IMG/VR virus record: IMGVR_UViG_3300032249_001164
Location: 1-64,000 of that record
From: a virus
DNA length: 64,000 nucleotides
Reading direction: 5' to 3' (one strand)
Both the position numbers and the translations under genes were made by a program. Shown here piece after piece: positions 1 through 64,000 of this stretch; position 1 is the stretch's first letter; the number at the start of each line of letters is the position of its first letter. The notes beneath the pieces were generated by a model. That model saw only the letters and a list, made by a program, of their open reading frames with translations. It did no database searches and was not told the DNA's origin.

Positions 1-338
1 CCAGAACTACCAGAACTACCATTATCTTCCTTCTTGGAATTGAGAAGAGTGAAGTTTTGACAGTTGAGCACTAATCGGCTCTTCTCTGCGCCGTCCTTTG
101 TCCAAGACTCCTGCTGAAGCTCGCCGCCGACAATTATCTTCGACCCCTTGCGAACATGGTCAGCGATAACAGAAGCCTGCTTTCCCCAGACTTTGACCGG
201 CATCCAGATAGTAGGACTATCCCTGCGGCCTTCGACGGCAATGCTAAAGTTGGCAATAACATTGCCATTTTCAAAATAGCGGACATCGGGATCCCTGCCA
301 ACATTTCCGCTGAAAGAGCAGCTATTGAAAGATGCCAT
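1..338 (-). CDS. ssb: single-stranded DNA-binding protein (canonical; runs off window start)
   Basis: Not in ORF track. Hand translation from ATG at 338: MASFNSCSFSGNVGRDPDVRYFENGNVIANFSIAVEGRRDSPTIWMPVKVWGKQASVIADHVRKGSKIIVGGELQQESW..., a classic SSB OB fold followed by a Gly/Ser linker. Confidence 0.93.
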   Translation of the reverse strand, partial: MASFNSCSFSGNVGRDPDVRYFENGNVIANFSIAVEGRRDSPTIWMPVKVWGKQASVIADHVRKGSKIIVGGELQQESWTKDGAEKSRLVLNCQNFTLLNSKKEDNGSSGSS

Positions 339-375
339 TGATTTTGGCGATTAAAAAAAACTTCTGACCAATAAA

Positions 376-795
376 TCAGAAGACCACATCATCATACTCC
401 CCGAGGTCGGGAACGTCAAGCCCCCCTCCCGATGTGGCAGATTCAAGGCTTGGGCGAAAGCGGGCCTCCCCTGTCATTTTCGGTGGCAACGTGTAACAAG
501 CATCCTTCAAGTAGATCTGACAATACTTGCCGCCACCGTTGGTTCTTTCCATCTCTTTAATCGAGGTAACACATCCAAACATCGTTATGTAATCCCCGTT
601 ATTGATGTAATCTTCTATAGGCCTGATTTTTCTACCGTAGAACCTTGAAGTAACATAATGCACTTCCTTGCCAGCGGTTGCAACCCTGAGGGTTATATCC
701 ATATACCTCCCGTATTTTCCTTCTTCGGAAACAGGTTGCTTCGTGACGTATCCATCAAAACTTGCTGAAATCATTGGTTGACTCACGATGGCCAA
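376..795 (-). CDS. second, divergent SSB-like OB-fold protein
   Basis: GYVTKQP...FYGRK...YINNGDYITMFG pattern, acidic C-terminal tip YDDVVF. Confidence 0.7.
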   Translation of the reverse strand: MAIVSQPMISASFDGYVTKQPVSEEGKYGRYMDITLRVATAGKEVHYVTSRFYGRKIRPIEDYINNGDYITMFGCVTSIKEMERTNGGGKYCQIYLKDACYTLPPKMTGEARFRPSLESATSGGGLDVPDLGEYDDVVF

Positions 796-1582
796 ACTCT
801 ACCATTGGTCTCGGGAAGACAGAGCTTTCAAGCACCTGATAAGCGCCAAACCTTTCGATAAACTCATGAGCGGCTTCCCTAATCTCACTCATTGGCATTA
901 AGTACAACAATGGTTCGCACCAATCGTAACAAACACAGATGGCGCCTTGCTCAACAGGTGGAAGGTTGCCATCAGGAACAAGCTCAATATTATGAGCAAG
1001 AGCGTGAGAAGCTATTCGGACCTTTGCCTCTGAATAACGGCTGATCGGGTAAAGCTTTTCCTTGGCACCTCTTTCAGAACTTGGTCCTTCAACCTTCCAG
1101 GTCCAAGCCGTGTACTTCCCCTCAAACCAACATCGCCTTTCCGACACGTCGGCAAATCCGTAACGACAGTGAAGCGGGAGCCCAACAAGTGAACTACCTT
1201 CCATGAGACCCGGCCAAAGATGATCCGGTCCGTTTTGATTTTCAATCTCCCTGAGCAAGGGCTCAAGGTAGTGCAAGTAGCGAGGGACACCAAAAGACAT
1301 CATTTCAGCCAAGGAAGGCGTGTCAACAACATCAGCAGAACGAGATGGCTGATCGCCAAGTAAAAACTTTTCAACCTCATGGCGAACCATTCCCGCAAGC
1401 TTGCAATCTCTTGTAATTTTCTCTTGCGCATCTGGATCATTGTCAAGTTTCCACATCAAATGCTTGATTTTACTTGAATGGAAGTGCGCCAAAGTTTTGC
1501 TAAGAATTGCTGAAACGGTGGCATACCTAAAACCACCGACATCATGGAAACAGCGCTGCCACTCGGGCCATTCGTCGCTCAC
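755..1582 (-). CDS. PD-(D/E)XK exonuclease-like protein, catalytic motifs degenerate
   Basis: YATVSAILSKT, G-x-V-R-H-E-V-E, YGFADVSE...TWKV and RIASHALA align by eye with YPSVTTIL / G..H...E / YAGT.D...DWKT / QLAAY; located between SSB and Sak. Confidence 0.6.
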   Translation of the reverse strand: MSDEWPEWQRCFHDVGGFRYATVSAILSKTLAHFHSSKIKHLMWKLDNDPDAQEKITRDCKLAGMVRHEVEKFLLGDQPSRSADVVDTPSLAEMMSFGVPRYLHYLEPLLREIENQNGPDHLWPGLMEGSSLVGLPLHCRYGFADVSERRCWFEGKYTAWTWKVEGPSSERGAKEKLYPISRYSEAKVRIASHALAHNIELVPDGNLPPVEQGAICVCYDWCEPLLYLMPMSEIREAAHEFIERFGAYQVLESSVFPRPMVEFGHRESTNDFSKF

Positions 1583-1824
1583 TCGTTACCCCGCCATCTG
1601 TAAACAGGCTCCCCTCCCATACCCTGGGTGCGAAAACACCTGACGTAGACAGCTTCCCTGAAGCACACCTCAACATAAAGTCGGAGCGGGTATAAGCATG
1701 GCGGCAGCGGCTCTAGTGGGTAATAGAGCTGGGCAGGCAATGCAGACGAGTCCCAGCCCTCCAACCGCTTGCGCATCCCATCTGCGGGGCCATTAACAAA
1801 AACAACATCAACTGCCATAGCCAC
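1579..1824 (-). CDS. hypothetical phage protein
   Basis: FVNGPADG motif common in small phage proteins; overlaps next start by 4 nt. Confidence 0.55.
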   Translation of the reverse strand: MAMAVDVVFVNGPADGMRKRLEGWDSSALPAQLYYPLEPLPPCLYPLRLYVEVCFREAVYVRCFRTQGMGGEPVYRWRGNE

Positions 1825-1840
1825 AAGAGCATTACTTAAT

Positions 1841-2101
1841 TTAAGTGGGTAAAGTGTAATCGCCGTTATACCGCGGCTTCAATACAATGATTTCACGGTA
1901 TTGCCTTTTAAGTTCCATTAAATATCTATCTAAGGGCAAACACGAAGGAGGTCGAAAGATTACACACAATCTCATGTCCACTCCATAAAGCCGTGCTAAC
2001 TGCAGAGCGCTAACATAATGGCCTTGTCCATCATACCTACTTGTGACCATTCCGGGACATAACACGTAGCGGACTTGCCGCCAGTCGGGTGTACGTGGCA
2101 T
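1841..2101 (-). CDS. hypothetical phage protein
   Basis: Operon packing; YVLCPG..SRYDGQ.HYV...LARLYGV...L.PR..G.Y pattern. Confidence 0.6.
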   Translation of the reverse strand: MPRTPDWRQVRYVLCPGMVTSRYDGQGHYVSALQLARLYGVDMRLCVIFRPPSCLPLDRYLMELKRQYREIIVLKPRYNGDYTLPT

Positions 2102-2110
2102 TTCCCAGGC

Positions 2111-3181
2111 CTAGAGAGGATGTAATTCTTCAACTTTTAACCAGTCAACATGAATTGCTTCATGAAGCTTGTCGGTAACGATCAAGTCAACAATTTCCCG
2201 CAATTTTTTCCCTGCCATCAAGGAGATAAGCTCCTTCCGCAGGTCTTCAACCCTGCTTACATTGTTGTGTGACCTTAACGCATCAAATCCGCCGATCCTT
2301 CCTGGTCGAGTATTGACAGGTTTACCGTATCCAGCTCCAGGGTTGATGCTGGAGCAATCTCGGATCTCGCTGGCATTGGCGGGCACATCAACGCCCTGGC
2401 GTTCGGGCATAGGACGCGAGCCCCCTTTGCTAACCAGGGGCGCGGGAAAGATGAAGGGTGACCGCTCCTCTAGCTGCCTGGCCTCAGCAATCCTCAACGC
2501 CTCCAGCTCAGCATCCTGCCGGGCCTTTTCAGCCCTCAGCGCCTCCAGTTCAGCATCCTGCTGGGCTTTTACGGCTCTGAGTGCTTTCAGTTCGGCCCTC
2601 TCGGCCTCCTGGGCCAGCAGGGAGTCGCACAGCTCCTTGAGACGCGCTCCGGCCTCCGCCTGGCGGTTCAAACCAGCGGACTGAAACTCTTCGAGAAGAG
2701 TTATGTCAATTGTGGACAGTTCGACCAACCGAGCCTGAGCTTCAGCCGAGGTGGTAACACTATCGGCCAACCTAGAAATACGATCCAACACCGTCCGGTG
2801 AGCTTCAATCCTGGAGCGCTCCTCGGCCTCGACCGCTTCAATCGCCTTTTCGTGGGGCTCGATAAGTCCCAAAACAGCATTCTCCAGTGTTTTGGCTGCT
2901 TCGTCAACAGCCCTGCCGCGCTCAAGATGAACGCTTTTTGCTTCCTTGCGAGCCTTCTCAATTCGGCCCTTCAGCTTACGTAATTTCCATATCCAGGAGC
3001 GAGCACTCTCGCTGCCAGCCGTATCGCGATAATTAAACTCTTTGCAATCAGATTCTTGCGTAACAGTCGCAATTTCAGCTGCCAACGCCTCCCAGCGGGT
3101 AAGCACTGACACCCCAGAGTCGGAAGCAACAATAGCTGATTGATTTTCGGCTTGATCTTTGGCAGAAGCAGTAGCTGTCAT
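2111..3181 (-). CDS. coiled-coil protein of recombination module
   Basis: 356 aa, helical, internal AELEALRA repeats, directly downstream of Sak. Confidence 0.7.
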   Translation of the reverse strand: MTATASAKDQAENQSAIVASDSGVSVLTRWEALAAEIATVTQESDCKEFNYRDTAGSESARSWIWKLRKLKGRIEKARKEAKSVHLERGRAVDEAAKTLENAVLGLIEPHEKAIEAVEAEERSRIEAHRTVLDRISRLADSVTTSAEAQARLVELSTIDITLLEEFQSAGLNRQAEAGARLKELCDSLLAQEAERAELKALRAVKAQQDAELEALRAEKARQDAELEALRIAEARQLEERSPFIFPAPLVSKGGSRPMPERQGVDVPANASEIRDCSSINPGAGYGKPVNTRPGRIGGFDALRSHNNVSRVEDLRKELISLMAGKKLREIVDLIVTDKLHEAIHVDWLKVEELHPL

Positions 3182-3228
3182 AACGGTTTTAGTGGGTTGG
3201 CTTGGTAAAGGTTGACTTGAGGATCGGT

Positions 3229-3999
3229 TTAACTTAACACTCTATCCGCTGCCTCATGTAGATCCGCTGTTAAACGTGTTGCACCTTTTGCAACCACTTG
3301 CACGACTTGCTCGCCCCTGCTATTCTGACCAATATTTAATTTAGCCGCGTACTCCGGTGTTACCGCCGTAAGCACCCTCTCCCTTACCAAATCCTTCACC
3401 TCTTCAAATTCATTGACCTGAAGAATTTTCATAAGTGTTCTGATGCCGTCACGGTTAATACCAGCTTGCTGCATTTTTGTATGCAAAAGTGAGACAAACT
3501 TTTGAGTAGCTTTTTCACTTTCAGAAACTTGCTTGAAGTTGAGCGGTTTGTCTTCTACGTTGCGTTGCTGCTTGTCATATAAAGACAACCCAAACTGATT
3601 ACCGAATGTCATAAAAGCGCGTTTCATTGCATCGGTGGCCGCTTCCTTGATGGCGGATTCGTGGGCCTGTCCAAAATCGACATCAATACCATGTCCGGCG
3701 CCAACGCCGTCACGAAACGTTCCGCTCGTGGTAATGCGAACGGTAGCAATATAGGATACGCCCCAGCCGTCTTTTTTGGCTTGTCCAACCTTTCGTTCGC
3801 GCTCGGAAACACACTTAATGTCACGCAGCTCCTGATCCCAACATCCGTAGCCAAATATACGGTTGGCCTCGCTAATCACATGCCAGCCTTCCACGTAAGA
3901 CAGTGTGCGACCGCTCTGGTCCCTCGTTTTTACGGCTTGAACAGAGAGCGGCTGACTTAGCTCTTGAATTTGGTCCACACTAAAAGCATTTGGATTCAT
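3229..3999 (-). CDS. sak: Rad52/Rad22-family (Sak) ssDNA annealing protein
   Basis: LSYVEGWHVISEANRIFGYGCW and AIKEAATDAMKRAFMTFGNQFGLSLYDK. Confidence 0.93.
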   Translation of the reverse strand: MNPNAFSVDQIQELSQPLSVQAVKTRDQSGRTLSYVEGWHVISEANRIFGYGCWDQELRDIKCVSERERKVGQAKKDGWGVSYIATVRITTSGTFRDGVGAGHGIDVDFGQAHESAIKEAATDAMKRAFMTFGNQFGLSLYDKQQRNVEDKPLNFKQVSESEKATQKFVSLLHTKMQQAGINRDGIRTLMKILQVNEFEEVKDLVRERVLTAVTPEYAAKLNIGQNSRGEQVVQVVAKGATRLTADLHEAADRVLS

Positions 4000-4070
4000 A
4001 GCTGTGGAGCGCAGCTCCTAAGTGGTTTACGTGCATCAGTCTAACATGGTGGCAGCCCCACAGCAATCCC

Positions 4071-4385
4071 ATGAGCAGCGCAGGTGCCACAAATCTGAAC
4101 CGGATCTTGCGAATCACCGCGCAACTTCTTTTTGAAAAGGGCGAGGACGTGCCGGCGGTGGCGAACCTGCTGCAGGGGTTCGTAAATCCAAGAATGGTGC
4201 GTAGCTGGTATGAGCGCTACTGCGAAGTCCACGGCCTGCCAAAATCAGCGAACAGCAGAAAAAACCATCGCCGAATGCCGATGCCGCCAATTGATTTCAA
4301 TGCCATCAAGATACAGGAACTGAATGACATGCTTGATCCGCCATCAGGCAAGGGTTCTACGGAAAGCTTCAGACCAGAGCGGTAG
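4071..4385 (+). CDS. small HTH-like protein, divergent from sak
   Basis: LLFEKGEDVPAVANLL...PRMVRSWYERY resembles an HTH. Confidence 0.5.
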   Translation: MSSAGATNLNRILRITAQLLFEKGEDVPAVANLLQGFVNPRMVRSWYERYCEVHGLPKSANSRKNHRRMPMPPIDFNAIKIQELNDMLDPPSGKGSTESFRPER

Positions 4386-4556
4386 GCGGCGCTAGTCTGC
4401 CAGGGCTGAGCGGAAGGCCAAGCCCCTGACTCAGCAGCGAAATCACTGGAGAGTTTGGCCATGGGCAATATACCGACAATGACGGCAGAAGCCGTTGCAC
4501 TCTTGACAGACATAGCAAAAATTCGTCATACAATTCTTGAAAATGCTCCACAATGC

Positions 4557-4820
4557 CTACCCCTTCTTGCGCCGACCCTTGTTAGCGCTGAACAGCGAAT
4601 TCGCATTATCTGCGGCCACTAAACTTCTAGCGGTTGCGATGTGTCGATTCTTGGTTCTCATTCTTTGTTTCTCCTTGTTGATTAACTGCATTTTTGCCTT
4701 CAGCCTCTCGGCTTCGTAATCTGGTCGCCGTTCCTGCATTTGCCTTAAGGCCTCCTGGTAGCCAGGAGCCTCAAGCTCTGGAAATCTCTTAAAAATTTTA
4801 CTCCAGTTAGGTGCTGTCAT
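4557..4820 (-). CDS. hypothetical basic cyanophage protein
   Basis: NWSKIF...PELEAPGYQEA; ATGA overlap with dnaB stop. Confidence 0.65.
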   Translation of the reverse strand: MTAPNWSKIFKRFPELEAPGYQEALRQMQERRPDYEAERLKAKMQLINKEKQRMRTKNRHIATARSLVAADNANSLFSANKGRRKKG

Positions 4821-6253
4821 CTCAGTAAGTTGCTACCCCAGACAACAGAGCTTTGTAGATCTATGCAACACTGCAGCGTACCGCATTCTCCATGCCTGTT
4901 TTTAGCAACAGAAACGGCCAGCTCGTATTTATCTTTTCCCCTGTCATAGTAATGTGGTCGAAGGAGAAACATGACAATATCCGCATCTTCTTCAATTCTA
5001 CCGGAAGCGCGGAGGTCTGACATATTTGGCATTTTATCGGTCCTATTCTCCACGCCCCTGTTAACTTGACTCAACAAGAAAATGTCTATACCTGTACTTG
5101 TTCCGAGCCTTTTCAAAGCTTTTGTAACATGGCCAATATTAGATGCCTCCGTGTTTTGAGCATCACCAGAGCAGCCCTCTATAAGTTGCAGGTAATCAAT
5201 AAAAACAGCTGAAAGATTTTTTCTAGTCTTAGCAAGAAGTTTTATTTTTGCTGAAATACTTTTAATGGTTTCAGATTCATCAAAGACATGCAATCTTTTA
5301 ATCAGCCTGGAGTTCTGGTAACCTTCAAGCCTCGTCCTTTGGGCCGACGTGTAATTCCTTAGCCTCAAATTGTGGGATCGAATTGGATCGGTAAGTTCTC
5401 CCGAAGAACGAAGGCTCATGTAGTCAAGGCAAGCGATTGATTTATACTGAATCTGTTTTTTTGACATTTCTAAACTAAAAAAAGCAACATCACAGTGTAT
5501 ATCGGCTAACACGGTTGCAAGGTAAATTGCAAATGTAGTCTTGCCCATGCCGGGCCTTCCCGCTAGCACCACCAGGCGACCAGAGTACGGTGAATCCCTT
5601 TTTGCAATTCCACCCTGTATTGCATCGTCAAGCACGCTAAGGCCGGTCGGGATTACAATATCCTTGGGTAAAGGTTGAAGGGCTTCTTCAATAGAAGATT
5701 CCCAGTCGTCGTCCCTTTTATCAAGAGTTGAAGCGCTATACCATATTTCCTGCTGCCTCTCTATTAAAGATGGTATGCTTTCTTCAAATACCTTTTGATC
5801 GGGAGTGCTAGTAAGGGCTAAAGCAATCTCCTCTGCATTAGCCTTAAGACTTGTTCTTGCACATTTCAACCTCCAAACAGGAACAATGGAATACAAAGAT
5901 TCAATACTAAAAAACATTGAAGGGGACTCGGCAACCTCTTGGATGTACTGACAATCATCTTGATGCCCCATAGATAGAAGTAACTTTTCTGCCATCACGG
6001 CAATACTGCCAGGCACCACCAGGGAAGATTTGACTGAATCAAGCGCAATCTTTTTAATTACGTGAAACAATGCTTTCCGATGGTTTCCAGTAAACCACTC
6101 TTGATTAACCTGTGTTGCAATATCACAAAGCTCAGCTGTAGAACCTTGTTCACCTTCAAGATAAAAGATGCACGTAGAGAGAAAAGAGTCTTGTATCTCG
6201 CTGGTATCCCAGGTATTCATCTGGGACAGGATTGCAAAATTTCCTTCGCTCAT
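4817..6253 (-). CDS. dnaB: replicative DNA helicase, DnaB family
   Basis: Walker A GRPGMGKT, FFSLEMS, IDYLQLI, LLSQVNR, SDLRASGRIEEDAD, AKNRHG. Confidence 0.96.
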   Translation of the reverse strand: MSEGNFAILSQMNTWDTSEIQDSFLSTCIFYLEGEQGSTAELCDIATQVNQEWFTGNHRKALFHVIKKIALDSVKSSLVVPGSIAVMAEKLLLSMGHQDDCQYIQEVAESPSMFFSIESLYSIVPVWRLKCARTSLKANAEEIALALTSTPDQKVFEESIPSLIERQQEIWYSASTLDKRDDDWESSIEEALQPLPKDIVIPTGLSVLDDAIQGGIAKRDSPYSGRLVVLAGRPGMGKTTFAIYLATVLADIHCDVAFFSLEMSKKQIQYKSIACLDYMSLRSSGELTDPIRSHNLRLRNYTSAQRTRLEGYQNSRLIKRLHVFDESETIKSISAKIKLLAKTRKNLSAVFIDYLQLIEGCSGDAQNTEASNIGHVTKALKRLGTSTGIDIFLLSQVNRGVENRTDKMPNMSDLRASGRIEEDADIVMFLLRPHYYDRGKDKYELAVSVAKNRHGECGTLQCCIDLQSSVVWGSNLLR

Positions 6254-7069
6254 TTAATTTAGTGTGTAGTTAATTGGTGACATCGCGGGTTTACCTTGGT
6301 TTCCCGCTTTGGCTACACCATTCTCCTGTCCCAGCTTGTTAATAGTTTCCTTGTGCCCAGCAAAACCAAGCGACTGCCAATTTTTCTCTGCTACATATTC
6401 GCAATAAAGCTTTAAGGTTCCAGTGCTCTTGGCATACTCAAGAGCACGCATGGTGGAACTTGTAAGTTCAGGTCGAAGCTTGTGTTTTTTTTCTCTGTTG
6501 TCAAGCCATTTAAGCAAATGCTCGCGGTAGGGCTGCAACCACTCGGGCAGCTCGATGGCTGCTGGCTTCGGCTTCTGCGTGGTTCGCCTGGGGGGCAGTG
6601 GGGGGTTTTCTTCTAGATGGTTTTCTTCTAATGGTTTTCTTTCTAATGGTCTTCTATTGCGTCCGGGTTTCCCGGCGTCCGGTTTTCCCGGACACTGGTT
6701 TCCCGGCGTCCGGTTTTCCCGGACGCTGGCTGTGGCTTCTGCCGCAGGGGCCAACGAAGCCACAGCACTCGGATCCGGCCTATCGGTGACGCTGTAATGC
6801 TCGCCAACTATCTGGCCTGCTGGGTTCCTGTTTTTTACATTTACCAAATACCCAAAACATCTCAATTCAGAGAGGCCCGACAAAACCGCATCTCTACCCT
6901 CGGTTCCATGTTCAATAATCCAGGCTCTCGTAAACTTAAAACCCTTGCTGTGCGAAAGACAAACAGCAAGGATACCCTTGGCCTTGTAGCTAAGGCGCTT
7001 ATCCCTCAAGGCGTCATTAAGAACAATTGTAAAACTGTTACCAGCGCCGTTGTTTTCAAAGCTTTCCAT
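6254..7069 (-). CDS. phage replication initiator (lambda O-like organisation, N-terminal wHTH)
   Basis: FTIVLNDALRDKRLSYKAKGIL N-terminus, internal repeats, abuts dnaB. Confidence 0.8.
   Translation of the reverse strand: MESFENNGAGNSFTIVLNDALRDKRLSYKAKGILAVCLSHSKGFKFTRAWIIEHGTEGRDAVLSGLSELRCFGYLVNVKNRNPAGQIVGEHYSVTDRPDPSAVASLAPAAEATASVRENRTPGNQCPGKPDAGKPGRNRRPLERKPLEENHLEENPPLPPRRTTQKPKPAAIELPEWLQPYREHLLKWLDNREKKHKLRPELTSSTMRALEYAKSTGTLKLYCEYVAEKNWQSLGFAGHKETINKLGQENGVAKAGNQGKPAMSPINYTLN
6604..6725. repeat. probable replication origin: iterons plus AT-rich repeats inside initiator gene
   Basis: Four GGTTT(T)CCCGG units (31-bp period duplicated, 6666-6725) beside about four GGTTTTCTTCTA-like units (6604-6657). 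Confidence 0.7.
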
Positions 7070-7109
7070 TGAGATTAGTGTTAGTTAAATTAGAAATAGT
7101 TTCTCCTGT

Positions 7110-7301
7110 TTAGTTGTGGTCAACAATTGCTGCGTTACCATCTTTAATGGCAGTGCGGCGAAGTTCTGAATTTTTCCTTGAAATCATGGCTTCAACAACC
7201 AGATCTACGATATGTTGTGACATTGGGCGATGTGAGGGTTTTGTATTTCTCAGTTGTGCAACAACTTCATCCGAAAGCGAGATTGAAAACCTGGGTGCCA
7301 T
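7110..7301 (-). CDS. ribbon-helix-helix (Arc/CopG-like) regulator
   Basis: From ATG at 7301: MAPRFSISLSDEVVAQL...PMSQHIVDLVVEAM. Confidence 0.65.
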   Translation of the reverse strand: MAPRFSISLSDEVVAQLRNTKPSHRPMSQHIVDLVVEAMISRKNSELRRTAIKDGNAAIVDHN

Positions 7302-7328
7302 TGTGAAAGTGAAGCGCTGTGCCACTGC

Positions 7329-7357
7329 ATCATACTGCTGCGATGTGCAGCGGTCAA
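7329..7357 (-). promoter_or_regulatory. sigma70 promoter of replication operon
   Basis: TTGACC-17-TATGAT; spacer contains inverted repeat GCTGC-N5-GCAGC. Confidence 0.7.
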
Positions 7358-7547
7358 CCCCTGACAGCAATCGATCCCTGATGGCCCTCGAACGCCTGGG
7401 GCGGGCAAGTGGTCGCTGGGAGTCGTTTGGCGCGGCTCAGGCCCTGCTAGCGGCCTCTCAGCTGGTGTTGGTGGCCGGGTTGGGTCGAACGTGCGCCAGT
7501 GTCTGGGCGGTTCGCAGCACATACGGGCCTATGCGTTCAGTAGTTTG

Positions 7548-7576
7548 TTGACGGCCAGGCTCGCAAGCCCTAAAAT
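7548..7576 (+). promoter_or_regulatory. sigma70 promoter
   Basis: TTGACG-17-TAAAAT, about 30 nt before ATG at 7605. Confidence 0.7.
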
Positions 7577-7604
7577 TCCCTTGCTTCACTGTTTACTAAA
7601 CGCA

Positions 7605-7883
7605 ATGACGGCACTCCGCAAGTTCAAACAGTTTCACCAGGGCGACACTGTTTACGCAAGATTTTTTGACGACAGAAGTCTTGTGTTTGAGGGAATTGCT
7701 AAAACCAATTCGCCATTCCCGCATTACTTTTGTCGATTGAATGGAATTGTTTATTTGATTCCGAAAATTCATCTTTCGACCAAGAGCTTGGCACCGCTAG
7801 TGGGAGATGGAAACCATCGTCAGCTGGCGATTCCGGGGATTCTCCAGAGGGGCGAGCGCCATCAGGGATTGCTTATGGCTTGA
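7605..7883 (+). CDS. hypothetical protein
   Basis: MTALRKFKQFHQGDTVY... downstream of promoter. Confidence 0.6.
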   Translation: MTALRKFKQFHQGDTVYARFFDDRSLVFEGIAKTNSPFPHYFCRLNGIVYLIPKIHLSTKSLAPLVGDGNHRQLAIPGILQRGERHQGLLMA

Positions 7884-7919
7884 CCGGAGCTTGACCGGAG
7901 CTGGACCGGGCTGTACTGT
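7880..7919 (+). promoter_or_regulatory. promoter of sigma gene overlapped by three direct repeats
   Basis: TTGACCGGAGC x2 plus TGGACCGGGC; TTGACC(7891)-17-TACTGT(7914). Confidence 0.55.
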
Positions 7920-7997
7920 TTGGACGGCTAGCGCAAGTTTGCCGGCTATTCATCGGCAGCTTAAAATGAAATTGCTTTTTAAGTTAATTCGTTTTAA

Positions 7998-8996
7998 GTG
8001 GCTGCAAGCAGTACAGCACCAATGAGTCTTGATGATTACCTGAAAGACATCGCTCGCGTTCCCCTGTTAACAGGGGACGAAGAAATAGTGCTTGGGAATA
8101 GGGTGCAAGATATGATAAAAATCTTGAGGGAAAACGGTTTAAGTGAAAGCATCTCGCTAAATAATTTTGTTAGTTTCACGAAAGACTTGCGGCCAGAGCA
8201 AAGACGGGTGGTGGAAAAAGGGTTAAAAGCAAGGGATCGCATGATCTCAGCAAACATGAGACTCGTGGCTGCAGTCGCCAATAAGGCAAGATCGATGTGT
8301 GCTCACTTGTCAATCGAAGATTTGATGCAAGAAGGTGCCATTGGTCTTGCTAGAGCTGTTGAAAAGTTTGAACCACAGAAAGGGTATAAGTTTAGTACAT
8401 ACGCCTATTGGTGGATAAGACAGGGAATTACGAGAGCCTGGGAAAACCAGGAAAACACCATAAGAATTCCAGGTAATATTCAAAAAGCAGCCAGATTGAT
8501 TGAGAAAACCAGGGTAAGTCTATCAAAAACACTTAACAGGGAGCCGACTATTCCACAAATTGCCGAAGAGATGGGCGAAAAACCGGAACGAATTAAAAGA
8601 ATTATTTTACAAAGGGTGAAAGTGTTTTCCTTTGATCGTGATTCTTGCGGGCTTAGTCATGATGTTTTTCCTGGGAGGGACACTTTCATGGATTTCCTTA
8701 AGTACAACTGCTTTGCCACCCTTGCTCAAGAGGAAGAATCTGAAAGTATTAAAGAGATCCGTCGCATAGAAAATATTGCAATGACTATTGTCAATGCACT
8801 TCCAGAGCAAGATCAGCGGCTAATCAGACAAAGGTATGGAATAGGTGAACGCCAGCTAACAATCAAAGAGATAGCGGAGAAAAGTGGGGTAAGCCAACGA
8901 CGCATTAAAGATAAGTGCAACGAAGTTATGAGTGGAGTCGTGTTTACAGCCAAGGTATTTGCGCCTGAGGCTTTTGCCAAGGCTAAGCTTTCGTAG
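7998..8996 (+). CDS. phage-encoded RNA polymerase sigma-70 family factor (RpoD/RpoS-like)
   Basis: YLKDIARVPLLT, ANMRLVAAVA, DLMQEGAIGLARAVEKFEPQKGYKFSTYAYWWIRQGITR. Confidence 0.95.
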   Translation: MAASSTAPMSLDDYLKDIARVPLLTGDEEIVLGNRVQDMIKILRENGLSESISLNNFVSFTKDLRPEQRRVVEKGLKARDRMISANMRLVAAVANKARSMCAHLSIEDLMQEGAIGLARAVEKFEPQKGYKFSTYAYWWIRQGITRAWENQENTIRIPGNIQKAARLIEKTRVSLSKTLNREPTIPQIAEEMGEKPERIKRIILQRVKVFSFDRDSCGLSHDVFPGRDTFMDFLKYNCFATLAQEEESESIKEIRRIENIAMTIVNALPEQDQRLIRQRYGIGERQLTIKEIAEKSGVSQRRIKDKCNEVMSGVVFTAKVFAPEAFAKAKLS

Positions 8997-9011
8997 AAGT
9001 AGTCATCAGAG

Positions 9012-10799
9012 ATGCCAGGCACGAGACTGATCGGGCAAAGCGCTAGCGGTCGCGACAATGCCGCAATGGTCACCGACAGCGGAGCCCTCAAGGTGGAGGT
9101 AGACGGCGGTGGCGCAGGCGGTAGCGACCTTGCTGCTACCAATGCCTTGCTCGGGCCTATTGACGAAGCGGCTCCAACTACTGACACCGCCAGCTCTGGT
9201 CAAAATGGTAGGCTTCAACGGATTGCTCAGCGACTAAGCTCGATTATTCTTAAGTTGCCGGCGTTTGGTACTGCCGGTGCGCCTAGTTCGGATGTGTTGA
9301 CGGTGCAAGGGGCTTCCAGTGGAACCATCCTACCGGTTGCTCCAAGGGTTACCCTTGGTGTTGGTAACGCAGATGGCAGCACTCAGCGAGTGACACTAGC
9401 TAGTGACAGCCCGGCGGTAATATCGCTGGCTGCGATAGCCAGTAGTCAGCCAGACGTGCTAACTGCGCTAGCCGCACCATCCAATCATGGTTCAGTGGTT
9501 CGACATGCGCAGTGTCTTCAGTGGAAAGCGGATTTATCTAGTACTGGGCCTGGCTTATTGGCGCCAGAGCTAACACTGCGGTCACCGTCTTCGCTATTTG
9601 TGTCGCAAGCTAGTGGCAACCTGATTGTTAACCCGGGCACAGTCGCAAATGCTGAAATGCTTTGCAGGTCTTCTATATCATTTAAGGGATCAATAGCTCT
9701 ACGGTGGCGTTTACTGCCATCCCAAAGGATAGCAAACAGTAATTTAATGGTTTTGCTTGCCGATAGGATTGGTGAAAACCTTAGCTATGTATGTACTGCC
9801 ACGAATGTAACCGTAACGCTTCCTGGCCACTCATATACGTCAGCCAACGTTGGCCAGTCTATGATGTTAGGCGCTATTACTGGCTCGGCTGGTATTCCTG
9901 GGCGATACGCTATTGCCAGCGTTAGCGCAAACACTGTTGTCCTTACCGTTGCTGGCTGGCCAGCTACTGGTAGCGGCACGCTTGACTTGTTTGGGCACAG
10001 CTACGTGCAACAACTTTACTCTGGTACTGCAAACGCTGCGCTTGACGCCCAGCGTATGGGTTGGAATACTGGTTCTATAGTAATAACTGCCACTACCTAC
10101 GCCACTGCTCATGCTGCATCTATTCAGTTAGACGGCAGAACCGCTACAACCTGTCGAACGGGAACAGGGGATGTGCTTGTGTTATCGGCATCAAGATCAG
10201 ATATTGTACCAGATGAAAATAAGGATTTATTTTTGTATCTGTGGGCTCACAATGGCTCTACAGCACCAGCTTCTGCAACAACGTGGACTATATCGTCTTT
10301 ATCGCTGGAAGAGAATATTAACATCCCCTTATACCTAGCGGGTATGAAGCAGTCGGGGGTTGGATCCCCAGTAGCGATGACAGGTAGCGTTGCGGTGTCA
10401 GCTTTCTCAACCGGTGCCGCACTATCTAATGACGTTGGTGTTCAATACCGTGCTACCGTCACAGGTGGTGCCACGCCCGCCAAGGTAATATCTTCGGTGG
10501 CAAGCCCAAGCTCAATACTTAAAGTTGGAGCAACACGACCGCTTGGGTGGAACCTGGTAAATACTACGGCTTTGTGGGTATACGGCAAGCTTTACAACTC
10601 AACAACAGCAGGGGCTGGTGCTTTGGGAGTTACTATTCCAATTGCAATTCCACCCAACGGAATTAACTCCCATTTCAGCGAAGGTGGGCTGACAGGCTTT
10701 TCTACCGGCCTTACGCTTACCACCGTAACAGGCGCTGCTGACTCTAGCGCCACGGCAGCGCCTGATGGTGCTATAGTTGGTTCGGTGTTTTTTGCTTAA
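9012..10799 (+). CDS. beta-rich virion structural / fibre-like protein
   Basis: 595 aa, Ala/Gly/Ser/Thr-rich, predicted beta strands; preceded by late-type motif GGCTAAGCT (8981-8989). Confidence 0.6.
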   Translation: MPGTRLIGQSASGRDNAAMVTDSGALKVEVDGGGAGGSDLAATNALLGPIDEAAPTTDTASSGQNGRLQRIAQRLSSIILKLPAFGTAGAPSSDVLTVQGASSGTILPVAPRVTLGVGNADGSTQRVTLASDSPAVISLAAIASSQPDVLTALAAPSNHGSVVRHAQCLQWKADLSSTGPGLLAPELTLRSPSSLFVSQASGNLIVNPGTVANAEMLCRSSISFKGSIALRWRLLPSQRIANSNLMVLLADRIGENLSYVCTATNVTVTLPGHSYTSANVGQSMMLGAITGSAGIPGRYAIASVSANTVVLTVAGWPATGSGTLDLFGHSYVQQLYSGTANAALDAQRMGWNTGSIVITATTYATAHAASIQLDGRTATTCRTGTGDVLVLSASRSDIVPDENKDLFLYLWAHNGSTAPASATTWTISSLSLEENINIPLYLAGMKQSGVGSPVAMTGSVAVSAFSTGAALSNDVGVQYRATVTGGATPAKVISSVASPSSILKVGATRPLGWNLVNTTALWVYGKLYNSTTAGAGALGVTIPIAIPPNGINSHFSEGGLTGFSTGLTLTTVTGAADSSATAAPDGAIVGSVFFA

Positions 10800-10806
10800 T
10801 TGATTC

Positions 10807-11067
10807 ATGGCCAAAACATTGAAGCTGCTGGTCAACGGCCCTATTGATGGGGTCGAATACGCGGCCACTCAGCTGGTTGTCTTCGATAACGACGACCAGG
10901 CTGATGGCCTGATCGCTAGTGGAGTTGGCGAAATCTACACCAATGAGTTCGGCACCACCACTAGCCACGATGCCAGGGTCGCGGCACTGCTCGCTTCCTA
11001 CGGGGAAGTGGTTGCTGAACCCGAGCCAGGCGCTTCGTCTTACGAAGAGCCTCAGCCGGAATCCTGA
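10807..11067 (+). CDS. small acidic hypothetical protein
   Basis: 7 nt after previous stop, followed by terminator. Confidence 0.65.
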   Translation: MAKTLKLLVNGPIDGVEYAATQLVVFDNDDQADGLIASGVGEIYTNEFGTTTSHDARVAALLASYGEVVAEPEPGASSYEEPQPES

Positions 11068-11095
11068 CAAATCAAGGATTGATGTATTAACGTGG

Positions 11096-11137
11096 CCATC
11101 GACCACTTGCTCTCATGGGCTGGTGGTCGATGGTTTT
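11096..11137 (+). terminator. intrinsic terminator between convergent operons
   Basis: CCATCGACCAC...GTGGTCGATGG followed by TTTT. Confidence 0.7.
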
Positions 11138-11894
11138 ATTTTGCTTTTGACGTGACATTAGGAAACGTAGCTACGGCGCGAGAAAAGTAAGCTTCGCGAT
11201 CCGTCAAGCCATTGGCCGGATCTCTTCCGTTAACCCTGGCTGACACTTGGCGGCAGGTTGCGCCGGAATCACAATAGGGGTTCATTCCATTGAGATGCCA
11301 CCAAAAGCCAGCGGAAGTAAATGGATAGTTGTTGGCAACATAGGCCGAGCCATCCATTACTGCCGCATCTTTGATAAAATCGGCGAATCGTTGGTAATTG
11401 TAGCGCCCAGTTAACTGAATCGCTCCGGCGCCTTTGTAGCGTTGGCCATCGCCAACTCTTGTATTCCCCAGGTCCGTGCGTCCCTCATAAGCGCTTCCGC
11501 TAGCTAGTTCCGTCATCCAGCGTAATCCACCTGATTCATGTCCAACCTGCGACAGGAAGTGACGAATCCGGGCTGGGGTGTTGATAGCGAAGCGCTGTAG
11601 GCAGGAATTCAAGTCAGCCAGCTGGCTCTCTTCCGGGGCGCGAGTAAATACGGCGGTGGCTTGGGCCATGCTTACCAGTTGAGGCGCCGCCGGAGCGGCG
11701 ACCGTGGAAGCCGTCAAGGGGGCTTTCGCCGTATTCTCGGCCTTCCAGGCGCTCCGAAGCTTTCCGCCCTCCTGGAGGGCCTCTGGATCGAGTTCCATCA
11801 GGCGGTCGAGCACTGCCAGAAGCCAGGCTCGGTGATGGGCTTTGCTTGGATCGTAATAATCAACGTAATCGCGGCTTGGGGTCTTGAATTTCAT
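11136..11894 (-). CDS. endolysin, glycoside hydrolase family 19 (chitinase-like)
   Basis: [47 protein letters not shown]. Confidence 0.92.
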
Positions 11895-12199
11895 TTGTGA
11901 TTTAGCAGATAGTTGCGAGCGGCGTTGACGGGATCATAGAGGCCGATTATCGCTTCAACTTGGCTCGGGCTGGCGGGTCTGTTAGTTACGGATGTGATAG
12001 CGCCTGCGATAGCGCCTTGCACCCTGAGTGGAGAGGAGTTGTTGAGAGTTAAGACTAGTAGCTCGGAATCTAGGCGTTTATAAACTTCGGTTAAGCCAAG
12101 TTCCAATACTTTGCCAAGGGCCATGCGAAGCAAGCGCCTGGAAAGAGTAATTAAAAGAGGTCTCATGCTGGTGATTTCGTAAGAATGCCGCCAATCCAT
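11891..12199 (-). CDS. lysis-cassette hypothetical protein
   Basis: ATGA overlap with endolysin; true start probably MRPLL. Confidence 0.6.
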
Positions 12200-12408
12200 C
12201 CAGCAGCGGCGGCAACAGCGGCAGCAACTGCAGTTGTCTGTGGATCGCAGTTGTTAGGAATACGATGGCGGCAGATCGCCAGATCGGTGGCGGAAATTGC
12301 TATCCCAGCCGATAGTATTCCAACTAGACATCGAATTAGGAAAATGCGCTCACTACTTAAAGCTTTTTTTGGGCTTGTACTTTGCCCCTGGGAAGTGGCT
12401 TGGCTCAC
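12163..12408 (-). CDS. holin-like two-TM membrane protein
   Basis: Two hydrophobic segments, upstream of endolysin. Confidence 0.5.
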   Translation of the reverse strand: MSQATSQGQSTSPKKALSSERIFLIRCLVGILSAGIAISATDLAICRHRIPNNCDPQTTAVAAAVAAAAGWIGGILTKSPA

Positions 12409-12671
12409 CGTCTGTCCTCCACCGTTGGATGAAGTCCAAAGCTGATCTTAGGGGCGACTGCTACTACAAAAAGCGGCACCGTGAATGATACGACTACCGC
12501 AAGGATAACACCTTGGGCAATTCGTTTCTCGGCTTCACTTAGCCGACGAAAAGCCTCTCCCACATCTGCGCGTTGCTGCGCCATGGTTGTGACTAAAGCG
12601 TCGAGCTTCCCCTGCATGTTGCCAATCGCCAGCAGCAGGTCGCCGTGGCTCACATCGCGTTCGTTGGTCAT
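12405..12671 (-). CDS. coiled-coil plus C-terminal TM protein (lysis cassette)
   Basis: DLLLAIGNMQGKLD...RLSEAEKRIAQGVILAVVVSF. Confidence 0.65.
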   Translation of the reverse strand: MTNERDVSHGDLLLAIGNMQGKLDALVTTMAQQRADVGEAFRRLSEAEKRIAQGVILAVVVSFTVPLFVVAVAPKISFGLHPTVEDRR

Positions 12672-12798
12672 GGGAGGGTGCGCTACTAGGACAGGTTAGC
12701 GGGTTTGTCGAATTATCCTCTTTCGCTGCCATGGTGCCGTGGTTACAGGGTCCTCCGTTACCTACAGCCTCGTCTCTGTGTGCTAATACTTCCAGTAC

Positions 12799-13233
12799 CT
12801 ATCCAGCTCCAGGCAGCTGATAGGTGTCCGCCAGGCCATTAGCTGCCAGCAACCCCCCGATCTCGGCCCAGTGGGCTGCGGTTAGGTTGGTGGCTGCAAC
12901 GGCTACGTCTGCCAGCGACTGCTGCAGGGCGGCGACATTAGCAAAGCCTAACTTTGCATCGCTCAAATTAGCGACTAGTTCCAGGTTGGCTGTTAGTAAC
13001 TGCGATGAAGTTGCAGTTTGATCTTTGATTGCCTGATAGGCGGCAGTCGTGATCAGTCCATCGTAGAACTGACGGTAGGGAGCGCCAGGGTCGCTAATGC
13101 GTGGGCCGACAATCCAAGCTTGGCGATAAAGACCGTCGGCCCCGCGAATAGGCGGGCCTTCAAACAACTGCTCTGTAGCGGAGTTGTACTCAGGGGCAGC
13201 GGTGGGGGCAATAATCGGGAGGTGAAGAATCAT
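12799..13233 (-). CDS. tail fibre-associated protein
   Basis: PEYNSATEQL...YRQAWIV motif; coupled to fibre gene. Confidence 0.6.
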   Translation of the reverse strand: MILHLPIIAPTAAPEYNSATEQLFEGPPIRGADGLYRQAWIVGPRISDPGAPYRQFYDGLITTAAYQAIKDQTATSSQLLTANLELVANLSDAKLGFANVAALQQSLADVAVAATNLTAAHWAEIGGLLAANGLADTYQLPGAG

Positions 13234-16200
13234 ACAAAAAATGCAGGAGGACTGCCGACAATACGGCCAATGTGTTGGGTGGCAGTGTTAACGTCAACTC
13301 CTTGGTAGTTTGCGTTTACTACTAAGTTTAAGGCATTAGAAGATGACAAGTCATATGAAATCTGCCTACCCCCAGGGGCGTAGGTAAGCGTTACATTGCT
13401 GGCTAGCATAGTTCCACTAGTAGCCATTCTCCATAAGCCAGGGTGCCCAGTTGCCCCGGATGCAACCACAGTCCTACCTGCTTGATTGGTTATGCCCAAG
13501 GGGCCAGACGCCGACGTTCCGTCGTTCCCAAATGCACCCGCCATTCCAGCGGATTTATTTGCAATCACAAAGCTATTATCAAAGGTTTTAAGCGACAAGA
13601 CAGATCCAGCGTTAAACGTGTGTATAAACGATTGCATAGAGGCACCTTTCACGGTCCCTGTACTTGCACGGTCGGAAACCAAAGCGTAATTGCCTAGATT
13701 GTTAAGAATATGAATGCAGTTAGTATCTCTGTTCCTTTCCAGGGCAAACACATTTGAATTTGGCAAGAAGGAGTACGGAGTAGCCATGGTCAGCGATACT
13801 TTCTGTTGTTTGCCATCACTCATAGAACCTACAAAACTATGACAGTTTCTGGATCCAGGTATTCCTAGTGGAAAAGTGGCACCCTTTAGCAGCGCTTTAG
13901 GTAAGCTATCAATTCTTGTATTGCCAAGGAAATATATTCCACTGCAAAACACATCTATGTCACCTTCACAAGATACAATGCTTGGTGGCAGGTTCGGGTT
14001 GACTGGTCCAGGAGATTTTCCACCTAATATAACATTCCTAAACGTAAAGATCCCGCTTTTCACAGATACACAGCCCTTGGTAAAAGGACCTTGCACCACA
14101 AACCCATTTGAAATCGTGGCATCAAGGTAATTATCCAGGAAATTGCGGAACGTAACGCCACTGGGCCGGTACGCCGGAATTCTCATATCTGACGGATAGA
14201 GCGTTGATGGAAAAATTTCTGGGTTTTCGGCTACCGCATCCATTGACAACCAGCAAACTCCATTAACTGAGCCACCTACTCTGAATTCTGGAAAAAACGA
14301 ATTTTCAAAAAAATTCATCCCCGCGTCATAGCTGGTATAACTTCCCCGATCGTGGGCTAATCCACCAGCAAAGCATGGCACAAGAAATGGGCTTCTAGCA
14401 TCGTGCAGTGCTTTTGCATCAGTGGTGGGTTTTGTGTTGGCTGCTGTGTAATCTGCAACAATATTGGTTACTGGGAATTGGTTGGTCGCGCCAACCCAGT
14501 TAGCGATATGGTTAAATGGTTCGAGTTGGTTCCAGTAAGGCCCGTCGGCCAGCTGATAGTTGACTGTTTCTGTTGAGTCAAAAGTTGCATTTGCATAGAC
14601 AACAGCAATCGCAAATGTGACCGCAGTTTCCCTGGCTAGAGGTGGTACAGCAAATACGTCAGCGGCAGACCTAACCGGACTGAGTATTAGCTCGGCAGAC
14701 GTGCCGTTAAATACAAAACTCTGTCCTGCTGCTGTTGCGCTGTCTGGCACAACATAAAGCGTGGTATCCCCAGTTTTGCGGGTGAGTACGCCCTTCTGTT
14801 TCGCCCAGTAGTTCAAGCCTTTAAGATTTACAATTTCAGGCGAGTTGTCCAAACTTGCGTTTAGCTCTCCGTCATTTGCGCCGATGGGAATGTTGTTAGA
14901 ACGCAGTGTAGCAGCATTGGCTAACCTAAACGTCCCTAGGCTCGTAGTCTTGCCCGCACTGGAGCTTGGGAATAGCAAGCTAGCTAAAGAGCTTAGGTTC
15001 CATACTCCAGAGCCAGTCAACCCATTGACTGAGATATTGGAAAAACTCTCTTGCTGGCTATTTTCCGTTCCAGCCTGGTCGCCAGCCAACACTGTTTCAC
15101 CTGTTTCGGTATCAGTAAGGCCTCTATTTGTCACAACTTGCCCGTTTTCGTTTACGCCATTTACCACTACTCGGCCGCCGCCGCCATTCGTGAAATACAG
15201 CGAAAATAGATTTGACGCTGAAATCGGCTTCTGCGCCTTCGGCAAAGCGGTGCTGTAATTACCATGCCCAGCGCCTTGATCATAGGTAAAGTTTGAAAGT
15301 GTGATTGTAGTAGGCCGGCGAAACTCCACAGCCCACGAAGCGAGGCCAGACGCGGCGCCACCAGATGGCGGCAAAGGAAAATCCGCTGCGCTAGCCGGAT
15401 TGAGCCTCCGGGTAGCTGTGGCCCGAGGTGTCAGGGCTGTCCAGGTAGCACTTTCCGAAAAACCTAATGCCCGGAGCAGTGCATAGAGGCCTAGTACGTC
15501 GGAGCCCGTGCGGTATTGATCCCGGACAGGGCCGGAACTAGCAAAAATTGTTGTCCAGTTTATACCGCAACTTGTGGTTATGTCATTCGGGTCTGTATCA
15601 GTATTAAAAACAATTTGAGGTGCTTCGTTGGTAATGGGTTCTTCTGGGTTATAGGCTTCCGGCATGTGCACGTAGGCTTCATCCCAGTCAGCGAGTGGCG
15701 GGGTTGATGCGGTGGCGTAATTATTGCGAATAGCCTTGAAGTGCTTATTGACAGCCTTAACTACTACACCTTTTCGATAGAACGTGCCAACTGTGTACGT
15801 GGTGCTGGGACAGCTGCGCCGCAGCGTCACCCGCGCACCAAATTCTGTTTTAGAGGTGCTGGTAACAGCCAGCACCTCTTCCCCATCTGGGGCCAAAGGC
15901 CTGTTAATGCCGCCACCCGATACGCCTGCCGATGTCTGCAATATTGCAGACCGATTTGGCGTGCGACTAGAATATGTTGTCAATTCCAGGGATGCTGAGC
16001 GCTCTGCCAAAGTGCGGTTATCTACCACGCGGCGGATGTAGACTGATTTCCCAATAGCGTTGCTAATACCAAAGCTGCTGGGTACGTCTGCATTGGTTCC
16101 ACTTTGGCTCAACGCCGCTGTGATATTGATTCGAGCAGGGGTGCCAGGGGCCCAGGCTGTCGAGGTCAATAACGCTCGCCAATCGTCGCCGTCAGGGTTT

Positions 16201-17783
16201 TCAACCCATACATAGGTGCCGCCCGGCAACGAATAACCGTCTGTGGCCAGCAGCTGAGGGGTCGTACCTGTGGTATCAGCAGACAAAGCCTGCAACAGGG
16301 TGATGTTCGAGGCGCTATGGCTCGCCACCGTCCCCAGTGTGATTCGCCTGATTGCAGGTGTTTTATCAGATAGATTGACTGGCACGCTGATTCGATTTAT
16401 CAGCCAGCCTGTATCCAGCGGAACAGCCGTTCGCGCATAGCCGGTAGCAAGCGCAGCGCAGCTGCCAAACGTGAAATTGCCGTTGGATGAAACAATCTCG
16501 CCCCCCAAGTCAGCTCGCGCTCTCGCAGTGTGGCAAAGGCCAAAAACACTAACCTCGCTGCAGAAAGCGTCTCTGATTACCAGCAAATGGCAGTGAGCGC
16601 GCTGCGGCTTGATCCGCCGATTGTCGGGAATCGTGTCAATGTAGGCCTGAAGGCTGGAAGGGGTGATCCAACTGCCACCAGAATAAACCTGCAGGCTGTT
16701 TACGTCTTTTTGGAGGGAAATTCCAGTAAACTGGGCTGTGATTGTAGATTTCAGACCACCTAAGTTGTCCCCATTGATGAATAAACCACCCATACCCCAT
16801 TCACTACGCACGCTGATGCGCTCAGGGTAGGGGGATGATCCCTTCACCGTGTCATAGGCGGGGCTTGGGCTGCCCTCAAACGGGCCAACAGTTTGATATT
16901 CGCTGGCTCGCGCCTGGCTGAGCGCAGCCGACAGGTTGGCGCTAGAGCCCAGGGCGGTGAAGGCCTTGGCGTAAAACGAATTTAGATGCGATTGAGATGG
17001 GTAGCCTAAGCAATAAAGCAAGTGTAATGATTGACTTTGGCCGATGGGGTCACGAAATGTAAAGTCAACCGCATGTACGTCGGGCGTTAGGTATAAAACG
17101 CAGCGGATATTGCTGTAGTCGCTAGCGATGTCTGCGGGGGCTGGCGCCCACATTGGTATCAGTACAGTCTTGCGTAAATCTTCGCCATCAAAAGCAGCAC
17201 CGCGAGGCAGAATTAGTCCCCCAAGAATATCGTCGTTAAATGCAATCAACTCCTGCCAGGTGGGGACCTTGCCATCAGCCCACGCACTGATGGCAACGGC
17301 ACTGGAGTGAGAGCCTGGGTGGTTGTAAATAAACTGCGGCCCCGAACCCATGTGAATAATCACACAGTCGCGGTGGGCCCGAACGTCTGTGAATGTATAC
17401 CAGTTTAGGGATGTAATTATGTGAGCTTCTAGGACTGCTCTGTTAGGAGTCTTGAAGGGGGCGGCTCTTGTATAGCCACACTCCAGTCGCTGCTCGCGAA
17501 TGCGCTTGAGCTTTTGCGCAATTTTCTGTTCGTCAGTGCCGGTTGACTCAAAGCTATTAAAATCTCCAGTTACATATGTGTCTCGGCCAAGATTATCATC
17601 AACGTAGAGATGAAACGGAGCCGTAAGCGGATCCGTAGATTCACTGGAGCCGCTAGCGATATTTGGATTGCCGATCAGCTGCCGAACTATATTTACCAAC
17701 GCCGCCAGCTGACTTTTGGCTACATTCTGCGACTCGGCTACATCAATTGCGCCGCTCTCTCCCGCCCTCCTCAGCTTGGTCAT
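13230..17783 (-). CDS. large tail fibre / receptor-binding protein
   Basis: 1517 aa, APFKT and GEDLRKT motifs typical of cyanophage fibres, end of tail operon. Confidence 0.75.
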   Translation of the reverse strand: MTKLRRAGESGAIDVAESQNVAKSQLAALVNIVRQLIGNPNIASGSSESTDPLTAPFHLYVDDNLGRDTYVTGDFNSFESTGTDEQKIAQKLKRIREQRLECGYTRAAPFKTPNRAVLEAHIITSLNWYTFTDVRAHRDCVIIHMGSGPQFIYNHPGSHSSAVAISAWADGKVPTWQELIAFNDDILGGLILPRGAAFDGEDLRKTVLIPMWAPAPADIASDYSNIRCVLYLTPDVHAVDFTFRDPIGQSQSLHLLYCLGYPSQSHLNSFYAKAFTALGSSANLSAALSQARASEYQTVGPFEGSPSPAYDTVKGSSPYPERISVRSEWGMGGLFINGDNLGGLKSTITAQFTGISLQKDVNSLQVYSGGSWITPSSLQAYIDTIPDNRRIKPQRAHCHLLVIRDAFCSEVSVFGLCHTARARADLGGEIVSSNGNFTFGSCAALATGYARTAVPLDTGWLINRISVPVNLSDKTPAIRRITLGTVASHSASNITLLQALSADTTGTTPQLLATDGYSLPGGTYVWVENPDGDDWRALLTSTAWAPGTPARINITAALSQSGTNADVPSSFGISNAIGKSVYIRRVVDNRTLAERSASLELTTYSSRTPNRSAILQTSAGVSGGGINRPLAPDGEEVLAVTSTSKTEFGARVTLRRSCPSTTYTVGTFYRKGVVVKAVNKHFKAIRNNYATASTPPLADWDEAYVHMPEAYNPEEPITNEAPQIVFNTDTDPNDITTSCGINWTTIFASSGPVRDQYRTGSDVLGLYALLRALGFSESATWTALTPRATATRRLNPASAADFPLPPSGGAASGLASWAVEFRRPTTITLSNFTYDQGAGHGNYSTALPKAQKPISASNLFSLYFTNGGGGRVVVNGVNENGQVVTNRGLTDTETGETVLAGDQAGTENSQQESFSNISVNGLTGSGVWNLSSLASLLFPSSSAGKTTSLGTFRLANAATLRSNNIPIGANDGELNASLDNSPEIVNLKGLNYWAKQKGVLTRKTGDTTLYVVPDSATAAGQSFVFNGTSAELILSPVRSAADVFAVPPLARETAVTFAIAVVYANATFDSTETVNYQLADGPYWNQLEPFNHIANWVGATNQFPVTNIVADYTAANTKPTTDAKALHDARSPFLVPCFAGGLAHDRGSYTSYDAGMNFFENSFFPEFRVGGSVNGVCWLSMDAVAENPEIFPSTLYPSDMRIPAYRPSGVTFRNFLDNYLDATISNGFVVQGPFTKGCVSVKSGIFTFRNVILGGKSPGPVNPNLPPSIVSCEGDIDVFCSGIYFLGNTRIDSLPKALLKGATFPLGIPGSRNCHSFVGSMSDGKQQKVSLTMATPYSFLPNSNVFALERNRDTNCIHILNNLGNYALVSDRASTGTVKGASMQSFIHTFNAGSVLSLKTFDNSFVIANKSAGMAGAFGNDGTSASGPLGITNQAGRTVVASGATGHPGLWRMATSGTMLASNVTLTYAPGGRQISYDLSSSNALNLVVNANYQGVDVNTATQHIGRIVGSPPAFFV

Positions 17784-17812
17784 TCAGGGGCTGCTCTGTG
17801 ACTAGTGCTAGT

Positions 17813-18850
17813 CTACACCTCCCTGGCCAACCGAATCCGGCCCGTCGCAACAAAATCGGCATTCATTCTGATTACGTCATCGAACTGAGTATTTACAGTT
17901 GTTTTACTTAACAGAATATCTGTTTCATAAAATAAACGTTCTGGTATAGATAAAGAGCCGGAATTGCGCTGATCAGCAATTTGAAACCTAGCTTTAGCCT
18001 TGCTGCCTTGATTCGTCAACATAATAAGACGCAGCATCCCAACGCTACTGTTTGAACTAGACATAAATCCATGGCTAATGATGGCGCTAAAGCTTCCAGC
18101 GCCGCGAAGCATTCCTTTCGCAGACTCCCCAAAAGTTTGTCCAATCGCTGTTTCGTCCAGTTGAGTTACATCTGTTTCAAAAACCCAGTTAGTCAGGTCG
18201 CATTGCATTAGCCAGCCGCGTTCTTCTGCGTCTGCAGCGATGTCGGTAAGGATTTCTGGCACTGGCGCCAGGTTTTCAGCTGGCTGCTCGCCATCTGGGA
18301 TCTCAAGGCCGGCAATCGACTGGAGTAATTGCAGTGCTGCGGCGTTGTAGCCAGTCGCTGCGGATGCCGGCAGTATCAGTATCGGGCCTGGTGACACGTT
18401 GCGCAGCGGTATCAGTCCTTGAGCCCCTCCATTGATTGCGTCAACCTCGTTAGAGTAAAACCTTGCGTTATCCAGCTCATCACGACTGATAAAAGCAGTA
18501 GCTGATTGGACAAAGCCAACAGTCGCTTGCGACTCCCAGAATGGCGCACCCGTGTCCGCGCTCCAAAACATGCCGCCGGTTGTCCTGGCGGCCAGCGCAA
18601 GGCCTACTGCGGTCTCGCCGCCCGTCCAAAACGCATGACCATCGGGGCATGGTGCAAAACCAGCAGTGCCAATGCCAAGTGGCACACCGCGAAGCGCAAT
18701 AACAACCACTTCATCGCCAGCCTGAAAGGCTTGATCGCTTAGGTCTAGTGATGGCGAGGTGCCACGTTGCAAGCGCCAGTCAGCCAATGCTGTTGGTGCC
18801 GGCCATTCACGACTTAGCTCAACAATCCCTTCGTATCCAAGAATTGCCAT
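17813..18850 (-). CDS. tail protein with tube-like fold
   Basis: CDLTNWVFETDVTQLDETAIGQTF...GMLRGAGS resembles the major tail gene. Confidence 0.65.
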   Translation of the reverse strand: MAILGYEGIVELSREWPAPTALADWRLQRGTSPSLDLSDQAFQAGDEVVVIALRGVPLGIGTAGFAPCPDGHAFWTGGETAVGLALAARTTGGMFWSADTGAPFWESQATVGFVQSATAFISRDELDNARFYSNEVDAINGGAQGLIPLRNVSPGPILILPASAATGYNAAALQLLQSIAGLEIPDGEQPAENLAPVPEILTDIAADAEERGWLMQCDLTNWVFETDVTQLDETAIGQTFGESAKGMLRGAGSFSAIISHGFMSSSNSSVGMLRLIMLTNQGSKAKARFQIADQRNSGSLSIPERLFYETDILLSKTTVNTQFDDVIRMNADFVATGRIRLAREV

Positions 18851-19245
18851 TAGATTGAATAAGAAGATTTTCCGCTGATAACAAAAGAAATACTAACACT
18901 TGTATTTTCGTTGACACTCTCACTCAAGCCTAAAGAGCGCATCAGGACTGACCCGGAAATAACCCTGCCCTTACCCTTATGAAGAATAATCTCTATGTTG
19001 TCCGGCTCCTCGTCATCCTCAAAGATTCTTGCCATAAGCTCGCGGCTTACCTCGTTATCTGTTTCGTAGAGAAGAGTTGCCGAGCCGGACGTACTTCGTT
19101 TTCCGTATGCAAACTCGCTGTCCATCTCTCCGATACCGGTAGTATCTAAAATGTCACGCTGAACGTCAAGAGTAACGTTGGTCACTTTGGCGACTTTTTG
19201 CCCGTCAAAACGAACTTCTCCGTGGACGCTGTTTGCAACCGCCAT
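18850..19245 (-). CDS. minimal tail tube-fold protein
   Basis: VAKVTNVTLDVQRDILDTTGIG...GKRSTSGSA. Confidence 0.65.
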   Translation of the reverse strand: MAVANSVHGEVRFDGQKVAKVTNVTLDVQRDILDTTGIGEMDSEFAYGKRSTSGSATLLYETDNEVSRELMARIFEDDEEPDNIEIILHKGKGRVISGSVLMRSLGLSESVNENTSVSISFVISGKSSYSI

Positions 19246-19261
19246 TTGAATGAGCTAGCCT

Positions 19262-19666
19262 CTAATCCATTCTAAGCTCGGCCCTGAACTGAACCTTGAC
19301 GGATATTCTTTTCCCGCCTTGCGAACGGCTTCCCTGGGGTTCGCCCAAAAAGTACCAACGCAAGCCTGGGCCAGGATTTAGCAAGTCAGCCTGCTCAAGA
19401 TTCCTTCCAACAATCGCTGGGAATGCTACATCTTCTGTCGGTCCTCGTGCTGCGGTATAAGCCGCCTTAATTTGTGCGTAGGCCGCTTGGGTAATGTTAT
19501 CGAATGTCAGGGTCATGGGCGCATCACTAGCTTTGTCGCCCCACTGCCGGATCGAACGGACACCGCTTTGCGCTCGCCGCTCTGTTATCGGCCAGCCAGG
19601 TTCACCGAAATCGTGAGCAGTGGGCTGAATCGCTGGGAACTGAACTGTCATCGTTGAATCACCCAC
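19262..19666 (-). CDS. minor tail protein (Dit-like)
   Basis: FPAIQPTAHDF...LTFDNI...WYFLGEP; position in tail tip cluster. Confidence 0.6.
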   Translation of the reverse strand: MGDSTMTVQFPAIQPTAHDFGEPGWPITERRAQSGVRSIRQWGDKASDAPMTLTFDNITQAAYAQIKAAYTAARGPTEDVAFPAIVGRNLEQADLLNPGPGLRWYFLGEPQGSRSQGGKRISVKVQFRAELRMD

Positions 19667-22600
19667 GCTGCAGTGCTATCCCAGTCTAATACTGCCAGCA
19701 TCATTCCGTTTTCATTGGTTGGCATGTGGACGGCTTCGATAGCATAGGCGCCGTCATCAGTTGGCGAGATCTTGGAAATTTGATAACTGCGGACCTCGGT
19801 AGTGGTGCGCTTGACCGTGAAGATTATTCCAGCAGGGGAGCCGATACCGCCCGAGATCGTGAGCGATCCCGCATCATTCACGTCACCAGTGCCACTCCAG
19901 CTCACCACGTCGTAGAGGCCATCGCCAAGCACCTGGGAACTCACCACCGTACCATCAGTTAGTACGGCGCCGTTGTTGAACTCGTCATAAGACGTGGCAT
20001 CCATGGCCACCCGAATCAGGTCGCCGGGGCCTACGCCAGTGGTGATACCCTCCAGCCCATCGTAAGTAGTTTCAAAGCTGATCACATGATCACGCAGCCG
20101 CCGCAACCTCAAAGTGAATTTTGCTAAGTCGATCGCATGGTTTTCGTTAGTACAAAACTCGCTCATTTTGATTGGCTCAATCTGCAGCGTCTCATTGCCG
20201 TGTGGCTCCGCCTCTCTGACCAACACCTCCTTCACCTGAGGGAACATGCCGGGGTTGACAGGGTTGGTCGAGCTACGCTCCTGGCGCCATATGACACTGA
20301 TCTGAGATGCCTGCCTGTCCTCCAGTGGGATGGTCTCAAACTTAAAGGTGCCCTCGGCAATGTTGCCAGCAGTGAACAGAGCTACATGCCTGACCGGCTC
20401 AAAACTGATAAACGGCACCAGATCGAATTGGCCGTTTACCTCGCGGAAGTCCAATAACATGAAGCCGGCGTGATCAGCGATCCATTGACGCGGCGACTCT
20501 TGACTGATAATTACACCACCATCGAAGAAGTAGCACCGGTCAAAGCACCATTGCGCAGATTTCCTGAAGTTGTTAATTTTGATCATGTCATCGGATATAT
20601 TTTCTGGGCCATACTTTGGATTGGTTAAGCGATCTAGCGCTAGATCAGGCAGTAGGTGCGACGGGCCCTTGGTCATGCCCCCGAGCAGCCTGCGTACTTC
20701 GGTGCCGCCCGTTACATAGGGCGATAGCTGGCTAAATTGCTGCCACTCAAAAGCCGATGCAACATTAACGCCAATTAAAGCAATGCCGTCGTACAAAGGC
20801 GTAGTTTGATTTTCTACAATCTCATTGATGTAGACAATCTCGTGCTCGGGCTGGGTGGCGCTTGAGGTGATCTCTTCGTAGACAAACGCTTCGGCTAACT
20901 TCCCCCAGGCGTCGGCGTAGTTGTTGTCGGTGTCGGGGTGCGGAGTGCCGATGTTCTCCCTGTCGGCCTGCTGTAACTTAAAGGTCGCCTGGTTGCGAGT
21001 AACGGTTCGTCCGTTAAACGTTGCCTTAAGCGTTCTGCCTCCCGCAGTAGTAGTGACTGTGATCACGTCAGACAGGCGAGAGTCCACCACGTACAGGGTC
21101 GCGTCTGTTACTACATTGCGAATCTCCCAGCCGCTAAGCGGCTCAATTGTCCAGTCCCAAGAGTCTTGGAATGGAAATTCAAGGCGCAGGTAGTTAAACA
21201 TTGACTGTTGTTCAATACCAGCGAAGCCAAATACCTGAGCAAGCGGTATGAACGTCGCCTCTGACTGCCTTTTATAGGAAACGCGATAAAAGGAGTAACG
21301 CTCTTCAGATCCCGCTACTTGACCACTTTGATAGTTGTCTACTTTAAGTGTGTTGCCTTTTGCGATAATATTGCCATCTTTGTTGAAACATGCGCGTCCA
21401 TCAGTGTCGGCATAGGTGAGCGTTGCGCGGAATCTCAGTAAGCCGTTATACCTAATGCCAAGGCTGGACCTAAACCCAAACTCGATAATGCGGCATTCTT
21501 TTTCAGTGGTACCGCTTGCGATTACGACTCGCATAATGTGTGGGCCGCTGGTAGCAGTCCTTCGCGCTGCATAGGTAGTGCCCGGAAGCTCCAGGTTCGC
21601 AACAGTTGTAGTGGCAGCGCTACCAGCTCGCACGATCCTGAACGTTGCATCAATGCCCTGGCCGCTGCCAGCAGTGCCAAGGCTCGCCTCAGAGCGGAAT
21701 ACCTCATTGGATGGCGTCCTGGCAGTACATACGGCAAGAGCTGAGCCAATCTTGTAAAGATCGCCGATTACAATCGCGTCGTCCCATACTGCCTGTCGAT
21801 TAGCGATTGAAGATGCTGCATCATTGGCGGACTCGCTATAGGAATCCATCTCTTCATATCCAAACGTCAGTACAGCCCTGAGCCTGTTGGGGCTGGTGAG
21901 GGCTTGAACCGCCGCAAACCCTGGGTCTCCACTTATCGTGACTGTGACGGCGCGGGGAGCGGTACCGCTAAAGACAACCACCGCAGCAATTACCGTGGTC
22001 TGAAAGGTGACGTTTTCGGAGTCGCTTGCGATTGTAACGATCCATTGTATTTCATAGCTGGCGGCATTTGCGTTCTCGTACAGGCTCGTAATAGTATCTG
22101 TGTTTACGTCTGCATTAACTGAAACCGTTTTTGCTGTTGAGTTTACGTTAGTAGTGCTAACCTCCAGTGCAGGCATGACATCGGCCTCGTAAATGCCTTC
22201 ACTTAAAATGCTTGCGGCATCAAGACTGCCGAATGATTTAGCGCTGCCCCATGTTTGGGCCTCGCTGTGCGTGAAATTAGTTTCAAAGTCACTGCTGGGC
22301 AGCAAGCTATAAGTAACACTTCCGCCTACCGCGTTGAGTGCTCCCGCTGTTATTCCTGATCGCGTCGAAAAGTATGCTGCGTACTTAGCCCGCTCTACTA
22401 CTACTGTGTTTTCAATATTGCAGACTACGCGAGCATTACCTTCATCGCCACTTGGTACGAGTTGTGCCGACACTTTTGGTCTTACCGATGGATTCAACTT
22501 GAACCCCATGTCATTGCCAATCAATGTATAAACGCCGAATGTCGTACTGGTTGCTGGTTTAGCCGTAGAGCAAAAATCGGGCCGTAGGACATTGTTTACT

Positions 22601-23313
22601 GATGGCACTTGAAATACATCAGTGGCGCCGGCCCTCATCGCATTACCTGGATCTGTTGCAGCAGAGCGTCCCAAGACGCGATCACCAGCAACGATGCGAC
22701 CGCCATTGTTGCGGTAATAGATCGTCAAGCGGCCACCAATTTCATTGGCCTCGGCGCTGCCTAGGTCGTAGACGCTGATGCTGCTATCGCCAATAGCAAA
22801 GCCGTTTGGGTCGATGCTTGCAACAGGCCCCTCGGCCAGCATAAATACTGCGCGAAGCATTTGCGATCCACCCAGGCTAATGATCTGCGACCACAGCAGC
22901 GACGTGTTAACCCTGATGCCACCGTAGGCGATGCCGTTGATGGTTTCGCGATGAGCGTAAACGACAGGTATCGGCTCACCCAGCGATGCTACCGATTGCG
23001 TTGAGTTAAAACCTGCTCGCGGTGCAAATGCTTGCAAGCTGTTCTGCGATTGGCCGTTTTCGTTGCTAGTTTTCAGTTTGACAGGATTCCTATCTTTAGC
23101 TTGATACCTCGGCGCCAGTAATGAGCTGATTAACTGGAATCCAATAGACAGAACTGTTAAAACGATTGAAACGATAATGGCAGTCTCTAGCCCACACACC
23201 ACTGCTGGCCGTGGACCTTCTGCTGAGCGCTTGCGCACTTTGTCTTTCCAGAATTCATACTGCTCCTCGGACAAGCCAAGGAGATCTGCTAGGTAGCGAT
23301 CAGATGGCAGCAT
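19648..23313 (-). CDS. tail tip / host-specificity protein (lambda J-like hub)
   Basis: 1221 aa; LGEPIPVVY, YFFDG, GPGDLIRV. Confidence 0.8.
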   Translation of the reverse strand: MLPSDRYLADLLGLSEEQYEFWKDKVRKRSAEGPRPAVVCGLETAIIVSIVLTVLSIGFQLISSLLAPRYQAKDRNPVKLKTSNENGQSQNSLQAFAPRAGFNSTQSVASLGEPIPVVYAHRETINGIAYGGIRVNTSLLWSQIISLGGSQMLRAVFMLAEGPVASIDPNGFAIGDSSISVYDLGSAEANEIGGRLTIYYRNNGGRIVAGDRVLGRSAATDPGNAMRAGATDVFQVPSVNNVLRPDFCSTAKPATSTTFGVYTLIGNDMGFKLNPSVRPKVSAQLVPSGDEGNARVVCNIENTVVVERAKYAAYFSTRSGITAGALNAVGGSVTYSLLPSSDFETNFTHSEAQTWGSAKSFGSLDAASILSEGIYEADVMPALEVSTTNVNSTAKTVSVNADVNTDTITSLYENANAASYEIQWIVTIASDSENVTFQTTVIAAVVVFSGTAPRAVTVTISGDPGFAAVQALTSPNRLRAVLTFGYEEMDSYSESANDAASSIANRQAVWDDAIVIGDLYKIGSALAVCTARTPSNEVFRSEASLGTAGSGQGIDATFRIVRAGSAATTTVANLELPGTTYAARRTATSGPHIMRVVIASGTTEKECRIIEFGFRSSLGIRYNGLLRFRATLTYADTDGRACFNKDGNIIAKGNTLKVDNYQSGQVAGSEERYSFYRVSYKRQSEATFIPLAQVFGFAGIEQQSMFNYLRLEFPFQDSWDWTIEPLSGWEIRNVVTDATLYVVDSRLSDVITVTTTAGGRTLKATFNGRTVTRNQATFKLQQADRENIGTPHPDTDNNYADAWGKLAEAFVYEEITSSATQPEHEIVYINEIVENQTTPLYDGIALIGVNVASAFEWQQFSQLSPYVTGGTEVRRLLGGMTKGPSHLLPDLALDRLTNPKYGPENISDDMIKINNFRKSAQWCFDRCYFFDGGVIISQESPRQWIADHAGFMLLDFREVNGQFDLVPFISFEPVRHVALFTAGNIAEGTFKFETIPLEDRQASQISVIWRQERSSTNPVNPGMFPQVKEVLVREAEPHGNETLQIEPIKMSEFCTNENHAIDLAKFTLRLRRLRDHVISFETTYDGLEGITTGVGPGDLIRVAMDATSYDEFNNGAVLTDGTVVSSQVLGDGLYDVVSWSGTGDVNDAGSLTISGGIGSPAGIIFTVKRTTTEVRSYQISKISPTDDGAYAIEAVHMPTNENGMMLAVLDWDSTAAWVIQR

Positions 23314-23704
23314 TCTTTGGTCTCCAGAAATTGAGGGGTTGTATTACACGGGCGGCAACGTCCAGCGGCAGCCATTGTGCGCCACGTCGATGATGGACAA
23401 TCAAAACGCCGTCGCCAATCACCACACCAACACCTATTATTCCACCTGGCTGCACATGCAGCACTAGAGCGTATGACTCCAGTTTGCATGGCTCGCACAT
23501 TCGCTTCCATTCAGCCTCCAGCTCTGGCCACCGCCCCTCTACTGCTAAATCAAACCAGCAGGGATCAAGTAGTGGTGTATCTAGGCCGGCGTCCCTGCGC
23601 ACCTTGGCCGTCATCACCAAGCAGTCGATGCCTTCGCCGTCGTCCGGGTCGGCGCCGATCTGGTGCGGTAGTTTTGCGTTTACCCAGCGAATCCAATCAG
23701 CCAT
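23300..23704 (-). CDS. NlpC/P60-like tail assembly protein
   Basis: GADPDDGEGIDCL...GVGVV...LIVHH. Confidence 0.7.
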   Translation of the reverse strand: MADWIRWVNAKLPHQIGADPDDGEGIDCLVMTAKVRRDAGLDTPLLDPCWFDLAVEGRWPELEAEWKRMCEPCKLESYALVLHVQPGGIIGVGVVIGDGVLIVHHRRGAQWLPLDVAARVIQPLNFWRPKNAAI

Positions 23705-24171
23705 TACTGCATCGTCAGGTTGCCGCTGGTAGGTAACGCGCCAACCAGCCGCTGCGATAGCACCCGGCCACCAGGGGCACGCACAGCATCGAGCGGGCTC
23801 GCTAATTGCAGCGCTACAACTGGCTCCTTGCTGTCGTGCTGGACCCTAAGCGCTGCCCAGTATTCAAGTGTCAGCATCGGGCCTAGCGAATTGTCAACTC
23901 GATTGACGGTAACAGTCTTCACCTCAAGCAGCCATCTTTCTCTAGCGGCTTCGGTGAAGACATTTAGGCTGAGTGCTGATATTCCAGCGCCGATCGCCGC
24001 TTCTGACCGATCGCCGCCACGGGCGCTGCTGTTGGTCGCAACGCCAACTGGCAAATACGGATACTGTAGTCCGTTGTAAGCGACGACCTCGCCGATAAAG
24101 TAATTTTGCGCCAACCAACCCGTGTAGGTTCCGTCACGGCGCTTGAAGCGTAGAAAATTGCAGTTTTTCAT
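23704..24171 (-). CDS. minor tail protein (lambda L-like)
   Basis: Follows TMP; YPYLP...LQLASPLDAV...R.L...LVGALP. Confidence 0.7.
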   Translation of the reverse strand: MKNCNFLRFKRRDGTYTGWLAQNYFIGEVVAYNGLQYPYLPVGVATNSSARGGDRSEAAIGAGISALSLNVFTEAARERWLLEVKTVTVNRVDNSLGPMLTLEYWAALRVQHDSKEPVVALQLASPLDAVRAPGGRVLSQRLVGALPTSGNLTMQ

Positions 24172-27100
24172 CAGCTAAGGCCTACCGCACGCCTAGCGCT
24201 TGGGCTGTTGCGATAACGCTTATGAGCAAGCTCGGCGCCGCGTTGCGCAGACTCCCTGCCGATTTGCTCAGCTTCTTCGCGAGTGACATAATCGACACTC
24301 CTAATTCTTACTGTCTCAAACTTCACGTCGATGGTTGCATTCATGCTGTCGCCTACTGTATCACCTGCAGACTTTAGATACGGCACGGCCAGGGCTGGCC
24401 CGCTGCGCCGATAGGGCACTTCCATTTCCGGGGTTGTAGCGGCTGCAGCTGAGCGCTGGTAGGGCACTTCCATTTCCGGGGTTGTAGCGGCTGCAGCTGA
24501 GCGCTGGTAGGGCACTTCCATGCCGCTGGCATCGACCCCCAGCCGGCCGTCAGGACCGCGCTTGAGGGGCATGATCGCTTCGGGGCCAGCCTCGCCCATC
24601 TCACCCATCTTCGTAACGCCGCCATCAGCGAATTGGAACAGGGTGGGAGAGCTGACGATCGAGTTGGTGAAGGTGCCGCCCTTGGCGAAGGCGGCGGTGC
24701 CATTAGCAAAGTAGGCGCCGTTTGCCGCAAAATTAGCACTAAGTGGCGTGACCGAGAAATCCCCCCAGTTAGATGGTGTCGCTTGAGCAGAGCCCGCCGA
24801 ACCGCCACTACTCCCCGCAACCGCCCCAAGCGCCTTGAGGATTGTCTGTAAAACAATCATTGCCATCTGTTTTGCTATAATTTCAGCCGCCATACTGAGA
24901 AATGCCTCGCCAGTGCTTTTGAAGAAAGAGGCGAGAGCCTCTTGGGCTGACATCGATCCGCTAATCAGGCCCTGGAAGGCTTGGGTAAATGCATTGCCGA
25001 TGCCGTCAGCAACTGTTATCGCTATATTACCTACATTAGTGAGTTCGGTAAGCTCTTCCTTTAGCTTGCCAATTTTTTCATCAATTTTTTCGCTGGGGGG
25101 CATGACAGACTTTTTGGCCACGCCCCTAGCTTCCTCTACGACCGTCGCCGCCCGCCCTTCCACCTTGTCGGCCAACTGATTCCTGAGATCGAGAATTGCC
25201 TGAAGTTTAGCTCTTAACTCTTCTTGTTTTTTGGTATCCTCAGTTGTTGCAACAAGGCTTGCCAATGTGGCTTCGGTCAAAGCAAAAGTAGAGTCAACAA
25301 GGCTTGGGTTCAGCTTGAGTCTTTCCAGCTCGCTCCTAACAGCTTGATTGGTACTGATCGTAAGGCCTGTTAAAACGCTGTTCAGGTCTCTTCTGATCTC
25401 AAGGATGCGCAACTCGCCTTCAATTATTTCCGGGGCAACCCCTTCAAGCGCTAGTCGATTGCGCTCTTTACGTTTTTGAATTTCAAGCTCAAGTTCTCGA
25501 TTTTGCTCTGTGTATTGCAGTATCGGAGCTAGGGTTTGCTGTTCAAGTGCAAAGCTGGCAGCCTCAGACTGAACAGCAAGCCTTTGCCTATCGGCAGCGG
25601 TGGCGCCTACGGTAGCTGCTTTAGTTTTTTCCACCAACTGAAGGTATTGCTGTAGTAGGTCATTGATACCAACAAGCCGTGGTGCGCCTGGAAGCTCAGG
25701 CATAGTCATGGTGCCCTTGAACACTGGAGCAGCGCCAACAGAAGTGGCCTGGCCGGCCCCAGCAGTGAGCCCCCTAACCATCCTTCCGTTCTTCCTGCTG
25801 AAATAGCCAACACCTGGCTGAAGGTAGGTGTCTATGTCTGGCTTGATGCCAGATACCACGCCTTGCACCTGCCCCCGTACCAGCATGTCGGCGCTTCGTC
25901 GTGCTGCTGCGGTTTCCCGGTTGCGTTGCAGCGCTCCGTTTGTTCCAGGTGAGTTAATATCAATACTGTTATGCGCCCCAAACGTGCGCCCAGAGGCATC
26001 GAACCTCCCTATCGTTTGTCCGCCAACAACTGACTGCCCCATTTTCACTGCGGCGGCAACATGGCTATAGGTGGCTTCCAGCTTGTTACCCAGATCGTCT
26101 AAGAACTGAACTACAACGTAATTGCCATTGTTTCCGGCTTTATTTATTTCGGTTACAACGCCGTTGTGATAACTACGCATTATATTATTCAGTGCAACTG
26201 GCATGTCAGCTCCATTTTGCCCTGATGCGTCAAGCCTGCCACTAATAGAACCGGGTAGCCTTGATGCACCAGTGCCATTAGTTGCCTGAACTGCTTGCCT
26301 GATGGCCGAAGCCTGGATAGCAGCATCATCTAGTCCGTTTTGCACTACAATTTGCTTCTTCTTTTCCAGGTCGATTTCCACTTCGTAGCGATACTTGGCC
26401 ATCGCTAAGCGATGATCCTCGGCTTGCACGGCATAATCGACAATCTGCCTCTCGATTTGAAGGCGAGCGCGAGAAACATCACGCGAAAATTCATCGCGCT
26501 GAATCGCCATCTGGGAAACTCGGTTTTCAACTTGGAGTTTGTAACGGCTAGCCTCTTGGTCTATTTTCTGTAGTTCTAGCTTGAGTTGTTTTTCGGCTTG
26601 CTGGAGATCGGCTTCGCCTTCGGCTCTGATACGCAGATAGTCTCTGGCGGCGTCAACCACTCCTTGGGCGATTGGATCCAGACCTGTGGATGCTTTCTGA
26701 AGCTGAAGGTCAAAAGCGTCGATTGCATTTTGCTGACGCTTCCTTTCATTTTCAATAAGCTTTTGCTCAAGCTCCTGTCGCTTGCCAAATACCTGATCTT
26801 CAACAGAGCGGCGAAATTCGGTCGCCTCGCGCTCCATATCAATTACACGCTTGCGAAGACCGTAAACAGTTTCTTCAGTGCTTAGGCGAAGATCGATTCC
26901 GCTGCGCTCAAATGCTATGCCTTGTTGGATGATAGAGCGAGCTTTTTCGGTTTTTTCAATTGTTTTATCAAGTGCCTGCAGCTCTTGTTCTGGAGTAGGT
27001 TTTCCGCCTTTGACTGTGGTTGGCTTGGCAAGAGGTCTGTAAAACTCAGCTAAGGCGGTTCGCTGCTTAGCGGCCTCTTCTTTGCTTATCCCGCCAAGCA

Positions 27101-30100
27101 AAGGTCCGAACGTAGTTCCAATCTGCTCCCTGGAATCTATTCCAATCAATCCGATCTCAAATCGATCCTTAGCTTTACCGCTGAGCCCCCCCAGCACATC
27201 TTTTGCAAGCTGTCTCGAACTAGATGATTGGTTGCTAACCGAAACAATACTGGTTACCCACTGCAGCAGTCCAGCCATTGGCCCAGCAAGCGCTGCCTGA
27301 AGCTGCAGGTTAAACTCAGCCCATGATTTACTCAATTTATAGGAAGCGTCGCCAAGATTCGTCAAATCATTGACGCCAGAGACGCCAATCTTCTTAATCA
27401 TCTCAGCTTGTATTTCAGCTGTGGCCTTGGCGGTTTCACCTGTTTCAATCAGCTTAGATATATAGTATTCTTGTTGACGGCTTGCAAACAGCCCGGCTGT
27501 TTTTAAACTCTCAAATCCTTCAATTGGATAGCCGAGCGCCTTACCCGTATCCTGTGCGGCCTGCGCCAAGGTGTCAAACACTGTGCCAAGGGCTGTGCCG
27601 GCCAGCGACAAGCCAAAGCCAAGGCCACCGCCAAGGAAGCCGCCACCGGCGCCACCAGCAAGGCCGCCAAGGGAAGCCCCAAGGCCCTGGCCAAACAGCA
27701 GTGGGAATGCACCACCGATCAGGCCCTCGCTGATCGCTCTGCCACCCCTAGGGCCAAACCGGCGAGTCAGGAAATCCGCATCAGGTGCGCGGCGCTCGAT
27801 CTGGCGATCAAGGTTGGCCGCCGTTTCACGTAATTGATTGTCAAGCCGATCGAATCCTTGGATAGTTGGATCAAGGACGGAACGGAATTCTTTTAAGACA
27901 GCGCTTAGTGCTTCCAGTTCAGCGGTTGAGGCCTTCGCGGGCTTGGCCAGTTCCGCGAGGCCCAGTAGCGCCTCAGGCCCCTGCTGGGCTGCTGCAGCTG
28001 CTCGGGAAGCCAGGTCGCTTCGCCCACCTGCCATTGACTTGCCTGTATTAAACTCGCGAGCAATCTTGTCGATCGCTTCGGCGGGAGATGCGCCGCCAAA
28101 AAAGTCTTGACGTGCGCGGCGAGCTTCTTGAAGTTTTTGCAGTGCCGCCTGAAGGCCAACACCAGGAAGCGCACCAGCTTTTAAGTCAATTGCCATTGCA
28201 CTGGCAAAATTCCTGGCAGCAACAACTTTGGACGCTAAGGTGGCAAGTTCTTGCTGACTAGCTTTATTGCGAAGTGACTGAATATCGCTAATAGCCTGCT
28301 CGATTTCCAGTTTTTGACTAGAAACAGTTACACCCTTGCCTTCAAGGGTAATAAGCTGACTTAGGCCGCCTCTCGCCAAATTGAGCAGCCTCTCTCTCCT
28401 GGCTTCCAACTGCTGCGCAGTCGTTTCGGTTGCTTTATTGCCACTGCTATTACCGCCGTAGCTATCATTCAGTATTGCTTCATTTTTGCGATAGCGACCA
28501 GAAGCGTTGAAAACACGTATACCTTCTCCTATTGCTTTTGTATTGGCTATGGTCAGACTAAGTTCATTATTTTTTATCTGGTTAATAAGATTGCTCAGGT
28601 TTACTTTTTCACCAAGAAACTGAACGCCCTTCTTTTCTTCGATTGCGTACCGATTTTGTATGTCTCGAAGAGCTGAAAGCTGATTCATCATTATCCCTTG
28701 CGCTTTATTCCTTTCTTGCAAGCTTTCCGCGCCCATGTCCTGCCGCATGTCTTTGGCCTTCTCAAAAGCAAGGCCCCACGACGATTCTGTAAGCTTCTTC
28801 TTGGTGGTGCCTGCTTGCATGGCAGTTTCAAGCCCTAGCTGCTTGCTTATCTCCTTGGTAATCATCTGAGCGCTTTCGAGTCTATTTTCGTAAAGCTCGT
28901 TTCTTGCCTGGTCAATACCAAAGGAGAGAGCAAGTTTTTGAGCTTCTGGGATGGAAGCCTTGCCGATGCTCGTCAGAATTTCTTCAGTTTTTTGATAAGT
29001 GTCGTTAATTTCAATTGCGTACTTTTGCTGAGCAGCCAAGTCGTTAATCTTTTTACTTGGGCCGCCAACAGCTCCACGTAGAACATCGGCTATTTTGCCG
29101 TCAATCTTGGCTTGGCTTTGAGATATGCCGAGACGAGCGCGGGCATCCTTCAACTCCTTGGCAACCAAGTCAACGGATTGTTTGCTCGTTGGTATTTGGC
29201 CGGATTTAATATCAGCTATTAGCTTCTCAACCCTAGCCTTGTTTTGTGAAACGTCAACACCATCAATTTCAACCTCTACAAGTCTTTTTTGAAGTTTTTC
29301 AAGTTGTAGGGTCTGAGAGGAGAGTTGTTTGCTGGCACCATTGCCTTCTACCGCAGCTTTCAGCCTGTCGTCGAAGTCTTTCAGGCTACTCTGCTCTGTT
29401 CCAGGAACAGTAGATAGTTTTTTTAGGAGTTCGTCGGTACCCCGCTCGATGTTTGATAGATCCGCCAGGTATTCGTCCAAGGCCCCTGTTAACTTACCTC
29501 TATCGTAGCTGGCCTGCAGTTTCTGAGCATTTCGCTCTGCCTTTTCTGTGTACTTTTTTAAATCGTTAAAAGCTTTTGAGCCTCTCTCAAACTCCCGGTC
29601 AGCAGCCTTTCTTTCTTCTTCGGCGATTCGATTCTTTGCTGCCGGAGAGCCCGGAACCAAGTCCCCTCCCGTTAGCTTGCCGGTGATAGGCAGGAAGTCC
29701 TTACCAGGAACGCCGAAGAACTGGGGTGGCTTGGGTTTTGCAAGATCTACCGCAGCTTTGAGCTGCCGTTCAATCAAGCGTGTCATCTCCCTCGAATCTT
29801 CCAGCCTATTTTCGATTAGTGCATTTACCGCTCTTTCTGCACGCTCTCTCAGGTCTACCTTCTGATCGCCAGAAAGCCTGGAAGAGTTAATTTTATCAAT
29901 TAAATCGTTTTGCTTTCCAAAAACATCGTTAATATCTTTTTGTCTTTTTTCCTGAACTTTTTGCTCTCTATCCTCAAACCTTTGCCGCTGAGTAACAGCC
30001 TGCAAGCTACCAAGGCGGCTGGAAGGGGCATCAACAATGCCAAGCTGAGCGCTTCGCATTTCTTCGTTTGCCCTGGCGATCCCTTCCTCAAGAGCCCGGT

Positions 30101-31505
30101 ACTCAATGCTAAGCGCTGGAACCAATGTTTTCAGGTTTTGCAGCATGTTGATGTAGCTGCCGAGGGCTGCTTCACTTGCGCCAGTGGCGATGGTTGGCAT
30201 CTCCGTGAGCACTTGGCCAACCATGCTTCTGGCGCCGGCTACATCGGATGCTCGCCTCAATCCTTCCGGTATACTCGAACCACCGCCGCCGGAAAAACCA
30301 GCAGCAAGGGCTGTGAACGTATTCTGCTGCGCTCTTGCAAGCTTGATCGACGCCATCTCAGCCGCAACCGTAAATCGATTGTAAGCTGTGCTAGCAATTG
30401 CAGAATTGTTTGCAATTAGTGCGAGCGACTCGGCCTGTGCTTGAATCTGATTGAGAGAAGCCGAAAGCCCAGTTTGGTTAGCTGGGTTGCGGTTCGCCAT
30501 CATTCGGCTTACGGATTCCTGGTTTCTGGCAATAACCCTGCCCAGTCCCCCGGCTCTCGTCTCAAGACTGGCAAGATTTGCTTCCTGAGCCGCAATCTCA
30601 CTGGCAACTTCCCCTCTTCTTGCGTTCCTCTGTTGCCTTAGTATGTTCTCCTGTTGAATTCGCTGAGATTCAGCCGCTTGTTGAGCCACCTGGGCCATAC
30701 CAGCCGGCGACGTAAGCTCTCTTTGGCTAACAGGGCGAACAGGTATGTCAATGGCCACCTCGGTGCTACCAAGTTGACGCAATTGCGCCCTAAGGCTGTT
30801 TAATGAAGTTTCTGCTTGTTCAATCTGGTTTCTTAGATCACCAAAGGCAGCAACCTGGCGTGGCAGTGTTCTGTCTGTCAGTCCAGACTCTCTCGTAGAT
30901 CTCCTGAGAGAGTCCCCATATCTGTTGTACTCTCTTGCTAAAGCATTAACAGCGTTTGCAGCGGACAGGGTTTGGTTTACATCTATCAAGCCACTAGCAG
31001 CTGAAATTGCGTTTCTAGTCGCCTGTCTGATCTGATTAAGCCTTGACTGTAGTGTCGTCGCTGACGCCGAAGCCTCCGCCATTCGGTCGCCAAATTGTTC
31101 CGCTTGGCCGGCGCTTTCACGTAAAGCATCTCTCAGTTCACTTACTCGCCTACTTGCCAGCTCGTCTCGCCTACCAAGCCTCACAAGCTCTTTCTCCGTT
31201 GACGCTGCTTTTTCAATTGCCCGCTGTTGAGACAACTGCGCCTGCGTCAACCTTTCAATCGCTTGCCTTTGTTGCAATAGTATTTGATTCCTGTCCCTGC
31301 CAAGATCATTCGCTCTTGCGGCGGAACCTTCCATTACAGCCGCAAGACTATTTGCGCGTCTCTGTAAATTTGCAGGCCCAACATCAAGTGTTCTGCTGTT
31401 AATTCTGTCAACTGCGCTTTGCAGTTGATTTACGTCTTGAACTAATTTGTTTACAGCGTTCGACCCCCTTACAACAAGATCGATAGTTGCTTGGGTGCTG
31501 GCCAC
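24171..31505 (-). CDS. tail tape measure protein with M23-like insert
   Basis: 2444 aa helical; GGAFPLLFGQG glycine-rich segment; C-terminal FAKGG...MGEAGPEAIMPL.RG.DG.LGV. Confidence 0.93.
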   Translation of the reverse strand: MASTQATIDLVVRGSNAVNKLVQDVNQLQSAVDRINSRTLDVGPANLQRRANSLAAVMEGSAARANDLGRDRNQILLQQRQAIERLTQAQLSQQRAIEKAASTEKELVRLGRRDELASRRVSELRDALRESAGQAEQFGDRMAEASASATTLQSRLNQIRQATRNAISAASGLIDVNQTLSAANAVNALAREYNRYGDSLRRSTRESGLTDRTLPRQVAAFGDLRNQIEQAETSLNSLRAQLRQLGSTEVAIDIPVRPVSQRELTSPAGMAQVAQQAAESQRIQQENILRQQRNARRGEVASEIAAQEANLASLETRAGGLGRVIARNQESVSRMMANRNPANQTGLSASLNQIQAQAESLALIANNSAIASTAYNRFTVAAEMASIKLARAQQNTFTALAAGFSGGGGSSIPEGLRRASDVAGARSMVGQVLTEMPTIATGASEAALGSYINMLQNLKTLVPALSIEYRALEEGIARANEEMRSAQLGIVDAPSSRLGSLQAVTQRQRFEDREQKVQEKRQKDINDVFGKQNDLIDKINSSRLSGDQKVDLRERAERAVNALIENRLEDSREMTRLIERQLKAAVDLAKPKPPQFFGVPGKDFLPITGKLTGGDLVPGSPAAKNRIAEEERKAADREFERGSKAFNDLKKYTEKAERNAQKLQASYDRGKLTGALDEYLADLSNIERGTDELLKKLSTVPGTEQSSLKDFDDRLKAAVEGNGASKQLSSQTLQLEKLQKRLVEVEIDGVDVSQNKARVEKLIADIKSGQIPTSKQSVDLVAKELKDARARLGISQSQAKIDGKIADVLRGAVGGPSKKINDLAAQQKYAIEINDTYQKTEEILTSIGKASIPEAQKLALSFGIDQARNELYENRLESAQMITKEISKQLGLETAMQAGTTKKKLTESSWGLAFEKAKDMRQDMGAESLQERNKAQGIMMNQLSALRDIQNRYAIEEKKGVQFLGEKVNLSNLINQIKNNELSLTIANTKAIGEGIRVFNASGRYRKNEAILNDSYGGNSSGNKATETTAQQLEARRERLLNLARGGLSQLITLEGKGVTVSSQKLEIEQAISDIQSLRNKASQQELATLASKVVAARNFASAMAIDLKAGALPGVGLQAALQKLQEARRARQDFFGGASPAEAIDKIAREFNTGKSMAGGRSDLASRAAAAAQQGPEALLGLAELAKPAKASTAELEALSAVLKEFRSVLDPTIQGFDRLDNQLRETAANLDRQIERRAPDADFLTRRFGPRGGRAISEGLIGGAFPLLFGQGLGASLGGLAGGAGGGFLGGGLGFGLSLAGTALGTVFDTLAQAAQDTGKALGYPIEGFESLKTAGLFASRQQEYYISKLIETGETAKATAEIQAEMIKKIGVSGVNDLTNLGDASYKLSKSWAEFNLQLQAALAGPMAGLLQWVTSIVSVSNQSSSSRQLAKDVLGGLSGKAKDRFEIGLIGIDSREQIGTTFGPLLGGISKEEAAKQRTALAEFYRPLAKPTTVKGGKPTPEQELQALDKTIEKTEKARSIIQQGIAFERSGIDLRLSTEETVYGLRKRVIDMEREATEFRRSVEDQVFGKRQELEQKLIENERKRQQNAIDAFDLQLQKASTGLDPIAQGVVDAARDYLRIRAEGEADLQQAEKQLKLELQKIDQEASRYKLQVENRVSQMAIQRDEFSRDVSRARLQIERQIVDYAVQAEDHRLAMAKYRYEVEIDLEKKKQIVVQNGLDDAAIQASAIRQAVQATNGTGASRLPGSISGRLDASGQNGADMPVALNNIMRSYHNGVVTEINKAGNNGNYVVVQFLDDLGNKLEATYSHVAAAVKMGQSVVGGQTIGRFDASGRTFGAHNSIDINSPGTNGALQRNRETAAARRSADMLVRGQVQGVVSGIKPDIDTYLQPGVGYFSRKNGRMVRGLTAGAGQATSVGAAPVFKGTMTMPELPGAPRLVGINDLLQQYLQLVEKTKAATVGATAADRQRLAVQSEAASFALEQQTLAPILQYTEQNRELELEIQKRKERNRLALEGVAPEIIEGELRILEIRRDLNSVLTGLTISTNQAVRSELERLKLNPSLVDSTFALTEATLASLVATTEDTKKQEELRAKLQAILDLRNQLADKVEGRAATVVEEARGVAKKSVMPPSEKIDEKIGKLKEELTELTNVGNIAITVADGIGNAFTQAFQGLISGSMSAQEALASFFKSTGEAFLSMAAEIIAKQMAMIVLQTILKALGAVAGSSGGSAGSAQATPSNWGDFSVTPLSANFAANGAYFANGTAAFAKGGTFTNSIVSSPTLFQFADGGVTKMGEMGEAGPEAIMPLKRGPDGRLGVDASGMEVPYQRSAAAATTPEMEVPYQRSAAAATTPEMEVPYRRSGPALAVPYLKSAGDTVGDSMNATIDVKFETVRIRSVDYVTREEAEQIGRESAQRGAELAHKRYRNSPSARRAVGLS
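24412..24521. repeat. perfect 48-bp tandem repeat (about 2.3 copies) in TMP 3' end
   Basis: Encodes MEVPYQRSAAAATTPE x2 plus MEVPY. Confidence 0.9.
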
Positions 31506-31546
31506 GTCTCAAGGCTTCTTCGTGAACCAAGTCTAGCCATAGCCAG

Positions 31547-31571
31547 AAAAAAGCCGCCCATGCGGACGGCT
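31547..31571 (-). terminator. intrinsic terminator
   Basis: AGCCGTCC-GCAT-GGGCGGCT-TTTTT. Confidence 0.75.
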
Positions 31572-31584
31572 AGCAAGCACGAAC

Positions 31585-31785
31585 TCAGCGCCTCCCTTTG
31601 GTCTTCTTGATCTTCTCCATCTCCTCCCTTTGGAGTTTTGCCTTTCGTTCAAAGTGAAGACTCCAGAGGATCATCTCTTCTTCAGTCATACGAGACTTTA
31701 GATCAAACAAAGTGAGGTGAAGGCTCTCCGCCAAGCTCATCTGGAACTGAAGCCTACTGTCCGCTTCAAATTCAATCCTTAGCGC
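31585..31785 (-). CDS. tail assembly chaperone C-terminal extension (gpT-like), reached by frameshift or from ATG 31740
   Basis: Not in ORF track. ALRIEFEADSRLQFQMSLAESLHLTLFDLKSRMTEEEMILWSLHFERK... Confidence 0.7.
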   Translation of the reverse strand, partial: ALRIEFEADSRLQFQMSLAESLHLTLFDLKSRMTEEEMILWSLHFERKAKLQREEMEKIKKTKGRR

Positions 31786-32161
31786 TTTTCATATCTGGTT
31801 GTTTATCACCGGACTCGCCGCGAGGCTTAAGAACGCAAAGAATTAGTTTCTGAAGGTCTTCGTCTTCAACTTCGCATTTCAGGACGGGAATGTCCCCAGC
31901 CTTAAAAATTCGTTCGCCATTTTCATTCAGGGCTTTGTTGATCAGCAACTGCATTGCAAAATCATTGGCGCCGTCAGTCTTAGCGTCTTTTTGCGCTTGT
32001 TCTCGCTCAATCGCTTTCAAGGGGGCAGCGTAGAAACTGAACTCACTGCCATCAGCGAGAGTGACTTCCTGCTTGATTGGCGTGAAATTGGCAGCCTTGA
32101 TCAGAGTGTCAATTGCCCGACCGAAACCAGGGGTTGCAGCGGGGGTCGAAGTGGTGGCCAT
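31772..32161 (-). CDS. tail assembly chaperone (gpG-like)
   Basis: Between major tail and TMP; KALNENGERIF. Confidence 0.8.
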   Translation of the reverse strand: MATTSTPAATPGFGRAIDTLIKAANFTPIKQEVTLADGSEFSFYAAPLKAIEREQAQKDAKTDGANDFAMQLLINKALNENGERIFKAGDIPVLKCEVEDEDLQKLILCVLKPRGESGDKQPDMKSAKD

Positions 32162-32325
32162 AGGAAACTCGTAACGTGCGGACTCTACCGCTTAGGTGAG
32201 CTGAAGTCAATTCGAGGTGGATTAGAGAATTCCACCCCAAGCAAGCGTAGCTCAGTTAGCGCTGCCGTGTTTAGCCGTAAATACAAGCTTTTGCTACCAC
32301 AGGTCAACAAAGTTATTTGGCCAAT

Positions 32326-32348
32326 AAAAAACCCTGCCGAAGCAGGGC
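32326..32348 (-). terminator. intrinsic terminator after major tail gene
   Basis: CCCTGC-TTCG-GCAGGG-TTTTT. Confidence 0.85.
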
Positions 32349-32367
32349 ATCGCAGTTGCTGATTGAA

Positions 32368-33138
32368 TCAGGTGGTGGCAAAGTCAAAGTTTACATTGTC
32401 GAATGGTCGGAAGTTGATGGCCACCGACTGAGCATCATCTGGATTCACGTTCAGTGAAGCCGAGGTAAGTACAATGTCCATCTCAATAGAGCGTGACTTG
32501 GCATCATCGACAACGCCAGCGGATTCAATCCGTTCAACATATAGTTTTACCTGAGCACCAATTTGCTTGCGCAGTAACACGTCCTGAACCATGCGATTAG
32601 CCATGGCCAAGTCTTCATCCGTCATATAGATATTGGCACTGCCATTTGCGTCACCAAAACCAGAAATATAGTTTCGGAAAGGCGCAAACTGTCCAAGAGT
32701 TTTACCAATAGTTGTAACATCGATTTCCGCCCGGCTGAACTCAATGGTCCAGTCCCGGCACTCCGCAACAACAGCGAGGCTACCATAAAATATCTCGAAC
32801 CTGTTGGGAGCTGCAAGAGTTCCGGCGCTTGTCAGCGTTACGATAGGAGACAGTGTTGCGCTACTGGAAACCGTCAGCACGCCGGTTGAACTGTTGTAGC
32901 CAATGACGTAGTAGGTGGTGCCAGCGGTGATACCAGCAGGAAGAGTGCCAGTGCCAATGGCGCCTGTCAGTGCATTGCGAATCCTGAACTGAACAGGATC
33001 GCCGGGCTTGAAGTTAAAGTTGACGCCAACGTTGAATAAAGCAGTAGCAAAAGTAACGTCAGACGTGCCAAACGTAGCAAGCGTACCGGCGGGCTTGTAG
33101 TAAAAGGCGCCGGAAACGCCAGACAAAACGGTAGACAT
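32368..33138 (-). CDS. major tail (tube) protein
   Basis: VAECRDWTIEFSRAEIDVTTIG...YISGFGDANGS; own promoter and terminator. Confidence 0.85.
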   Translation of the reverse strand: MSTVLSGVSGAFYYKPAGTLATFGTSDVTFATALFNVGVNFNFKPGDPVQFRIRNALTGAIGTGTLPAGITAGTTYYVIGYNSSTGVLTVSSSATLSPIVTLTSAGTLAAPNRFEIFYGSLAVVAECRDWTIEFSRAEIDVTTIGKTLGQFAPFRNYISGFGDANGSANIYMTDEDLAMANRMVQDVLLRKQIGAQVKLYVERIESAGVVDDAKSRSIEMDIVLTSASLNVNPDDAQSVAINFRPFDNVNFDFATT

Positions 33139-33196
33139 CGTGGGTCGGGGGGTAGTGGCTTGGCGGGCACTGCCCAGCTAGACACAGGTTAGCGAC

Positions 33197-33625
33197 TTAC
33201 TTTGCGCTTGCCTGCCAACTCGCATCAACCCTACCAACGAAATGAGGAAAATTTTCTGGAGCCTGAAACGATGGTCCTGTTATTTGACCTACGCGAACAT
33301 AGGTAGAGCTGGAGGTTTTTCTTGTTGAGTTGAGGGTATCAATAACCTGCTTAGCAAGGGCGATCATCTGCTGGCATCTTGCTGGCCCACTGCCTTTCGG
33401 AGCAAAGCACCTAACAATAAGAGCGCCCCTTGCGTAATCAAGCGATCCATCAAGGGTGGGCTCCGTTGTCAGGCCAAAGGTAATGTTGATCCTGACATAT
33501 TCTTTTGGCGGATCTGGCGGAACCGCCGTTACGTTGTCAAAGTAAACAGGAATTTGAGGTGATTGAGAATTGTAAGCTGTCAGCAATGGTGCTTCAAGCT
33601 TTGCTCGAATGGATTGGTAATTCAT
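33197..33625 (-). CDS. tail terminator protein
   Basis: IPVYFDN...YVRINITFG...PKGSGP; position. Confidence 0.7.
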   Translation of the reverse strand: MNYQSIRAKLEAPLLTAYNSQSPQIPVYFDNVTAVPPDPPKEYVRINITFGLTTEPTLDGSLDYARGALIVRCFAPKGSGPARCQQMIALAKQVIDTLNSTRKTSSSTYVRVGQITGPSFQAPENFPHFVGRVDASWQASAK

Positions 33626-34266
33626 TAAGATAGTCCCGGTGTCTTAATTTGCATTCCTCGGGCCAGGTCTCTTTGCAAGCTACCACCCCGAGCATACGTT
33701 GGAAACCAGTCCTTCTCCGCCGTTATTGCGGAGTCAAATTCCATGGGATTTCCCTTTGCGTCATATCTTGGGGCTTGGCTTAATTGATACCTGTAGTGCT
33801 CTACTTGAGCCCCTTCTGCAAAGTTATAGGGACGGAAACCCTCTTCAACAAAATTTTTGATTGGAGGGTCTGCGGGTCGATAAAAATTACCCTCAACCAT
33901 GTCCAGGGCTTCAGCAGCATAAGGAGCGGTGTTAACTATGTTGAAAACTGTGGCCTGCCTGCTTTCGAGAGCTTTTTCAAAAATTTTTAATGGGAAGTTT
34001 CTGTATGTGTATTCATAAACGCTGCTCAGCTCTGGAATCCTGCGCTGTCGAGGGCTTCCACCAGCTGGAACAATATCCCAGGAGGCCGAGAACTCACCAG
34101 ACCAGGCAGGGCCAGCCTCTGATAACCCGTTGCAAATTTCGACGCCTGCATTCCTGATTTGCTTGGCAAGCTCTGTGTTGATTTGTTTCATTAGGTCTCT
34201 GGCTATGGATTTCTCCATGCCGCCACGGCTGCCACTGAAGCGGCCTCGGCCATTGGAACGTGCCAC
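33625..34266 (-). CDS. neck / tail completion protein
   Basis: GPAWSGEFSASW, IVNTAPYA (HK97 gp10-like motifs). Confidence 0.65.
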   Translation of the reverse strand: MARSNGRGRFSGSRGGMEKSIARDLMKQINTELAKQIRNAGVEICNGLSEAGPAWSGEFSASWDIVPAGGSPRQRRIPELSSVYEYTYRNFPLKIFEKALESRQATVFNIVNTAPYAAEALDMVEGNFYRPADPPIKNFVEEGFRPYNFAEGAQVEHYRYQLSQAPRYDAKGNPMEFDSAITAEKDWFPTYARGGSLQRDLARGMQIKTPGLS

Positions 34267-34644
34267 TTAACTCACCTTTGCGATAACAGTGTGCATGATC
34301 GGGTTGTCGCCTCGATAATGATTCTGATCAACGATTTTTGCGGTACGAATGACACCGGCCTCGGTGTAGCGAATCGAATCAGTTGACTGTGGGTAGTAGC
34401 TTCCCAGGTAAGTGGCTGGAATAATGAATTTAATCACTCGCTGCTGGTAAAAGCCTTCCCTCTCTTTCGCTGTCAACTTTGCAGGTGAAGCTTTTATCGG
34501 AATTTCTGTGCTGGTTCCAAGTACAACGCCGCTTTGAGGGTCGTAGCTTTGGCTTTGGGAAGCCTTGATATAGACAGCGCTGATTCCCCACTGATCGATC
34601 AGTGGACCAGGTAGCGACCCAAATACATCATCAACAAGAGACAT
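34267..34644 (-). CDS. head closure protein
   Basis: YDPQSG motif, position. Confidence 0.65.
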   Translation of the reverse strand: MSLVDDVFGSLPGPLIDQWGISAVYIKASQSQSYDPQSGVVLGTSTEIPIKASPAKLTAKEREGFYQQRVIKFIIPATYLGSYYPQSTDSIRYTEAGVIRTAKIVDQNHYRGDNPIMHTVIAKVS

Positions 34645-34646
34645 GG

Positions 34647-35309
34647 CTAGAACCTGTTGCTCCAGCTGCCACCATAGGGCCAGAGCTGGCCGTTGATGTA
34701 GCGCACGCTTGACGCCCTCTGCCCCGAAATAAATCCTCTATAGCCAATGCGAGCCGTTGAACTGCGCTTAAGCCTTGGTTGACTGAAATCTCCACTAATC
34801 ATGTATCTGGCAAAAATATCCATCGAGAAGGGAGGAATGAATAGCATTCCCGCTTGCGTCACTTGGTTTTTGTTGAATTTGACCGTCAGGCCTTCGCTGG
34901 TGCCGCCAAGAGTAACTTCGTCGTATTCACTGTTTTTATACCTAGTTGCGCCGCCATCGGCATTAGGGATTCCCGTGTAGCCACCACTGCTACCCAGGAA
35001 TGCCGCCATGTAAGCAACGGCAACACCAAAATCAATTGGTAGTTCGTCGTCGGGAGCAAAATAGTAGTCTGCGACAATCCGCCTCGGCCAAGCCAGACTC
35101 TGTTCCTTCGATGCAGGTTGCCCCTTCCATCGCAAAGGATTGACTGCCATTGCTGTAGCAACCAGGCTTTGCTCTTTTTGGGTGTTTGTCAGCGCAAGCC
35201 AGGCTGAAACCCCGAAGCTGGCCGGCAGCTCGGAGAGCAGGGTAGTGGCCTTCGCCACCGACAGGTAGGAGTTGGCGTCAGTCGCCCCCAGCGTCGAGAC
35301 AAAGGCCAT
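34647..35309 (-). CDS. head-tail adaptor (DnaT-like family)
   Basis: ANSYLSV...WKGQ...QSLAWPR. Confidence 0.75.
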   Translation of the reverse strand: MAFVSTLGATDANSYLSVAKATTLLSELPASFGVSAWLALTNTQKEQSLVATAMAVNPLRWKGQPASKEQSLAWPRRIVADYYFAPDDELPIDFGVAVAYMAAFLGSSGGYTGIPNADGGATRYKNSEYDEVTLGGTSEGLTVKFNKNQVTQAGMLFIPPFSMDIFARYMISGDFSQPRLKRSSTARIGYRGFISGQRASSVRYINGQLWPYGGSWSNRF

Positions 35310-35318
35310 GATTCATCC

Positions 35319-35558
35319 TCAGGCGGCTCTAGGAGGAGCCTTGGGCTTAGGTTTTGCCACAGCAGCCGCAGTCTCCTTGTTGAGGGGCTCTGGCTGCCCA
35401 GCAAGGGGCTCCTCTGCCCTCGCGGACGACATCGGGTAAGCCTGCTCGGCCTGGGCCGCTTCAGCGGCTAGCTGCTCAGCCTGGCGTTTAATAGCAGCTT
35501 CAGCCTCTATCGCTTGCTCTGCGGCCTCGCGGCGCATTCTGAAAATACCGGCGCTCAT
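35319..35558 (-). CDS. small Ala-rich head-region protein
   Basis: MSAGIFRMRRE; between capsid and adaptor. Confidence 0.6.
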   Translation of the reverse strand: MSAGIFRMRREAAEQAIEAEAAIKRQAEQLAAEAAQAEQAYPMSSARAEEPLAGQPEPLNKETAAAVAKPKPKAPPRAA

Positions 35559-35577
35559 GATTTGTCGTGGATAGTTG

Positions 35578-35600
35578 AAAAGCCCCGGAGAGCCGGGGCC
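35578..35600 (-). terminator. intrinsic terminator after capsid gene
   Basis: GCCCCGG-CTCT-CCGGGGC-TTTT. Confidence 0.8.
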
Positions 35601-35618
35601 ACGATCTTAATCGTTGGA

Positions 35619-36608
35619 TCAGATGTAGCACCGCATCCGGGTGATCCGAATGTTGCGATCGTCATCAAATACCTTGACCCAGTTACCGGGAGTTGCGAGT
35701 TCCGCGTTAGTAGGGCCGGCGGGGGCTGCGGCATTACCCCTCCAGCTCACGCCATTCGGATGAATGAGGTAATAGGCCCTGTTTATCAAAAATTCAATAC
35801 CCAGGAACTTGTCTCGATCGGTCTCTACCGGGTACTTGGGTTGGTCGTTTGCATAGGAAAAAGCACCCTTACCGAAGAAAAAGGTCTGATAAATGGGAAG
35901 GCTACCACCACCACCACCAGTGGTGTCAAATGGCAGCTTGTCGTCTACAAACACTGGGCGACCCAAATAGCTACCTTTTTCCAGGGTTTCGCCACTCACC
36001 CTGGTATCTGTCTGAGAGGCGGATGAAGACGGAACAATCAAGTCCAGTTTCATTAACGCATAGTATATAGCTGAGTGCATCATCACACCTGTTAGCTCGT
36101 CGCCAGCGTCGCCAAGTTTGGCGATACCGTCAACCATCAGGCTCTGGGAAAGCTGGGCAGATGCACCGCCTACGGCGTGACTGGTTGCGAGGGGGCCACC
36201 AGTGCTAAACAGACCATTCATGATACTGCGAGCCGTAACCTGCATATCACGAATCCAGTAGCGACCAGTGCTACGGGCAATAGCTTGAGCCGGGTCGCTA
36301 CCGGAGATAGCTGCGGCGAGGTCGCTGGAGCGAAACGACTTTCGACGCTTGTTCCTGACGCCAACCTGAACGTCACCGCCGATGTCAGCTGGGTTAGATG
36401 CGGTAGTATCGGAGTCGATTTCCGAATCGCCAGTCAAGTCGCCATAGAAGGGCAGATCGACAGTCTTACCACCTTTGGCAAATTCAGCCTGAATAGCCGG
36501 GTTTGTGGCCATTAAACCAGATGTCACCAAAGCATTTTTGTCACGAATCTCTTCTTGCTGATAGCTGAAGAAAAGCTCAGGAATGAGGGGAACGCCCGAG
36601 AGGAGCAT
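35619..36608 (-). CDS. major capsid protein
   Basis: IPELF, GGKTVDLPFYGDL, MHSAIY, YLGRPVFVDD, HPNGVSW; strong leader and terminator. Confidence 0.88.
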   Translation of the reverse strand: MLLSGVPLIPELFFSYQQEEIRDKNALVTSGLMATNPAIQAEFAKGGKTVDLPFYGDLTGDSEIDSDTTASNPADIGGDVQVGVRNKRRKSFRSSDLAAAISGSDPAQAIARSTGRYWIRDMQVTARSIMNGLFSTGGPLATSHAVGGASAQLSQSLMVDGIAKLGDAGDELTGVMMHSAIYYALMKLDLIVPSSSASQTDTRVSGETLEKGSYLGRPVFVDDKLPFDTTGGGGGSLPIYQTFFFGKGAFSYANDQPKYPVETDRDKFLGIEFLINRAYYLIHPNGVSWRGNAAAPAGPTNAELATPGNWVKVFDDDRNIRITRMRCYI

Positions 36609-36718
36609 TGTCTTGGTAGCGGAGAACGGATTCGCGGCCTAGCCGCTTTTGATTCAGCTTCACAGCACCGCTGCCCTTGCTGCGAGGCACCGCCTCTCTT
36701 GCCAAGATAATAGCCAAG

Positions 36719-36743
36719 AAAAAACCGGGCCCTCCAGCCCGGT
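36719..36743 (-). terminator. intrinsic terminator
   Basis: ACCGGGC-TGGAGG-GCCCGGT-TTTTT. Confidence 0.75.
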
Positions 36744-36841
36744 CCGTATCTCATGCCAGATCCAATGTAATCCGGCTAGCTGCTTGCGAAAAACAAAGTG
36801 TGCAAACCAAGAAAATACAGGTCTGTAGCCTGGGATACAAA

Positions 36842-37141
36842 TCAGTTGAGAGTGTAGCCCTTTGCAAGAAAAGCAGCCACCATGGCAGTTCGCTTGCCAG
36901 CGGTCATTGCAGTAAAACCAGCAGTGCCGGTATATGTAATAGTTTTGGTGCCGGTGACAGTGGGAGCGGCGGCGAGCAGTTCATCAAGCTGAGCCTCGGT
37001 GAAAGCATCAGGCAGGACAAACGTCCAGTTCTTCATGCCACGAGTGCAAAGAACGATGGAGGACAGGATTTCATCGACTGCGGTGGCCGACTGGAGGCCG
37101 CGCATGTTGGTGGAGGAACGGTAAACGCCGGAGACGGTCAT
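36842..37141 (-). CDS. small probable virion protein
   Basis: Own late promoter motif at 37167-37175; Ala/Thr-rich. Confidence 0.6.
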   Translation of the reverse strand: MTVSGVYRSSTNMRGLQSATAVDEILSSIVLCTRGMKNWTFVLPDAFTEAQLDELLAAAPTVTGTKTITYTGTAGFTAMTAGKRTAMVAAFLAKGYTLN

Positions 37142-37273
37142 CGAGCAGGAATGTGACTATGGGCCAAGTCTAGCCGCTTGAAGGGTGTTGATAGTCCTAG
37201 CGAAACGCATCCTCAAGCGCCCGTTGGATAGCACTCGCTGAAGGTAGAGAGGCTGAGCCAATGCCTAGCTGAG

Positions 37274-37606
37274 TTAGAACAAATAGTTCAAGGGAATGAA
37301 AAATAAAATTACGCTCCATTTTACCCTATGGCTCCAGTATTTTGCGCTTAACTTAGTTGTAGGTTTACCCTGTGCATCATGCCTTGCGTAATACCTCCGC
37401 TTTCTCGCTTTATCCTCTTTTGTTTTGGGGTTGCTGCCGGCACCCTCAACGCCTTGTTGGCCAAAACGAATCACTTTGTAAGTCTCGCCCTCCTTGGCCA
37501 TCACTACATGGGACTTGGTGCGATGACCCGGAGTTTTCTTGGGCTTGTTTATTCCAGACAGCCCAAGTTCTTTTATTTTGTTTTTGACGCGCTCGGGGAC
37601 TGCCAT
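37274..37606 (-). CDS. conserved basic phage protein
   Basis: NKPKKTP.H.TKSHVV.AK.G...K.IRFGQQG...YYARH...SAKYWS. Confidence 0.75.
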   Translation of the reverse strand: MAVPERVKNKIKELGLSGINKPKKTPGHRTKSHVVMAKEGETYKVIRFGQQGVEGAGSNPKTKEDKARKRRYYARHDAQGKPTTKLSAKYWSHRVKWSVILFFIPLNYLF

Positions 37607-37608
37607 GG

Positions 37609-37890
37609 CTACGCTCTTTTTTTGAGTTTGACTGATTCTAGCGCTTGCATCTCTTGCCGAATCAGCGCTTCTGCTCGCTTCATTCGTCCGCTGTCATTCG
37701 TGATCTCCTGGGATGCTCGCAAAGTGCGCAAATCGTCCTGGGCTTGCCACAGAGCCATCTTTCGCTTCTCGGCGGCAGAGGTTCCGGGAACTGATTCAGT
37801 CCCCAAGTTCTTGGTCGAAGATGTTTGAGGCTTCTTCGTTTGAGGCTTCTTCGCTGAAGGCTTCTTCGTTGATGGTTTTCTTTGTGGCAT
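37609..37890 (-). CDS. Lys-rich protein with KKP repeats
   Basis: MPQRKPSTKKPSAKKPQTKKPQT. Confidence 0.6.
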   Translation of the reverse strand: MPQRKPSTKKPSAKKPQTKKPQTSSTKNLGTESVPGTSAAEKRKMALWQAQDDLRTLRASQEITNDSGRMKRAEALIRQEMQALESVKLKKRA

Positions 37891-37919
37891 GAAAAGCATT
37901 GAGCCGACCTCGCCAAAGT

Positions 37920-38222
37920 CTAGCGACGTGACCTTCGCCCGCTAGATGCCAGCCTGCGATTGTTGCCGTGACCATTTCTAGCCCTATTGGTTGATGGATT
38001 CTCCCTTCTAAGCCCGCCACCTACCGTGTGGCTTAGGTCGCCGCCACCCTTGCCAGCAATGCCGCGAGCACGGCGCTCCCTAGAAAGTTCAGCCCTGTAT
38101 TTTTTGCGTTCAGGGGTCGAGTGATACTCCTTGTCATAGACAGCTTTCTTTTTGCGAGCTTCTGGGTTGCTGGCGTAGAAAACAGCGGTCCTGCGTTTGT
38201 TTTTGACAGGCTTTGGCGCCAT
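37920..38222 (-). CDS. Arg/Lys-rich protein, degenerate HNH-like
   Basis: MAPKPVKNKRR...GDLSH...NPSTNRARNG. Confidence 0.6.
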   Translation of the reverse strand: MAPKPVKNKRRTAVFYASNPEARKKKAVYDKEYHSTPERKKYRAELSRERRARGIAGKGGGDLSHTVGGGLRRENPSTNRARNGHGNNRRLASSGRRSRR

Positions 38223-38346
38223 GGTAAATCCCCCCCCCTTGAGCGGTATCGGAGCTTTGGTAGTACAAAAGAATTTTAGCCAAGAAAAAAGCCCCATTCC
38301 AAAACTGGAACAGAGCCCTTTCTTCCTTCCAGCCAAGCTTGGCACA

Positions 38347-39186
38347 TTAGTAGCCGATTACCGAAGCAAGAATTGGATCAAGGTTGCCACGGGCGCGAGC
38401 CTGCTGCACCAGACGCTGTGCTAGCGCTCTATCACGCATGATGATTTCAGTCGCTTTGGTTGCATTGCCGGAGCCGCTCGGTCCCCTCATAAATGGATTC
38501 TCGTTTACGGGTGTGGATGAGCGAGAAGTGGGTAGCCCTGAGCCAGATGCAACGACGCCGGGAAAGTAAATCGAGTATTCATCGTCTCTTTCGAGATTAC
38601 TAATAGCATCCGAAACATTTACCGGATTCTCTTCTGATCCGTAAACAACTGTTTCGTCGTCATCAAGGAGCCGAAACTGACTGCCTTGCAAAGCGTACAC
38701 ATGCGCCGGGCGCTTGCAGCCGGCTTTTTCTAGTTCCTGCATCACAACGGATCGCTTAAATCCATCAAGTCGCGCTTTTCGCTCCTGTTGTTTTTCCTGC
38801 TCCGTTTGCTGCAGCTTCGTGTTTAATTGATCCATCTGCTTTTGCATCGAAGTGAGGGTGGCACGTAAGACCTCATCAGCGGCACTGGAAGTGGTGCCCG
38901 GAGCCGAAGGTTCACCGGATGCAGAGGCCGGAGGGGTGCCGGCAGGAGTGCCATCAGCGCTAGATGCGGCCCTGGCTGCAAGTAGTTCCGCGATTCGGTC
39001 TTCAGCATCTTCGCTTGATAGGTCGATCCCAGCCGCCTTGACCAAGCGATCAACGCCTTTCTTTTTCTGTAGATCGCTCAGTAAGCCGGTCTTGGTGCGC
39101 TCCAGCGCCTGCAGCTTTGTTTCACTCTCTTGCCGCTTTGCCTCGCTCTCCTCTAGTAGCGCTTGCAGTTCTTCGATGGTCAGCAC
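38347..39186 (-). CDS. capsid scaffolding protein
   Basis: Coiled coil, C-terminal SGSG...NPF; between portal and capsid. Confidence 0.75.
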   Translation of the reverse strand: MLTIEELQALLEESEAKRQESETKLQALERTKTGLLSDLQKKKGVDRLVKAAGIDLSSEDAEDRIAELLAARAASSADGTPAGTPPASASGEPSAPGTTSSAADEVLRATLTSMQKQMDQLNTKLQQTEQEKQQERKARLDGFKRSVVMQELEKAGCKRPAHVYALQGSQFRLLDDDETVVYGSEENPVNVSDAISNLERDDEYSIYFPGVVASGSGLPTSRSSTPVNENPFMRGPSGSGNATKATEIIMRDRALAQRLVQQARARGNLDPILASVIGY

Positions 39187-39217
39187 AGATTAAAGGTGTA
39201 ACTACCTGAACTATAGC

Positions 39218-40891
39218 TCAAGACTCGCTTTGCTCATCCACATGCTCGGGTAGCTCCCCATCGGCCCCGCCACCTACTGACTCCTGGGGATCGTTTTGGA
39301 CGTAGAGCCTGTTATTGGCATCGCCCTGCGCTGGCCTTGGCTTGACAATCTCGGACCTGCGCTCCGAGCCTTTGAGGCCCATTTTCTCAAGCAGGGTTTT
39401 GACACTGAAACCATGCATTCCCTCAAACATTTCACCAGCCTCAAGCATTTCAAGGAAAGTTTGAATGGGGATAGCCTCAGAATCTTTATAGAGAGAGTTG
39501 ATAGCGATAACTTGTTGGCTATGGAGCTTAGCTGGAATAAAATTCTTGCTAAGCGCAACTTTTACGAATGGATATGCGTCAGCCCTGTATCCAGACGCAT
39601 ACCACAATGCTCGATTGAGGCAGTCTTGTAGCGAACCGATCAAAACAGCAAGCTGGGAGTCCGATTGCGACCTATCAAGAAGCTTTGCAACGCCAGACTC
39701 TATCTGATTCTTACCTGAGGCGATTGCAATGGCGGCAAGGCGGTCCATCGCGTTTTCGATTCTACCAAGCTGCTTGAGTGTCGTCTCGGCGCCATCCATA
39801 CCAGGGGATACCATACCAAATCTTGCATTTTCATTTCTACTGAAAAGACTGCGACCAGACCCAGCCCATACCTCTTCATCAGGACTGACGCCAGTGCCAG
39901 TTAAAAGCGGAGAAGAATTTAAGTGAATCGTTTCCGTTAAGTCAGCAGATGTCGCCCAGTGATGCAAATTTAGCCTTGCAATGTCAAATAGCAGAGGTCT
40001 TGCGCGGCAAAAAGCTTCTTCTTTCCCGCCGTAACAAGGCACAAACGGAATGTAGTTAATCGAAAGGAATGTTTCGCCGTTTTCCGGTATAATGTAACTG
40101 TCGGCAGCCCCTGAGGCATTTTTTTCGTAAATACGTACACGAACATTTCCGCTTTTCTCTGGAATGTCATAAACCACAACAGTTGGCACCACTTCCTCGT
40201 AATGCTCGTTATCGAGGCTGGCTCTCCTGATTTCTGATTTAATCCTCAAGTAAACAACTCTTGCCTCGTAAGACGTAATATTGTTGATAGTAACAGGACC
40301 GTTTTCATGCCTGCAATCCAGAATATCATCAACCTTAATAATTGTAAAGTATGGGCGCAGCTCCATACTACGTTGAACCGCTTTGTCGTCAGTGTCAACC
40401 CTGGGGTAATCTGCTATTAAGCCAGCAATTCCGCCGTTCAATGCTTCCGTGAACAGGGTTTTGGCGAAAGATGTGATCGACCTTCCTTCAAGGTTTACGT
40501 TTTCAAAAAACTTTTTCCATTCTTCTGTGAGTTCCTGTGGAAGAACTACGCCTTTCCTGAGAGCGGTACCGACGATGATGTCTACGTAGTGCGAATAAAA
40601 CGGCTGAAAACAGGTCATCGCTCGCGTCATGCGAACGTTGTAACTCTCTTTTTGCTCTTGGAAGTCCTGTGGGATGTACTCGTCTATCGCTTCATCAAGA
40701 TAAAACTCTGGTAGCGTGCAAAACTTGATAGGCAGAATCCGTGAAACTTGTTCTGCCTGGTCAGGTGAATATATGTCTACGCCCGTAACCTCTGCGTAAA
40801 CTTTTTCTGTTTCAGGCGCCCTTCTGTCGAAAGGGGCTGGCAGATCATCGGCACTCAAGACGATGGAATTAGGAACGCCAATTGAGGGCAC
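39218..40891 (-). CDS. portal protein (DUF4055-like)
   Basis: Y..R..RA, NVNLEG, IPFVP.Y, PLLFDIARLNLHHW...AD. Confidence 0.88.
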   Translation of the reverse strand: MPSIGVPNSIVLSADDLPAPFDRRAPETEKVYAEVTGVDIYSPDQAEQVSRILPIKFCTLPEFYLDEAIDEYIPQDFQEQKESYNVRMTRAMTCFQPFYSHYVDIIVGTALRKGVVLPQELTEEWKKFFENVNLEGRSITSFAKTLFTEALNGGIAGLIADYPRVDTDDKAVQRSMELRPYFTIIKVDDILDCRHENGPVTINNITSYEARVVYLRIKSEIRRASLDNEHYEEVVPTVVVYDIPEKSGNVRVRIYEKNASGAADSYIIPENGETFLSINYIPFVPCYGGKEEAFCRARPLLFDIARLNLHHWATSADLTETIHLNSSPLLTGTGVSPDEEVWAGSGRSLFSRNENARFGMVSPGMDGAETTLKQLGRIENAMDRLAAIAIASGKNQIESGVAKLLDRSQSDSQLAVLIGSLQDCLNRALWYASGYRADAYPFVKVALSKNFIPAKLHSQQVIAINSLYKDSEAIPIQTFLEMLEAGEMFEGMHGFSVKTLLEKMGLKGSERRSEIVKPRPAQGDANNRLYVQNDPQESVGGGADGELPEHVDEQSES

Positions 40892-41054
40892 GGTGCCACG
40901 CTGTCAGGTGATCACAGTTTAACCAAAGCACAAAGGCCTTGGATTTCTCCAAAGCCCTCAAACAGCGAAGGCGATTGCGAACCTTCGCGCTTAACGTTTC
41001 AGCAGCCTTTTGTCATGCCCGCCGAAAGGCGACTGCTGGTGCATAGAAATCCTA

Positions 41055-42458
41055 TCATCTCCAGCGGCCACCATAACCAGCCCTAGCGCTAGCGCGTGGA
41101 AAGACCTGCCACAGTAAGTACCTTAAAGCATCTCCGATGTGCGAATGGTCAACAGCACCACCCTTTGATGGCTTCAATGTTTTGGAATCGTAAGACCAGC
41201 GCTCAGCCACGTTCATAGTGTTGTGACACGTTGTTGGATTGAAAAGCACTAAATCGCGACGCATGTGAACGTTTGCGTGAGCCAGTGTATCCGCAATGTA
41301 TGGGTTTTTGCTTTCTGTCAGAATTCTGACGCCAGCAGCAAGGAGGATCTCGTGATCAGTTTGTGTTGATGAAGTGGAATCATGGGAGCCGCTTGCATCT
41401 GGACAGCAAGTAATCAGGCCAGCCGCAAGGTGTCGTGGATACTTTTGCTGAAGATGGGTTACTAGCGAGAAAGTGTCAGCCACTTTCGACTCTGCAAAAC
41501 AGTGCAGCTCTTGACCCATTCGACCAGCCCTGACAACCCCGTACAGAGCGTGGCACTGGCCAACGTTGAAGTCCGCTCCAAATATAATCCGCTCTTCTGG
41601 TTCTGGTAGAAACACGCCAGTTGTATGCCTAGCCCTGTTGAATTCAAAGAAAACTGTAGCCGATTCAAGATTTACAAACTCACCATTAAGATAGGCTTTG
41701 ACGAGCTGTGGATGGTACTTGCTTTTAAGATCTTCAACAAAACTTTTATCGAGGTAAGGATTGTCTTCCGATTTTCCGCGATACAACTCTTTGTTGTCTG
41801 CTTTCTGTTCCTCGAAGAATGTGTACATAAAGCCATAGCCCTCTGGCGTAGAAGCTGCGGCGATCTGAGGGCAGTTACCAACCCGTACACGACCCTGAAG
41901 CTTGATCATCGCCTTTTCCGCAATCTCCTGGGGAGTAGTATCTGTTTCGTCAGAAGCAATGCTTGCTGCGTTGACACCAATTAGGCGTTGGTAGTTCTCC
42001 ATTGAGCGAAGGAGAACAGGTGTTGGGCCACCGGGGAGAAGTAGCTTAAAGACTGGCCTGGGGGATACCTTAAAGGTGTGGGGAATGCTATACTTCTCCA
42101 GAAGTATGTTCCACTCTGGCAACGCAACGTCGTCAATTAGTGGAATTGTGGGTTCAAGGAATAAATGCGTAAACCCCTGGGACCTGAAACAAAGTAGAAG
42201 CTGCTTGCAAATCAAGGATCTTGTCTTTCCGCTGCCATAGCCTCCACAGAAACCCACGTACTTATGGCTAAAGTCTGTAACAAAGTTGCGCTGGTACGGA
42301 AGTAGGCCTTCAATAATTTTTACTTCAGCCGCTTTTACGTCAAATGTTGAATTGGCTCGGCGCTTAAACTTTTGCTTGACGCTTGCATCTGCCAGCAAGC
42401 CAAGACCGTTGGCTGCCGCTCGGTCGGCATAGGCACTGGATCTTGATCGTGCTGGCAT
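41055..42458 (-). CDS. terL: terminase large subunit
   Basis: GGYGSGKT, ASIASDE, STPEG, GADFNV, HIGDALRY. Confidence 0.95.
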   Translation of the reverse strand: MPARSRSSAYADRAAANGLGLLADASVKQKFKRRANSTFDVKAAEVKIIEGLLPYQRNFVTDFSHKYVGFCGGYGSGKTRSLICKQLLLCFRSQGFTHLFLEPTIPLIDDVALPEWNILLEKYSIPHTFKVSPRPVFKLLLPGGPTPVLLRSMENYQRLIGVNAASIASDETDTTPQEIAEKAMIKLQGRVRVGNCPQIAAASTPEGYGFMYTFFEEQKADNKELYRGKSEDNPYLDKSFVEDLKSKYHPQLVKAYLNGEFVNLESATVFFEFNRARHTTGVFLPEPEERIIFGADFNVGQCHALYGVVRAGRMGQELHCFAESKVADTFSLVTHLQQKYPRHLAAGLITCCPDASGSHDSTSSTQTDHEILLAAGVRILTESKNPYIADTLAHANVHMRRDLVLFNPTTCHNTMNVAERWSYDSKTLKPSKGGAVDHSHIGDALRYLLWQVFPRASARAGYGGRWR

Positions 42459-42760
42459 TGCTACGTGTTACTGTCTTCAGGAATTTTTAGGCTTTGAACG
42501 TAAAAGCCAGTTTTGCATACTTTTAAGCAGAAATGACCGTGATGTTTGATGATTGCCTGATTGGACCTCAGTAATAACAACAGAAGGTCTCCACCGAAAT
42601 TTAACACCAAAAATTAACGAAAGATTGCTCAGGTCTTGCCTTGGGCATGGACTTTTTGCGCTTGCAACACTGCCTAAAAACTGTAGCGCATCCCCACCGC
42701 CATCCCGCCCTCCGTGAATACAGGTAATTACCAAAACTCAATTGCATGACAGGCCGGCGT

Positions 42761-42955
42761 TCAGTTGTTGCGCACGGGTCCCGCTGACAGGGTTTGCTTC
42801 ATTACCCAACCTGTAGCAGCTTTTTACATTATCCACGCTTGGAGTAACTGCTTAGCAATGGCTCTCAGTGTTGCTACGTCGCCCGTAGTATCGATGGCTC
42901 TCGAAAATCTTTCAATCTCAAATTCTTGGGAAGCAGTGAGCGCAAGTGGCTCCAT
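42761..42955 (-). pseudogene. nblA: NblA-like phycobilisome degradation protein with in-frame TAA at codon 44
   Basis: MEPLALTASQEFEIERFSRAIDTTGDVATLRAIAKQLLQAWIM*KAATGWVMKQTL...; resembles picocyanobacterial NblA on both sides of the stop. Confidence 0.7.
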
Positions 42956-43355
42956 CGTTTGATTTCTGCTGATGAAGTTGAATTTTACCATTGATCTCGG
43001 TTTTATCGCCAGCACAGCCAAGATTGGTGGCCTTGCGTTCGGCGTTCCAAGCGGCCCGCTCTGACCTGGCGGTGCAGGAGGCCCAGGCGGCAGCGTTGTT
43101 GATGGTGTCGGACAGTTCGGCGGCTGCACCGCCTGCAAGTCGCTGCTCCAGTAGACCCCCAGCCTGGCTCATCCGATCAGCGCTTTTTAGATCCCGGCCA
43201 CCCCAGGCTCTGCGTCGCGTCTCCAGTCGCTGAAGTACAGCGATTAAAAAACGATCCCTAGTTGCATCCAAATCGATTACCACACCTAAGTGTGCAATGT
43301 GAACAAAGCCTAGTTCCTGTTGTAGCCGCTTAAACCAGTAGGGCTGTTCAGTCAT
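42918..43355 (-). CDS. hypothetical protein
   Basis: ORF between thyX and nblA; 3' end overlaps nblA start. Confidence 0.55.
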   Translation of the reverse strand: MTEQPYWFKRLQQELGFVHIAHLGVVIDLDATRDRFLIAVLQRLETRRRAWGGRDLKSADRMSQAGGLLEQRLAGGAAAELSDTINNAAAWASCTARSERAAWNAERKATNLGCAGDKTEINGKIQLHQQKSNDGATCAHCFPRI

Positions 43356-43395
43356 TGCAAGATTGTGAGTAAGTGGGGATTAGTAATCTGTAGCT

Positions 43396-44124
43396 TTACG
43401 GCGCCAGTCTCGCCTTAGCCCAGCGGTGCTGGTGATACCAGGCGGCGATTTCAGGAGCCCAACTTTGCAGGTGGGGCCACATCAAATCGCAGAGATAGCG
43501 AATTTCATCCTGGGCATCGAGCTTGACCCGCAGGTCGAGGAAGTGCAGGAAGGCCCGCAGGCTGAAGCTCACCACGAAGTGTTGGCGGTAATCGAATGGC
43601 AGGCAACCACGAGCCTGCTCGAATGGTTCACCGTTGGCTACTCGGCAGGCGTAGTGCTCAGCGGCAGCGTGGCAGCGCCTAATATCCTCCTCGCGGAGTT
43701 CAAATGTGTAATCGTAAACGCTTCCGTTGTTCGGGTCGCGGTATTGCCCCACGGGGCGCAGGTAAAACACTTCCTCTAGCGGTAATTCCCAGTTAGCGGC
43801 ACGCACGATACGTAAGCCTGTGAATCGTGCACTCTGAACATCGAAGCTAGTCCCGATCCGATGAGTTCGGGCTTGCTGTATGACTGAATGGGGAAACCAG
43901 CCTACATTGAGCACGATCTGGCCGTGCTCCAGGGGGCCGTAATGGCCGCGATCGCCCGCCAGTAGGCGCTTGATGCAGATCTCGCCAGCGCGGCTTTCCT
44001 CGGGCCAGTTGGCGCGGTCGTCCACCACGTAGCCCTCGCTGTAGTCCTGGTGCATCGCCGCGTAGATGACCTGCTGGGGGTTGGGGGTGGCGGCGATCAA
44101 GTCAACTCGAAAAAGTGGGTCCAT
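43396..44124 (-). CDS. thyX: flavin-dependent thymidylate synthase
   Basis: HYGPLEH, QARTHRIGTSFDVQSAR, HFLDLR..LDAQDEIR; likely start MDPLFRV. Confidence 0.95.
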   Translation of the reverse strand: MDPLFRVDLIAATPNPQQVIYAAMHQDYSEGYVVDDRANWPEESRAGEICIKRLLAGDRGHYGPLEHGQIVLNVGWFPHSVIQQARTHRIGTSFDVQSARFTGLRIVRAANWELPLEEVFYLRPVGQYRDPNNGSVYDYTFELREEDIRRCHAAAEHYACRVANGEPFEQARGCLPFDYRQHFVVSFSLRAFLHFLDLRVKLDAQDEIRYLCDLMWPHLQSWAPEIAAWYHQHRWAKARLAP

Positions 44125-44128
44125 GGAA

Positions 44129-44572
44129 TTAGTGCCAGAGAATTGATATTGCGCCGCAGATCCCCAGGGCAACTAGCACCCTGACCACTGCAGCTTGCTG
44201 CCATGAACGGTCAGCTCGTAGCGCAGCGATTGCCGCATTGCGATTAGCGAGATCTTCCTCCGCCCGATCTAGTCGGTCAGCTAGCTGCAGGCCAAGCGCT
44301 ACTGCCGTGTCTCGCTCGCTGCGCAGGCGGGCATGGTGCGACGGAAGGGGGTGGTTCCTTCCCTGCTCAAACGCTTTGCATGCGACATAGGTAAACGCAG
44401 CTTCGTCGGGACGCTTGCAACCTCTGCTTTCTCTATATGCCTCTTGAACCCAGTCGGCGACAAGGCCCCTCAGGGCCTCACCCATCTCCAGATCGCAAGC
44501 CCCCCCGCACTCGGCAATCTGCAAGGGCCCAAGGAGGGGGTGGTCGTCGGGATTTGTTTCCGGGGTTGGCAT
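44129..44572 (-). CDS. hypothetical protein with C-terminal TM
   Basis: ATG downstream of promoter at 44601-44629. Confidence 0.6.
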   Translation of the reverse strand: MPTPETNPDDHPLLGPLQIAECGGACDLEMGEALRGLVADWVQEAYRESRGCKRPDEAAFTYVACKAFEQGRNHPLPSHHARLRSERDTAVALGLQLADRLDRAEEDLANRNAAIAALRADRSWQQAAVVRVLVALGICGAISILWH

Positions 44573-44600
44573 GTCGATAGCTAATTGGTTAACAGCAGGT

Positions 44601-44673
44601 ATTTTACTGGCAAGGCTGGAATCTGTCAAGAAACGTGAGCCCCTTGACAGCCGGCCAGCTTAAGAGATAAAGT
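44601..44673. promoter_or_regulatory. back-to-back divergent sigma70 promoters
   Basis: Minus: TTGACA-17-TAAAAT. Plus: TTGACA-18-TAAAGT. The -35 boxes form inverted repeat CTGTCAAG...CTTGACAG. Confidence 0.7.
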
Positions 44674-44696
44674 GGTGAAGCCGTTATTAGTAATTT

Positions 44697-45338
44697 ATGG
44701 ATTTTGATACAGCGTTCTCCTCCCAGCCGTTGCGCCGAGACATCCTCAGTAAAGCCTCTGGCCAGTGGCCACACCTTTTGCGAACCTTGGGCGGCCTTCA
44801 GGAACATTACCTAAGCGGCGCTCACCAGCCATGTCCGTGCTGCCATGGAGATGATCGTTATCGCTGGATCACGGATGATGGCCCAGGTGGCTGGTTTTGT
44901 ACGCATTGCGCAGGCAAGGATCAGAGGGGTGGCGGAGGCAGCGGTATTGATCTTTTAATGCGTTTACGCAACTGGTCTTTCCGGCAAGCAATTAAACAGG
45001 TTAAACTCTATTACGATGGACTGCCGTTTCAGCCTACCGTTAAACAAGTGGCTCCACTCCCAAAGCCATCAACTGCTGGCCTCAAGCACTCTGAACTTGA
45101 GCGGTTTTTATTGCTAGAGCTTGCTGGTCAATTAACTGATAACGAGTTTTTTTCGCCAGCAGGGGCGAGGCAGCGAATTTACTCTAGGCGCTGGGCTGCC
45201 TACGCATCAGTAAACTACGACCAAGCCAGATCAGCTGTTTTGCAGTTTGAGACGGAGCGTGGTATTGTGGATGAGCTGGAGGTGTGGCCAGGCAGCTCCA
45301 TTCCAGCGGTCCGACAGATTTTCGCTATCAATCCATGA
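44697..45338 (+). CDS. P4 alpha-type primase zinc-binding domain protein (no TOPRIM/helicase domain)
   Basis: GQWPHLL..LGG...HQPCPCCHGDDRYRW...GGWFCTHC...GSGIDLLM. Confidence 0.8.
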   Translation: MDFDTAFSSQPLRRDILSKASGQWPHLLRTLGGLQEHYLSGAHQPCPCCHGDDRYRWITDDGPGGWFCTHCAGKDQRGGGGSGIDLLMRLRNWSFRQAIKQVKLYYDGLPFQPTVKQVAPLPKPSTAGLKHSELERFLLLELAGQLTDNEFFSPAGARQRIYSRRWAAYASVNYDQARSAVLQFETERGIVDELEVWPGSSIPAVRQIFAINP

Positions 45339-45595
45339 AACGCGACCCGCTTTTACCATCGCCCGAAGTTTGCGACTGGCTATTAAACCAGGAGTGGTCA
45401 ACGCCCGTAACTGTTCATATTGGCAGCGACCATTGCAAAAGCGAAATCTATGACTGCTGCGAGGCTCGCGCAGCTGTCGGAGCTGACGAGTGTATTGACC
45501 TGCATCTGCCGGCATTCGGCTTGCAGCTCCTTCGCGATGATGCGGTAGCTCGCAAAGCTGGTGAATATGAAATAGGGGAAAACTTTGCCAGGTAG
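45335..45595 (+). CDS. hypothetical protein
   Basis: ATGA coupling to upstream gene. Confidence 0.5.
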   Translation: MKRDPLLPSPEVCDWLLNQEWSTPVTVHIGSDHCKSEIYDCCEARAAVGADECIDLHLPAFGLQLLRDDAVARKAGEYEIGENFAR

Positions 45596-45693
45596 GCCGA
45601 CTCGACTGACCAAGAGCAGTAATTGGTGATAGACATCAGCGAAGTAATTAGATTCTCCAACGTTTCTGCACCTATCTCCATCGCTAAATTTGC

Positions 45694-45915
45694 ATGAACA
45701 GGGAAGGCATCGGTAAAGCGATTTTTGCGATTGGTATCGCGCTGTGGCTAGGATTAGCTATCGTACTTATTACAGCACCAGGACCTCGGAATTGCACGCG
45801 AACCGGAACTACCCGCTCGGTCGCGTCATCTATAATTCCTGGAACAACCGTTATGCCGTATACATATCAGCAGTCGATATACAAGTGTTCAGCAAAGGAG
45901 GGCGCTGGTGATTGA
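45694..45915 (+). CDS. small membrane protein
   Basis: N-terminal TM, two Cys. Confidence 0.55.
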   Translation: MNREGIGKAIFAIGIALWLGLAIVLITAPGPRNCTRTGTTRSVASSIIPGTTVMPYTYQQSIYKCSAKEGAGD

Positions 45916-46363
45916 GCCAGATTTTTTGGCGTCTCTTCGCCAGTGCCAGAGAGCTGAAATGGTCTTGGTTATGGTTCAGCTTGAACAGCTCATCCCTGGC
46001 TGGTGGGAATCTGTAAATGATTTAGCGTTGCAGCTGGGAACTGATCGCGCTACATTGAACCGCAGCCTTCGCCATCTCAGGGAACGAGATTTAATCCGCT
46101 ACTACAGTATTTCAAACAAAAGCGGTACCTGGGTCTGGTGGGTTAAACGTCACGCAACTGACGTACCCAAGCCAACGGATGAGCCAGGTTGGGATCTTGC
46201 AACCACGCCCAGCACGGGTAAAACCAGAATCCCCATCAGCAAAAGAAGGGAATGGGCAAGGGCTAGGGGCATCTCAATGTCAACCCTATGTGGTTTTTTG
46301 TACGGCAGGCAAAAAATACTGAAAGGTAGGTGGCGGCTGCTAAGGAGCCCCATTGACATATAA
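45908..46363 (+). CDS. winged-HTH DNA-binding protein
   Basis: VNDLALQLGTDRATLNRSLRHLRERDLI. Confidence 0.7.
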   Translation: MIEPDFLASLRQCQRAEMVLVMVQLEQLIPGWWESVNDLALQLGTDRATLNRSLRHLRERDLIRYYSISNKSGTWVWWVKRHATDVPKPTDEPGWDLATTPSTGKTRIPISKRREWARARGISMSTLCGFLYGRQKILKGRWRLLRSPIDI

Positions 46364-46435
46364 GTAGCGTACAAGTAGGTGTGACCATTTCCCTGGCGCT
46401 ACGGAAATGGTCGTCACGGCGTCAACCGCAGTACC

Positions 46436-46996
46436 ATGGAAGCAGCCAGCGAGCCAGTCACCATGCCCGCCCTTGTAGGCCCCAAGAAAACGCCCCACGA
46501 TTTTGGCTTTGGCCCCAAGGATTCCCATCTGGTGGTGAATGACCAAGCCGAAACACTGACGGCTTACGACTTCAAGGGGGCCAAGCTGTTCACCATCCGC
46601 TGCCTGGCACGGGGGCAGGGCAAAGACAATGAATGGCAGTCACCCAACACCGACACCCCTCCGGGCCTCTATCAAGTGGGAACTGTGTGGCGTGATTACG
46701 ACCGACTGGGGGACTGTCCGGCAGTCGTGCCACATGAACTACTGCCCTATGGCTGGTATACGCTTGACCTGATCGAGCTAGAAACCCAGGAGCGCCGCTA
46801 CGGGCGGGCCGGCATTGCCATCCACGGTGGCGGGTCGGCGCTGGGGCATCGCGGCTGCTGGCAGCCATATCAGGGTTTGCTGCCAACCCACGGCTGCGTA
46901 AGGGTCCATAACGCTGATGTGCGTGATAAAATTATGCCCTTGGTAGACAAGGGGAAGGTGTTTGTTTCTGTTTACCAGGAGGCAGGTTCCCTGTAA
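46436..46996 (+). CDS. L,D-transpeptidase (YkuD) family protein
   Basis: DTPPGLY, GIAIHGGG...THGCVRVHN. Confidence 0.85.
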   Translation: MEAASEPVTMPALVGPKKTPHDFGFGPKDSHLVVNDQAETLTAYDFKGAKLFTIRCLARGQGKDNEWQSPNTDTPPGLYQVGTVWRDYDRLGDCPAVVPHELLPYGWYTLDLIELETQERRYGRAGIAIHGGGSALGHRGCWQPYQGLLPTHGCVRVHNADVRDKIMPLVDKGKVFVSVYQEAGSL

Positions 46997-47003
46997 AAAA
47001 TAG

Positions 47004-47255
47004 TCACTCCCTGGGCCTCTCCAGCTTGGTAACAATGGTGTTGATGTGATCGACACGCACAGCGGGGAGTTCCCCGTCCGTTGGGCAGTACAGCTGTTCG
47101 CTTTGGTCCGCCAGCGCTTTTAGTACAGCAGCAGCACCAGCGCGGCAATCTGCGCATGTGACCGTGCAAGGGCGTGAAGTGTAGCCGCAAAGAAGGAACA
47201 AGAAAGTGTTGCATATTGCGCGGGCTAAGTTGTCAGCGGATTCAGCGTCGATCAT
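47004..47255 (-). CDS. hypothetical protein
   Basis: Coupled start/stop overlap. Confidence 0.5.
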   Translation of the reverse strand: MIDAESADNLARAICNTFLFLLCGYTSRPCTVTCADCRAGAAAVLKALADQSEQLYCPTDGELPAVRVDHINTIVTKLERPRE

Positions 47256-47467
47256 TCGATGATGGTTTGAGTGTCCAGGGAAAATCTAACAGATTTGACA
47301 ATTTTTTCCCATGAGGCGTCATCCTTGATCCATTTGGGGCGACGTAGGTAGGCCAATGGGCTAACGCAATGCTCTGAGTGTCCCCAGATCGCCAAACTGC
47401 CGTTAATAGCTTCCACGCTGTAACTATTTGGGATGAAGGCTCGTAGGGTGTTTGGTTGTTCGGTCAT
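47252..47467 (-). CDS. hypothetical protein
   Basis: Operon packing. Confidence 0.55.
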   Translation of the reverse strand: MTEQPNTLRAFIPNSYSVEAINGSLAIWGHSEHCVSPLAYLRRPKWIKDDASWEKIVKSVRFSLDTQTIIE

Positions 47468-47524
47468 GACATAGTTGCAGAAAGAATCACAGGAAGGATT
47501 ACGGCAAGACGTACTTACGGTTTG

Positions 47525-48382
47525 TCACGATCCCTCCCCCACATCCCCCACCTCCGGCACAGGCGAGGCGGCGGGGTGGCCCCAGCGGGCGAGGGCGGCG
47601 CGGGCAAAAGCTCGGAAGGCTTCGATCTGCCACCGCGTTGATCCTGTTTTGCTGTATAAGTTCCACGCCAGCTCGTCTAATTCCTCATCGCTCGGCCCCT
47701 CTTCCACCGGCTCAGTCGCCAGGACGGCGCGGGCGGGGAAAGCGACCATCAATGCTATCTGGCAGGCCGCCGTGACGGCTTCCATCCCTTGGCTGGCATC
47801 AATCGCTGACCAGCCATTGGCAGACCACAGCTGGCAGTAGCCCTGTACAACTCGATCCAGGAAAGTCCCGCCGACCGATTCGATGCGATCAGCAAGGCGA
47901 TGGCCCCGACGCCGCAGCGAATCGGTCAGAGGTAGGTTTAACTAAAGGGTGAGATCGGGCTCCAGCCCAGAGGTGGCCATTTGATTGAGCTGCTTGATCA
48001 GCGCCAGGTCGAGTCCACGGCCATAGCCCTGGTAGGCCATCGTCGAGCCGGTGTAGCGGTCACACAGCACCCAGTTGCCCGCTGCTAAGGCAGGCTCGAT
48101 GATCTGTGCCGTGAGCTGGCTAATGTCGGCGGCATAGAGCATTAGCCCGGCGATGGGGCATGGCTCGGCACCGCTCGGAGGATGCAGTAGCAGCCCCCGC
48201 AAGGCCTGGCCCAGGACCGTGCCGCCCGGTGCTCGGGTGGTGATCAACCTGGCACCCTGGGGCATTAGGCCGCTGGTGGGCAACCAGTCAACCAGGGCCT
48301 GCAGCTGGGTGGTCTTGCCGGAGCCATCGACACCCTCTAGGGCAATGAAGCGCCCACGGGGTAAAGGTGTGGTGAGTGTCAT
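47525..48382 (-). pseudogene. tmk: thymidylate kinase interrupted by in-frame TAG (47942-47944), with phage-type C-terminal extension
   Basis: FIALEGVDGSGKTTQ, LCDRYTGSTMAYQGYGRG, PDLTL*LNLP...ADRIE...IDASQ, all one frame. Confidence 0.85.
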
Positions 48383-48807
48383 GAATAATAAAAAACGGGG
48401 GAACTGGTTTTTGGTTGTTGGGGCATCGGCCCATTAGCGGCCTTTAGTGCAGATTTAGCTAGGTCAAGTTGCTCATGCAAAATGGCATGGCGTCGTCGCG
48501 TTCGCGCTGCAAAACTTTCCCACGCCTCTTCTCTTGTCGGATAAGCAAGGCGTTTCCTGCCAGACGCAAGAACGAATTTAGGTTTTGGGAAGAGCGCTCC
48601 GATTCGAGTTACCCAGCCGCCTGCTGGCGTCACCTTTTTTACCGTAAACTCAGTCAGGATCAGTTCAATGACGGGAAAAACAGGACTAGCGCGTTTCTCG
48701 TCAAAACTGTAATTGTCTTCAAGTTTCCTGAAAGCATCAAACCGATACAGGATTTGTCCAACTACAAACGATTCTTTTTTAGTGTCTTTAGCGTCGAATT
48801 GAAACAT
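48379..48807 (-). CDS. hypothetical phage protein
   Basis: VKKVTPAGGW...KRLAYPTREEAWESF.AR. Confidence 0.7.
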   Translation of the reverse strand: MFQFDAKDTKKESFVVGQILYRFDAFRKLEDNYSFDEKRASPVFPVIELILTEFTVKKVTPAGGWVTRIGALFPKPKFVLASGRKRLAYPTREEAWESFAARTRRRHAILHEQLDLAKSALKAANGPMPQQPKTSSPVFYYS

Positions 48808-48910
48808 GTCGAGGTGATGGCGAGGGTCGGGAGGGTGGTAACTGCGATTACGATTGCATAAACCAGCAGCCAGGAAAATCCAATTGCCAGCAGGCTGTTG
48901 ATCACTGTTT

Positions 48911-50557
48911 TCAAGCCCTCGCCAGCGTTACGCTCTCGATCTGACCCTGGTACTTACCTGACCGATCCTCGTAGCTAGTGCCGCATGGCTCACCACTGAA
49001 GAACAGAGCCTGTACGATTCCTTCGTTGGCATAAATTCGTACATCGGCATCGCTACTATTGCTGAACTCCAGTGTTAAATGGCCATGCCACGAGTTACCT
49101 GTCCATGAAACCCTGCCTCGATGGCGCATTAAGAAAACGTGTGACGGCACCGTTAAGTCGTACACAAAGCCAGAGTACGGAATTTCTTCACAGTTTTCGG
49201 GTGAAATCCTTGACGGACTCGGATTGCGAGAGGAAAAGCGACAAACGTGGCTGGCAAATGTTTTTCCGTTAATGGTGCTTTCTTTTGCCCAGCATGTGGC
49301 GTAGTCTCCAATCTTGAGGCATATCTCCTGAAAGTCGTCAACCAACTGCTTGCTAACGCTGACATAGGTAGAGGTTTGGATATTTCCGTCAGAATGCATC
49401 ATGCCCTCGCGGATCAAGGCGAGTTGATCAGCTGGAAGATTGATATACTCCCTGGGAATGCGCTTATTGCGAGCGCCCCTGAATTGCATTAAGTAAAGGC
49501 AAGTTGCCTTGTGGTGAAATGCAAAACCGTACCCTGTCTCACTAAAGTTGACACCAAGAGATTGCAGGACTTCCTTGAAATAGGCTCGTTTGCGCTCTTT
49601 CGTGACAACAGCGAGCTTGATGACGTAGTTGCCGCCTGATTGCACATAGGTCGAGCCATCCCCCAGCCAGCACCCCAAGAATCTGAGCCATGCATTTGTC
49701 GGATATTCGCGCTCACCAATGGTCACAGTATTGCCAATCCTGGAGCCAAGCCAGTCAACATCCCGAGACAGGTAGAGATTGTGCTTGCCAAATACTGTCT
49801 GAGCCTCAACACGCTCAAACGGGTAGGCCATTGACGCCTTGCGACGGACGCCTGCAACTCGTCCAGGTGCATAGCCCGCCTCGGCCTCAATCCGCCGCTT
49901 GGAGATCGCTGCCCACATCATGTGGCCCGGAGTTACAACCTGCGAAACCACTTTGCTCTGAAATGAGAGCATTTTGCCATTAAAGTGATAGCGGTGGAAA
50001 TCTTGCACCGGCTGGTAGACGGCTTTCGTGTTATCCAGACACATAACCTCCTCGCCAGTGAGAACTTCTGAAATTAACTTCCATCCAGTTCTGCAGAGGA
50101 CTTCGGTATCTTCAGAGAGACACGCTTCACCCGGAGTTAGATTAGCAATTACCCCGCACCTAGCGTATGTACTTTTTCCAATGAAGAGAGCTGTAATATT
50201 AGGTGGTATTCTTAGGTGTTCTAGCGCTACGCCTAACCCGTAACTATGGTGCGGCAAGACGAAAAACTTTCCCCACCTGTCTTCCTGGAGTTCTACTGGC
50301 TGCAGGTTGATTTCACTGAATGCTTTTGGGTTGACCACCGTACCAGGTACGTGCCTGAAAACCAAAAACTCTTTTGGAGATAAGCGCAAGTCATAGCCGT
50401 AGCTACTGGCGCCGTAGCTAATGGCGGGTATCACAAGCTGACTGGCACCGTCTAGCGTTTCGCCGTGCTCAATACGACGAATCAGTTTAGGCACGAAGGG
50501 CGTAATCATGCCCTTTTCTGCCAGTAGCTTAATGGCTGTGTCGTTAAGGATGGTCAC
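48911..50557 (-). CDS. dcd: dCTP deaminase containing an intein
   Basis: ISYGASSYGYDLRL, GKSTYARCG, TPGEA|intein|SWHGHLTLEFSN, YANEGIVQ, GKYQGQ. Confidence 0.93.
   Translation of the reverse strand: MTILNDTAIKLLAEKGMITPFVPKLIRRIEHGETLDGASQLVIPAISYGASSYGYDLRLSPKEFLVFRHVPGTVVNPKAFSEINLQPVELQEDRWGKFFVLPHHSYGLGVALEHLRIPPNITALFIGKSTYARCGVIANLTPGEACLSEDTEVLCRTGWKLISEVLTGEEVMCLDNTKAVYQPVQDFHRYHFNGKMLSFQSKVVSQVVTPGHMMWAAISKRRIEAEAGYAPGRVAGVRRKASMAYPFERVEAQTVFGKHNLYLSRDVDWLGSRIGNTVTIGEREYPTNAWLRFLGCWLGDGSTYVQSGGNYVIKLAVVTKERKRAYFKEVLQSLGVNFSETGYGFAFHHKATCLYLMQFRGARNKRIPREYINLPADQLALIREGMMHSDGNIQTSTYVSVSKQLVDDFQEICLKIGDYATCWAKESTINGKTFASHVCRFSSRNPSPSRISPENCEEIPYSGFVYDLTVPSHVFLMRHRGRVSWTGNSWHGHLTLEFSNSSDADVRIYANEGIVQALFFSGEPCGTSYEDRSGKYQGQIESVTLARA
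49094..50122 (-). mobile_element. intein (343 aa) with LAGLIDADG homing endonuclease
   Basis: Starts CLSEDTEV, block B VTPGH, FLGCWLGDGS and GMMHSDG, block F VYDLTV, ends WTGN before Ser+1. Confidence 0.92.
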
Positions 50558-51009
50558 TTTGTTTTTGGGGGTTGTGGAAGAATGGGCAGTATTCCATCAG
50601 CGACTAAGGCTTGACGAATTAGTTCGCTAATGGTTGTGTGACGGGATTTTGCGGCATTGCAAAGGCGCTTGCGCTCATTTGTGTTGACACTTATTACAAC
50701 ACGTAGCGACCTTTTGGTGCCCCGTTCATCTGTTTTTTGCTTTTCCTGCAAGTCTTGTTGTTTGAGGAGTAGATAGCGGAGGAAAGAGGTTGTTCTAGGC
50801 TTGACTGGGGCATGGCTTTTGTTATTTGAGTTTTGTGTAGTTTGGTTGATGTGTTCGCATGGTGGGCCGAACCATGCCTCATCCTTTTCCCTGGTTCGCC
50901 AGACGTGGCCACAGGATCTACAGCATCGACGGCGAACTATGCTTTCAAAAGTGTCGTGCCTGCTTTCTTTGACGCAGATCGACACACTTCCGCATTCAGG
51001 GCAAAGCAT
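50554..51009 (-). CDS. NrdR-type zinc ribbon fused to RHH domain
   Basis: CPECG...VKESR...RRRCCRSCGHVWRTRE; C-terminal RVVISV...AAKSRHTTISELIRQAL. Confidence 0.7.
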   Translation of the reverse strand: MLCPECGSVSICVKESRHDTFESIVRRRCCRSCGHVWRTREKDEAWFGPPCEHINQTTQNSNNKSHAPVKPRTTSFLRYLLLKQQDLQEKQKTDERGTKRSLRVVISVNTNERKRLCNAAKSRHTTISELIRQALVADGILPILPQPPKTK

Positions 51010-51050
51010 TATTCAGGGGGTACATGGTCAATTAGTGCTTACGGGAGTTG

Positions 51051-51542
51051 TCACATCAATGGCTGATTGCTTCCTGAATTTTTAAATCGGAATCTTGATA
51101 GCTTTAGGTGATCTGGTATTGGTATGATGACTTCCATGTCACGCAGGGCGTCATTAGTAGTACGCCTTAGTTCCACAATGTCTTCGTGAGTCCAGGTTGC
51201 CCCGGAGAGACCCTGTACTGACAGGATTTCGGAGAGAATCTGCAGCTGCTTACGGGTGAACATTGTTGTTTCTTGGTGGGTTGGAGTAGTTTTCGTCTTC
51301 AGCTGGGCCAGAGTTGCCAGCAATGTGTCTACCTTTGCATTGTGCTCATCGGCACCACAGTCGCATTCATAGCCCTTTTGCTCATTACTGGAGCCGCCAT
51401 CAGCCTTGGGACAGGTATACCAGCTGTCTTCGCAGCAATAATGGTTGCGGCGAGCAAGTGTGGCTATTTCAGCGCAGAGCTGTTCGAGGTTGTTCATGGA
51501 TAGAAAGGGCTTCTGTCTTGATTGGCTAGCCAGTTCCACCAC
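51051..51542 (-). CDS. hypothetical Cys-containing protein
   Basis: HYCCEDSWYTCPK...CDCGADEHN. Confidence 0.6.
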   Translation of the reverse strand: MVELASQSRQKPFLSMNNLEQLCAEIATLARRNHYCCEDSWYTCPKADGGSSNEQKGYECDCGADEHNAKVDTLLATLAQLKTKTTPTHQETTMFTRKQLQILSEILSVQGLSGATWTHEDIVELRRTTNDALRDMEVIIPIPDHLKLSRFRFKNSGSNQPLM

Positions 51543-51864
51543 TCACCCATCGTGTTGATAAATGCAAACATTCCAGGTTTGTCGTGATCATGGGCAATGA
51601 TCTCGTTCGTTAGCGGGTGAACGGAAGTCAAGCGCTTTTGGTTGCTCCAGTAAAAGCGACCAATGTGGCCGCCGTCACAGCCAATAGCCATCAATTCGGC
51701 TGGGGCGAAAGGTTTATCAAGGCAAGACATGGATTACTTATTTTTGTTGGAAGAGAGGATCAAGATGGTCATGACGCAGAGGCAAGTAAGTAAAGTAATT
51801 ACCACGAATGCGTTAAAAACTTTTTCAGCCGCTAGGAGCCAAAAGGTAATTGATAGCGGATCTA

Positions 51865-52440
51865 TCATTGCGTCTTCTCGGCGTGTCGGCTTTCAACTTG
51901 CTTGAGCAGCAGCGCCATCCTGTCAAGGGTTTCTTTTCGTTGCCAGTAATTAACGGTAGTGTGGCTCATGGTACCCAGCCACGCCCTAAGCACGTCAACC
52001 ATGACACAAAAATCCACAGCATCTATGGTAACTGGAAGTGAATTCGGAAGAAGTGGTGCCGAGATGGGTAACGGGGAGCTTGAGCCAACAGAAACACCAT
52101 CCACGTGATCAACTGTGTTTGCTTTTTTGACTTGCTCAGGGGTGAACGTCTCCCTGGCTTCAACAAGGTGAAAGATGCGTTTTTTGTATTTCCTCAGCAT
52201 CAGAACAATTTTCTTTGCTTCTTCAAGTGTGTCAAATCTTTGTGTGATCTCCCCGCCTCTGATGTTTTCTGACTTATGAATAGCAAACCTAACTCTCAGT
52301 AAATCTGTGTCAAAATATTCTTCAATGCGATAGTCGGGTTCTACACTGGCCTCGGGCTCCGAAAGGTGGCAGGGCTGGATCTCTGGGGAAGGCTTGTCTT
52401 GCGGAAGTGGCAGTTCGCCGAATGAAAGCTTTTGAGACAT
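51865..52440 (-). CDS. hypothetical protein
   Basis: ATG downstream of TTGACA-18-GATAAT promoter near 52498-52527. Confidence 0.55.
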   Translation of the reverse strand: MSQKLSFGELPLPQDKPSPEIQPCHLSEPEASVEPDYRIEEYFDTDLLRVRFAIHKSENIRGGEITQRFDTLEEAKKIVLMLRKYKKRIFHLVEARETFTPEQVKKANTVDHVDGVSVGSSSPLPISAPLLPNSLPVTIDAVDFCVMVDVLRAWLGTMSHTTVNYWQRKETLDRMALLLKQVESRHAEKTQ

Positions 52441-52625
52441 GAGCGTGACTTTTCCTGAAATCGGGTTGCGTGGTATCGCGAGCCCGCTGGCACTTTGATT
52501 ATCCCACACCCATAGGTGGCCTGTCAAGACATTCGCCAGCAGGGATCACTGATGGCAGATCGAGGCGTTGACGAGCGGGATACGGGTGCTGGAAGAAAAA
52601 AAATGCAGTCCATGCCAGCCGTGAG

Positions 52626-53102
52626 GTGATTGGCTCGCAAAAACACGGAAAGGCTGTTTTCAATGGTAAACTGGTGCTGCCCGTTCAAAAAGAGCATTTT
52701 GCCGTGAAGCCTTGTAATTCCTTTCAGGTCAAGAAAATTTCTTTTGGCGACTGCGTAGCCTGGATATTACAGCTTAAAACTTTGGATGGTGATTTGTATT
52801 CCAGAACCTATAGACAAACGAAAGCCGCTCTCATGTCTGATGGTAGACAGGCTGCTGCTATAGGACTACTGGAAGCTCGTCGTGCTCTTCGGGAGTGCGT
52901 AAGGCAGGCTGATGCCGAGGACAGCACCAAAACTATTTACGATAGGTGGGAGACTAGGTGGTTAAACAATCTCCATAATTTCCATAGGCTTACATGGCAA
53001 GTCGATGCCGGGAATAACGCTAAGAATAATGCTAGAATTCTTGAGGTTGGGCTGACAGTTAGGCGGCCAGACAGTCCTTTTAGGTTTACGGGGGCAGGTT
53101 AA
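52626..53102 (+). CDS. hypothetical protein
   Basis: 158 aa isolated plus-strand ORF. Confidence 0.55.
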   Translation: MIGSQKHGKAVFNGKLVLPVQKEHFAVKPCNSFQVKKISFGDCVAWILQLKTLDGDLYSRTYRQTKAALMSDGRQAAAIGLLEARRALRECVRQADAEDSTKTIYDRWETRWLNNLHNFHRLTWQVDAGNNAKNNARILEVGLTVRRPDSPFRFTGAG

Positions 53103-53496
53103 TGAGGAGTGGCTTGGGGTACGGTAATACTGGGGTGTAGGGTAATGTAATGATAATGGGGTAAGTTGTAAGCTAGGTTAGTTGTAAGGAAGGTGGTGGT
53201 GGAATGGGGAAAAAAGTTAGGGAGGGGGGTAACCGTACACCACGCCCTCTCCAACCTCCCACCCCCCCTACATCCAACCTGCAAGATGTAACCTCATTTT
53301 TCGCAACCGCAAACCTATTAGACTTGACATACATTAAGCCAGATGGTGACTCAGGACATAGCATAACATATTGTTTGACTACATCTAACGGTGGTAGTGT
53401 AAGCTTGCACATGTTTGTGGGTCGAGTTAGGTTGAGATAGAGAGAGGAGGGTTAGGTTGGGCTGGGGCCTATTGCTAGGCCCCGCAATTCTAGGGT

Positions 53497-54099
53497 TTAC
53501 TTTTTAGCGTAGAAGTCTCGAACTAATGCGATGCCACTAGGTCGCATAACAGCGAAGCGACCGGCCACGTTAGCCACTTGAGCTAACAGGTTAGTCTGAC
53601 CGCTGCCTGTCAGAACTTGCGACCATTTACGGGCTTTTTGTAGTTGGGGCGCTGTAGCTAGGACCGTCAGTAGTACCGGGACTGGCAGTAAGCCACCATT
53701 GGCAGCGCTTTCGCCAGCGTGCAGGCGGTGCCCTGCCCAGTCATTTTGCAATGCCGCCCAAATGACTAACAGCAATGGATCATGGCGCCTTGGCGGACAT
53801 ACAGGGCCGTCTAGGGCCGATAAATCCTTTGGCGCTGCCACAAAGGCCGGCTCACCCGCGATCTGGGCGCCCGGTCCTCTGGCGGGGAACCGTGCGGGAA
53901 GCTCCATGGGAACGGCAAGCGCTGCGGCAGCCGATACGGTGGCCGGTGACCAGGCCACGGGGAGAACCGCTGGCTTTGGCTTGGCAGATGCAACAACAGC
54001 AGACTGTCTCATTGCAGCGATCATCGCATCGAGCGATAGCAGCAGTCCAGAATCATCAGGTTCTGGCGCAGATACAACTTTCTTGGGTGCGCTGGTCAT
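53497..54099 (-). CDS. hypothetical Ala/Pro-rich protein
   Basis: Own promoter TTGCCA-18-TATAAT (about 54155-54184) and downstream GC hairpin with GCAA loop. Confidence 0.65.
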   Translation of the reverse strand: MTSAPKKVVSAPEPDDSGLLLSLDAMIAAMRQSAVVASAKPKPAVLPVAWSPATVSAAAALAVPMELPARFPARGPGAQIAGEPAFVAAPKDLSALDGPVCPPRRHDPLLLVIWAALQNDWAGHRLHAGESAANGGLLPVPVLLTVLATAPQLQKARKWSQVLTGSGQTNLLAQVANVAGRFAVMRPSGIALVRDFYAKK

Positions 54100-54540
54100 G
54101 GCATGGTTTGCTAGGTGGATACAGCTTCGCCCTTGTGGCCGTTGCTGCCCTCAAATTATAGGCGGTGAACCTGTTAGGTGGCAAGCCCTGGCAGCTTTTA
54201 AGGTCTGGCGGTTCGCAAACCGTAACATTAGCCGGCTTCCAGCCTTTGCTTTTTCGCAATTTTGCTTGTGCTGCCAACGTGCTACCTGTCACCAGCTGCG
54301 GCCAGAATCGACCAAAAATGGCAAACTACAAACAATCGGAGCCGTGCTCCAATTAACCTAAATCTCTTAAAGTCTTCAGTTCAGTAGCAACGGCGAGCCG
54401 CCAAACTATCACTACGCCAAACCACAATTCAATCAGCCAACGTGCAACGTATAAAGTATAGCCGAGCGGGATAGTGAACATAACAATTATCGCGTACTTT
54501 GTAGCGCAAACCCTATGTAAATACAGTTTGATGTAGGACC

Positions 54541-54890
54541 TGTAACCCATAAGCTGTAAGGTGTCAATCGTAACTTATGCCACGTAAAGTGCAAGGCATA
54601 AGGTGTAACTAGTAACCAGTAGCTAATAGTTTGTAAACTGTAAACTGTAAACTGTAACCTGTAAGGTGTAACCTACAACATGTAACCTGTAACCTACAAC
54701 ATGTAACCTACAACCTGCAACGTGTAACCTGTAAGGCGTAACGTGTAACCTGTAAGGCGTAACCTACAAGGTGCAACGTGTAACCTACAACCTACAACCT
54801 ACAACCTACAACCTGCAACCTACAGCCCGTAGCGTGCAAGGTGCAAGGTGCAGGGTGTGGCGTGTGGCGTGTGGCGTGTGGCGTGTGGCG
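54541..54890. repeat. array of 50 in-phase degenerate heptamers
   Basis: TGTAACC, TACAACC, TGCAACC/G, TGTAAGG, TGTAAAC, TGTGGCG units with no phase break. Confidence 0.92.
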
Positions 54891-55148
54891 TGAATGATTT
54901 AATGTGTAAGGTGAATGGCTAAGCGAATGCAATTCAAGGCGCATACTGAGTGAATGGCTTTTAAGCTGTAATCCTGAATGAATGGTGAATGGCCGCGGCA
55001 TGTAACATCAAATGAATGGCCTCGGCAGATAATATTGCATGAATGGCTTTAGGGTTAAATGGGTGAATGCAATTTTGAATGAATGGCCTCAGGGTTGAAT
55101 GGGTGAATGAATGGCCGCGATACTGAACCTGCAACCTGTAACCTGTAG
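54891..55148. repeat. dispersed TGAATGG(C) repeats, then a few more heptamers
   Basis: More than 10 GAATG cores, six TGAATGGC; ends TGCAACC TGTAACC TGTAGAG. Confidence 0.85.
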
Positions 55149-55151
55149 AGT

Positions 55152-55724
55152 TCAGGGTTCATCGAAAGTCCCTGGATCTTCTAAATCGTTGCCATCAGGA
55201 TCAAGATCAGGCGATGGCAAGGCAGAAGGTCGATTCTTCTCAATTGCATTAAAGTAAGTGCTAACTAGGAAACCTCTTACCTGTCCAGATCCAGCCCTGA
55301 GCAAGAAAGGACTGAGAATGTAAAGTTTTTCCCCTGTTCTTGAGTCTGTAATAGGAACCAGTAAGTACCGCTCTTTTAGTCTCCTAATACTTGGGTACAA
55401 TGTTTTTCGCTTATGTCCAAGTATTTCAGCAACTTTTTGTGTCGTTAACCTGCAACGTCCTGTTCTCCAGTCTGAGTGAATAATGTATACCATCAAGACG
55501 ACAAAATCTTTATTTTGAAGTTTATTCGCTGAAATATCTAAAATTAAACTGCGAAGTCCACCAACCTGAAGGCTTAGGAACCTATCTCCATCGTCGGGGT
55601 CCAACCCCGAATCCTCAAGGTCCAAGCCTTGACCAATGCCGTTTTGGTATAAATTGATACCGTTTTCGCTGGATTCAGTCACAATCGAGTCATACCAAGG
55701 GGTTTGGGCTCTGTGCCGCAACAC
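55152..55724 (-). CDS. winged-HTH protein, RepL-like
   Basis: RLTTQKVAEILGHKRKTLYPSIRRLKERYLL...YILSPFL. Confidence 0.65.
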   Translation of the reverse strand: MLRHRAQTPWYDSIVTESSENGINLYQNGIGQGLDLEDSGLDPDDGDRFLSLQVGGLRSLILDISANKLQNKDFVVLMVYIIHSDWRTGRCRLTTQKVAEILGHKRKTLYPSIRRLKERYLLVPITDSRTGEKLYILSPFLLRAGSGQVRGFLVSTYFNAIEKNRPSALPSPDLDPDGNDLEDPGTFDEP

Positions 55725-55977
55725 TAAGGTACCACGTTAGATGGAACAAAGTCTATCCAGACGGGGTTGATTTTCCGATGGTACAGAGCTGAGATCCCTT
55801 GGTATGACAGGGCCGTTTTGCAGTCCTCTTAATTCTCTATCTAATGTCTGGATCGGAAATTTCCCAGCAGGCAGCCCGAAGGTCGTTCTCGACCCCCTCG
55901 AAGGTCCAACCCGCAAGGTCGAAAGTGCAGCCTGCAGGGTCGGGGTAAGAGGCCAGCAGGGGTGGAATAGCCTGGAA

Positions 55978-56772
55978 TTAGTCACTATCAGCTTCTTCCA
56001 GGGCAATTAGCAAATTATCGACACCAAGGGCACTACTTTGAAGGCTCTTACCAACATCAGCAAGCTTGGCTGCAACATTTAACATACCAGGTAAATCTCT
56101 TGTATCTAGCGGTTTATCGTCATCTAACATTTTGGACAGTGTAGAATTCGCCAGTAATGCAATACGTGCAGCATTCAGGGTTAATTGCTGACCTAAAGCC
56201 TCTTGTTCTTGGCGATATTTCTCTAATTTACGAATATGAAGGTCATGTTTAGCATCTTGAGACTGTTTCATCTTCTTTACAAGCTCTGCCCTGTCGTAAT
56301 CCTCGGTTCTACGCTTCCAACTGTTCTTTGCACTTACTTTACTTAGTGCCGAGGGTGTAACGTTGGATACCACTGAGATATATTGAAGGGAACGCCCCCC
56401 ACCGTACATACAATAAAGTTTGAACAGCTCGAATTCCTTGTCAGTTTCGTTAGTAGCGAGGTAGCTTCTCTTATCCCAAGAGTTGCTAGAAGAGGTGGTG
56501 GTAGTTAGGGTGTGATGTACCGCGAGTAAATCTTTAGTAGTTGGGGGTGCATCGTCAGGGTCAACCTCGATAGATTCATCATCCATCAGGGCTTCCTCAA
56601 GTGCGTCCTTAAATGTTTCACCTTCACCTTCCTTAACATCATCCTCAATCTCTCCGTATTCATTGAGATTTCCTGTAAATTCTTCAACTTCACCTTCGTC
56701 GGTGAATCCCTGTAGATCATTCCTTAAGGTATCAGCAGCTTCATTCAGGTGCTCAAAATCTTGGGGGTTCAC
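55978..56772 (-). CDS. probable terminase small subunit with acidic N-terminus
   Basis: ETDKEFELFKLY...GRSL...NSWKRR..YD HTH followed by helical oligomerisation region. Confidence 0.55.
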   Translation of the reverse strand: MNPQDFEHLNEAADTLRNDLQGFTDEGEVEEFTGNLNEYGEIEDDVKEGEGETFKDALEEALMDDESIEVDPDDAPPTTKDLLAVHHTLTTTTSSSNSWDKRSYLATNETDKEFELFKLYCMYGGGRSLQYISVVSNVTPSALSKVSAKNSWKRRTEDYDRAELVKKMKQSQDAKHDLHIRKLEKYRQEQEALGQQLTLNAARIALLANSTLSKMLDDDKPLDTRDLPGMLNVAAKLADVGKSLQSSALGVDNLLIALEEADSD

Positions 56773-56843
56773 GTTGGGTAATCAGCTTCCAGGATTCTAA
56801 CAACAATCATCAGCGGTAGTGTCGGGGTTTACGTTGGGGCTGG

Positions 56844-57056
56844 TTAATCAGCTTTTATCAACTTAACATCCTCTAAGCCGTAAGCCACTACCATGTCAGG
56901 ATTCCGAAGGTAGGAACGTGTAGCCCGGAAGACATTTTCTGCACCCTTGAGAGTCTTAAAGTATTCATGGCTCCAGCGGCCCCTGGACTTTGTTGCAACA
57001 CAGAAGGTTGCATCCTTCTCGACTTGCCTTCCTGATGGAAGCGTGAAACTAGCCAT
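56844..57056 (-). CDS. small early protein
   Basis: Clean ORF after hairpin element. Confidence 0.6.
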   Translation of the reverse strand: MASFTLPSGRQVEKDATFCVATKSRGRWSHEYFKTLKGAENVFRATRSYLRNPDMVVAYGLEDVKLIKAD

Positions 57057-57090
57057 AGCAAAAACAAAACAAGGTAACTAAGGTTTACAG

Positions 57091-57118
57091 TGCAGGTTTC
57101 CGGTACTCCTACAAACTT
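57091..57118 (-). promoter_or_regulatory. conserved hairpin element, copy A
   Basis: AAGTTT-GTAGG-AGTACCGGAAA-CCTGC. Confidence 0.7.
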
Positions 57119-57130
57119 ACTCATCAAAGT

Positions 57131-57367
57131 TTAAGCAATATCCCTAAGATGCCGAAACTGATGGTTAAAGACCATTTTTTGATCCAAGTCGTAGATCGTC
57201 AACGGGCCGAATTCGGCCACGAAAGACTGAGGTGTGGAAAAAGTCTGGCGATTACAATTTCCCACTTGCTGGCATCCGAATCGAAGGTATTTCGCAAACC
57301 TTCGAGTTTTTTTCTTGTTACGTGAAATTGCAATATCGAAATTACTGACAGCAAAGTAAATTGTCAT
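57131..57367 (-). CDS. small early protein
   Basis: First gene after promoter cassette 1. Confidence 0.55.
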   Translation of the reverse strand: MTIYFAVSNFDIAISRNKKKTRRFAKYLRFGCQQVGNCNRQTFSTPQSFVAEFGPLTIYDLDQKMVFNHQFRHLRDIA

Positions 57368-57389
57368 AGCCTGTAATGTGTAAAGTGTG

Positions 57390-57495
57390 GAGCCGGACAA
57401 GCTGTAACTTCCCCGGCTGATCTAATAATACCCCAGCGGCGCCATTTTGTCAAGCCAGGATGCCTGCAAAGTTAGCGGACTGTAACAATAATTTC
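57390..57495 (-). promoter_or_regulatory. early promoter cassette 1
   Basis: TTATTGTTAC-N5-GCTAACTTTGCAGG, then TTGACA-17-TATTAT, then GCCGGGGAAGTTACAG hairpin. Confidence 0.85.
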
Positions 57496-57627
57496 CAGGG
57501 CTACCCGTGAGGTTAAGGGCCGTTTGCCTGTAAAACCAGGCCCGCCCCATCGCTTAACCTGTAGATTTAGCGATCACAACATGTGAGGTTGCGGGATAGT
57601 GAATATACAAGCTTTAGCCCTTAGCCT

Positions 57628-58047
57628 TCAACCCATGACCCGTGGGCTGTTATCGACAGCAACAAAATCCCTTGTCGCAACTGGTACGCCAGCAGCATCG
57701 TAATCTGGATGCCGGTCTCCATCTGCGTCTACGATCCAACAATCAACCATGTGACATCTACCGGAACAAACTGGCACCATATACCTGAAAGTCGGCTTGC
57801 TTTTGTTAAAAATCCAGCCCTGGATCTCGTACATTAAATGTTTACTGACAAATGGTGGCAAGCCTTGCTCCAGAATCCAATCAAGGCTTTGCCCCTTCTC
57901 TAATGCAAAACTGGCGCGATAACTGTTTGAACTACTACAAAAGTCTTCAATCTTTACGCCAGACAAATCAACAAGATACGCACTGCTGATTCCAAAGTAA
58001 AGACTGTCAGTGTTGACAACTGTGAGGCTTGGGGATGTGAGATCCAT
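57628..58047 (-). CDS. early hypothetical protein
   Basis: 139 aa ORF in early cluster. Confidence 0.6.
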   Translation of the reverse strand: MDLTSPSLTVVNTDSLYFGISSAYLVDLSGVKIEDFCSSSNSYRASFALEKGQSLDWILEQGLPPFVSKHLMYEIQGWIFNKSKPTFRYMVPVCSGRCHMVDCWIVDADGDRHPDYDAAGVPVATRDFVAVDNSPRVMG

Positions 58048-58166
58048 AATACAAAAAAGCGAAAGCGATGGTAGAATTGTAAATCCTGTAGACGACTTTT
58101 ACTGCTCAACCTCTTTAGCTGAACCTGCATACTCCCGGCACAACTCAATCAACTTTCTGCCTGAGA

Positions 58167-58532
58167 TCATGCAATCTTCATTGATCGAAAAGTGATGCAC
58201 TCAGGCATCATGAATATCTCGCCACCTGCGAGCTGATCCCACCGCGCTGGGTACATAGCCTCCAGCATGTCCTGCCAGCGCTCCTTCGTGACCCTGGAAG
58301 GGCCCGTGCAGTACCTTTGACGTGCAAGGTCCTGGCTTAACCTTTGAGCCTCCTCCCAGGGGCACAGGAAGGCATCTGGCGAAACCAATCCCCGTGACTT
58401 CAGTTCGTCCAATGTCTGCTTTCCGAACATGCAGACAGGAACGTTAGGGTCGGGACCTGGAACCATGAAACTGTAAATGCCGGTGCTGTACTTTGACTTT
58501 GGATCAAAACAACATACTTCAGAGGTTGTCAT
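58167..58532 (-). CDS. DUF1419-like early protein, possibly frameshifted at 3' end
   Basis: VTKERWQDMLEAMYPARW...FMMPE. Confidence 0.5.
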   Translation of the reverse strand: MTTSEVCCFDPKSKYSTGIYSFMVPGPDPNVPVCMFGKQTLDELKSRGLVSPDAFLCPWEEAQRLSQDLARQRYCTGPSRVTKERWQDMLEAMYPARWDQLAGGEIFMMPECITFRSMKIA

Positions 58533-58906
58533 TGCGGAAACAGAATGTGTGGGGTAATTTCAAAGGTTGCACCTGGAAACTGATCGGCATAAACGCCTGA
58601 CCTACAAGTAGCATCCTCATAAGTCACCCGAGAAGCAAGAAGCTTCCAGTTACCTTCGTCATCCAAAACCGAGAGATTATACTCCTCGTAACTAACGTCT
58701 AAATCCTTCATGAATTTGGGGCACATGTCAGTAAATAGCTTTTGGTTTTGGGGTCTTACTCTTCCAGTGTGGCTTGGAAGAGCTAACTATCATGTAGCAA
58801 GCTCCAATACCAGGAAGCCAACCTGTAACCAACCTTTTACCAGCAGGAAGGCGATCTTCCAGGCTCCTGAGATCAACCTTTCCTGCTGGCTTCCAGTTTT
58901 GCTGCT

Positions 58907-59239
58907 TCATCGGTTTAAGCTCCCAATCGCAAATGGAACATTCCCTGGATTAACCCCTGCTCTAAGCGGCCTAATTCTTTCGACTAGAGCCTTGATTCTG
59001 TCAATTCGACGCCAGTAACGTTCAGCTCCGAACTTGCGGTAAAACTCTTCATGCCTGTAATCATGACGCTGTGCGCTCCAAAGCCATAAAAAACAATAAT
59101 GACCGTACACCTTGTCAGATATACGGTCCCATTGCTTTAAGCTCTCCATTTGGGCTAGAGAGTGATCCAAGAAATAGGAAAGTTCAGTGGAAACTGGAAA
59201 GAGTTGTCTCCAGCGTTCAGCGATAGCCATAACAAGCAA
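58907..59239 (-). CDS. early hypothetical protein
   Basis: Coupled to downstream small ORFs 58728-58910 and 58529-58726. Confidence 0.55.
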   Translation of the reverse strand: MLVMAIAERWRQLFPVSTELSYFLDHSLAQMESLKQWDRISDKVYGHYCFLWLWSAQRHDYRHEEFYRKFGAERYWRRIDRIKALVERIRPLRAGVNPGNVPFAIGSLNR

Positions 59240-59257
59240 GCGAGTGGATGGTTGAAG

Positions 59258-59812
59258 CTAGGCGAGTTCACCTAGTTCAGTAAACAGGTAATCATTAGCC
59301 TTGATGGTTTCGACTACCTGCTCTCGGCTGGTTTGGTACTCGTATTCATCACGCAAAATTAGCAAATAATCTTCAAGCAGCTCCTTAGCAAAGTCGGCTT
59401 CAATCTCTTCGGCTTCGTCTTCACGCTTGAAATCTGCAAGCCAGTCTTTAGGCTTCCAGTGACTGGCAGAAGGGTCAGCCTGCTGGGTTTGAGTTCCGTA
59501 CCATTCTACAAAGGCTGCAATGTATTGCTTATGGTATGCAATGGCAGTTTGGAAAGTGCGCCATTCCTTGCCGTGATTTTTTCGTATTGACTTGCAAACA
59601 TCAAGCAGGTATTCGTTAAGCTTTCCCTCGATTGTTCTGCGTTCAATGTCGAACTCTACAATCTTTAGCCCAATAAGCTCGGCGTTCTCGTACGTTGAAT
59701 CCCGCCAATCATAATGTACGTTGACATCATGCAAGTTGGAGATTGCTGCCTCTTGAGCTTCTTTACTAAGCTCATCGAACCTGTAAAGCGTGATTAGCTT
59801 GATGACTGGCAT
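59258..59812 (-). CDS. acidic early protein
   Basis: LYRFDELSKEAQEAA...EYEYQTS.E...ETIKANDYLFT..G, a recurrent phage/plasmid early family. Confidence 0.7.
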   Translation of the reverse strand: MPVIKLITLYRFDELSKEAQEAAISNLHDVNVHYDWRDSTYENAELIGLKIVEFDIERRTIEGKLNEYLLDVCKSIRKNHGKEWRTFQTAIAYHKQYIAAFVEWYGTQTQQADPSASHWKPKDWLADFKREDEAEEIEADFAKELLEDYLLILRDEYEYQTSREQVVETIKANDYLFTELGELA

Positions 59813-59849
59813 GGCTGTAAATAACAAGGTGTGAGGGTGCGATAAAAGC

Positions 59850-60368
59850 TCAATTATACAAACGAAAGTCTTTGAACGGGAGAATACGGCTCTTTATTTC
59901 GTCAACCTGCTTAGCTAGTCTGTCAATTTCGTTCATATCGTCTAATACGGCTTCAGGCTCGTAACCTGTCTGCAAGATGCCATCGCCCATTTCATCGCCC
60001 AGGATACCGTTACTGATGGCCGCAACATATATATAGCCCTTCATGTACGACGTTCTGCCCTGAAACTGATAGCATTTATCAATCTCAAGATTTAGCCAGT
60101 AGGAGTTTACAAGAAAGTGGAACCTAAAACCTTCATTGTAAGACCCTGAGTCTTTATCAAAAAACAAGTCACAATCCCTAAGTGCTTGATCTACAACTGC
60201 AGCACACTTTTTTGTAAGTGAGCCGCTCGCAAGCTGCACTTTTTTGCCCTTGAACCCCTCAAGCGCAAGCTTAAGCTTGGCTCTCGCTTCGTTAAGCTTT
60301 GCGTGAACAGCGTTGCGTGTTGCAACCTCTAACCTTAGCTTGTCAAGATAGGCTTGCGAAGTTTTCAT
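59850..60368 (-). CDS. early hypothetical protein
   Basis: 172 aa ORF. Confidence 0.65.
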   Translation of the reverse strand: MKTSQAYLDKLRLEVATRNAVHAKLNEARAKLKLALEGFKGKKVQLASGSLTKKCAAVVDQALRDCDLFFDKDSGSYNEGFRFHFLVNSYWLNLEIDKCYQFQGRTSYMKGYIYVAAISNGILGDEMGDGILQTGYEPEAVLDDMNEIDRLAKQVDEIKSRILPFKDFRLYN

Positions 60369-60407
60369 GACAGTGTGATGATGATTTTAACAAATTAGAG
60401 ATAAAAC

Positions 60408-60767
60408 TCAAGTATTGATCGTGCCATCCGCACGAATGCACATCAACATCCCTTGCATGGTGCCTGTAATGCTGCCCTCAGGAATGTAGAAAGTTTCGCC
60501 GCCAACCTTTAAAGCCTTTTGTTCGTAGTAAAAACTATCAATTACCTCTGGTAGGGTTTTACCCTTGAGACTGTCGTAGGACAGTATCCGAACTGCAATC
60601 TTTGCCCACTGAGCGTCAGTAACAAAAAATGGATTAACTCTTAAATACCAGTGACCGGGTTTCATGTCACGTCCAACGTAAGAGCTAAAGTTGCTGCATT
60701 TTACGAGTAACTCGTAGGTTGTAGGATCCTGCCGCTTAAGTGCTGTGAAATCGCTGTAAATAGCCAT
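60408..60767 (-). CDS. early hypothetical protein
   Basis: Likely start MAIYSDF after hairpin copy B. Confidence 0.6.
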   Translation of the reverse strand: MAIYSDFTALKRQDPTTYELLVKCSNFSSYVGRDMKPGHWYLRVNPFFVTDAQWAKIAVRILSYDSLKGKTLPEVIDSFYYEQKALKVGGETFYIPEGSITGTMQGMLMCIRADGTINT

Positions 60768-60807
60768 CGCTGAAATGAGTAAAGAATGAGTAAGATTGGT
60801 TTGGAGG

Positions 60808-60834
60808 GCGGATTTCCGGCACTTCCGCAAACTT
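60808..60834 (-). promoter_or_regulatory. conserved hairpin element, copy B
   Basis: AAGTTT-GCGGA-AGTGCCGGAAA-TCCGC. Confidence 0.7.
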
Positions 60835-61155
60835 ACGGGACGCAATCAGGTCCAACCAGTGTTTAAGCTGTAAGATTCGTAGCCAGATCGGCTAGACACC
60901 CACTTCCAGTAGTCAAGCTCCGATGTCCGACCATCGAGTAGGCAAGCCTTATGCACTGAGCGTGCAAAAGTTGGGTGGCCATCTTCGCAACCGCCCCACG
61001 TAGCCTCAAGTTCATCAGCAGACAGAGTGCAAGACATCACACATCCCTGTGACAAACTTCGGCTGCAATGAAACGAAGCGCAACGTAGCTATCACAGGTA
61101 GAACCCGCGATTTGCCCTTTAGTAGTCATAGCAATAAAGCGCAAAGTGTAAGGTC

Positions 61156-61182
61156 GCGAGTTTCCGGTACTCTCGTAAACTT
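61156..61182 (-). promoter_or_regulatory. conserved hairpin element, copy C
   Basis: AAGTTT-ACGAG-AGTACCGGAAA-CTCGC. Confidence 0.7.
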
Positions 61183-61234
61183 CAAGGTTGAATCAGAGCA
61201 TTGAAAACCTCCCGCAAGATGTAAACTGTGAAGT

Positions 61235-61345
61235 TGGTTGGGGCTTGGCCTGCAAGCTCCCCGACCTGACACCATAATAACCGATTGGCTTGCGGATGTC
61301 AAGCGCAAAACCCTGTAAAGTTAGCACACCGTAACAATAAAATTG
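61235..61345 (-). promoter_or_regulatory. early promoter cassette 2
   Basis: TTATTGTTAC-N5-GCTAACTTTACAGG, TTGACA-17-TATTAT, GTCGGGGAGCTTGCAG hairpin. Confidence 0.85.
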
Positions 61346-61409
61346 CCCCGATTTTGCCTCCAAATCTGTCTCGATTGCCTGCAAAGTTGCGGGATAGTGA
61401 ACCTGTAGC

Positions 61410-61667
61410 CTACAGCCTTGAACTTACTGGCGCTCCCTGCCAAACCTCAATATCTCCGCTCCAGGAGCTAACAGCAGCAATTGCAACAGTCATGCCAATT
61501 TTTATGTCAAACAGTAACTTGCGATCATCCGTCGTGCAACGATAGATAAATTCGTCGCGAACAGAAGTTGCGGCCCTGTTGCGAGCAATGGAGAACGTGA
61601 GACCCGTCTTATTGTCGTAACATGTAACTTTTTCGATGGAGCGCAGCCACCTGGGAGTCTTATCCAT
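61410..61667 (-). CDS. early hypothetical protein
   Basis: Overlap-coupled to upstream gene. Confidence 0.55.
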   Translation of the reverse strand: MDKTPRWLRSIEKVTCYDNKTGLTFSIARNRAATSVRDEFIYRCTTDDRKLLFDIKIGMTVAIAAVSSWSGDIEVWQGAPVSSRL

Positions 61668-62196
61668 TGCAGCTGACCCCCCAGCCTTGGTGCCAGGTTT
61701 TTGACTCTTTAATCTGATTAAGCATCGTGTCGCACAGCAACTTTGCTTTTTCAGGTGTTAACATACGAGGCTCATTTCCAGTAAAACTTGATGCTCCCCA
61801 ACAACGCACAGCATCCATGTACGCAAGAGCACGTACTACTGGCGACTCAGCAAGAAACTCCATCAACAAGCCTTCGTAAGTCGCATCACAGATTTTACTC
61901 TGCTGGAGCAATTTTACAGGATTGCCGAACCAAGCTTCATGGTCAGGGTGGAAATTGTTGTCAGACAAACCATCAAGGCCGTTCTCATGTTTAATCCTGG
62001 TGACTCGATCCAGTAGGATCGTCTCTATCTGGTGCTGGCATTCGCCCACACTACCTGAAAGGTGCTCCAGAATCAATAACTCAGGAGTGTAAATCCCTGT
62101 CCTATCAACCAGGACAAAACCACCTCCATGTTCAAATGGATCGCCCTGATCTTTAATGTTTGCAACGCACCAGTAGCTTGGCTGATCTGTCGTCAT
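61660..62196 (-). CDS. early hypothetical protein
   Basis: ANI..GDPFEHGG.FV..D.TG.Y.PE motif. Confidence 0.65.
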   Translation of the reverse strand: MTTDQPSYWCVANIKDQGDPFEHGGGFVLVDRTGIYTPELLILEHLSGSVGECQHQIETILLDRVTRIKHENGLDGLSDNNFHPDHEAWFGNPVKLLQQSKICDATYEGLLMEFLAESPVVRALAYMDAVRCWGASSFTGNEPRMLTPEKAKLLCDTMLNQIKESKTWHQGWGVSCNG

Positions 62197-62567
62197 AGTT
62201 AAGCCGCAATGAGTTCAGCGTTTAGGTGTAAAATGGGTTATCCCAGGACTGAGCCTGGTGATCGGTGATTCGACCATCACGGTGCAGGGTGTCAATGAAA
62301 ATGCACCAAGCCTCGGCGGCTTCTGGCTTGTCTTGTGGATCAAACCTAAAGCGCTCGTTAAAAAGCCTTTTGGCTAGCGACTTGTTCATTTGATTTTGCA
62401 GCGAAGTACGTTGCCAAAGATTGGATGTATAAACGCAAGCTCTGGCGTACCAGAGCCACAAGCAAGCATTCGATTATTCATTTCAACGACCAACTTAATA
62501 ATAACGAACCAAGTCAATAAAATAATCAACCCAGAAATCGCAACTTCAGTAAAAACTCGTTTAAGCA

Positions 62568-62846
62568 TTAGTGGTATGCAGTGGGAGCAAGTACAAAATA
62601 GTAGCCTTCGTGATCACTCCCCCTAGCAACGATCTTGTAGCTAGCAAGATAGCCGGCAGATTCTGGCCCCGTAAATTTATCCATCCAAATTTTGACGACT
62701 TCTATTGGATCTGTATTTGAGTCAATAGAGTCCATTGTGCAAACCTTCCAAGTCGTGCTTGCGTCACGCTTGTGTTTAGCGATTAACTTGAAACGCCCGG
62801 CTGAGCTACAAGAATTTTCGACTCGAACGCAAATGCCAATGTCCAT
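62568..62846 (-). CDS. early hypothetical protein
   Basis: Clean ORF with pyrimidine-rich leader. Confidence 0.6.
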   Translation of the reverse strand: MDIGICVRVENSCSSAGRFKLIAKHKRDASTTWKVCTMDSIDSNTDPIEVVKIWMDKFTGPESAGYLASYKIVARGSDHEGYYFVLAPTAYH

Positions 62847-63057
62847 AGCAATGAAATGTGAAATGTGAAACTGAAAGTAATCAGTAATTGTCGGTTAAAA
62901 TATCAAGCACATCTTGCACGTCGTCCGTAGAATTAGCTTGAATAAACTCTCTGGCGATAAGCTCCCAACTAAACCGACCCTCTTCGGCAAGTTCAACTAA
63001 GGTGGAACGTGGATCTTGTGTTTTGTGTGGCATGACCTGGAAAGTGCAAACAGTGGA

Positions 63058-63162
63058 TGTGCCGAGGCTGTAATTTCCCCGACCCATCTACTATACCACG
63101 GCGACCCGCTTTTAGCAAGCCCAGAACCCTGTAAAGTTAGCAAAATGTAACAATAAAATTCT
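63058..63162 (-). promoter_or_regulatory. early promoter cassette 3
   Basis: TTATTGTTAC-N5-GCTAACTTTACAGG, TTGCTA-17-TATAGT (extended -10), GTCGGGGAAATTACAG hairpin. Confidence 0.85.
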
Positions 63163-63216
63163 CGATTTTCGCAAGGTTAAGGACGCCGAGCCTGCAGATT
63201 CCAGCCGCCTCAACCC

Positions 63217-63750
63217 TTAAGCTTTAGCGGAGGTAGTCGGCTTGCCACTTTTCTTTTTTTCTTCCAGCAACCTGACAAGCTCTGACATCGAAAGTCCATT
63301 GAGCGGCTTATGGTTGAATTGACCCGCCGCCATCCGCTTTAAGTTTTCACCTGTGTTTCCTGGTGGAATTCCCCAGTCCAGAATCTGGCCTTTATCCCCC
63401 AACGTCATCAGCGTATTCTTGCACCTTTGCAGCAGCTCAAACGCTACAAAGTGCAATTTAATCCATTCGTGTAAGCTAGCTTCCGTTGCATCATGCCTTG
63501 CGTCATCGAATTTGTGGTCTGGAACCTGCGATTCCCAGCCCTCTTTCAGTTCAACTGGCTGAAGCTCTGCAACTCTCAAGCCCTCCTTGGTAGCATACCA
63601 GGTCAAAACATCAATTCTTCTTGAGTGGCTGGTCCATTCAAAAATGCCTGGACCTATAAACGCAACCTTTTTGCCGTTCACGTTCAAGTTGCATGTGTGC
63701 CCCCCTTCGCAACGGCGAACGCTTTTGACTTCGAGTAGCAAGTTTTGCAT
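63217..63750 (-). CDS. early hypothetical protein
   Basis: 177 aa ORF; CNLNVNGKKVAF. Confidence 0.65.
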   Translation of the reverse strand: MQNLLLEVKSVRRCEGGHTCNLNVNGKKVAFIGPGIFEWTSHSRRIDVLTWYATKEGLRVAELQPVELKEGWESQVPDHKFDDARHDATEASLHEWIKLHFVAFELLQRCKNTLMTLGDKGQILDWGIPPGNTGENLKRMAAGQFNHKPLNGLSMSELVRLLEEKKKSGKPTTSAKA

Positions 63751-64000
63751 TGTTGAGTTCAGTGAATAAGATCGATGTACCGAGGTAAAAAGTCAACACT
63801 GATTTTACTGCCATCATTCCAAGCGGCTACTGGGGCATGGTGCCAAGTACCAAGCCACAAAGCTGCAACCTTTGACACCTTGCTTTCATCCCTCCAAGGG
63901 TAGAAAACGACAACTATGGATACTCCAATGGAAACTCCATTGCCAAGCGTTTGCTCCGTAAACTCAATCGAGTTAACTGCCTTGAACCTGTCGTCCGCCT

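Follow-up and report, generated by a model that had tools for sequence, protein, structure and literature searches.

The pac and cos sites described so far tend to be short and idiosyncratic, and how the small terminase subunit (TerS) recognizes DNA is debated (PMC4737164). At its terS gene, phage SPP1 has a pac site made up of three direct-repeat sets, and it has been proposed that DNA is wrapped by rings of TerS (PMC4737164). In phage T7, the sequence of which we read directly (NC_001604), 11 same-strand copies of CCTAAAG lie at nt 17-338, spaced by multiples of ~13 bp, and the terminal repeat is 160 bp long. Overall, terminase recognition of viral DNA is still poorly understood. In phage lambda, the cosB site (R3-I1-R2-R1) is bound by the winged helix of gpNu1 together with IHF.

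Here, we describe a freshwater phage group that always keeps a terS-like gene, a winged-helix (wHTH) gene and ~600 bases of repeats together, starting from a 64,000-nucleotide stretch of one such genome (the window). The locus resembles the pac sites of SPP1 and SF6 in that sets of short direct repeats lie beside terS, and its TerS-like protein is predicted to share with their G1P an N-terminal HTH followed by a helical oligomerisation core; for G1P, a ring with bent DNA wrapped around it has been proposed (PMC4737164). However, the three small box sets of SPP1 span the terS promoter and start, whereas here ~64 units extend over 600 bp downstream of terS, a second DNA-binding gene lies between terS and the repeats, terS is 13.5 kb away from terL, and the TerS-like protein has no detectable sequence homology to G1P.

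The T7 terminal junction offers an analogy rather than a homology: in both cases, copies of a 7-bp motif recur along a single strand with irregular spacing over a few hundred bases (CCTAAAG at multiples of ~13 bp, inside and beside the central segment, and CCATTCA in the window at ~12-14, 27 and 39 bp). A further link to T7 is that distant wHTH homologues are found just upstream of terL in T7-like cyanopodoviruses. In contrast, the window phage is siphovirus-like and encodes a Terminase_6N TerL, not a T7-type TerL, and T7 has neither an uninterrupted 50-unit array nor TerS and wHTH genes beside its junction. By analogy with lambda cosB, where several protein-binding repeats beside terS and an accessory DNA-bending factor nucleate terminase, a comparable arrangement may exist here; lambda, however, combines a defined cosN with three R sites of 16 bp that are mixed in orientation, while the 7-bp units of the window number in the dozens and all point the same way, and the winged helix that forms the N-terminus of TerS in lambda is here a separate protein.

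Relative to these systems, the clade offers an unusually large and regular candidate target (~14 CCATTCA sites and up to 50 in-phase heptamers), a TerS gene kept with its presumed site instead of with terL, and a dedicated, fast-evolving winged-helix partner. If the module does serve packaging, it would provide a tractable model for multivalent TerS-DNA assembly, and would help to define the genome ends of widespread freshwater phages that are known mostly from metagenomes.

Organization and conservation of the module

The features of the module and of the terminase region are collected in Table 1. Two short repeat families that run in the same direction together span ~600 bases, and the initial annotation, which described a non-periodic family bracketed by heptamers immediately after the stop codon of a wHTH gene, is borne out in this respect, with the stop codon at 55152-55154 abutting the first heptamers.

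Table 1. Coordinates of the module and of related genes in the window
Feature	Position	Strand	Remarks
TerS-like gene, 264 aa	55978..56772	-	
Spacer between TerS-like and wHTH genes	55683..55977	-	
Winged-helix (wHTH) gene, 176 aa	55152..55682	-	
Three heptamers, TACAGGT TACAGGT TGCAGGT (minus strand)	55126..55147	-	TRF period 7, 3.1 copies
TGAATGG(C) block	54891..55125	-	Minus strand reads 14x (G)CCATTCA(Y), one orientation, irregular spacing
In-phase heptamer array	54541..54890	-	TRF period 7; repeat-search families D1-D3
Conserved box GTTCACTATCCCGC (minus strand)	54467..54480	-	Distal end of repeat region
Terminator-like hairpin, then T-rich tail	54333..54355	-	Consensus scan only
Sigma-70-like promoter, TTGCCA, 18-bp spacer, TATAAT	54155..54184	-	Consensus scan, 11/12 matches
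p200 gene, Ala/Pro-rich, 200 aa	53497..54099	-	
terL	41055..42458	-	phrog_2, E 6e-27; Pfam Terminase_6N
Portal gene, after terL	39218-40891		phrog_145, E 2e-58

The three heptamers directly after the wHTH gene are followed by a degenerate TCAGTATCGCG box, and relatives likewise have such a brief run of heptamers, together with a TCACTATC-type box. Within the adjoining block, TGAATGG occurs nine times on the plus strand (54912-55114), seven of these copies being TGAATGGC; the 64-kb window as a whole contains 19 copies, compared to a mean of 9.4 and a largest value of 16 in 100 shuffles. The CATTCA core, read on the minus strand, is present 14 times in the block against 15 times in the 13.8-kb surround, and its reverse complement does not occur in the block at all. 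The spacings in the block are irregular, ranging from 4 to 39 bp, with 27, 27, 39 and 24 bp recurring and others of ~12-14 bp.

The subsequent 350-bp array consists of 50 uninterrupted, in-phase heptamers with the minus-strand consensus TTRYASS and a lag-7 identity of 0.81, and is the sole lag-7 periodic stretch in the 79.5-kb genome, the assembly of which is circular and self-closing with a 123-bp overlap. A coding reading of the array was rejected because the ORFs across it are not consistent among relatives, and Rfam searches of 53.0-57.5 kb returned chance miRNA-like hairpin matches only. The GTTCACTATCCCGC box at the distal end has three copies in the genome (54467, 57592 and 61390), all on the minus strand, and also follows the heptamer array in the relatives L005-L012.

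That repeats, wHTH gene and TerS-like gene form one module, as the initial annotation had proposed, is upheld by their co-occurrence across the clade: the order TerS-like gene, wHTH gene, CCATTCA block and heptamer-type repeats is the same in all 11 related contigs. The repeats abut the wHTH gene in each of these 11 loci, the CCATTCA core keeps its orientation and position throughout, and the heptamer-type arrays (110-350 bp) lie at the same position. What differs among relatives is the number of repeat units, their length (14, 27-30 bp) and their sequence variants; L006 has a 133-aa ORF inserted inside the block, and AT-rich sub-repeats lie distal to the array in some relatives. The proteins evolve at different rates, with identities across the 11 contigs of 44-67% for the TerS-like protein and 13-62% for the wHTH protein; the latter diverges to 13% identity or an HMM E of ~1e-6, while the HTH of the TerS-like protein and both DNA motifs stay constant. 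The genes, their folds and homology, the repeats, and this strict conservation and synteny are what the analysis shows.

In all five places where both are visible, module and terL share a strand, with the module on the upstream side at distances of 3.2 kb (L074, a compact relative), 10.5, 11.3, 13.5 (the window) and 27 kb, such that the arrangement looks like a TerS...TerL cluster split by insertions. Outside the clade, distant wHTH homologues in S-SRP02 and MedDCM-S38-C3 occur without such repeats, an occurrence that, together with a lack of binding by either protein, had been held to speak against the proposed system; inside the clade there is no such case. A tblastn search of cultured phages for distant wHTH relatives found S-SRP02 only, and scans of viral contigs with single proteins gave no usable context for such relatives. 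A scan of viral-contig DNA for three copies of CCATTCA is no measure of co-occurrence outside the clade because, among the matches listed, 4 of 119 loci belonged to the clade and the rest were mostly unrelated DNA.

The TerS-like and winged-helix proteins

The label "TerS-like" in the initial annotation proved well supported. The protein matches phrog_6299 ("terminase small subunit", E 4e-8), tblastn links it to the terS genes of S-CBS2 and S-CRES (E 6e-11 to 5e-8), which sit directly upstream of terL in those phages, and hhalign against the S-CBS2 TerS gives a probability of 99% (E 3e-18, 152 columns). These sequence comparisons identify the 264-aa protein as a genuine homologue of the terL-adjacent TerS of S-CBS2-type cyanophages. 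Its N-terminal 100 residues are acidic and disordered, and its AlphaFold2 model has the architecture of a TerS, with a three-helix HTH (111-149) followed by a long helical hairpin (152-263; 67+38 residues, pLDDT around 90). Compared to the S-CBS2 TerS, the last ~22 residues are missing and a 100-residue acidic N-terminal extension is present. Of the structure comparisons that had been proposed for both proteins, those with the TerS-like model (Foldseek and VIA) returned generic helical hairpins (EsxA, ESCRT-III, chemoreceptors) and no solved TerS, and a PDB sequence-profile search returned nothing; such generic-hairpin matches do not count against the TerS identity.

The TerS-like gene is not adjacent to terL; in line with the distance first noted, 13,520 bp separate it from position 42458, where terL starts. 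A second TerS candidate was not detected: in the window and its relatives, the small ORFs beside terL have no TerS, Pfam or PHROG match. TerL itself is KBS-S-2A/Jersey-like, with Terminase_6N, a generic domain, as its only Pfam domain; the TerS and upstream ORFs of KBS-S-2A and Jerseyvirus, considered as counterparts, are unrelated both to the TerS-like protein and to the terL-upstream ORFs of the window. Because the window TerL is not detectably related to the TerL of S-CBS2, which is the partner of the homologous TerS, a pairing of the TerS-like protein with this TerL is presumptive.

The wHTH ORF is open up to 55724, and its most likely start is the GTG at 55682 (176 aa), rather than the first start of the 190-aa ORF. 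The protein comprises a disordered N-terminus, a MarR-like core (37-150; AlphaFold2 pLDDT around 90) and, at the C-terminus, a conserved tail of acidic and aromatic character with the pattern DDLEDPG-x-[FYW]-DE. Foldseek and VIA place the modeled core among winged helices of the MarR, SarA, TFE, DnaD-N and ORC types (Z 5.3-6.6), the best solved structures being the MarR, MepR and SarA repressors, and a PDB sequence-profile search gave weak MarR-type matches only. The predicted fold is thus a generic MarR-type winged helix that is not specific to initiators.

The designation "RepL-like" is weakly supported, by part of the family and not by the window protein. Of the 33 wHTH orthologues, 17 match Pfam RepL (PF05732) below threshold (best E 9e-5), as do 11 of 32 distant members, and further below-threshold signals concern Phage_rep_O (the lambda O N-terminus), DnaD_N and HTH_36. 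Among the BFVD matches are proteins named RepL, replication initiator or replisome organizer (RepL/initiator E 2e-4 to 3e-3), and the wHTH protein of L074 weakly matches DnaD-like and O-like PHROGs. The window protein itself matches only HTH_17 (E 0.016-0.019), with no RepL match, and in profile searches no family member exceeded the curated threshold for RepL or other initiator families. It was also ruled out as a paralogue of the phage's initiator at 6254-7069 (hhalign probability 0.7%).

The spacer between the two genes contains an element, CAAAACGGCCCTGTCATACCAAGGG, that is conserved in eight loci. One arm of this element (55796-55808) pairs with 55689-55701, which holds the ATG that is the wHTH start in the orthologues; in the window, this ATG is out of frame, with 4 codons to a stop, and the GTG at 55682 falls downstream of the 3' arm of the stem. 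The closing stem of 12-13 bp is predicted in all four sequences folded and kept in all five aligned, with compensatory changes in the inner helix. From these predictions, translation of the wHTH gene appears to be gated by an RNA stem into which the start codon of the orthologues is folded.

A proposed role in packaging, and alternatives

The initial annotation had left open a second replicon and a packaging complex; the evidence now favors packaging, with a second replicon as its main rival. The most likely of the readings, to which we give a probability of roughly 0.45, is that the repeat region marks the start of genome packaging and that the module is the DNA-recognition part of the clade's packaging machinery, with a site that is recognized by terminase or forms the genome end, and with the wHTH protein as an accessory. 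The 264-aa protein would then be the phage's real small terminase, the gene of which stayed in evolution beside its DNA target and not beside terL. The ~600-bp, same-orientation region (CCATTCA block and TTRYASS heptamers) would be the assembly site of a TerS oligomer, with the wHTH protein as a site-specific binding or bending partner, and the complex of both would recruit TerL for the first cut, as either pac-type initiation or a T7-like terminal junction. In this scheme, which protein binds which repeat, the cutting at this locus and the type of DNA end are what we infer.

The evidence leans this way because the TerS homologue is the genome's only TerS candidate, because the module is always upstream of terL on the same strand (3 kb away in the compact relative), because conservation of the DNA motifs goes with that of the TerS-like protein, whereas the wHTH protein evolves fast, and because no unwinding element or DnaA box was found in the repeat region. 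Support also comes from the likeness to the SPP1 pac and T7 end regions, and from two T7-like cyanopodoviruses in which a distant wHTH homologue heads an operon that ends in terL. Against this, the gene that directly adjoins the arrays is that of the wHTH protein, whose weak family signals point to replication initiators. Likewise, S-CBS2 and S-CRES have no repeat cluster near terS, the window TerL is not detectably related to that of S-CBS2, the TerS-like protein departs from the S-CBS2 TerS at both ends as described above, and 50 contiguous heptamers exceed described pac and cosB sites. To our knowledge, no described pac or cosB site approaches this number.

A second replication origin is rather unlikely; here the wHTH protein would be an initiator of the RepL, lambda O N-terminal or DnaD-N class that binds iterons, and the repeats that follow its gene would be these iterons. 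Late replication, for instance, could use such an origin, in a mode distinct from that served at 6.6 kb by the lambda-like origin. As in rep-iteron origins (lambda O/ori, RepL-type plasmid replicons, SaPI rep-ori pairs), a wHTH gene abuts direct repeats, and the below-threshold RepL, Phage_rep_O, DnaD_N and HTH_36 similarities, the names of the BFVD neighbors and the PHROG matches of L074 all point to replication; the acidic, aromatic tail presumably also belongs here, as it resembles replisome-recruiting tails. However, with no match above a curated threshold, these signals attach to a generic MarR-type winged helix (Z up to 6.6), and no helicase-loading domain or partner was found nearby. 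The interval 54.0-55.3 kb lacks DnaA boxes and any clear unwinding stretch rich in AT, the highest AT content of any 40-bp window being 68%. The existing origin noted initially is confirmed, with an initiator (6254-7069, phrog_4707) that has internal iterons (6604-6729) and lies beside a DnaB helicase, so that a complete set is already present; the sole DnaB/initiator pair is that at 4.8-7.1 kb. Initiators and iterons usually co-vary, whereas here the repeats remain constant while the wHTH protein diverges, and the invariant partner is a TerS homologue. The GC skew does switch sign at ~55.2 kb, but we dropped this as origin evidence because it runs from plus to minus, which is a terminus-like polarity, and falls where two modules of different composition meet and an Ala/Pro-rich gene lies.

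We also consider, as unlikely, an undescribed kind of two-protein nucleoprotein machine in which a TerS-derived ring and an initiator-type wHTH protein each read one repeat family, thereby coupling two processes. On the interleaved 7-bp families of a 600-bp polar array, such a machine could, for example, link the onset of packaging or the formation of ends to the onset of replication or the arrest of forks. A siphovirus would thereby have reinvented the T7-like terminal junction, and would encode the proteins that recognize it at the site itself.

Quite unlikely, in our estimation, is a protein-coated array that acts as a centromere, genome anchor or polar roadblock, the last as a replication or transcription barrier between the early region and the remaining genome. 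At the omega sites of Inc18 plasmids, a small protein binds cooperatively to heptads that follow one another without spacers, and ParR and TubR centromeres are typically short-repeat arrays, so that the long contiguous array beside the gene of a small DNA-binding protein fits both the omega-heptad and the ParR-parC or TubR-tubC pattern, with polymerisation possible. The repeats moreover all point one way, which makes the array polar, and lie exactly at the boundary between the early (45-47% GC) and middle (50-56% GC) regions where the skew changes. Omega and ParR, however, are ribbon-helix-helix proteins, a fold that differs from that of the window wHTH. Among ~50 ORFs scanned with Pfam or PHROGs, we found no ParA, ParM or TubZ-type NTPase, no integrase and no other plasmid or lysogenic sign, and there is no prophage evidence since 185,579 prokaryote genomes gave no relative of the TerS-like protein. 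The invariant TerS homologue is also left unexplained; should the region prove to be a second origin or a barrier, its recruitment there would be more surprising still.

Transcriptional control, in which the MarR-like wHTH protein would bind the arrays ahead of the next operon's promoter and so time the early-to-middle switch, is very unlikely. It draws on the repressors among the best structural matches, on the promoter-like site downstream of the arrays (54184-54155, minus strand), on the apparent gating of wHTH translation, and on two podoviruses in which the gene of the wHTH homologue comes first in an operon that diverges from an int/MarR module. Yet ~64 sites over 600 bp, 300-1000 bp upstream of a promoter that is a consensus match only, go well beyond normal operator design, and the linkage to a TerS homologue is not accounted for. 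Finally, a functionless, slippage-prone satellite akin to the cyanobacterial STRR heptamer repeats and merely tolerated at this place would suit the variable units and the ORF inserted in L006, but is scarcely credible given that position, orientation, 7-bp phase and both cores are kept in 11 contigs despite divergence of the flanking proteins, and that the array is unique in the genome.

Downstream of the repeats, the hairpin is a possible end point, by consensus, of read-through transcription across the arrays, and the sigma-70-like site is the putative promoter of the downstream operon. Pfam and PHROG searches with the p200 protein, which is conserved and whose gene always comes next after the repeats, gave no match. 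The operon consists of p200 plus nucleotide-metabolism genes, and p200 homologues come after the arrays in L006, L008, L009, L010 and L074.

Layout of the Module

The initial annotation had described a repeat block, a winged-helix (wHTH) gene and a terminase small subunit-like (TerS-like) gene as forming one module with a heptamer array. This description is correct, because each of these elements could be located, because the window is enriched in TGAATGG (19 copies; shuffled sequences have 9.4 on average and 16 at most), with nine + strand copies packed into ~200 bp, and because the lag-7 periodicity of the heptamer array has no second instance in the genome.

Features of the module and its repeats, in minus-strand order
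Feature	Position	Strand
TerS-like ORF, 264 aa	56772 to 55978	-
Spacer between TerS-like and wHTH ORFs, 295 bp		-
wHTH ORF, 176 aa	55682 to 55152; frame open from 55724	-
Three heptamers	55147-55126	-
CATTCA-core block, 14 copies, one strand only	55125-54891	-
50 heptamers without interruption, consensus TTRYASS	54890-54541	-
Conserved box GTTCACTATCCCGC	54480-54467	-
Terminator-like hairpin and promoter-like site	distal to box 54480-54467	-
Conserved 200-aa gene (p200)		-

We note that a further four same-strand copies of TGAATGG occur in a 900-bp stretch (genome 67448–68312) in small early genes outside the window, and could be explained by chance or by a paralogous peptide motif. The invariant box TTCACTATCCCGC has three genome copies, all on the minus strand (window 54467–54480, 57592–57605 and 61390–61403); in related contigs it is kept behind the heptamer array, and both early-region copies lie ~150 bp upstream of promoter cassettes. 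A long hairpin 3′ of p200 (window 53172–53282, minus strand), with weak miRNA-precursor-like matches in Rfam, is probably a terminator or processing hairpin.

A conserved RNA stem is also predicted at window 55689–55808 (minus strand), where GTCATACCAAGGG (55808–55796) pairs across ~100 nt with CCCTTGGTATGAC (55701–55689), the arm within which the wHTH start ATG of the orthologues sits. All five aligned relatives retain this stem, in which one G-U change is seen and the inner helix has changed in a compensatory manner; it probably gates translation of the wHTH gene. An 11-nt duplication in the window shifts the orthologue-type ATG out of frame, such that a stop is reached after four codons, and entry is instead from GTG 55682, the start indicated by orthologue alignments.

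Conservation across Related Contigs

The TerS-like protein is encoded on 11 independent viral contigs (loci L005–L012, L063, L066 and L074; L109 lies on the same contig as L010). On all 11, its gene is followed by a wHTH family member (HMM E values of 7e-82 to 2.6e-6), then by a same-orientation CCATTCA cluster and, where the contig extends far enough, by TTRYA-type heptamer repeats. The repeat units differ, being 14-bp tandems in L009 and L011, 29–30 bp in L006, and 27–28 bp in the window and L007/L008, and array length ranges from 110 to 350 bp; the sequence, orientation and position of the repeat cores are all constant among the relatives. In L006, a 133-aa ORF (7913–8314), possibly a homing-endonuclease-like gene, is inserted in the CCATTCA/heptamer region, such that the block is split, not removed.

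Conservation in the clade is high for the TerS-like protein and its HTH (HMM E values of 1e-34 to 1e-124), whereas the wHTH protein diverges down to 13% identity, with altered recognition-helix residues, while both DNA motifs remain unchanged. Judging from these sequence comparisons, it is therefore more likely that the conserved motifs are read by the TerS-like HTH, or via array shape or multivalency, than by the wHTH protein alone.

At the five loci that show both, the module always lies upstream of terL and on its strand, at a distance of 3.2 kb in the compact L074 and of 10.5, 11.3, 13.5 and 27 kb where the genome is larger. This pattern is consistent with an ancestral TerS...TerL cluster that gene insertions broke up while terS remained next to the arrays. 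The gene order in L074 is TerS-like, wHTH, repeats, p200, two small ORFs, TerL and portal. This locus (IMGVR_UViG_3300005528_000326, 4824–12253) spans TerS-like to portal in 7.5 kb, with a divergent wHTH, an Ala-rich p200 homologue and repeats of CCATTCA and ATTACA type, and is useful as a minimal version of the module. On the contig of L006, TerL was matched as two pieces (residues 1–82 and 73–467) in one 632-aa open frame (G002:C1:11607–13484), which suggests an intein-like or other in-frame insertion.

The TerS-like and Winged-Helix Proteins

Among PHROG families, the TerS-like protein matches “terminase small subunit” (E 4e-8). In tblastn, it matches terS of S-CBS2 and of S-CRES1-3 and nothing else, and in those phages terS immediately precedes terL. 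A profile built from 35 homologues matches S-CBS2 TerS with 99% probability (E 3e-18, 152 columns), with the caveat that the TerL of this phage has no detectable similarity to that of S-CBS2. In the AlphaFold2 model, an acidic, disordered N-terminus of 100 residues is followed by a three-helix HTH and a long helical hairpin, a predicted architecture that follows the usual TerS plan; structure searches with this model returned generic helical hairpins only. The small ORFs adjoining terL in the window and its relatives are without TerS signal, and one relative has a small unrelated HTH ORF beside terL.

The wHTH model comprises a confident MarR/SarA-like winged-helix core and a C-terminal helix; its N-terminus is disordered, and its tail is acidic, aromatic and conserved. 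Its matches to solved structures are generic (Z up to 6.6); among predicted viral structures, its own orthologues are nearest, and proteins with the names “RepL”, “replication initiator” and “replisome organizer” are among those that come next (E 2e-4 to 3e-3). In 17 of 33 orthologues there is a sub-threshold match to Pfam RepL, and remoter members also match MarR_2, HTH_36, Phage_rep_O and DnaD_N. As these matches are below threshold and generic, “RepL-like” is a weak lead rather than a family membership. An exhaustive profile search yielded 230 representative clusters, mostly of stand-alone proteins of 110–180 aa. In the two annotated genomes on which the context of distant relatives is based, Autographiviridae S-SRP02 and MedDCM-OCT-S38-C3, the homologue heads an operon ending in terL and is divergent from an integrase/MarR operon, with no comparable repeats nearby.

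Proposed Packaging Recognition and Its Alternatives

Our tentative reading, with a probability of roughly 0.45, is that the module is a packaging-recognition region. The TerS-like protein would assemble on the arrays, with the wHTH protein as an accessory binder or bender, and TerL would be recruited to make the initiating cut, giving either pac headful ends or a T7-like junction in which the CCATTCA block would be the terminal repeat. In SPP1, the pac site has three direct-repeat sets located at terS, and wrapping of DNA by TerS HTH rings has been proposed (PMC4737164). In T7, the sequence of which we checked directly, the first 340 bp hold 11 same-strand CCTAAAG copies (spacings 13, 25/26 and 54 bp), within the 160-bp terminal repeat and just inside of it, with additional copies before the right repeat. 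The CCATTCA block resembles this array in its use of a single strand and its spacings (~12–14, 27 and 39 bp), and is bracketed by a second heptamer family. The source genome is a single 79,539-bp phage contig, of which the window is the first 64 kb, closed by an exact 123-bp terminal overlap (genome 1–123 = 79417–79539); this is either a circular assembly or a collapsed terminal redundancy.

The main rival, a second origin with the wHTH protein as initiator, is less likely: origin hallmarks are missing at the module, the repeat region having neither a DnaA box nor a strongly AT-rich stretch. The GC skew (3-kb smoothed) turns from − to + at 6597, exactly on the iteron origin inside the lambda-O-like initiator gene (internal iterons at 6604–6729), and from + to − at ~55.2 kb (about 55225), where the repeat block and the wHTH gene lie. 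The latter change has terminus-like polarity and falls where the AT-richer early region borders on the middle region. A centromere or roadblock is improbable, and neither an integrase nor a partition ATPase was found in ~50 ORFs scanned. Transcriptional control is less probable again, and a functionless satellite very improbable.

The minus strand carries nearly all genes of the phage. The genes recognized in the phage include Rad52, DnaB helicase, a sigma factor, tail, portal, TerL, ThyX, a primase zinc ribbon, dCTP deaminase and thymidylate kinase. The nearest cultured relatives of TerL are those of the cyanosiphoviruses KBS-S-2A, S-H1 and P-HS2 and of Jersey-like enterobacterial phages (~35–38% identity). 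In a 548-aa ORF (window 48911–50557, minus strand), a dCTP deaminase-like domain occurs together with a weak match to LAGLIDADG; this may be an intein-containing gene or a fused homing-endonuclease gene.

Follow-up and report, generated by a model that had tools for sequence, protein, structure and literature searches.

The early region of this phage raises the question of whether a short hairpin that recurs beside small genes, with differing stems and a nearly fixed loop, is a selected structure, and what it might do for the transcripts that carry it. The window analysed here is a stretch of 64,000 nucleotides, taken from a viral genome of 79,539 bp. The host is inferred to be a cyanobacterium and the phage is probably a cyanophage, the only two features behind this assignment being a TerL similarity of 38% and an ORF judged NblA-like by eye, for which no Pfam match was found.

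Architecture and setting of the three hairpins

Exactly three copies of the element were observed in the genome, at the coordinates of the original prediction and all on the minus strand, like every gene that flanks them. The element consists of WAGUUU and, after it, a 5-bp stem whose two matching strands enclose the loop AGUNCYNGAAA. The loop 11-mer occurs three times and no more across the whole 79,539-bp genome, and the 22-nt pattern gives three matches with zero mismatches, against an average of 0.65 in shuffles even with three mismatches allowed. The copies (c1 to c3), their promoters and the neighbouring genes are as follows.

57089..57123, minus strand: hairpin c1; 5' flank with AAGTTT at 57123-57113, AAGTTT itself at 57118-57113
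57112-57108 / 57096-57092, minus strand: stem of c1, GTAGG/CCTGC, with one U.G pair
57107-57097, minus strand: loop of c1, AGTACCGGAAA
57133-57131 and 57056, minus strand: stop codon TAA on one side of c1 and ATG on the other
60805..60839, minus strand: hairpin c2; AAGTTT at 60834-60829
60828-60824 / 60812-60808, minus strand: stem of c2, GCGGA/TCCGC
60823-60813, minus strand: loop of c2, AGTGCCGGAAA
60848-60846 and 60767, minus strand: stop codon TGA on one side of c2 and ATG on the other
61153..61187, minus strand: hairpin c3; AAGTTT at 61182-61177
61176-61172 / 61160-61156, minus strand: stem of c3, ACGAG/CTCGC, with A.C at the base
61171-61161, minus strand: loop of c3, AGTACCGGAAA, as in c1
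61274..61302, minus strand: consensus sigma-70 early promoter, TTGACA-17-TATTAT, driving the transcript with c3 and c2
57425..57453, minus strand: consensus sigma-70 early promoter, TTGACA-17-TATTAT, driving the transcript with c1
61193..61201, minus strand: mini-ORF ATG CTC TGA, with GGGAGG ahead, ending 11 nt before the AGTTT of c3
61040..61129, minus strand: 30-aa ORF after c3, overlapping the 63-aa gene through TGATG
60849..61037, minus strand: 63-aa early gene upstream of c2
60411..60767, minus strand: 119-aa gene downstream of c2
57134..57367, minus strand: 78-aa gene that opens the c1 operon, with the basic stretch RNKKKTRRFAK
56847..57056, minus strand: 70-aa gene downstream of c1, its start without a Shine-Dalgarno sequence and preceded by the C/U/A-rich leader AAACCTTAG...GCTATG

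The stems had been described as different yet still paired, which holds for c1 and c2, but c3 forms four of five standard pairs owing to its basal A.C. In most copies the stem is extended by one or two U-A pairs, and the consensus helix measures 5–7 bp. The claim that every copy is intergenic and lies about 30–40 nt before an ATG likewise fits c1 (35 nt) and c2 (40 nt), both intercistronic, but not c3, which is 26 nt from its ATG and sits in a 5' leader, about 85 nt past the start site of the promoter at 61302-61274 and behind the two-codon mini-ORF. This mini-ORF is also present in the related contig L029 and is probably a scar from deletion of the operon's first gene; the 30-aa ORF after c3 is similar to the C-terminal end of a 119-aa protein in L029, the one encoded after the orthologous hairpin there.

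The association of hairpins with particular upstream genes extends to relatives: orthologues of the 78-aa gene in G001 and G003 have a hairpin copy directly after them, as do orthologues of the 63-aa gene in G004 and G007, with a different stem in each. The genes downstream of the hairpins are unrelated to one another, and no known family was found for the early proteins; the 78-aa protein matched no Pfam or PHROG family, and its AlphaFold model (pLDDT 88) had no fold match. All copies are on the gene strand and, wherever a TTGACA-17-TATTAT promoter can be detected, lie 120–1530 nt downstream of it. They clear the upstream stop codon by 6–14 nt, which puts them just beyond the footprint of a ribosome terminating there, and the next start codon, without a Shine-Dalgarno sequence, follows at 23–41 nt. 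The leader between hairpin and start is unstructured and C/U/A-rich; the same leader motif follows the 5'-terminal hairpins of leaders P1 and P4 at 23 nt. Where several copies share one operon they are 290–700 nt apart, a spacing that suits cistron punctuation.

Recurrence and covariation in related contigs

Further homologues with covariation were found, amounting to 21 distinct copies in 11 contigs (seven viral records and four metagenome contigs), mostly two or three per genome. Among these copies 96% of the stem cells pair, compared with 21–43% in partner-slid controls, and five of the six stem pairs covary with changes on both sides. Different stems also occupy orthologous positions (c2 against G004_a and G007_a; c1 against G001_c and G003_b; c3 against G002), while the copies within G003 and within G004 are more alike than copies from different genomes. 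With 95 nt of context, RNAalifold predicted the hairpin helix as the sole structure. A covariance model scored c1, c2 and c3 at 44.5, 44.2 and 49 bits and, on whole related records, gave element copies 33.8–52.4 bits; beyond these, a single match exceeds 15 bits (L029:4311-4354, 21.2 bits), and it too is a paired variant, with a long loop, so that no unpaired copies with the conserved loop exist.

The flanking hexamer and the loop had been put forward as fixed and near-invariant, respectively. AAGTTT is indeed common to c1, c2 and c3, but the relatives carry AAGTTT, TAGTTT, ATGTTT or TTGTTT, with GTTT alone invariant; among the bases that adjoin the stem on its 5' side, 19 of the 21 copies have A7 and all have G8, U9, U10 and U11. 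The 11-nt loop length is kept, but the predicted AGURCCGGAAA broadens to AGTNCYNGAAA (variants CCCGAAA, CCTGAAA, CTGGAAA and CCAGAAA, and G or T also at position 4), in which eight bases are invariant, including AGU and GAA, while position 4 varies (14 copies with A, four with G, three with U).

No Rfam 15 family reached its gathering threshold anywhere in the window, and the four weak matches obtained between 56500 and 62000 at E<=10 did not cover a hairpin, in keeping with the original view that the element belongs to no known family. The element was not found in 151 sampled cyanobacterial genomes, and scanning 185,579 species genomes for the pattern gave none either. Recurrence in at least ten related viral contigs, together with stems that change but still pair and a fixed loop, shows that the hairpin is a real, undescribed phage RNA signal. 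The selected single-stranded structure proposed at the outset is thus upheld, by the strong covariation of the 21 copies and by their constant placement on the transcribed strand downstream of sigma-70 promoters. The best explanation is that the element is a cis-acting RNA hairpin on early polycistronic mRNAs, made by host RNA polymerase from the consensus sigma-70 promoters, and that it stands at the head of the untranslated leader belonging to the following cistron.

Processing and stability against the other readings

The job of the hairpin, judged from sequence, is probably mRNA processing, stability or read-through control, and the functions suggested at the outset (antitermination, translational control and an RNase signal) are all still candidates. 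The leading reading, to which we assign a probability of roughly 0.35, is that of a protein-recognised processing and stability signal. An endonuclease would cut the single-stranded AGUUU 5' of the stem, host RNase E being the best candidate and a loop-reading phage nuclease the alternative; the downstream cistron would then begin with the hairpin as a 5' cap, preceded by one to three unpaired bases. Such a processed end would resemble the primary transcripts of the phage, which have a 5' hairpin about 23 nt before a C/U/A-rich leader without a Shine-Dalgarno sequence, and the recognising protein would make its contacts on the fixed loop, which may fold as a small bulged-G-like module. In Synechocystis, the sites at which RNase E cuts single-stranded RNA bear A at -3 and U at +2 (PMC8682795), and RNase E has a central role in cyanophage infection (PMC3113571, PMC9692554). 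The segment A7-G8-U9|U10-U11 beside the hairpin fits this signature as a matter of sequence compatibility, but the signature is low in information and leaves the invariant G8 and the eight invariant loop bases unexplained. Counting against the processing reading, no recognisable nuclease or RNA-binding protein was found in the phage, and the minimum-energy fold recovers the hairpin in just two of six contexts with z-scores near 0, making it thermodynamically marginal. Moreover, a 5' hairpin already precedes the leader copies (c3, L029 and G007_c), which would make processing at these sites superfluous unless the copies are deletion scars.

Intercistronic processing sites are known from other phage early mRNAs, namely the RNase III sites R0.3-R1.3 of T7 and the RegB sites of T4, and ompA carries a 5' stabiliser hairpin. 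The element shares with them a repeated structured signal between early cistrons on a polycistronic transcript of the host polymerase, by which each cistron would obtain a structured 5' end. The differences are that the stem is far too short for an RNase III site (a consensus helix of 5–7 bp against the 20 bp or so, or more, that is required), that the GGAG of RegB sites is missing, and that none of these systems has a counterpart of the conserved 11-nt loop. Other identities were rejected on their own grounds: an intrinsic terminator (3' flank AAC or ACC-rich with no T-run, and the sites uncalled in a terminator scan); a coding origin in the K-F-x-x-V-P-E frame (TAGTTT, read in 11 copies, is an in-frame stop, and c2 and c3 stand in different phases relative to their flanking genes); a promoter (no -10 or -35 hexamers in the element); and a kissing loop.

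Read-through control could be exerted by a nut-like site, in which a phage factor would bind a boxB-like hairpin and a boxA-like flank would recruit NusB/S10, making RNA polymerase from the early promoters resistant to pausing and termination. We regard this as unlikely, even though the 5-bp stem and its sequence-specific loop could in principle pass for a boxB and the copies are promoter-proximal in early operons (c3 in the leader and c1 behind the first small gene, comparable to nutL and nutR of lambda), few per genome, and dependent more on loop than on stem sequence. The 5' flank of c3, CAACCTTGAAGT, is identical at 9 of 12 positions to the cyanobacterial boxA GAACCTTGAAAA (bioRxiv 10.1101/2021.01.08.426015), which was verified in two cyanobacterial ITS regions; however, a 9/12 upstream match was obtained for three of the 21 copies (mean 6.8, against 6.2 in control windows); the likeness is weak and missing from most copies, and the downstream flank has no enrichment. 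The loop is AGUNCYNGAAA, 11 nt, in all 21 copies and not a GNRA-like pentaloop; tandem copies are possible in one operon, where two copies 290–420 nt apart would be redundant for antitermination. Downstream, at 59128-59101, there is a terminator-like hairpin with a T-run after it, but no clear intrinsic terminators were seen after the hairpins overall (a count of eight terminator-like sites, where shuffles predict 10.2). The phage has no recognisable N-like or Q-like protein; in respect of an N-like arginine-rich antiterminator, the first-gene protein of the c1 operon has a basic stretch and an unmatched fold. The hairpin could instead be a translational operator, at which a phage or host protein binding the loop would repress or activate initiation at the nearby Shine-Dalgarno-less start, so that a subset of early genes is shut off or boosted, as happens with RegA or gp32 of T4, or with coat-protein operators. 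The narrow 23–41 nt interval followed by an unstructured C/U/A-rich leader, the single copy per regulated cistron, which fits a regulon, and the conserved loop on free stems, typical of protein–hairpin recognition, speak for such an operator. It is nevertheless doubtful, as the hairpin overlaps neither start codon nor ribosome-binding region, the spacing varies by 18 nt, which makes direct occlusion unlikely, the downstream genes are mutually unrelated, and no candidate RNA-binding protein was found.

Two further readings concern the loop as a module and the DNA itself. The bulged-G (sarcin-ricin or loop E) module is a common protein-recognition surface, and the resemblance to it suggested earlier is borne out in so far as the AGUN and GAA elements are present, with the 5' AGUA and 3' GAA(A) signature bases in the loop of 14 of the 21 copies; it stays a resemblance, since the two strands are 3 nt apart (C-Y-N), no second flanking helix exists and position 4 may be A, G or U. 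The commonest loop also repeats 9 nt of cyanobacterial 16S helix 45, GGAA loop included, GTACCGGAA being common to both; a mimic of helix 45 in both sequence and fold was rejected, as the 3' strand of the helix is missing and the loop variants break the identity. That the structured loop, perhaps bulged-G-like, belongs to a new phage RNA–protein control system and is read by a dedicated, as yet unrecognisable early protein or by a host ribosome-associated factor, the loop mimicking helix 45 or acting as a decoy for a factor that binds it, is a highly improbable reading; if true, it would steer translation or stability of the Shine-Dalgarno-less early messages.

Action at the DNA level, either by an extruded hairpin (an N4-type or own-sigma promoter, a priming or a nicking site) or as a repeated cassette for recombinational shuffling of early genes, is very unlikely too. 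The promoters of N4 have a 5–7 bp stem and a 3-nt loop and are used by a virion RNA polymerase; a hairpin promoter of this type was rejected, with 11 nt in the loop here, the region served by sigma-70 promoters, no -10 or -35 hexamer in the element, and no phage RNA polymerase among the proteins scanned with Pfam and PHROGs (all ORFs >345 aa and most >100 aa), even though the phage encodes a sigma-70-family factor (8022-8996). Sense-strand A.C mismatches (c3, G003_c and G007_c) would be G.T wobbles on the opposite strand, so that wobble pairs do not settle the choice of strand, but the sense strand has U.G pairs of its own (c1, G004_a and L217); the orientation always matches transcription and the position is always intercistronic. 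Shuffling is suggested by the greater likeness of copies within G003 and G004 and by probable deletion scars that abut the element (the mini-ORFs ATG CTC TGA and ATG TAG, and the truncated 30-aa ORF), comparable to PeSL-mediated shuffling in T4-type phages, where the cassettes are promoter-plus-terminator composites with conserved stems (PMC2839356, PMC4122927). Both are short repeated stem-loop regulatory motifs among small early genes of unknown function, with neighbouring genes deleted or replaced beside them, but the hairpin described here is separate from the promoter, lacks a U-tract, and combines compensatory stems with a fixed loop, which recombination alone would not keep.

Significance for early gene control in cyanophages

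To our knowledge, almost nothing is known of post-transcriptional control in the long non-contractile-tailed cyanophages, and we know of no recognisable function for their early genes. An RNA element this compact and this strongly covarying, placed as punctuation in early operons across the clade, provides a concrete handle, is a candidate new Rfam family, and is a useful marker of early operons and of the deletion and shuffling events that reshape them. Whichever mechanism is true, processing, antitermination or translational control, the hairpin would be the first signal of its kind to be described in this cyanophage group.

Hairpin copies and their covariation

The window covers bases 1-64000 of a virus record that is 79,539 bp long and has terminal repeats of 123 bp, and the minus strand carries every gene around the hairpins, whose three copies are as follows:

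57118-57092, minus strand: copy c1, AAGTTT-GTAGG-AGTACCGGAAA-CCTGC
60834-60808, minus strand: copy c2, AAGTTT-GCGGA-AGTGCCGGAAA-TCCGC
61182-61156, minus strand: copy c3, AAGTTT-ACGAG-AGTACCGGAAA-CTCGC

The loop 11-mer was found three times in the whole genome and only at these sites, therefore the sequence observation of the original prediction, three hairpins with a near-invariant loop, is correct. The stems pair overall as had been described, but the base of the c3 stem has an A.C, and the distance to the next ATG, put at about 30–40 nt, was measured as 35, 40 and 26 nt for c1, c2 and c3, respectively.

Pattern scans of viral and metagenome contigs, followed by covariance model R1 over whole related records, detected at least 21 distinct copies in at least seven viral records and at least four metagenome contigs, with three copies each in the records G000, G001, G003 and G007, and two each in G004 and G006. 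The stem mismatches were bimodal among the 123 metagenome pattern matches listed (11 with none, most with three or four). In the related records the copies scored 33.8–52.4 bits with the model; beyond a long-loop variant with a paired stem (L029:4311-4354; 21.2 bits), the next best score was at most 14.4 bits, so no copy combines the conserved loop with an unpaired stem. This variant in the related locus L029 reads TTGAAGTTT-GCAAG-(19-nt loop AGCACCTTTCTGGGTAATA)-GCTTGC on the minus strand, scores 21 bits with the model and may represent a diverged copy with a different loop.

An alignment of 21 rows was drawn from related contigs, with the pattern of loop and flank as the sole criterion for selection. 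In it, 96% of the cells were paired, both sides changed in five of the six pairs, and the observed covariation score was reached in none of 500 shuffles; pairing fell to 21–43% in the partner-slid control. Stems also differ at orthologous positions, as defined by homologous flanking proteins. The invariant positions are G8 U9 U10 U11 on the 5' side and A-G-U-.-C-.-.-G-A-A-A in the loop, where positions 4, 6 and 7 vary. RNAalifold predicted the hairpin's helix as the sole helix in a 95-nt context, lengthened by U10-A34 and U11-A33, and the hairpin was not favoured by single-sequence folding; the support for it is evolutionary, not energetic. The hairpin structure is well supported, and its function is inferred.

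Outside the family, the pattern scan of genome contigs gave nine matches, none with family context, and matches in enterobacterial prophages (the L004 group) were rejected as chance, since they fall among the tail genes of HK639-like phages, where a second copy is unpaired. The covariance model found no copy in 151 cyanobacterial genomes, a result of little weight given the small number of candidates scored.

Promoters, leaders and neighbouring genes

Two near-perfect sigma-70 promoters were observed upstream of the hairpins:

61302-61274, minus strand: sigma-70 promoter, TTGACA-17-TATTAT
57453-57425, minus strand: sigma-70 promoter, TTGACA-17-TATTAT

Copy c3 lies about 85 nt past the start site of the 61302-61274 promoter, with c2 in the same operon 350 nt further along, and c1 follows the second promoter by about 300 nt and comes after the first gene; the relatives exhibit the same layout, their promoters preceding the hairpin by 121, 482 and 835 nt. 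From this placement the hairpins belong to the transcript, as leader or intercistronic sequence, and are not promoters; they also contain neither -10/-35 hexamers nor a U-tract. Both promoters belong to a repeated cassette, which has a conserved box upstream and a 5' leader hairpin, and two more such cassettes occur at about 63120 and 66640. The four early cassettes (57425-57500, 61274-61350 and 63090-63170 of the window and 66615-66700 of the genome, all minus strand) run from the box TTATTGTTACNNTNNGCTAACTTT through the -35/-10 pair to the G-rich 5' leader hairpin (GTCGGGGA...). TTGACA-17-TATTAT is present in two of the four, and the conserved-loop hairpin occurs in only two of the four operons they drive. 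An identical 16-mer, TTCACTATCCCGCAAC, is located at 57588-57603 and 61386-61401 (minus strand), about 100 nt upstream of two cassettes, with a partial third copy at 54463-54478. A strong terminator-like hairpin (59101-59128, minus strand; GACCGTA...TACGGTC, then a T-rich tail) lies some 1.7 kb downstream of c2, within an ORF called at 58907-59230.

AGUUU begins 6–14 nt after the stop of the upstream ORF, therefore the stem starts at least 11 nt past that stop, which we take to be just beyond a terminating ribosome. From the stem to the next start codon there are 23–41 nt, and this codon is preceded by a C/U/A-rich leader (e.g., ACCTTACAC...GCTATG) without a Shine-Dalgarno sequence. Similarly, the 5'-terminal hairpins of the primary transcripts P1 and P4 precede a leader of this type by 23 nt. 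A short reading frame was found beside c3:

61193-61201, minus strand (and L029:5321-5329): mini-ORF ATG CTC TGA, which has a GGAGG Shine-Dalgarno and lies shortly before the leader hairpin

This two-codon frame is kept in two phages, at the c3 site and in L029 only, whereas copy G007_c has ATG TAG and then a remnant of the upstream gene; in a third phage (locus L056, about 8150) ATG TAG precedes the final 17 nt of what is usually the first gene. Reinitiation dependent on the mini-ORF was rejected on these grounds, and so the mini-ORFs resemble scars of deletions in which the hairpin was kept. A 30-aa ORF (61040-61129, minus strand) is similar to the C-terminus of a 119-aa protein that L029 has at the same position, and is apparently a truncated gene with hairpin, leader and ATG retained. 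Searches with the 63-aa neighbour protein found no related loci, searches with the first-gene protein found no homologue, and the AlphaFold model of the latter had no match in a PDB fold search.

The phage and its probable host

Pfam and PHROG scans revealed a phage with a long-tail gene set. They identified a tape measure protein of 2387 aa that carries an M23 peptidase domain, together with a tail fibre, a portal and the large terminase subunit; also DnaB, Rad52, a primase zinc ribbon, a RuvC-like resolvase, a dCTP-deaminase-like fusion and the phage's own sigma factor:

8022-8996, plus strand: sigma-70-family factor containing regions 1.2, 2, 3 and 4; region 2 has a Pfam E=2e-17

Among the proteins scanned, none could be recognised as a phage RNA polymerase, an RNase or an RNA-binding protein, and about 40 early-region ORFs had no informative family. 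The fusion protein (532 aa; 48911-50509, minus strand) joins the dCTP-deaminase-like domain to a weak thymidylate-synthase-like stretch, a hint that the DNA of the phage may contain modified pyrimidines. The closest cultured terminases are those of cyanobacterial siphoviruses (38% identity), and an ORF judged by eye to be NblA-like (42761-42955, minus strand; LTASQEFEIERFSRAI...LLQAWIM*KAAT) is interrupted by a single in-frame TAA; Pfam gave no match for its 43-aa N-terminal piece. A cyanobacterium is therefore the likely host.

Candidate functions of the hairpin

Several readings were rejected. A coding role in the K-F-x-x-V-P-E frame, where the variable loop base would be the Val wobble position, fails on TAG codons in that frame in eleven copies and on phases that vary among copies; kissing loops through the CCGG palindrome fail on relatives that read CCCG, CCTG, CTGG and CCAG; a SECIS-like or read-through signal after TGA is opposed by TGA being the phage's commonest stop (55–59%) and by reading frames that do not stay open across c1; and an H-type pseudoknot (GUUU/AAAC) would require zero-length linkers. 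The commonest loop (57097-57106 and 61161-61170, minus strand; L259 and L260) has GTACCGGAA in common with cyanobacterial 16S helix 45, a 9-nt identity spanning the 5' strand and the GGAA loop, which is probably coincidental because the loop variants of relatives break it; no complement of the loop or leader motif occurs in three cyanobacterial 16S genes. The structure had been called one that could not be assigned to a known family, and no Rfam family matches it. In the literature no paper mentioning the loop sequence was found, the matches being unrelated primers and ETS sites only.

In its working, the hairpin would come nearest to nut boxB or phage intercistronic processing sites, although it lacks what defines boxB, RNase III sites, terminators and N4 promoters. 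Its AGUA/GAA resemblance to a bulged-G module is partial. A signal for processing and stability is the reading we prefer: A-G-U-U-U is invariant and fits the signature of cyanobacterial RNase E on single-stranded RNA, A(-3)/U(+2) (PMC8682795), an enzyme that matters in cyanophage infection (PMC3113571, PMC9692554), and a cut in AGUUU would give each downstream cistron a 5' hairpin placed as in the primary transcripts. This reading has weak points: the signature is not very informative, something further would have to read the conserved loop, and the copies in leaders would be redundant. The main rival is a nut-like antitermination site. The c3 flank matches cyanobacterial boxA (GAACCTTGAAAA, verified in two ITS regions and also in the literature) at 9 of 12 positions. 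Across all copies boxA enrichment is slight, the loop does not look like that of boxB, and there is no excess of terminators. A role as translational operator is just as possible; DNA-level roles and a mere recombination cassette are less likely. The element is a genuine RNA motif that had not been described before, predicted to be cis-regulatory, in a clade of phages for which metagenomes are the sole source.
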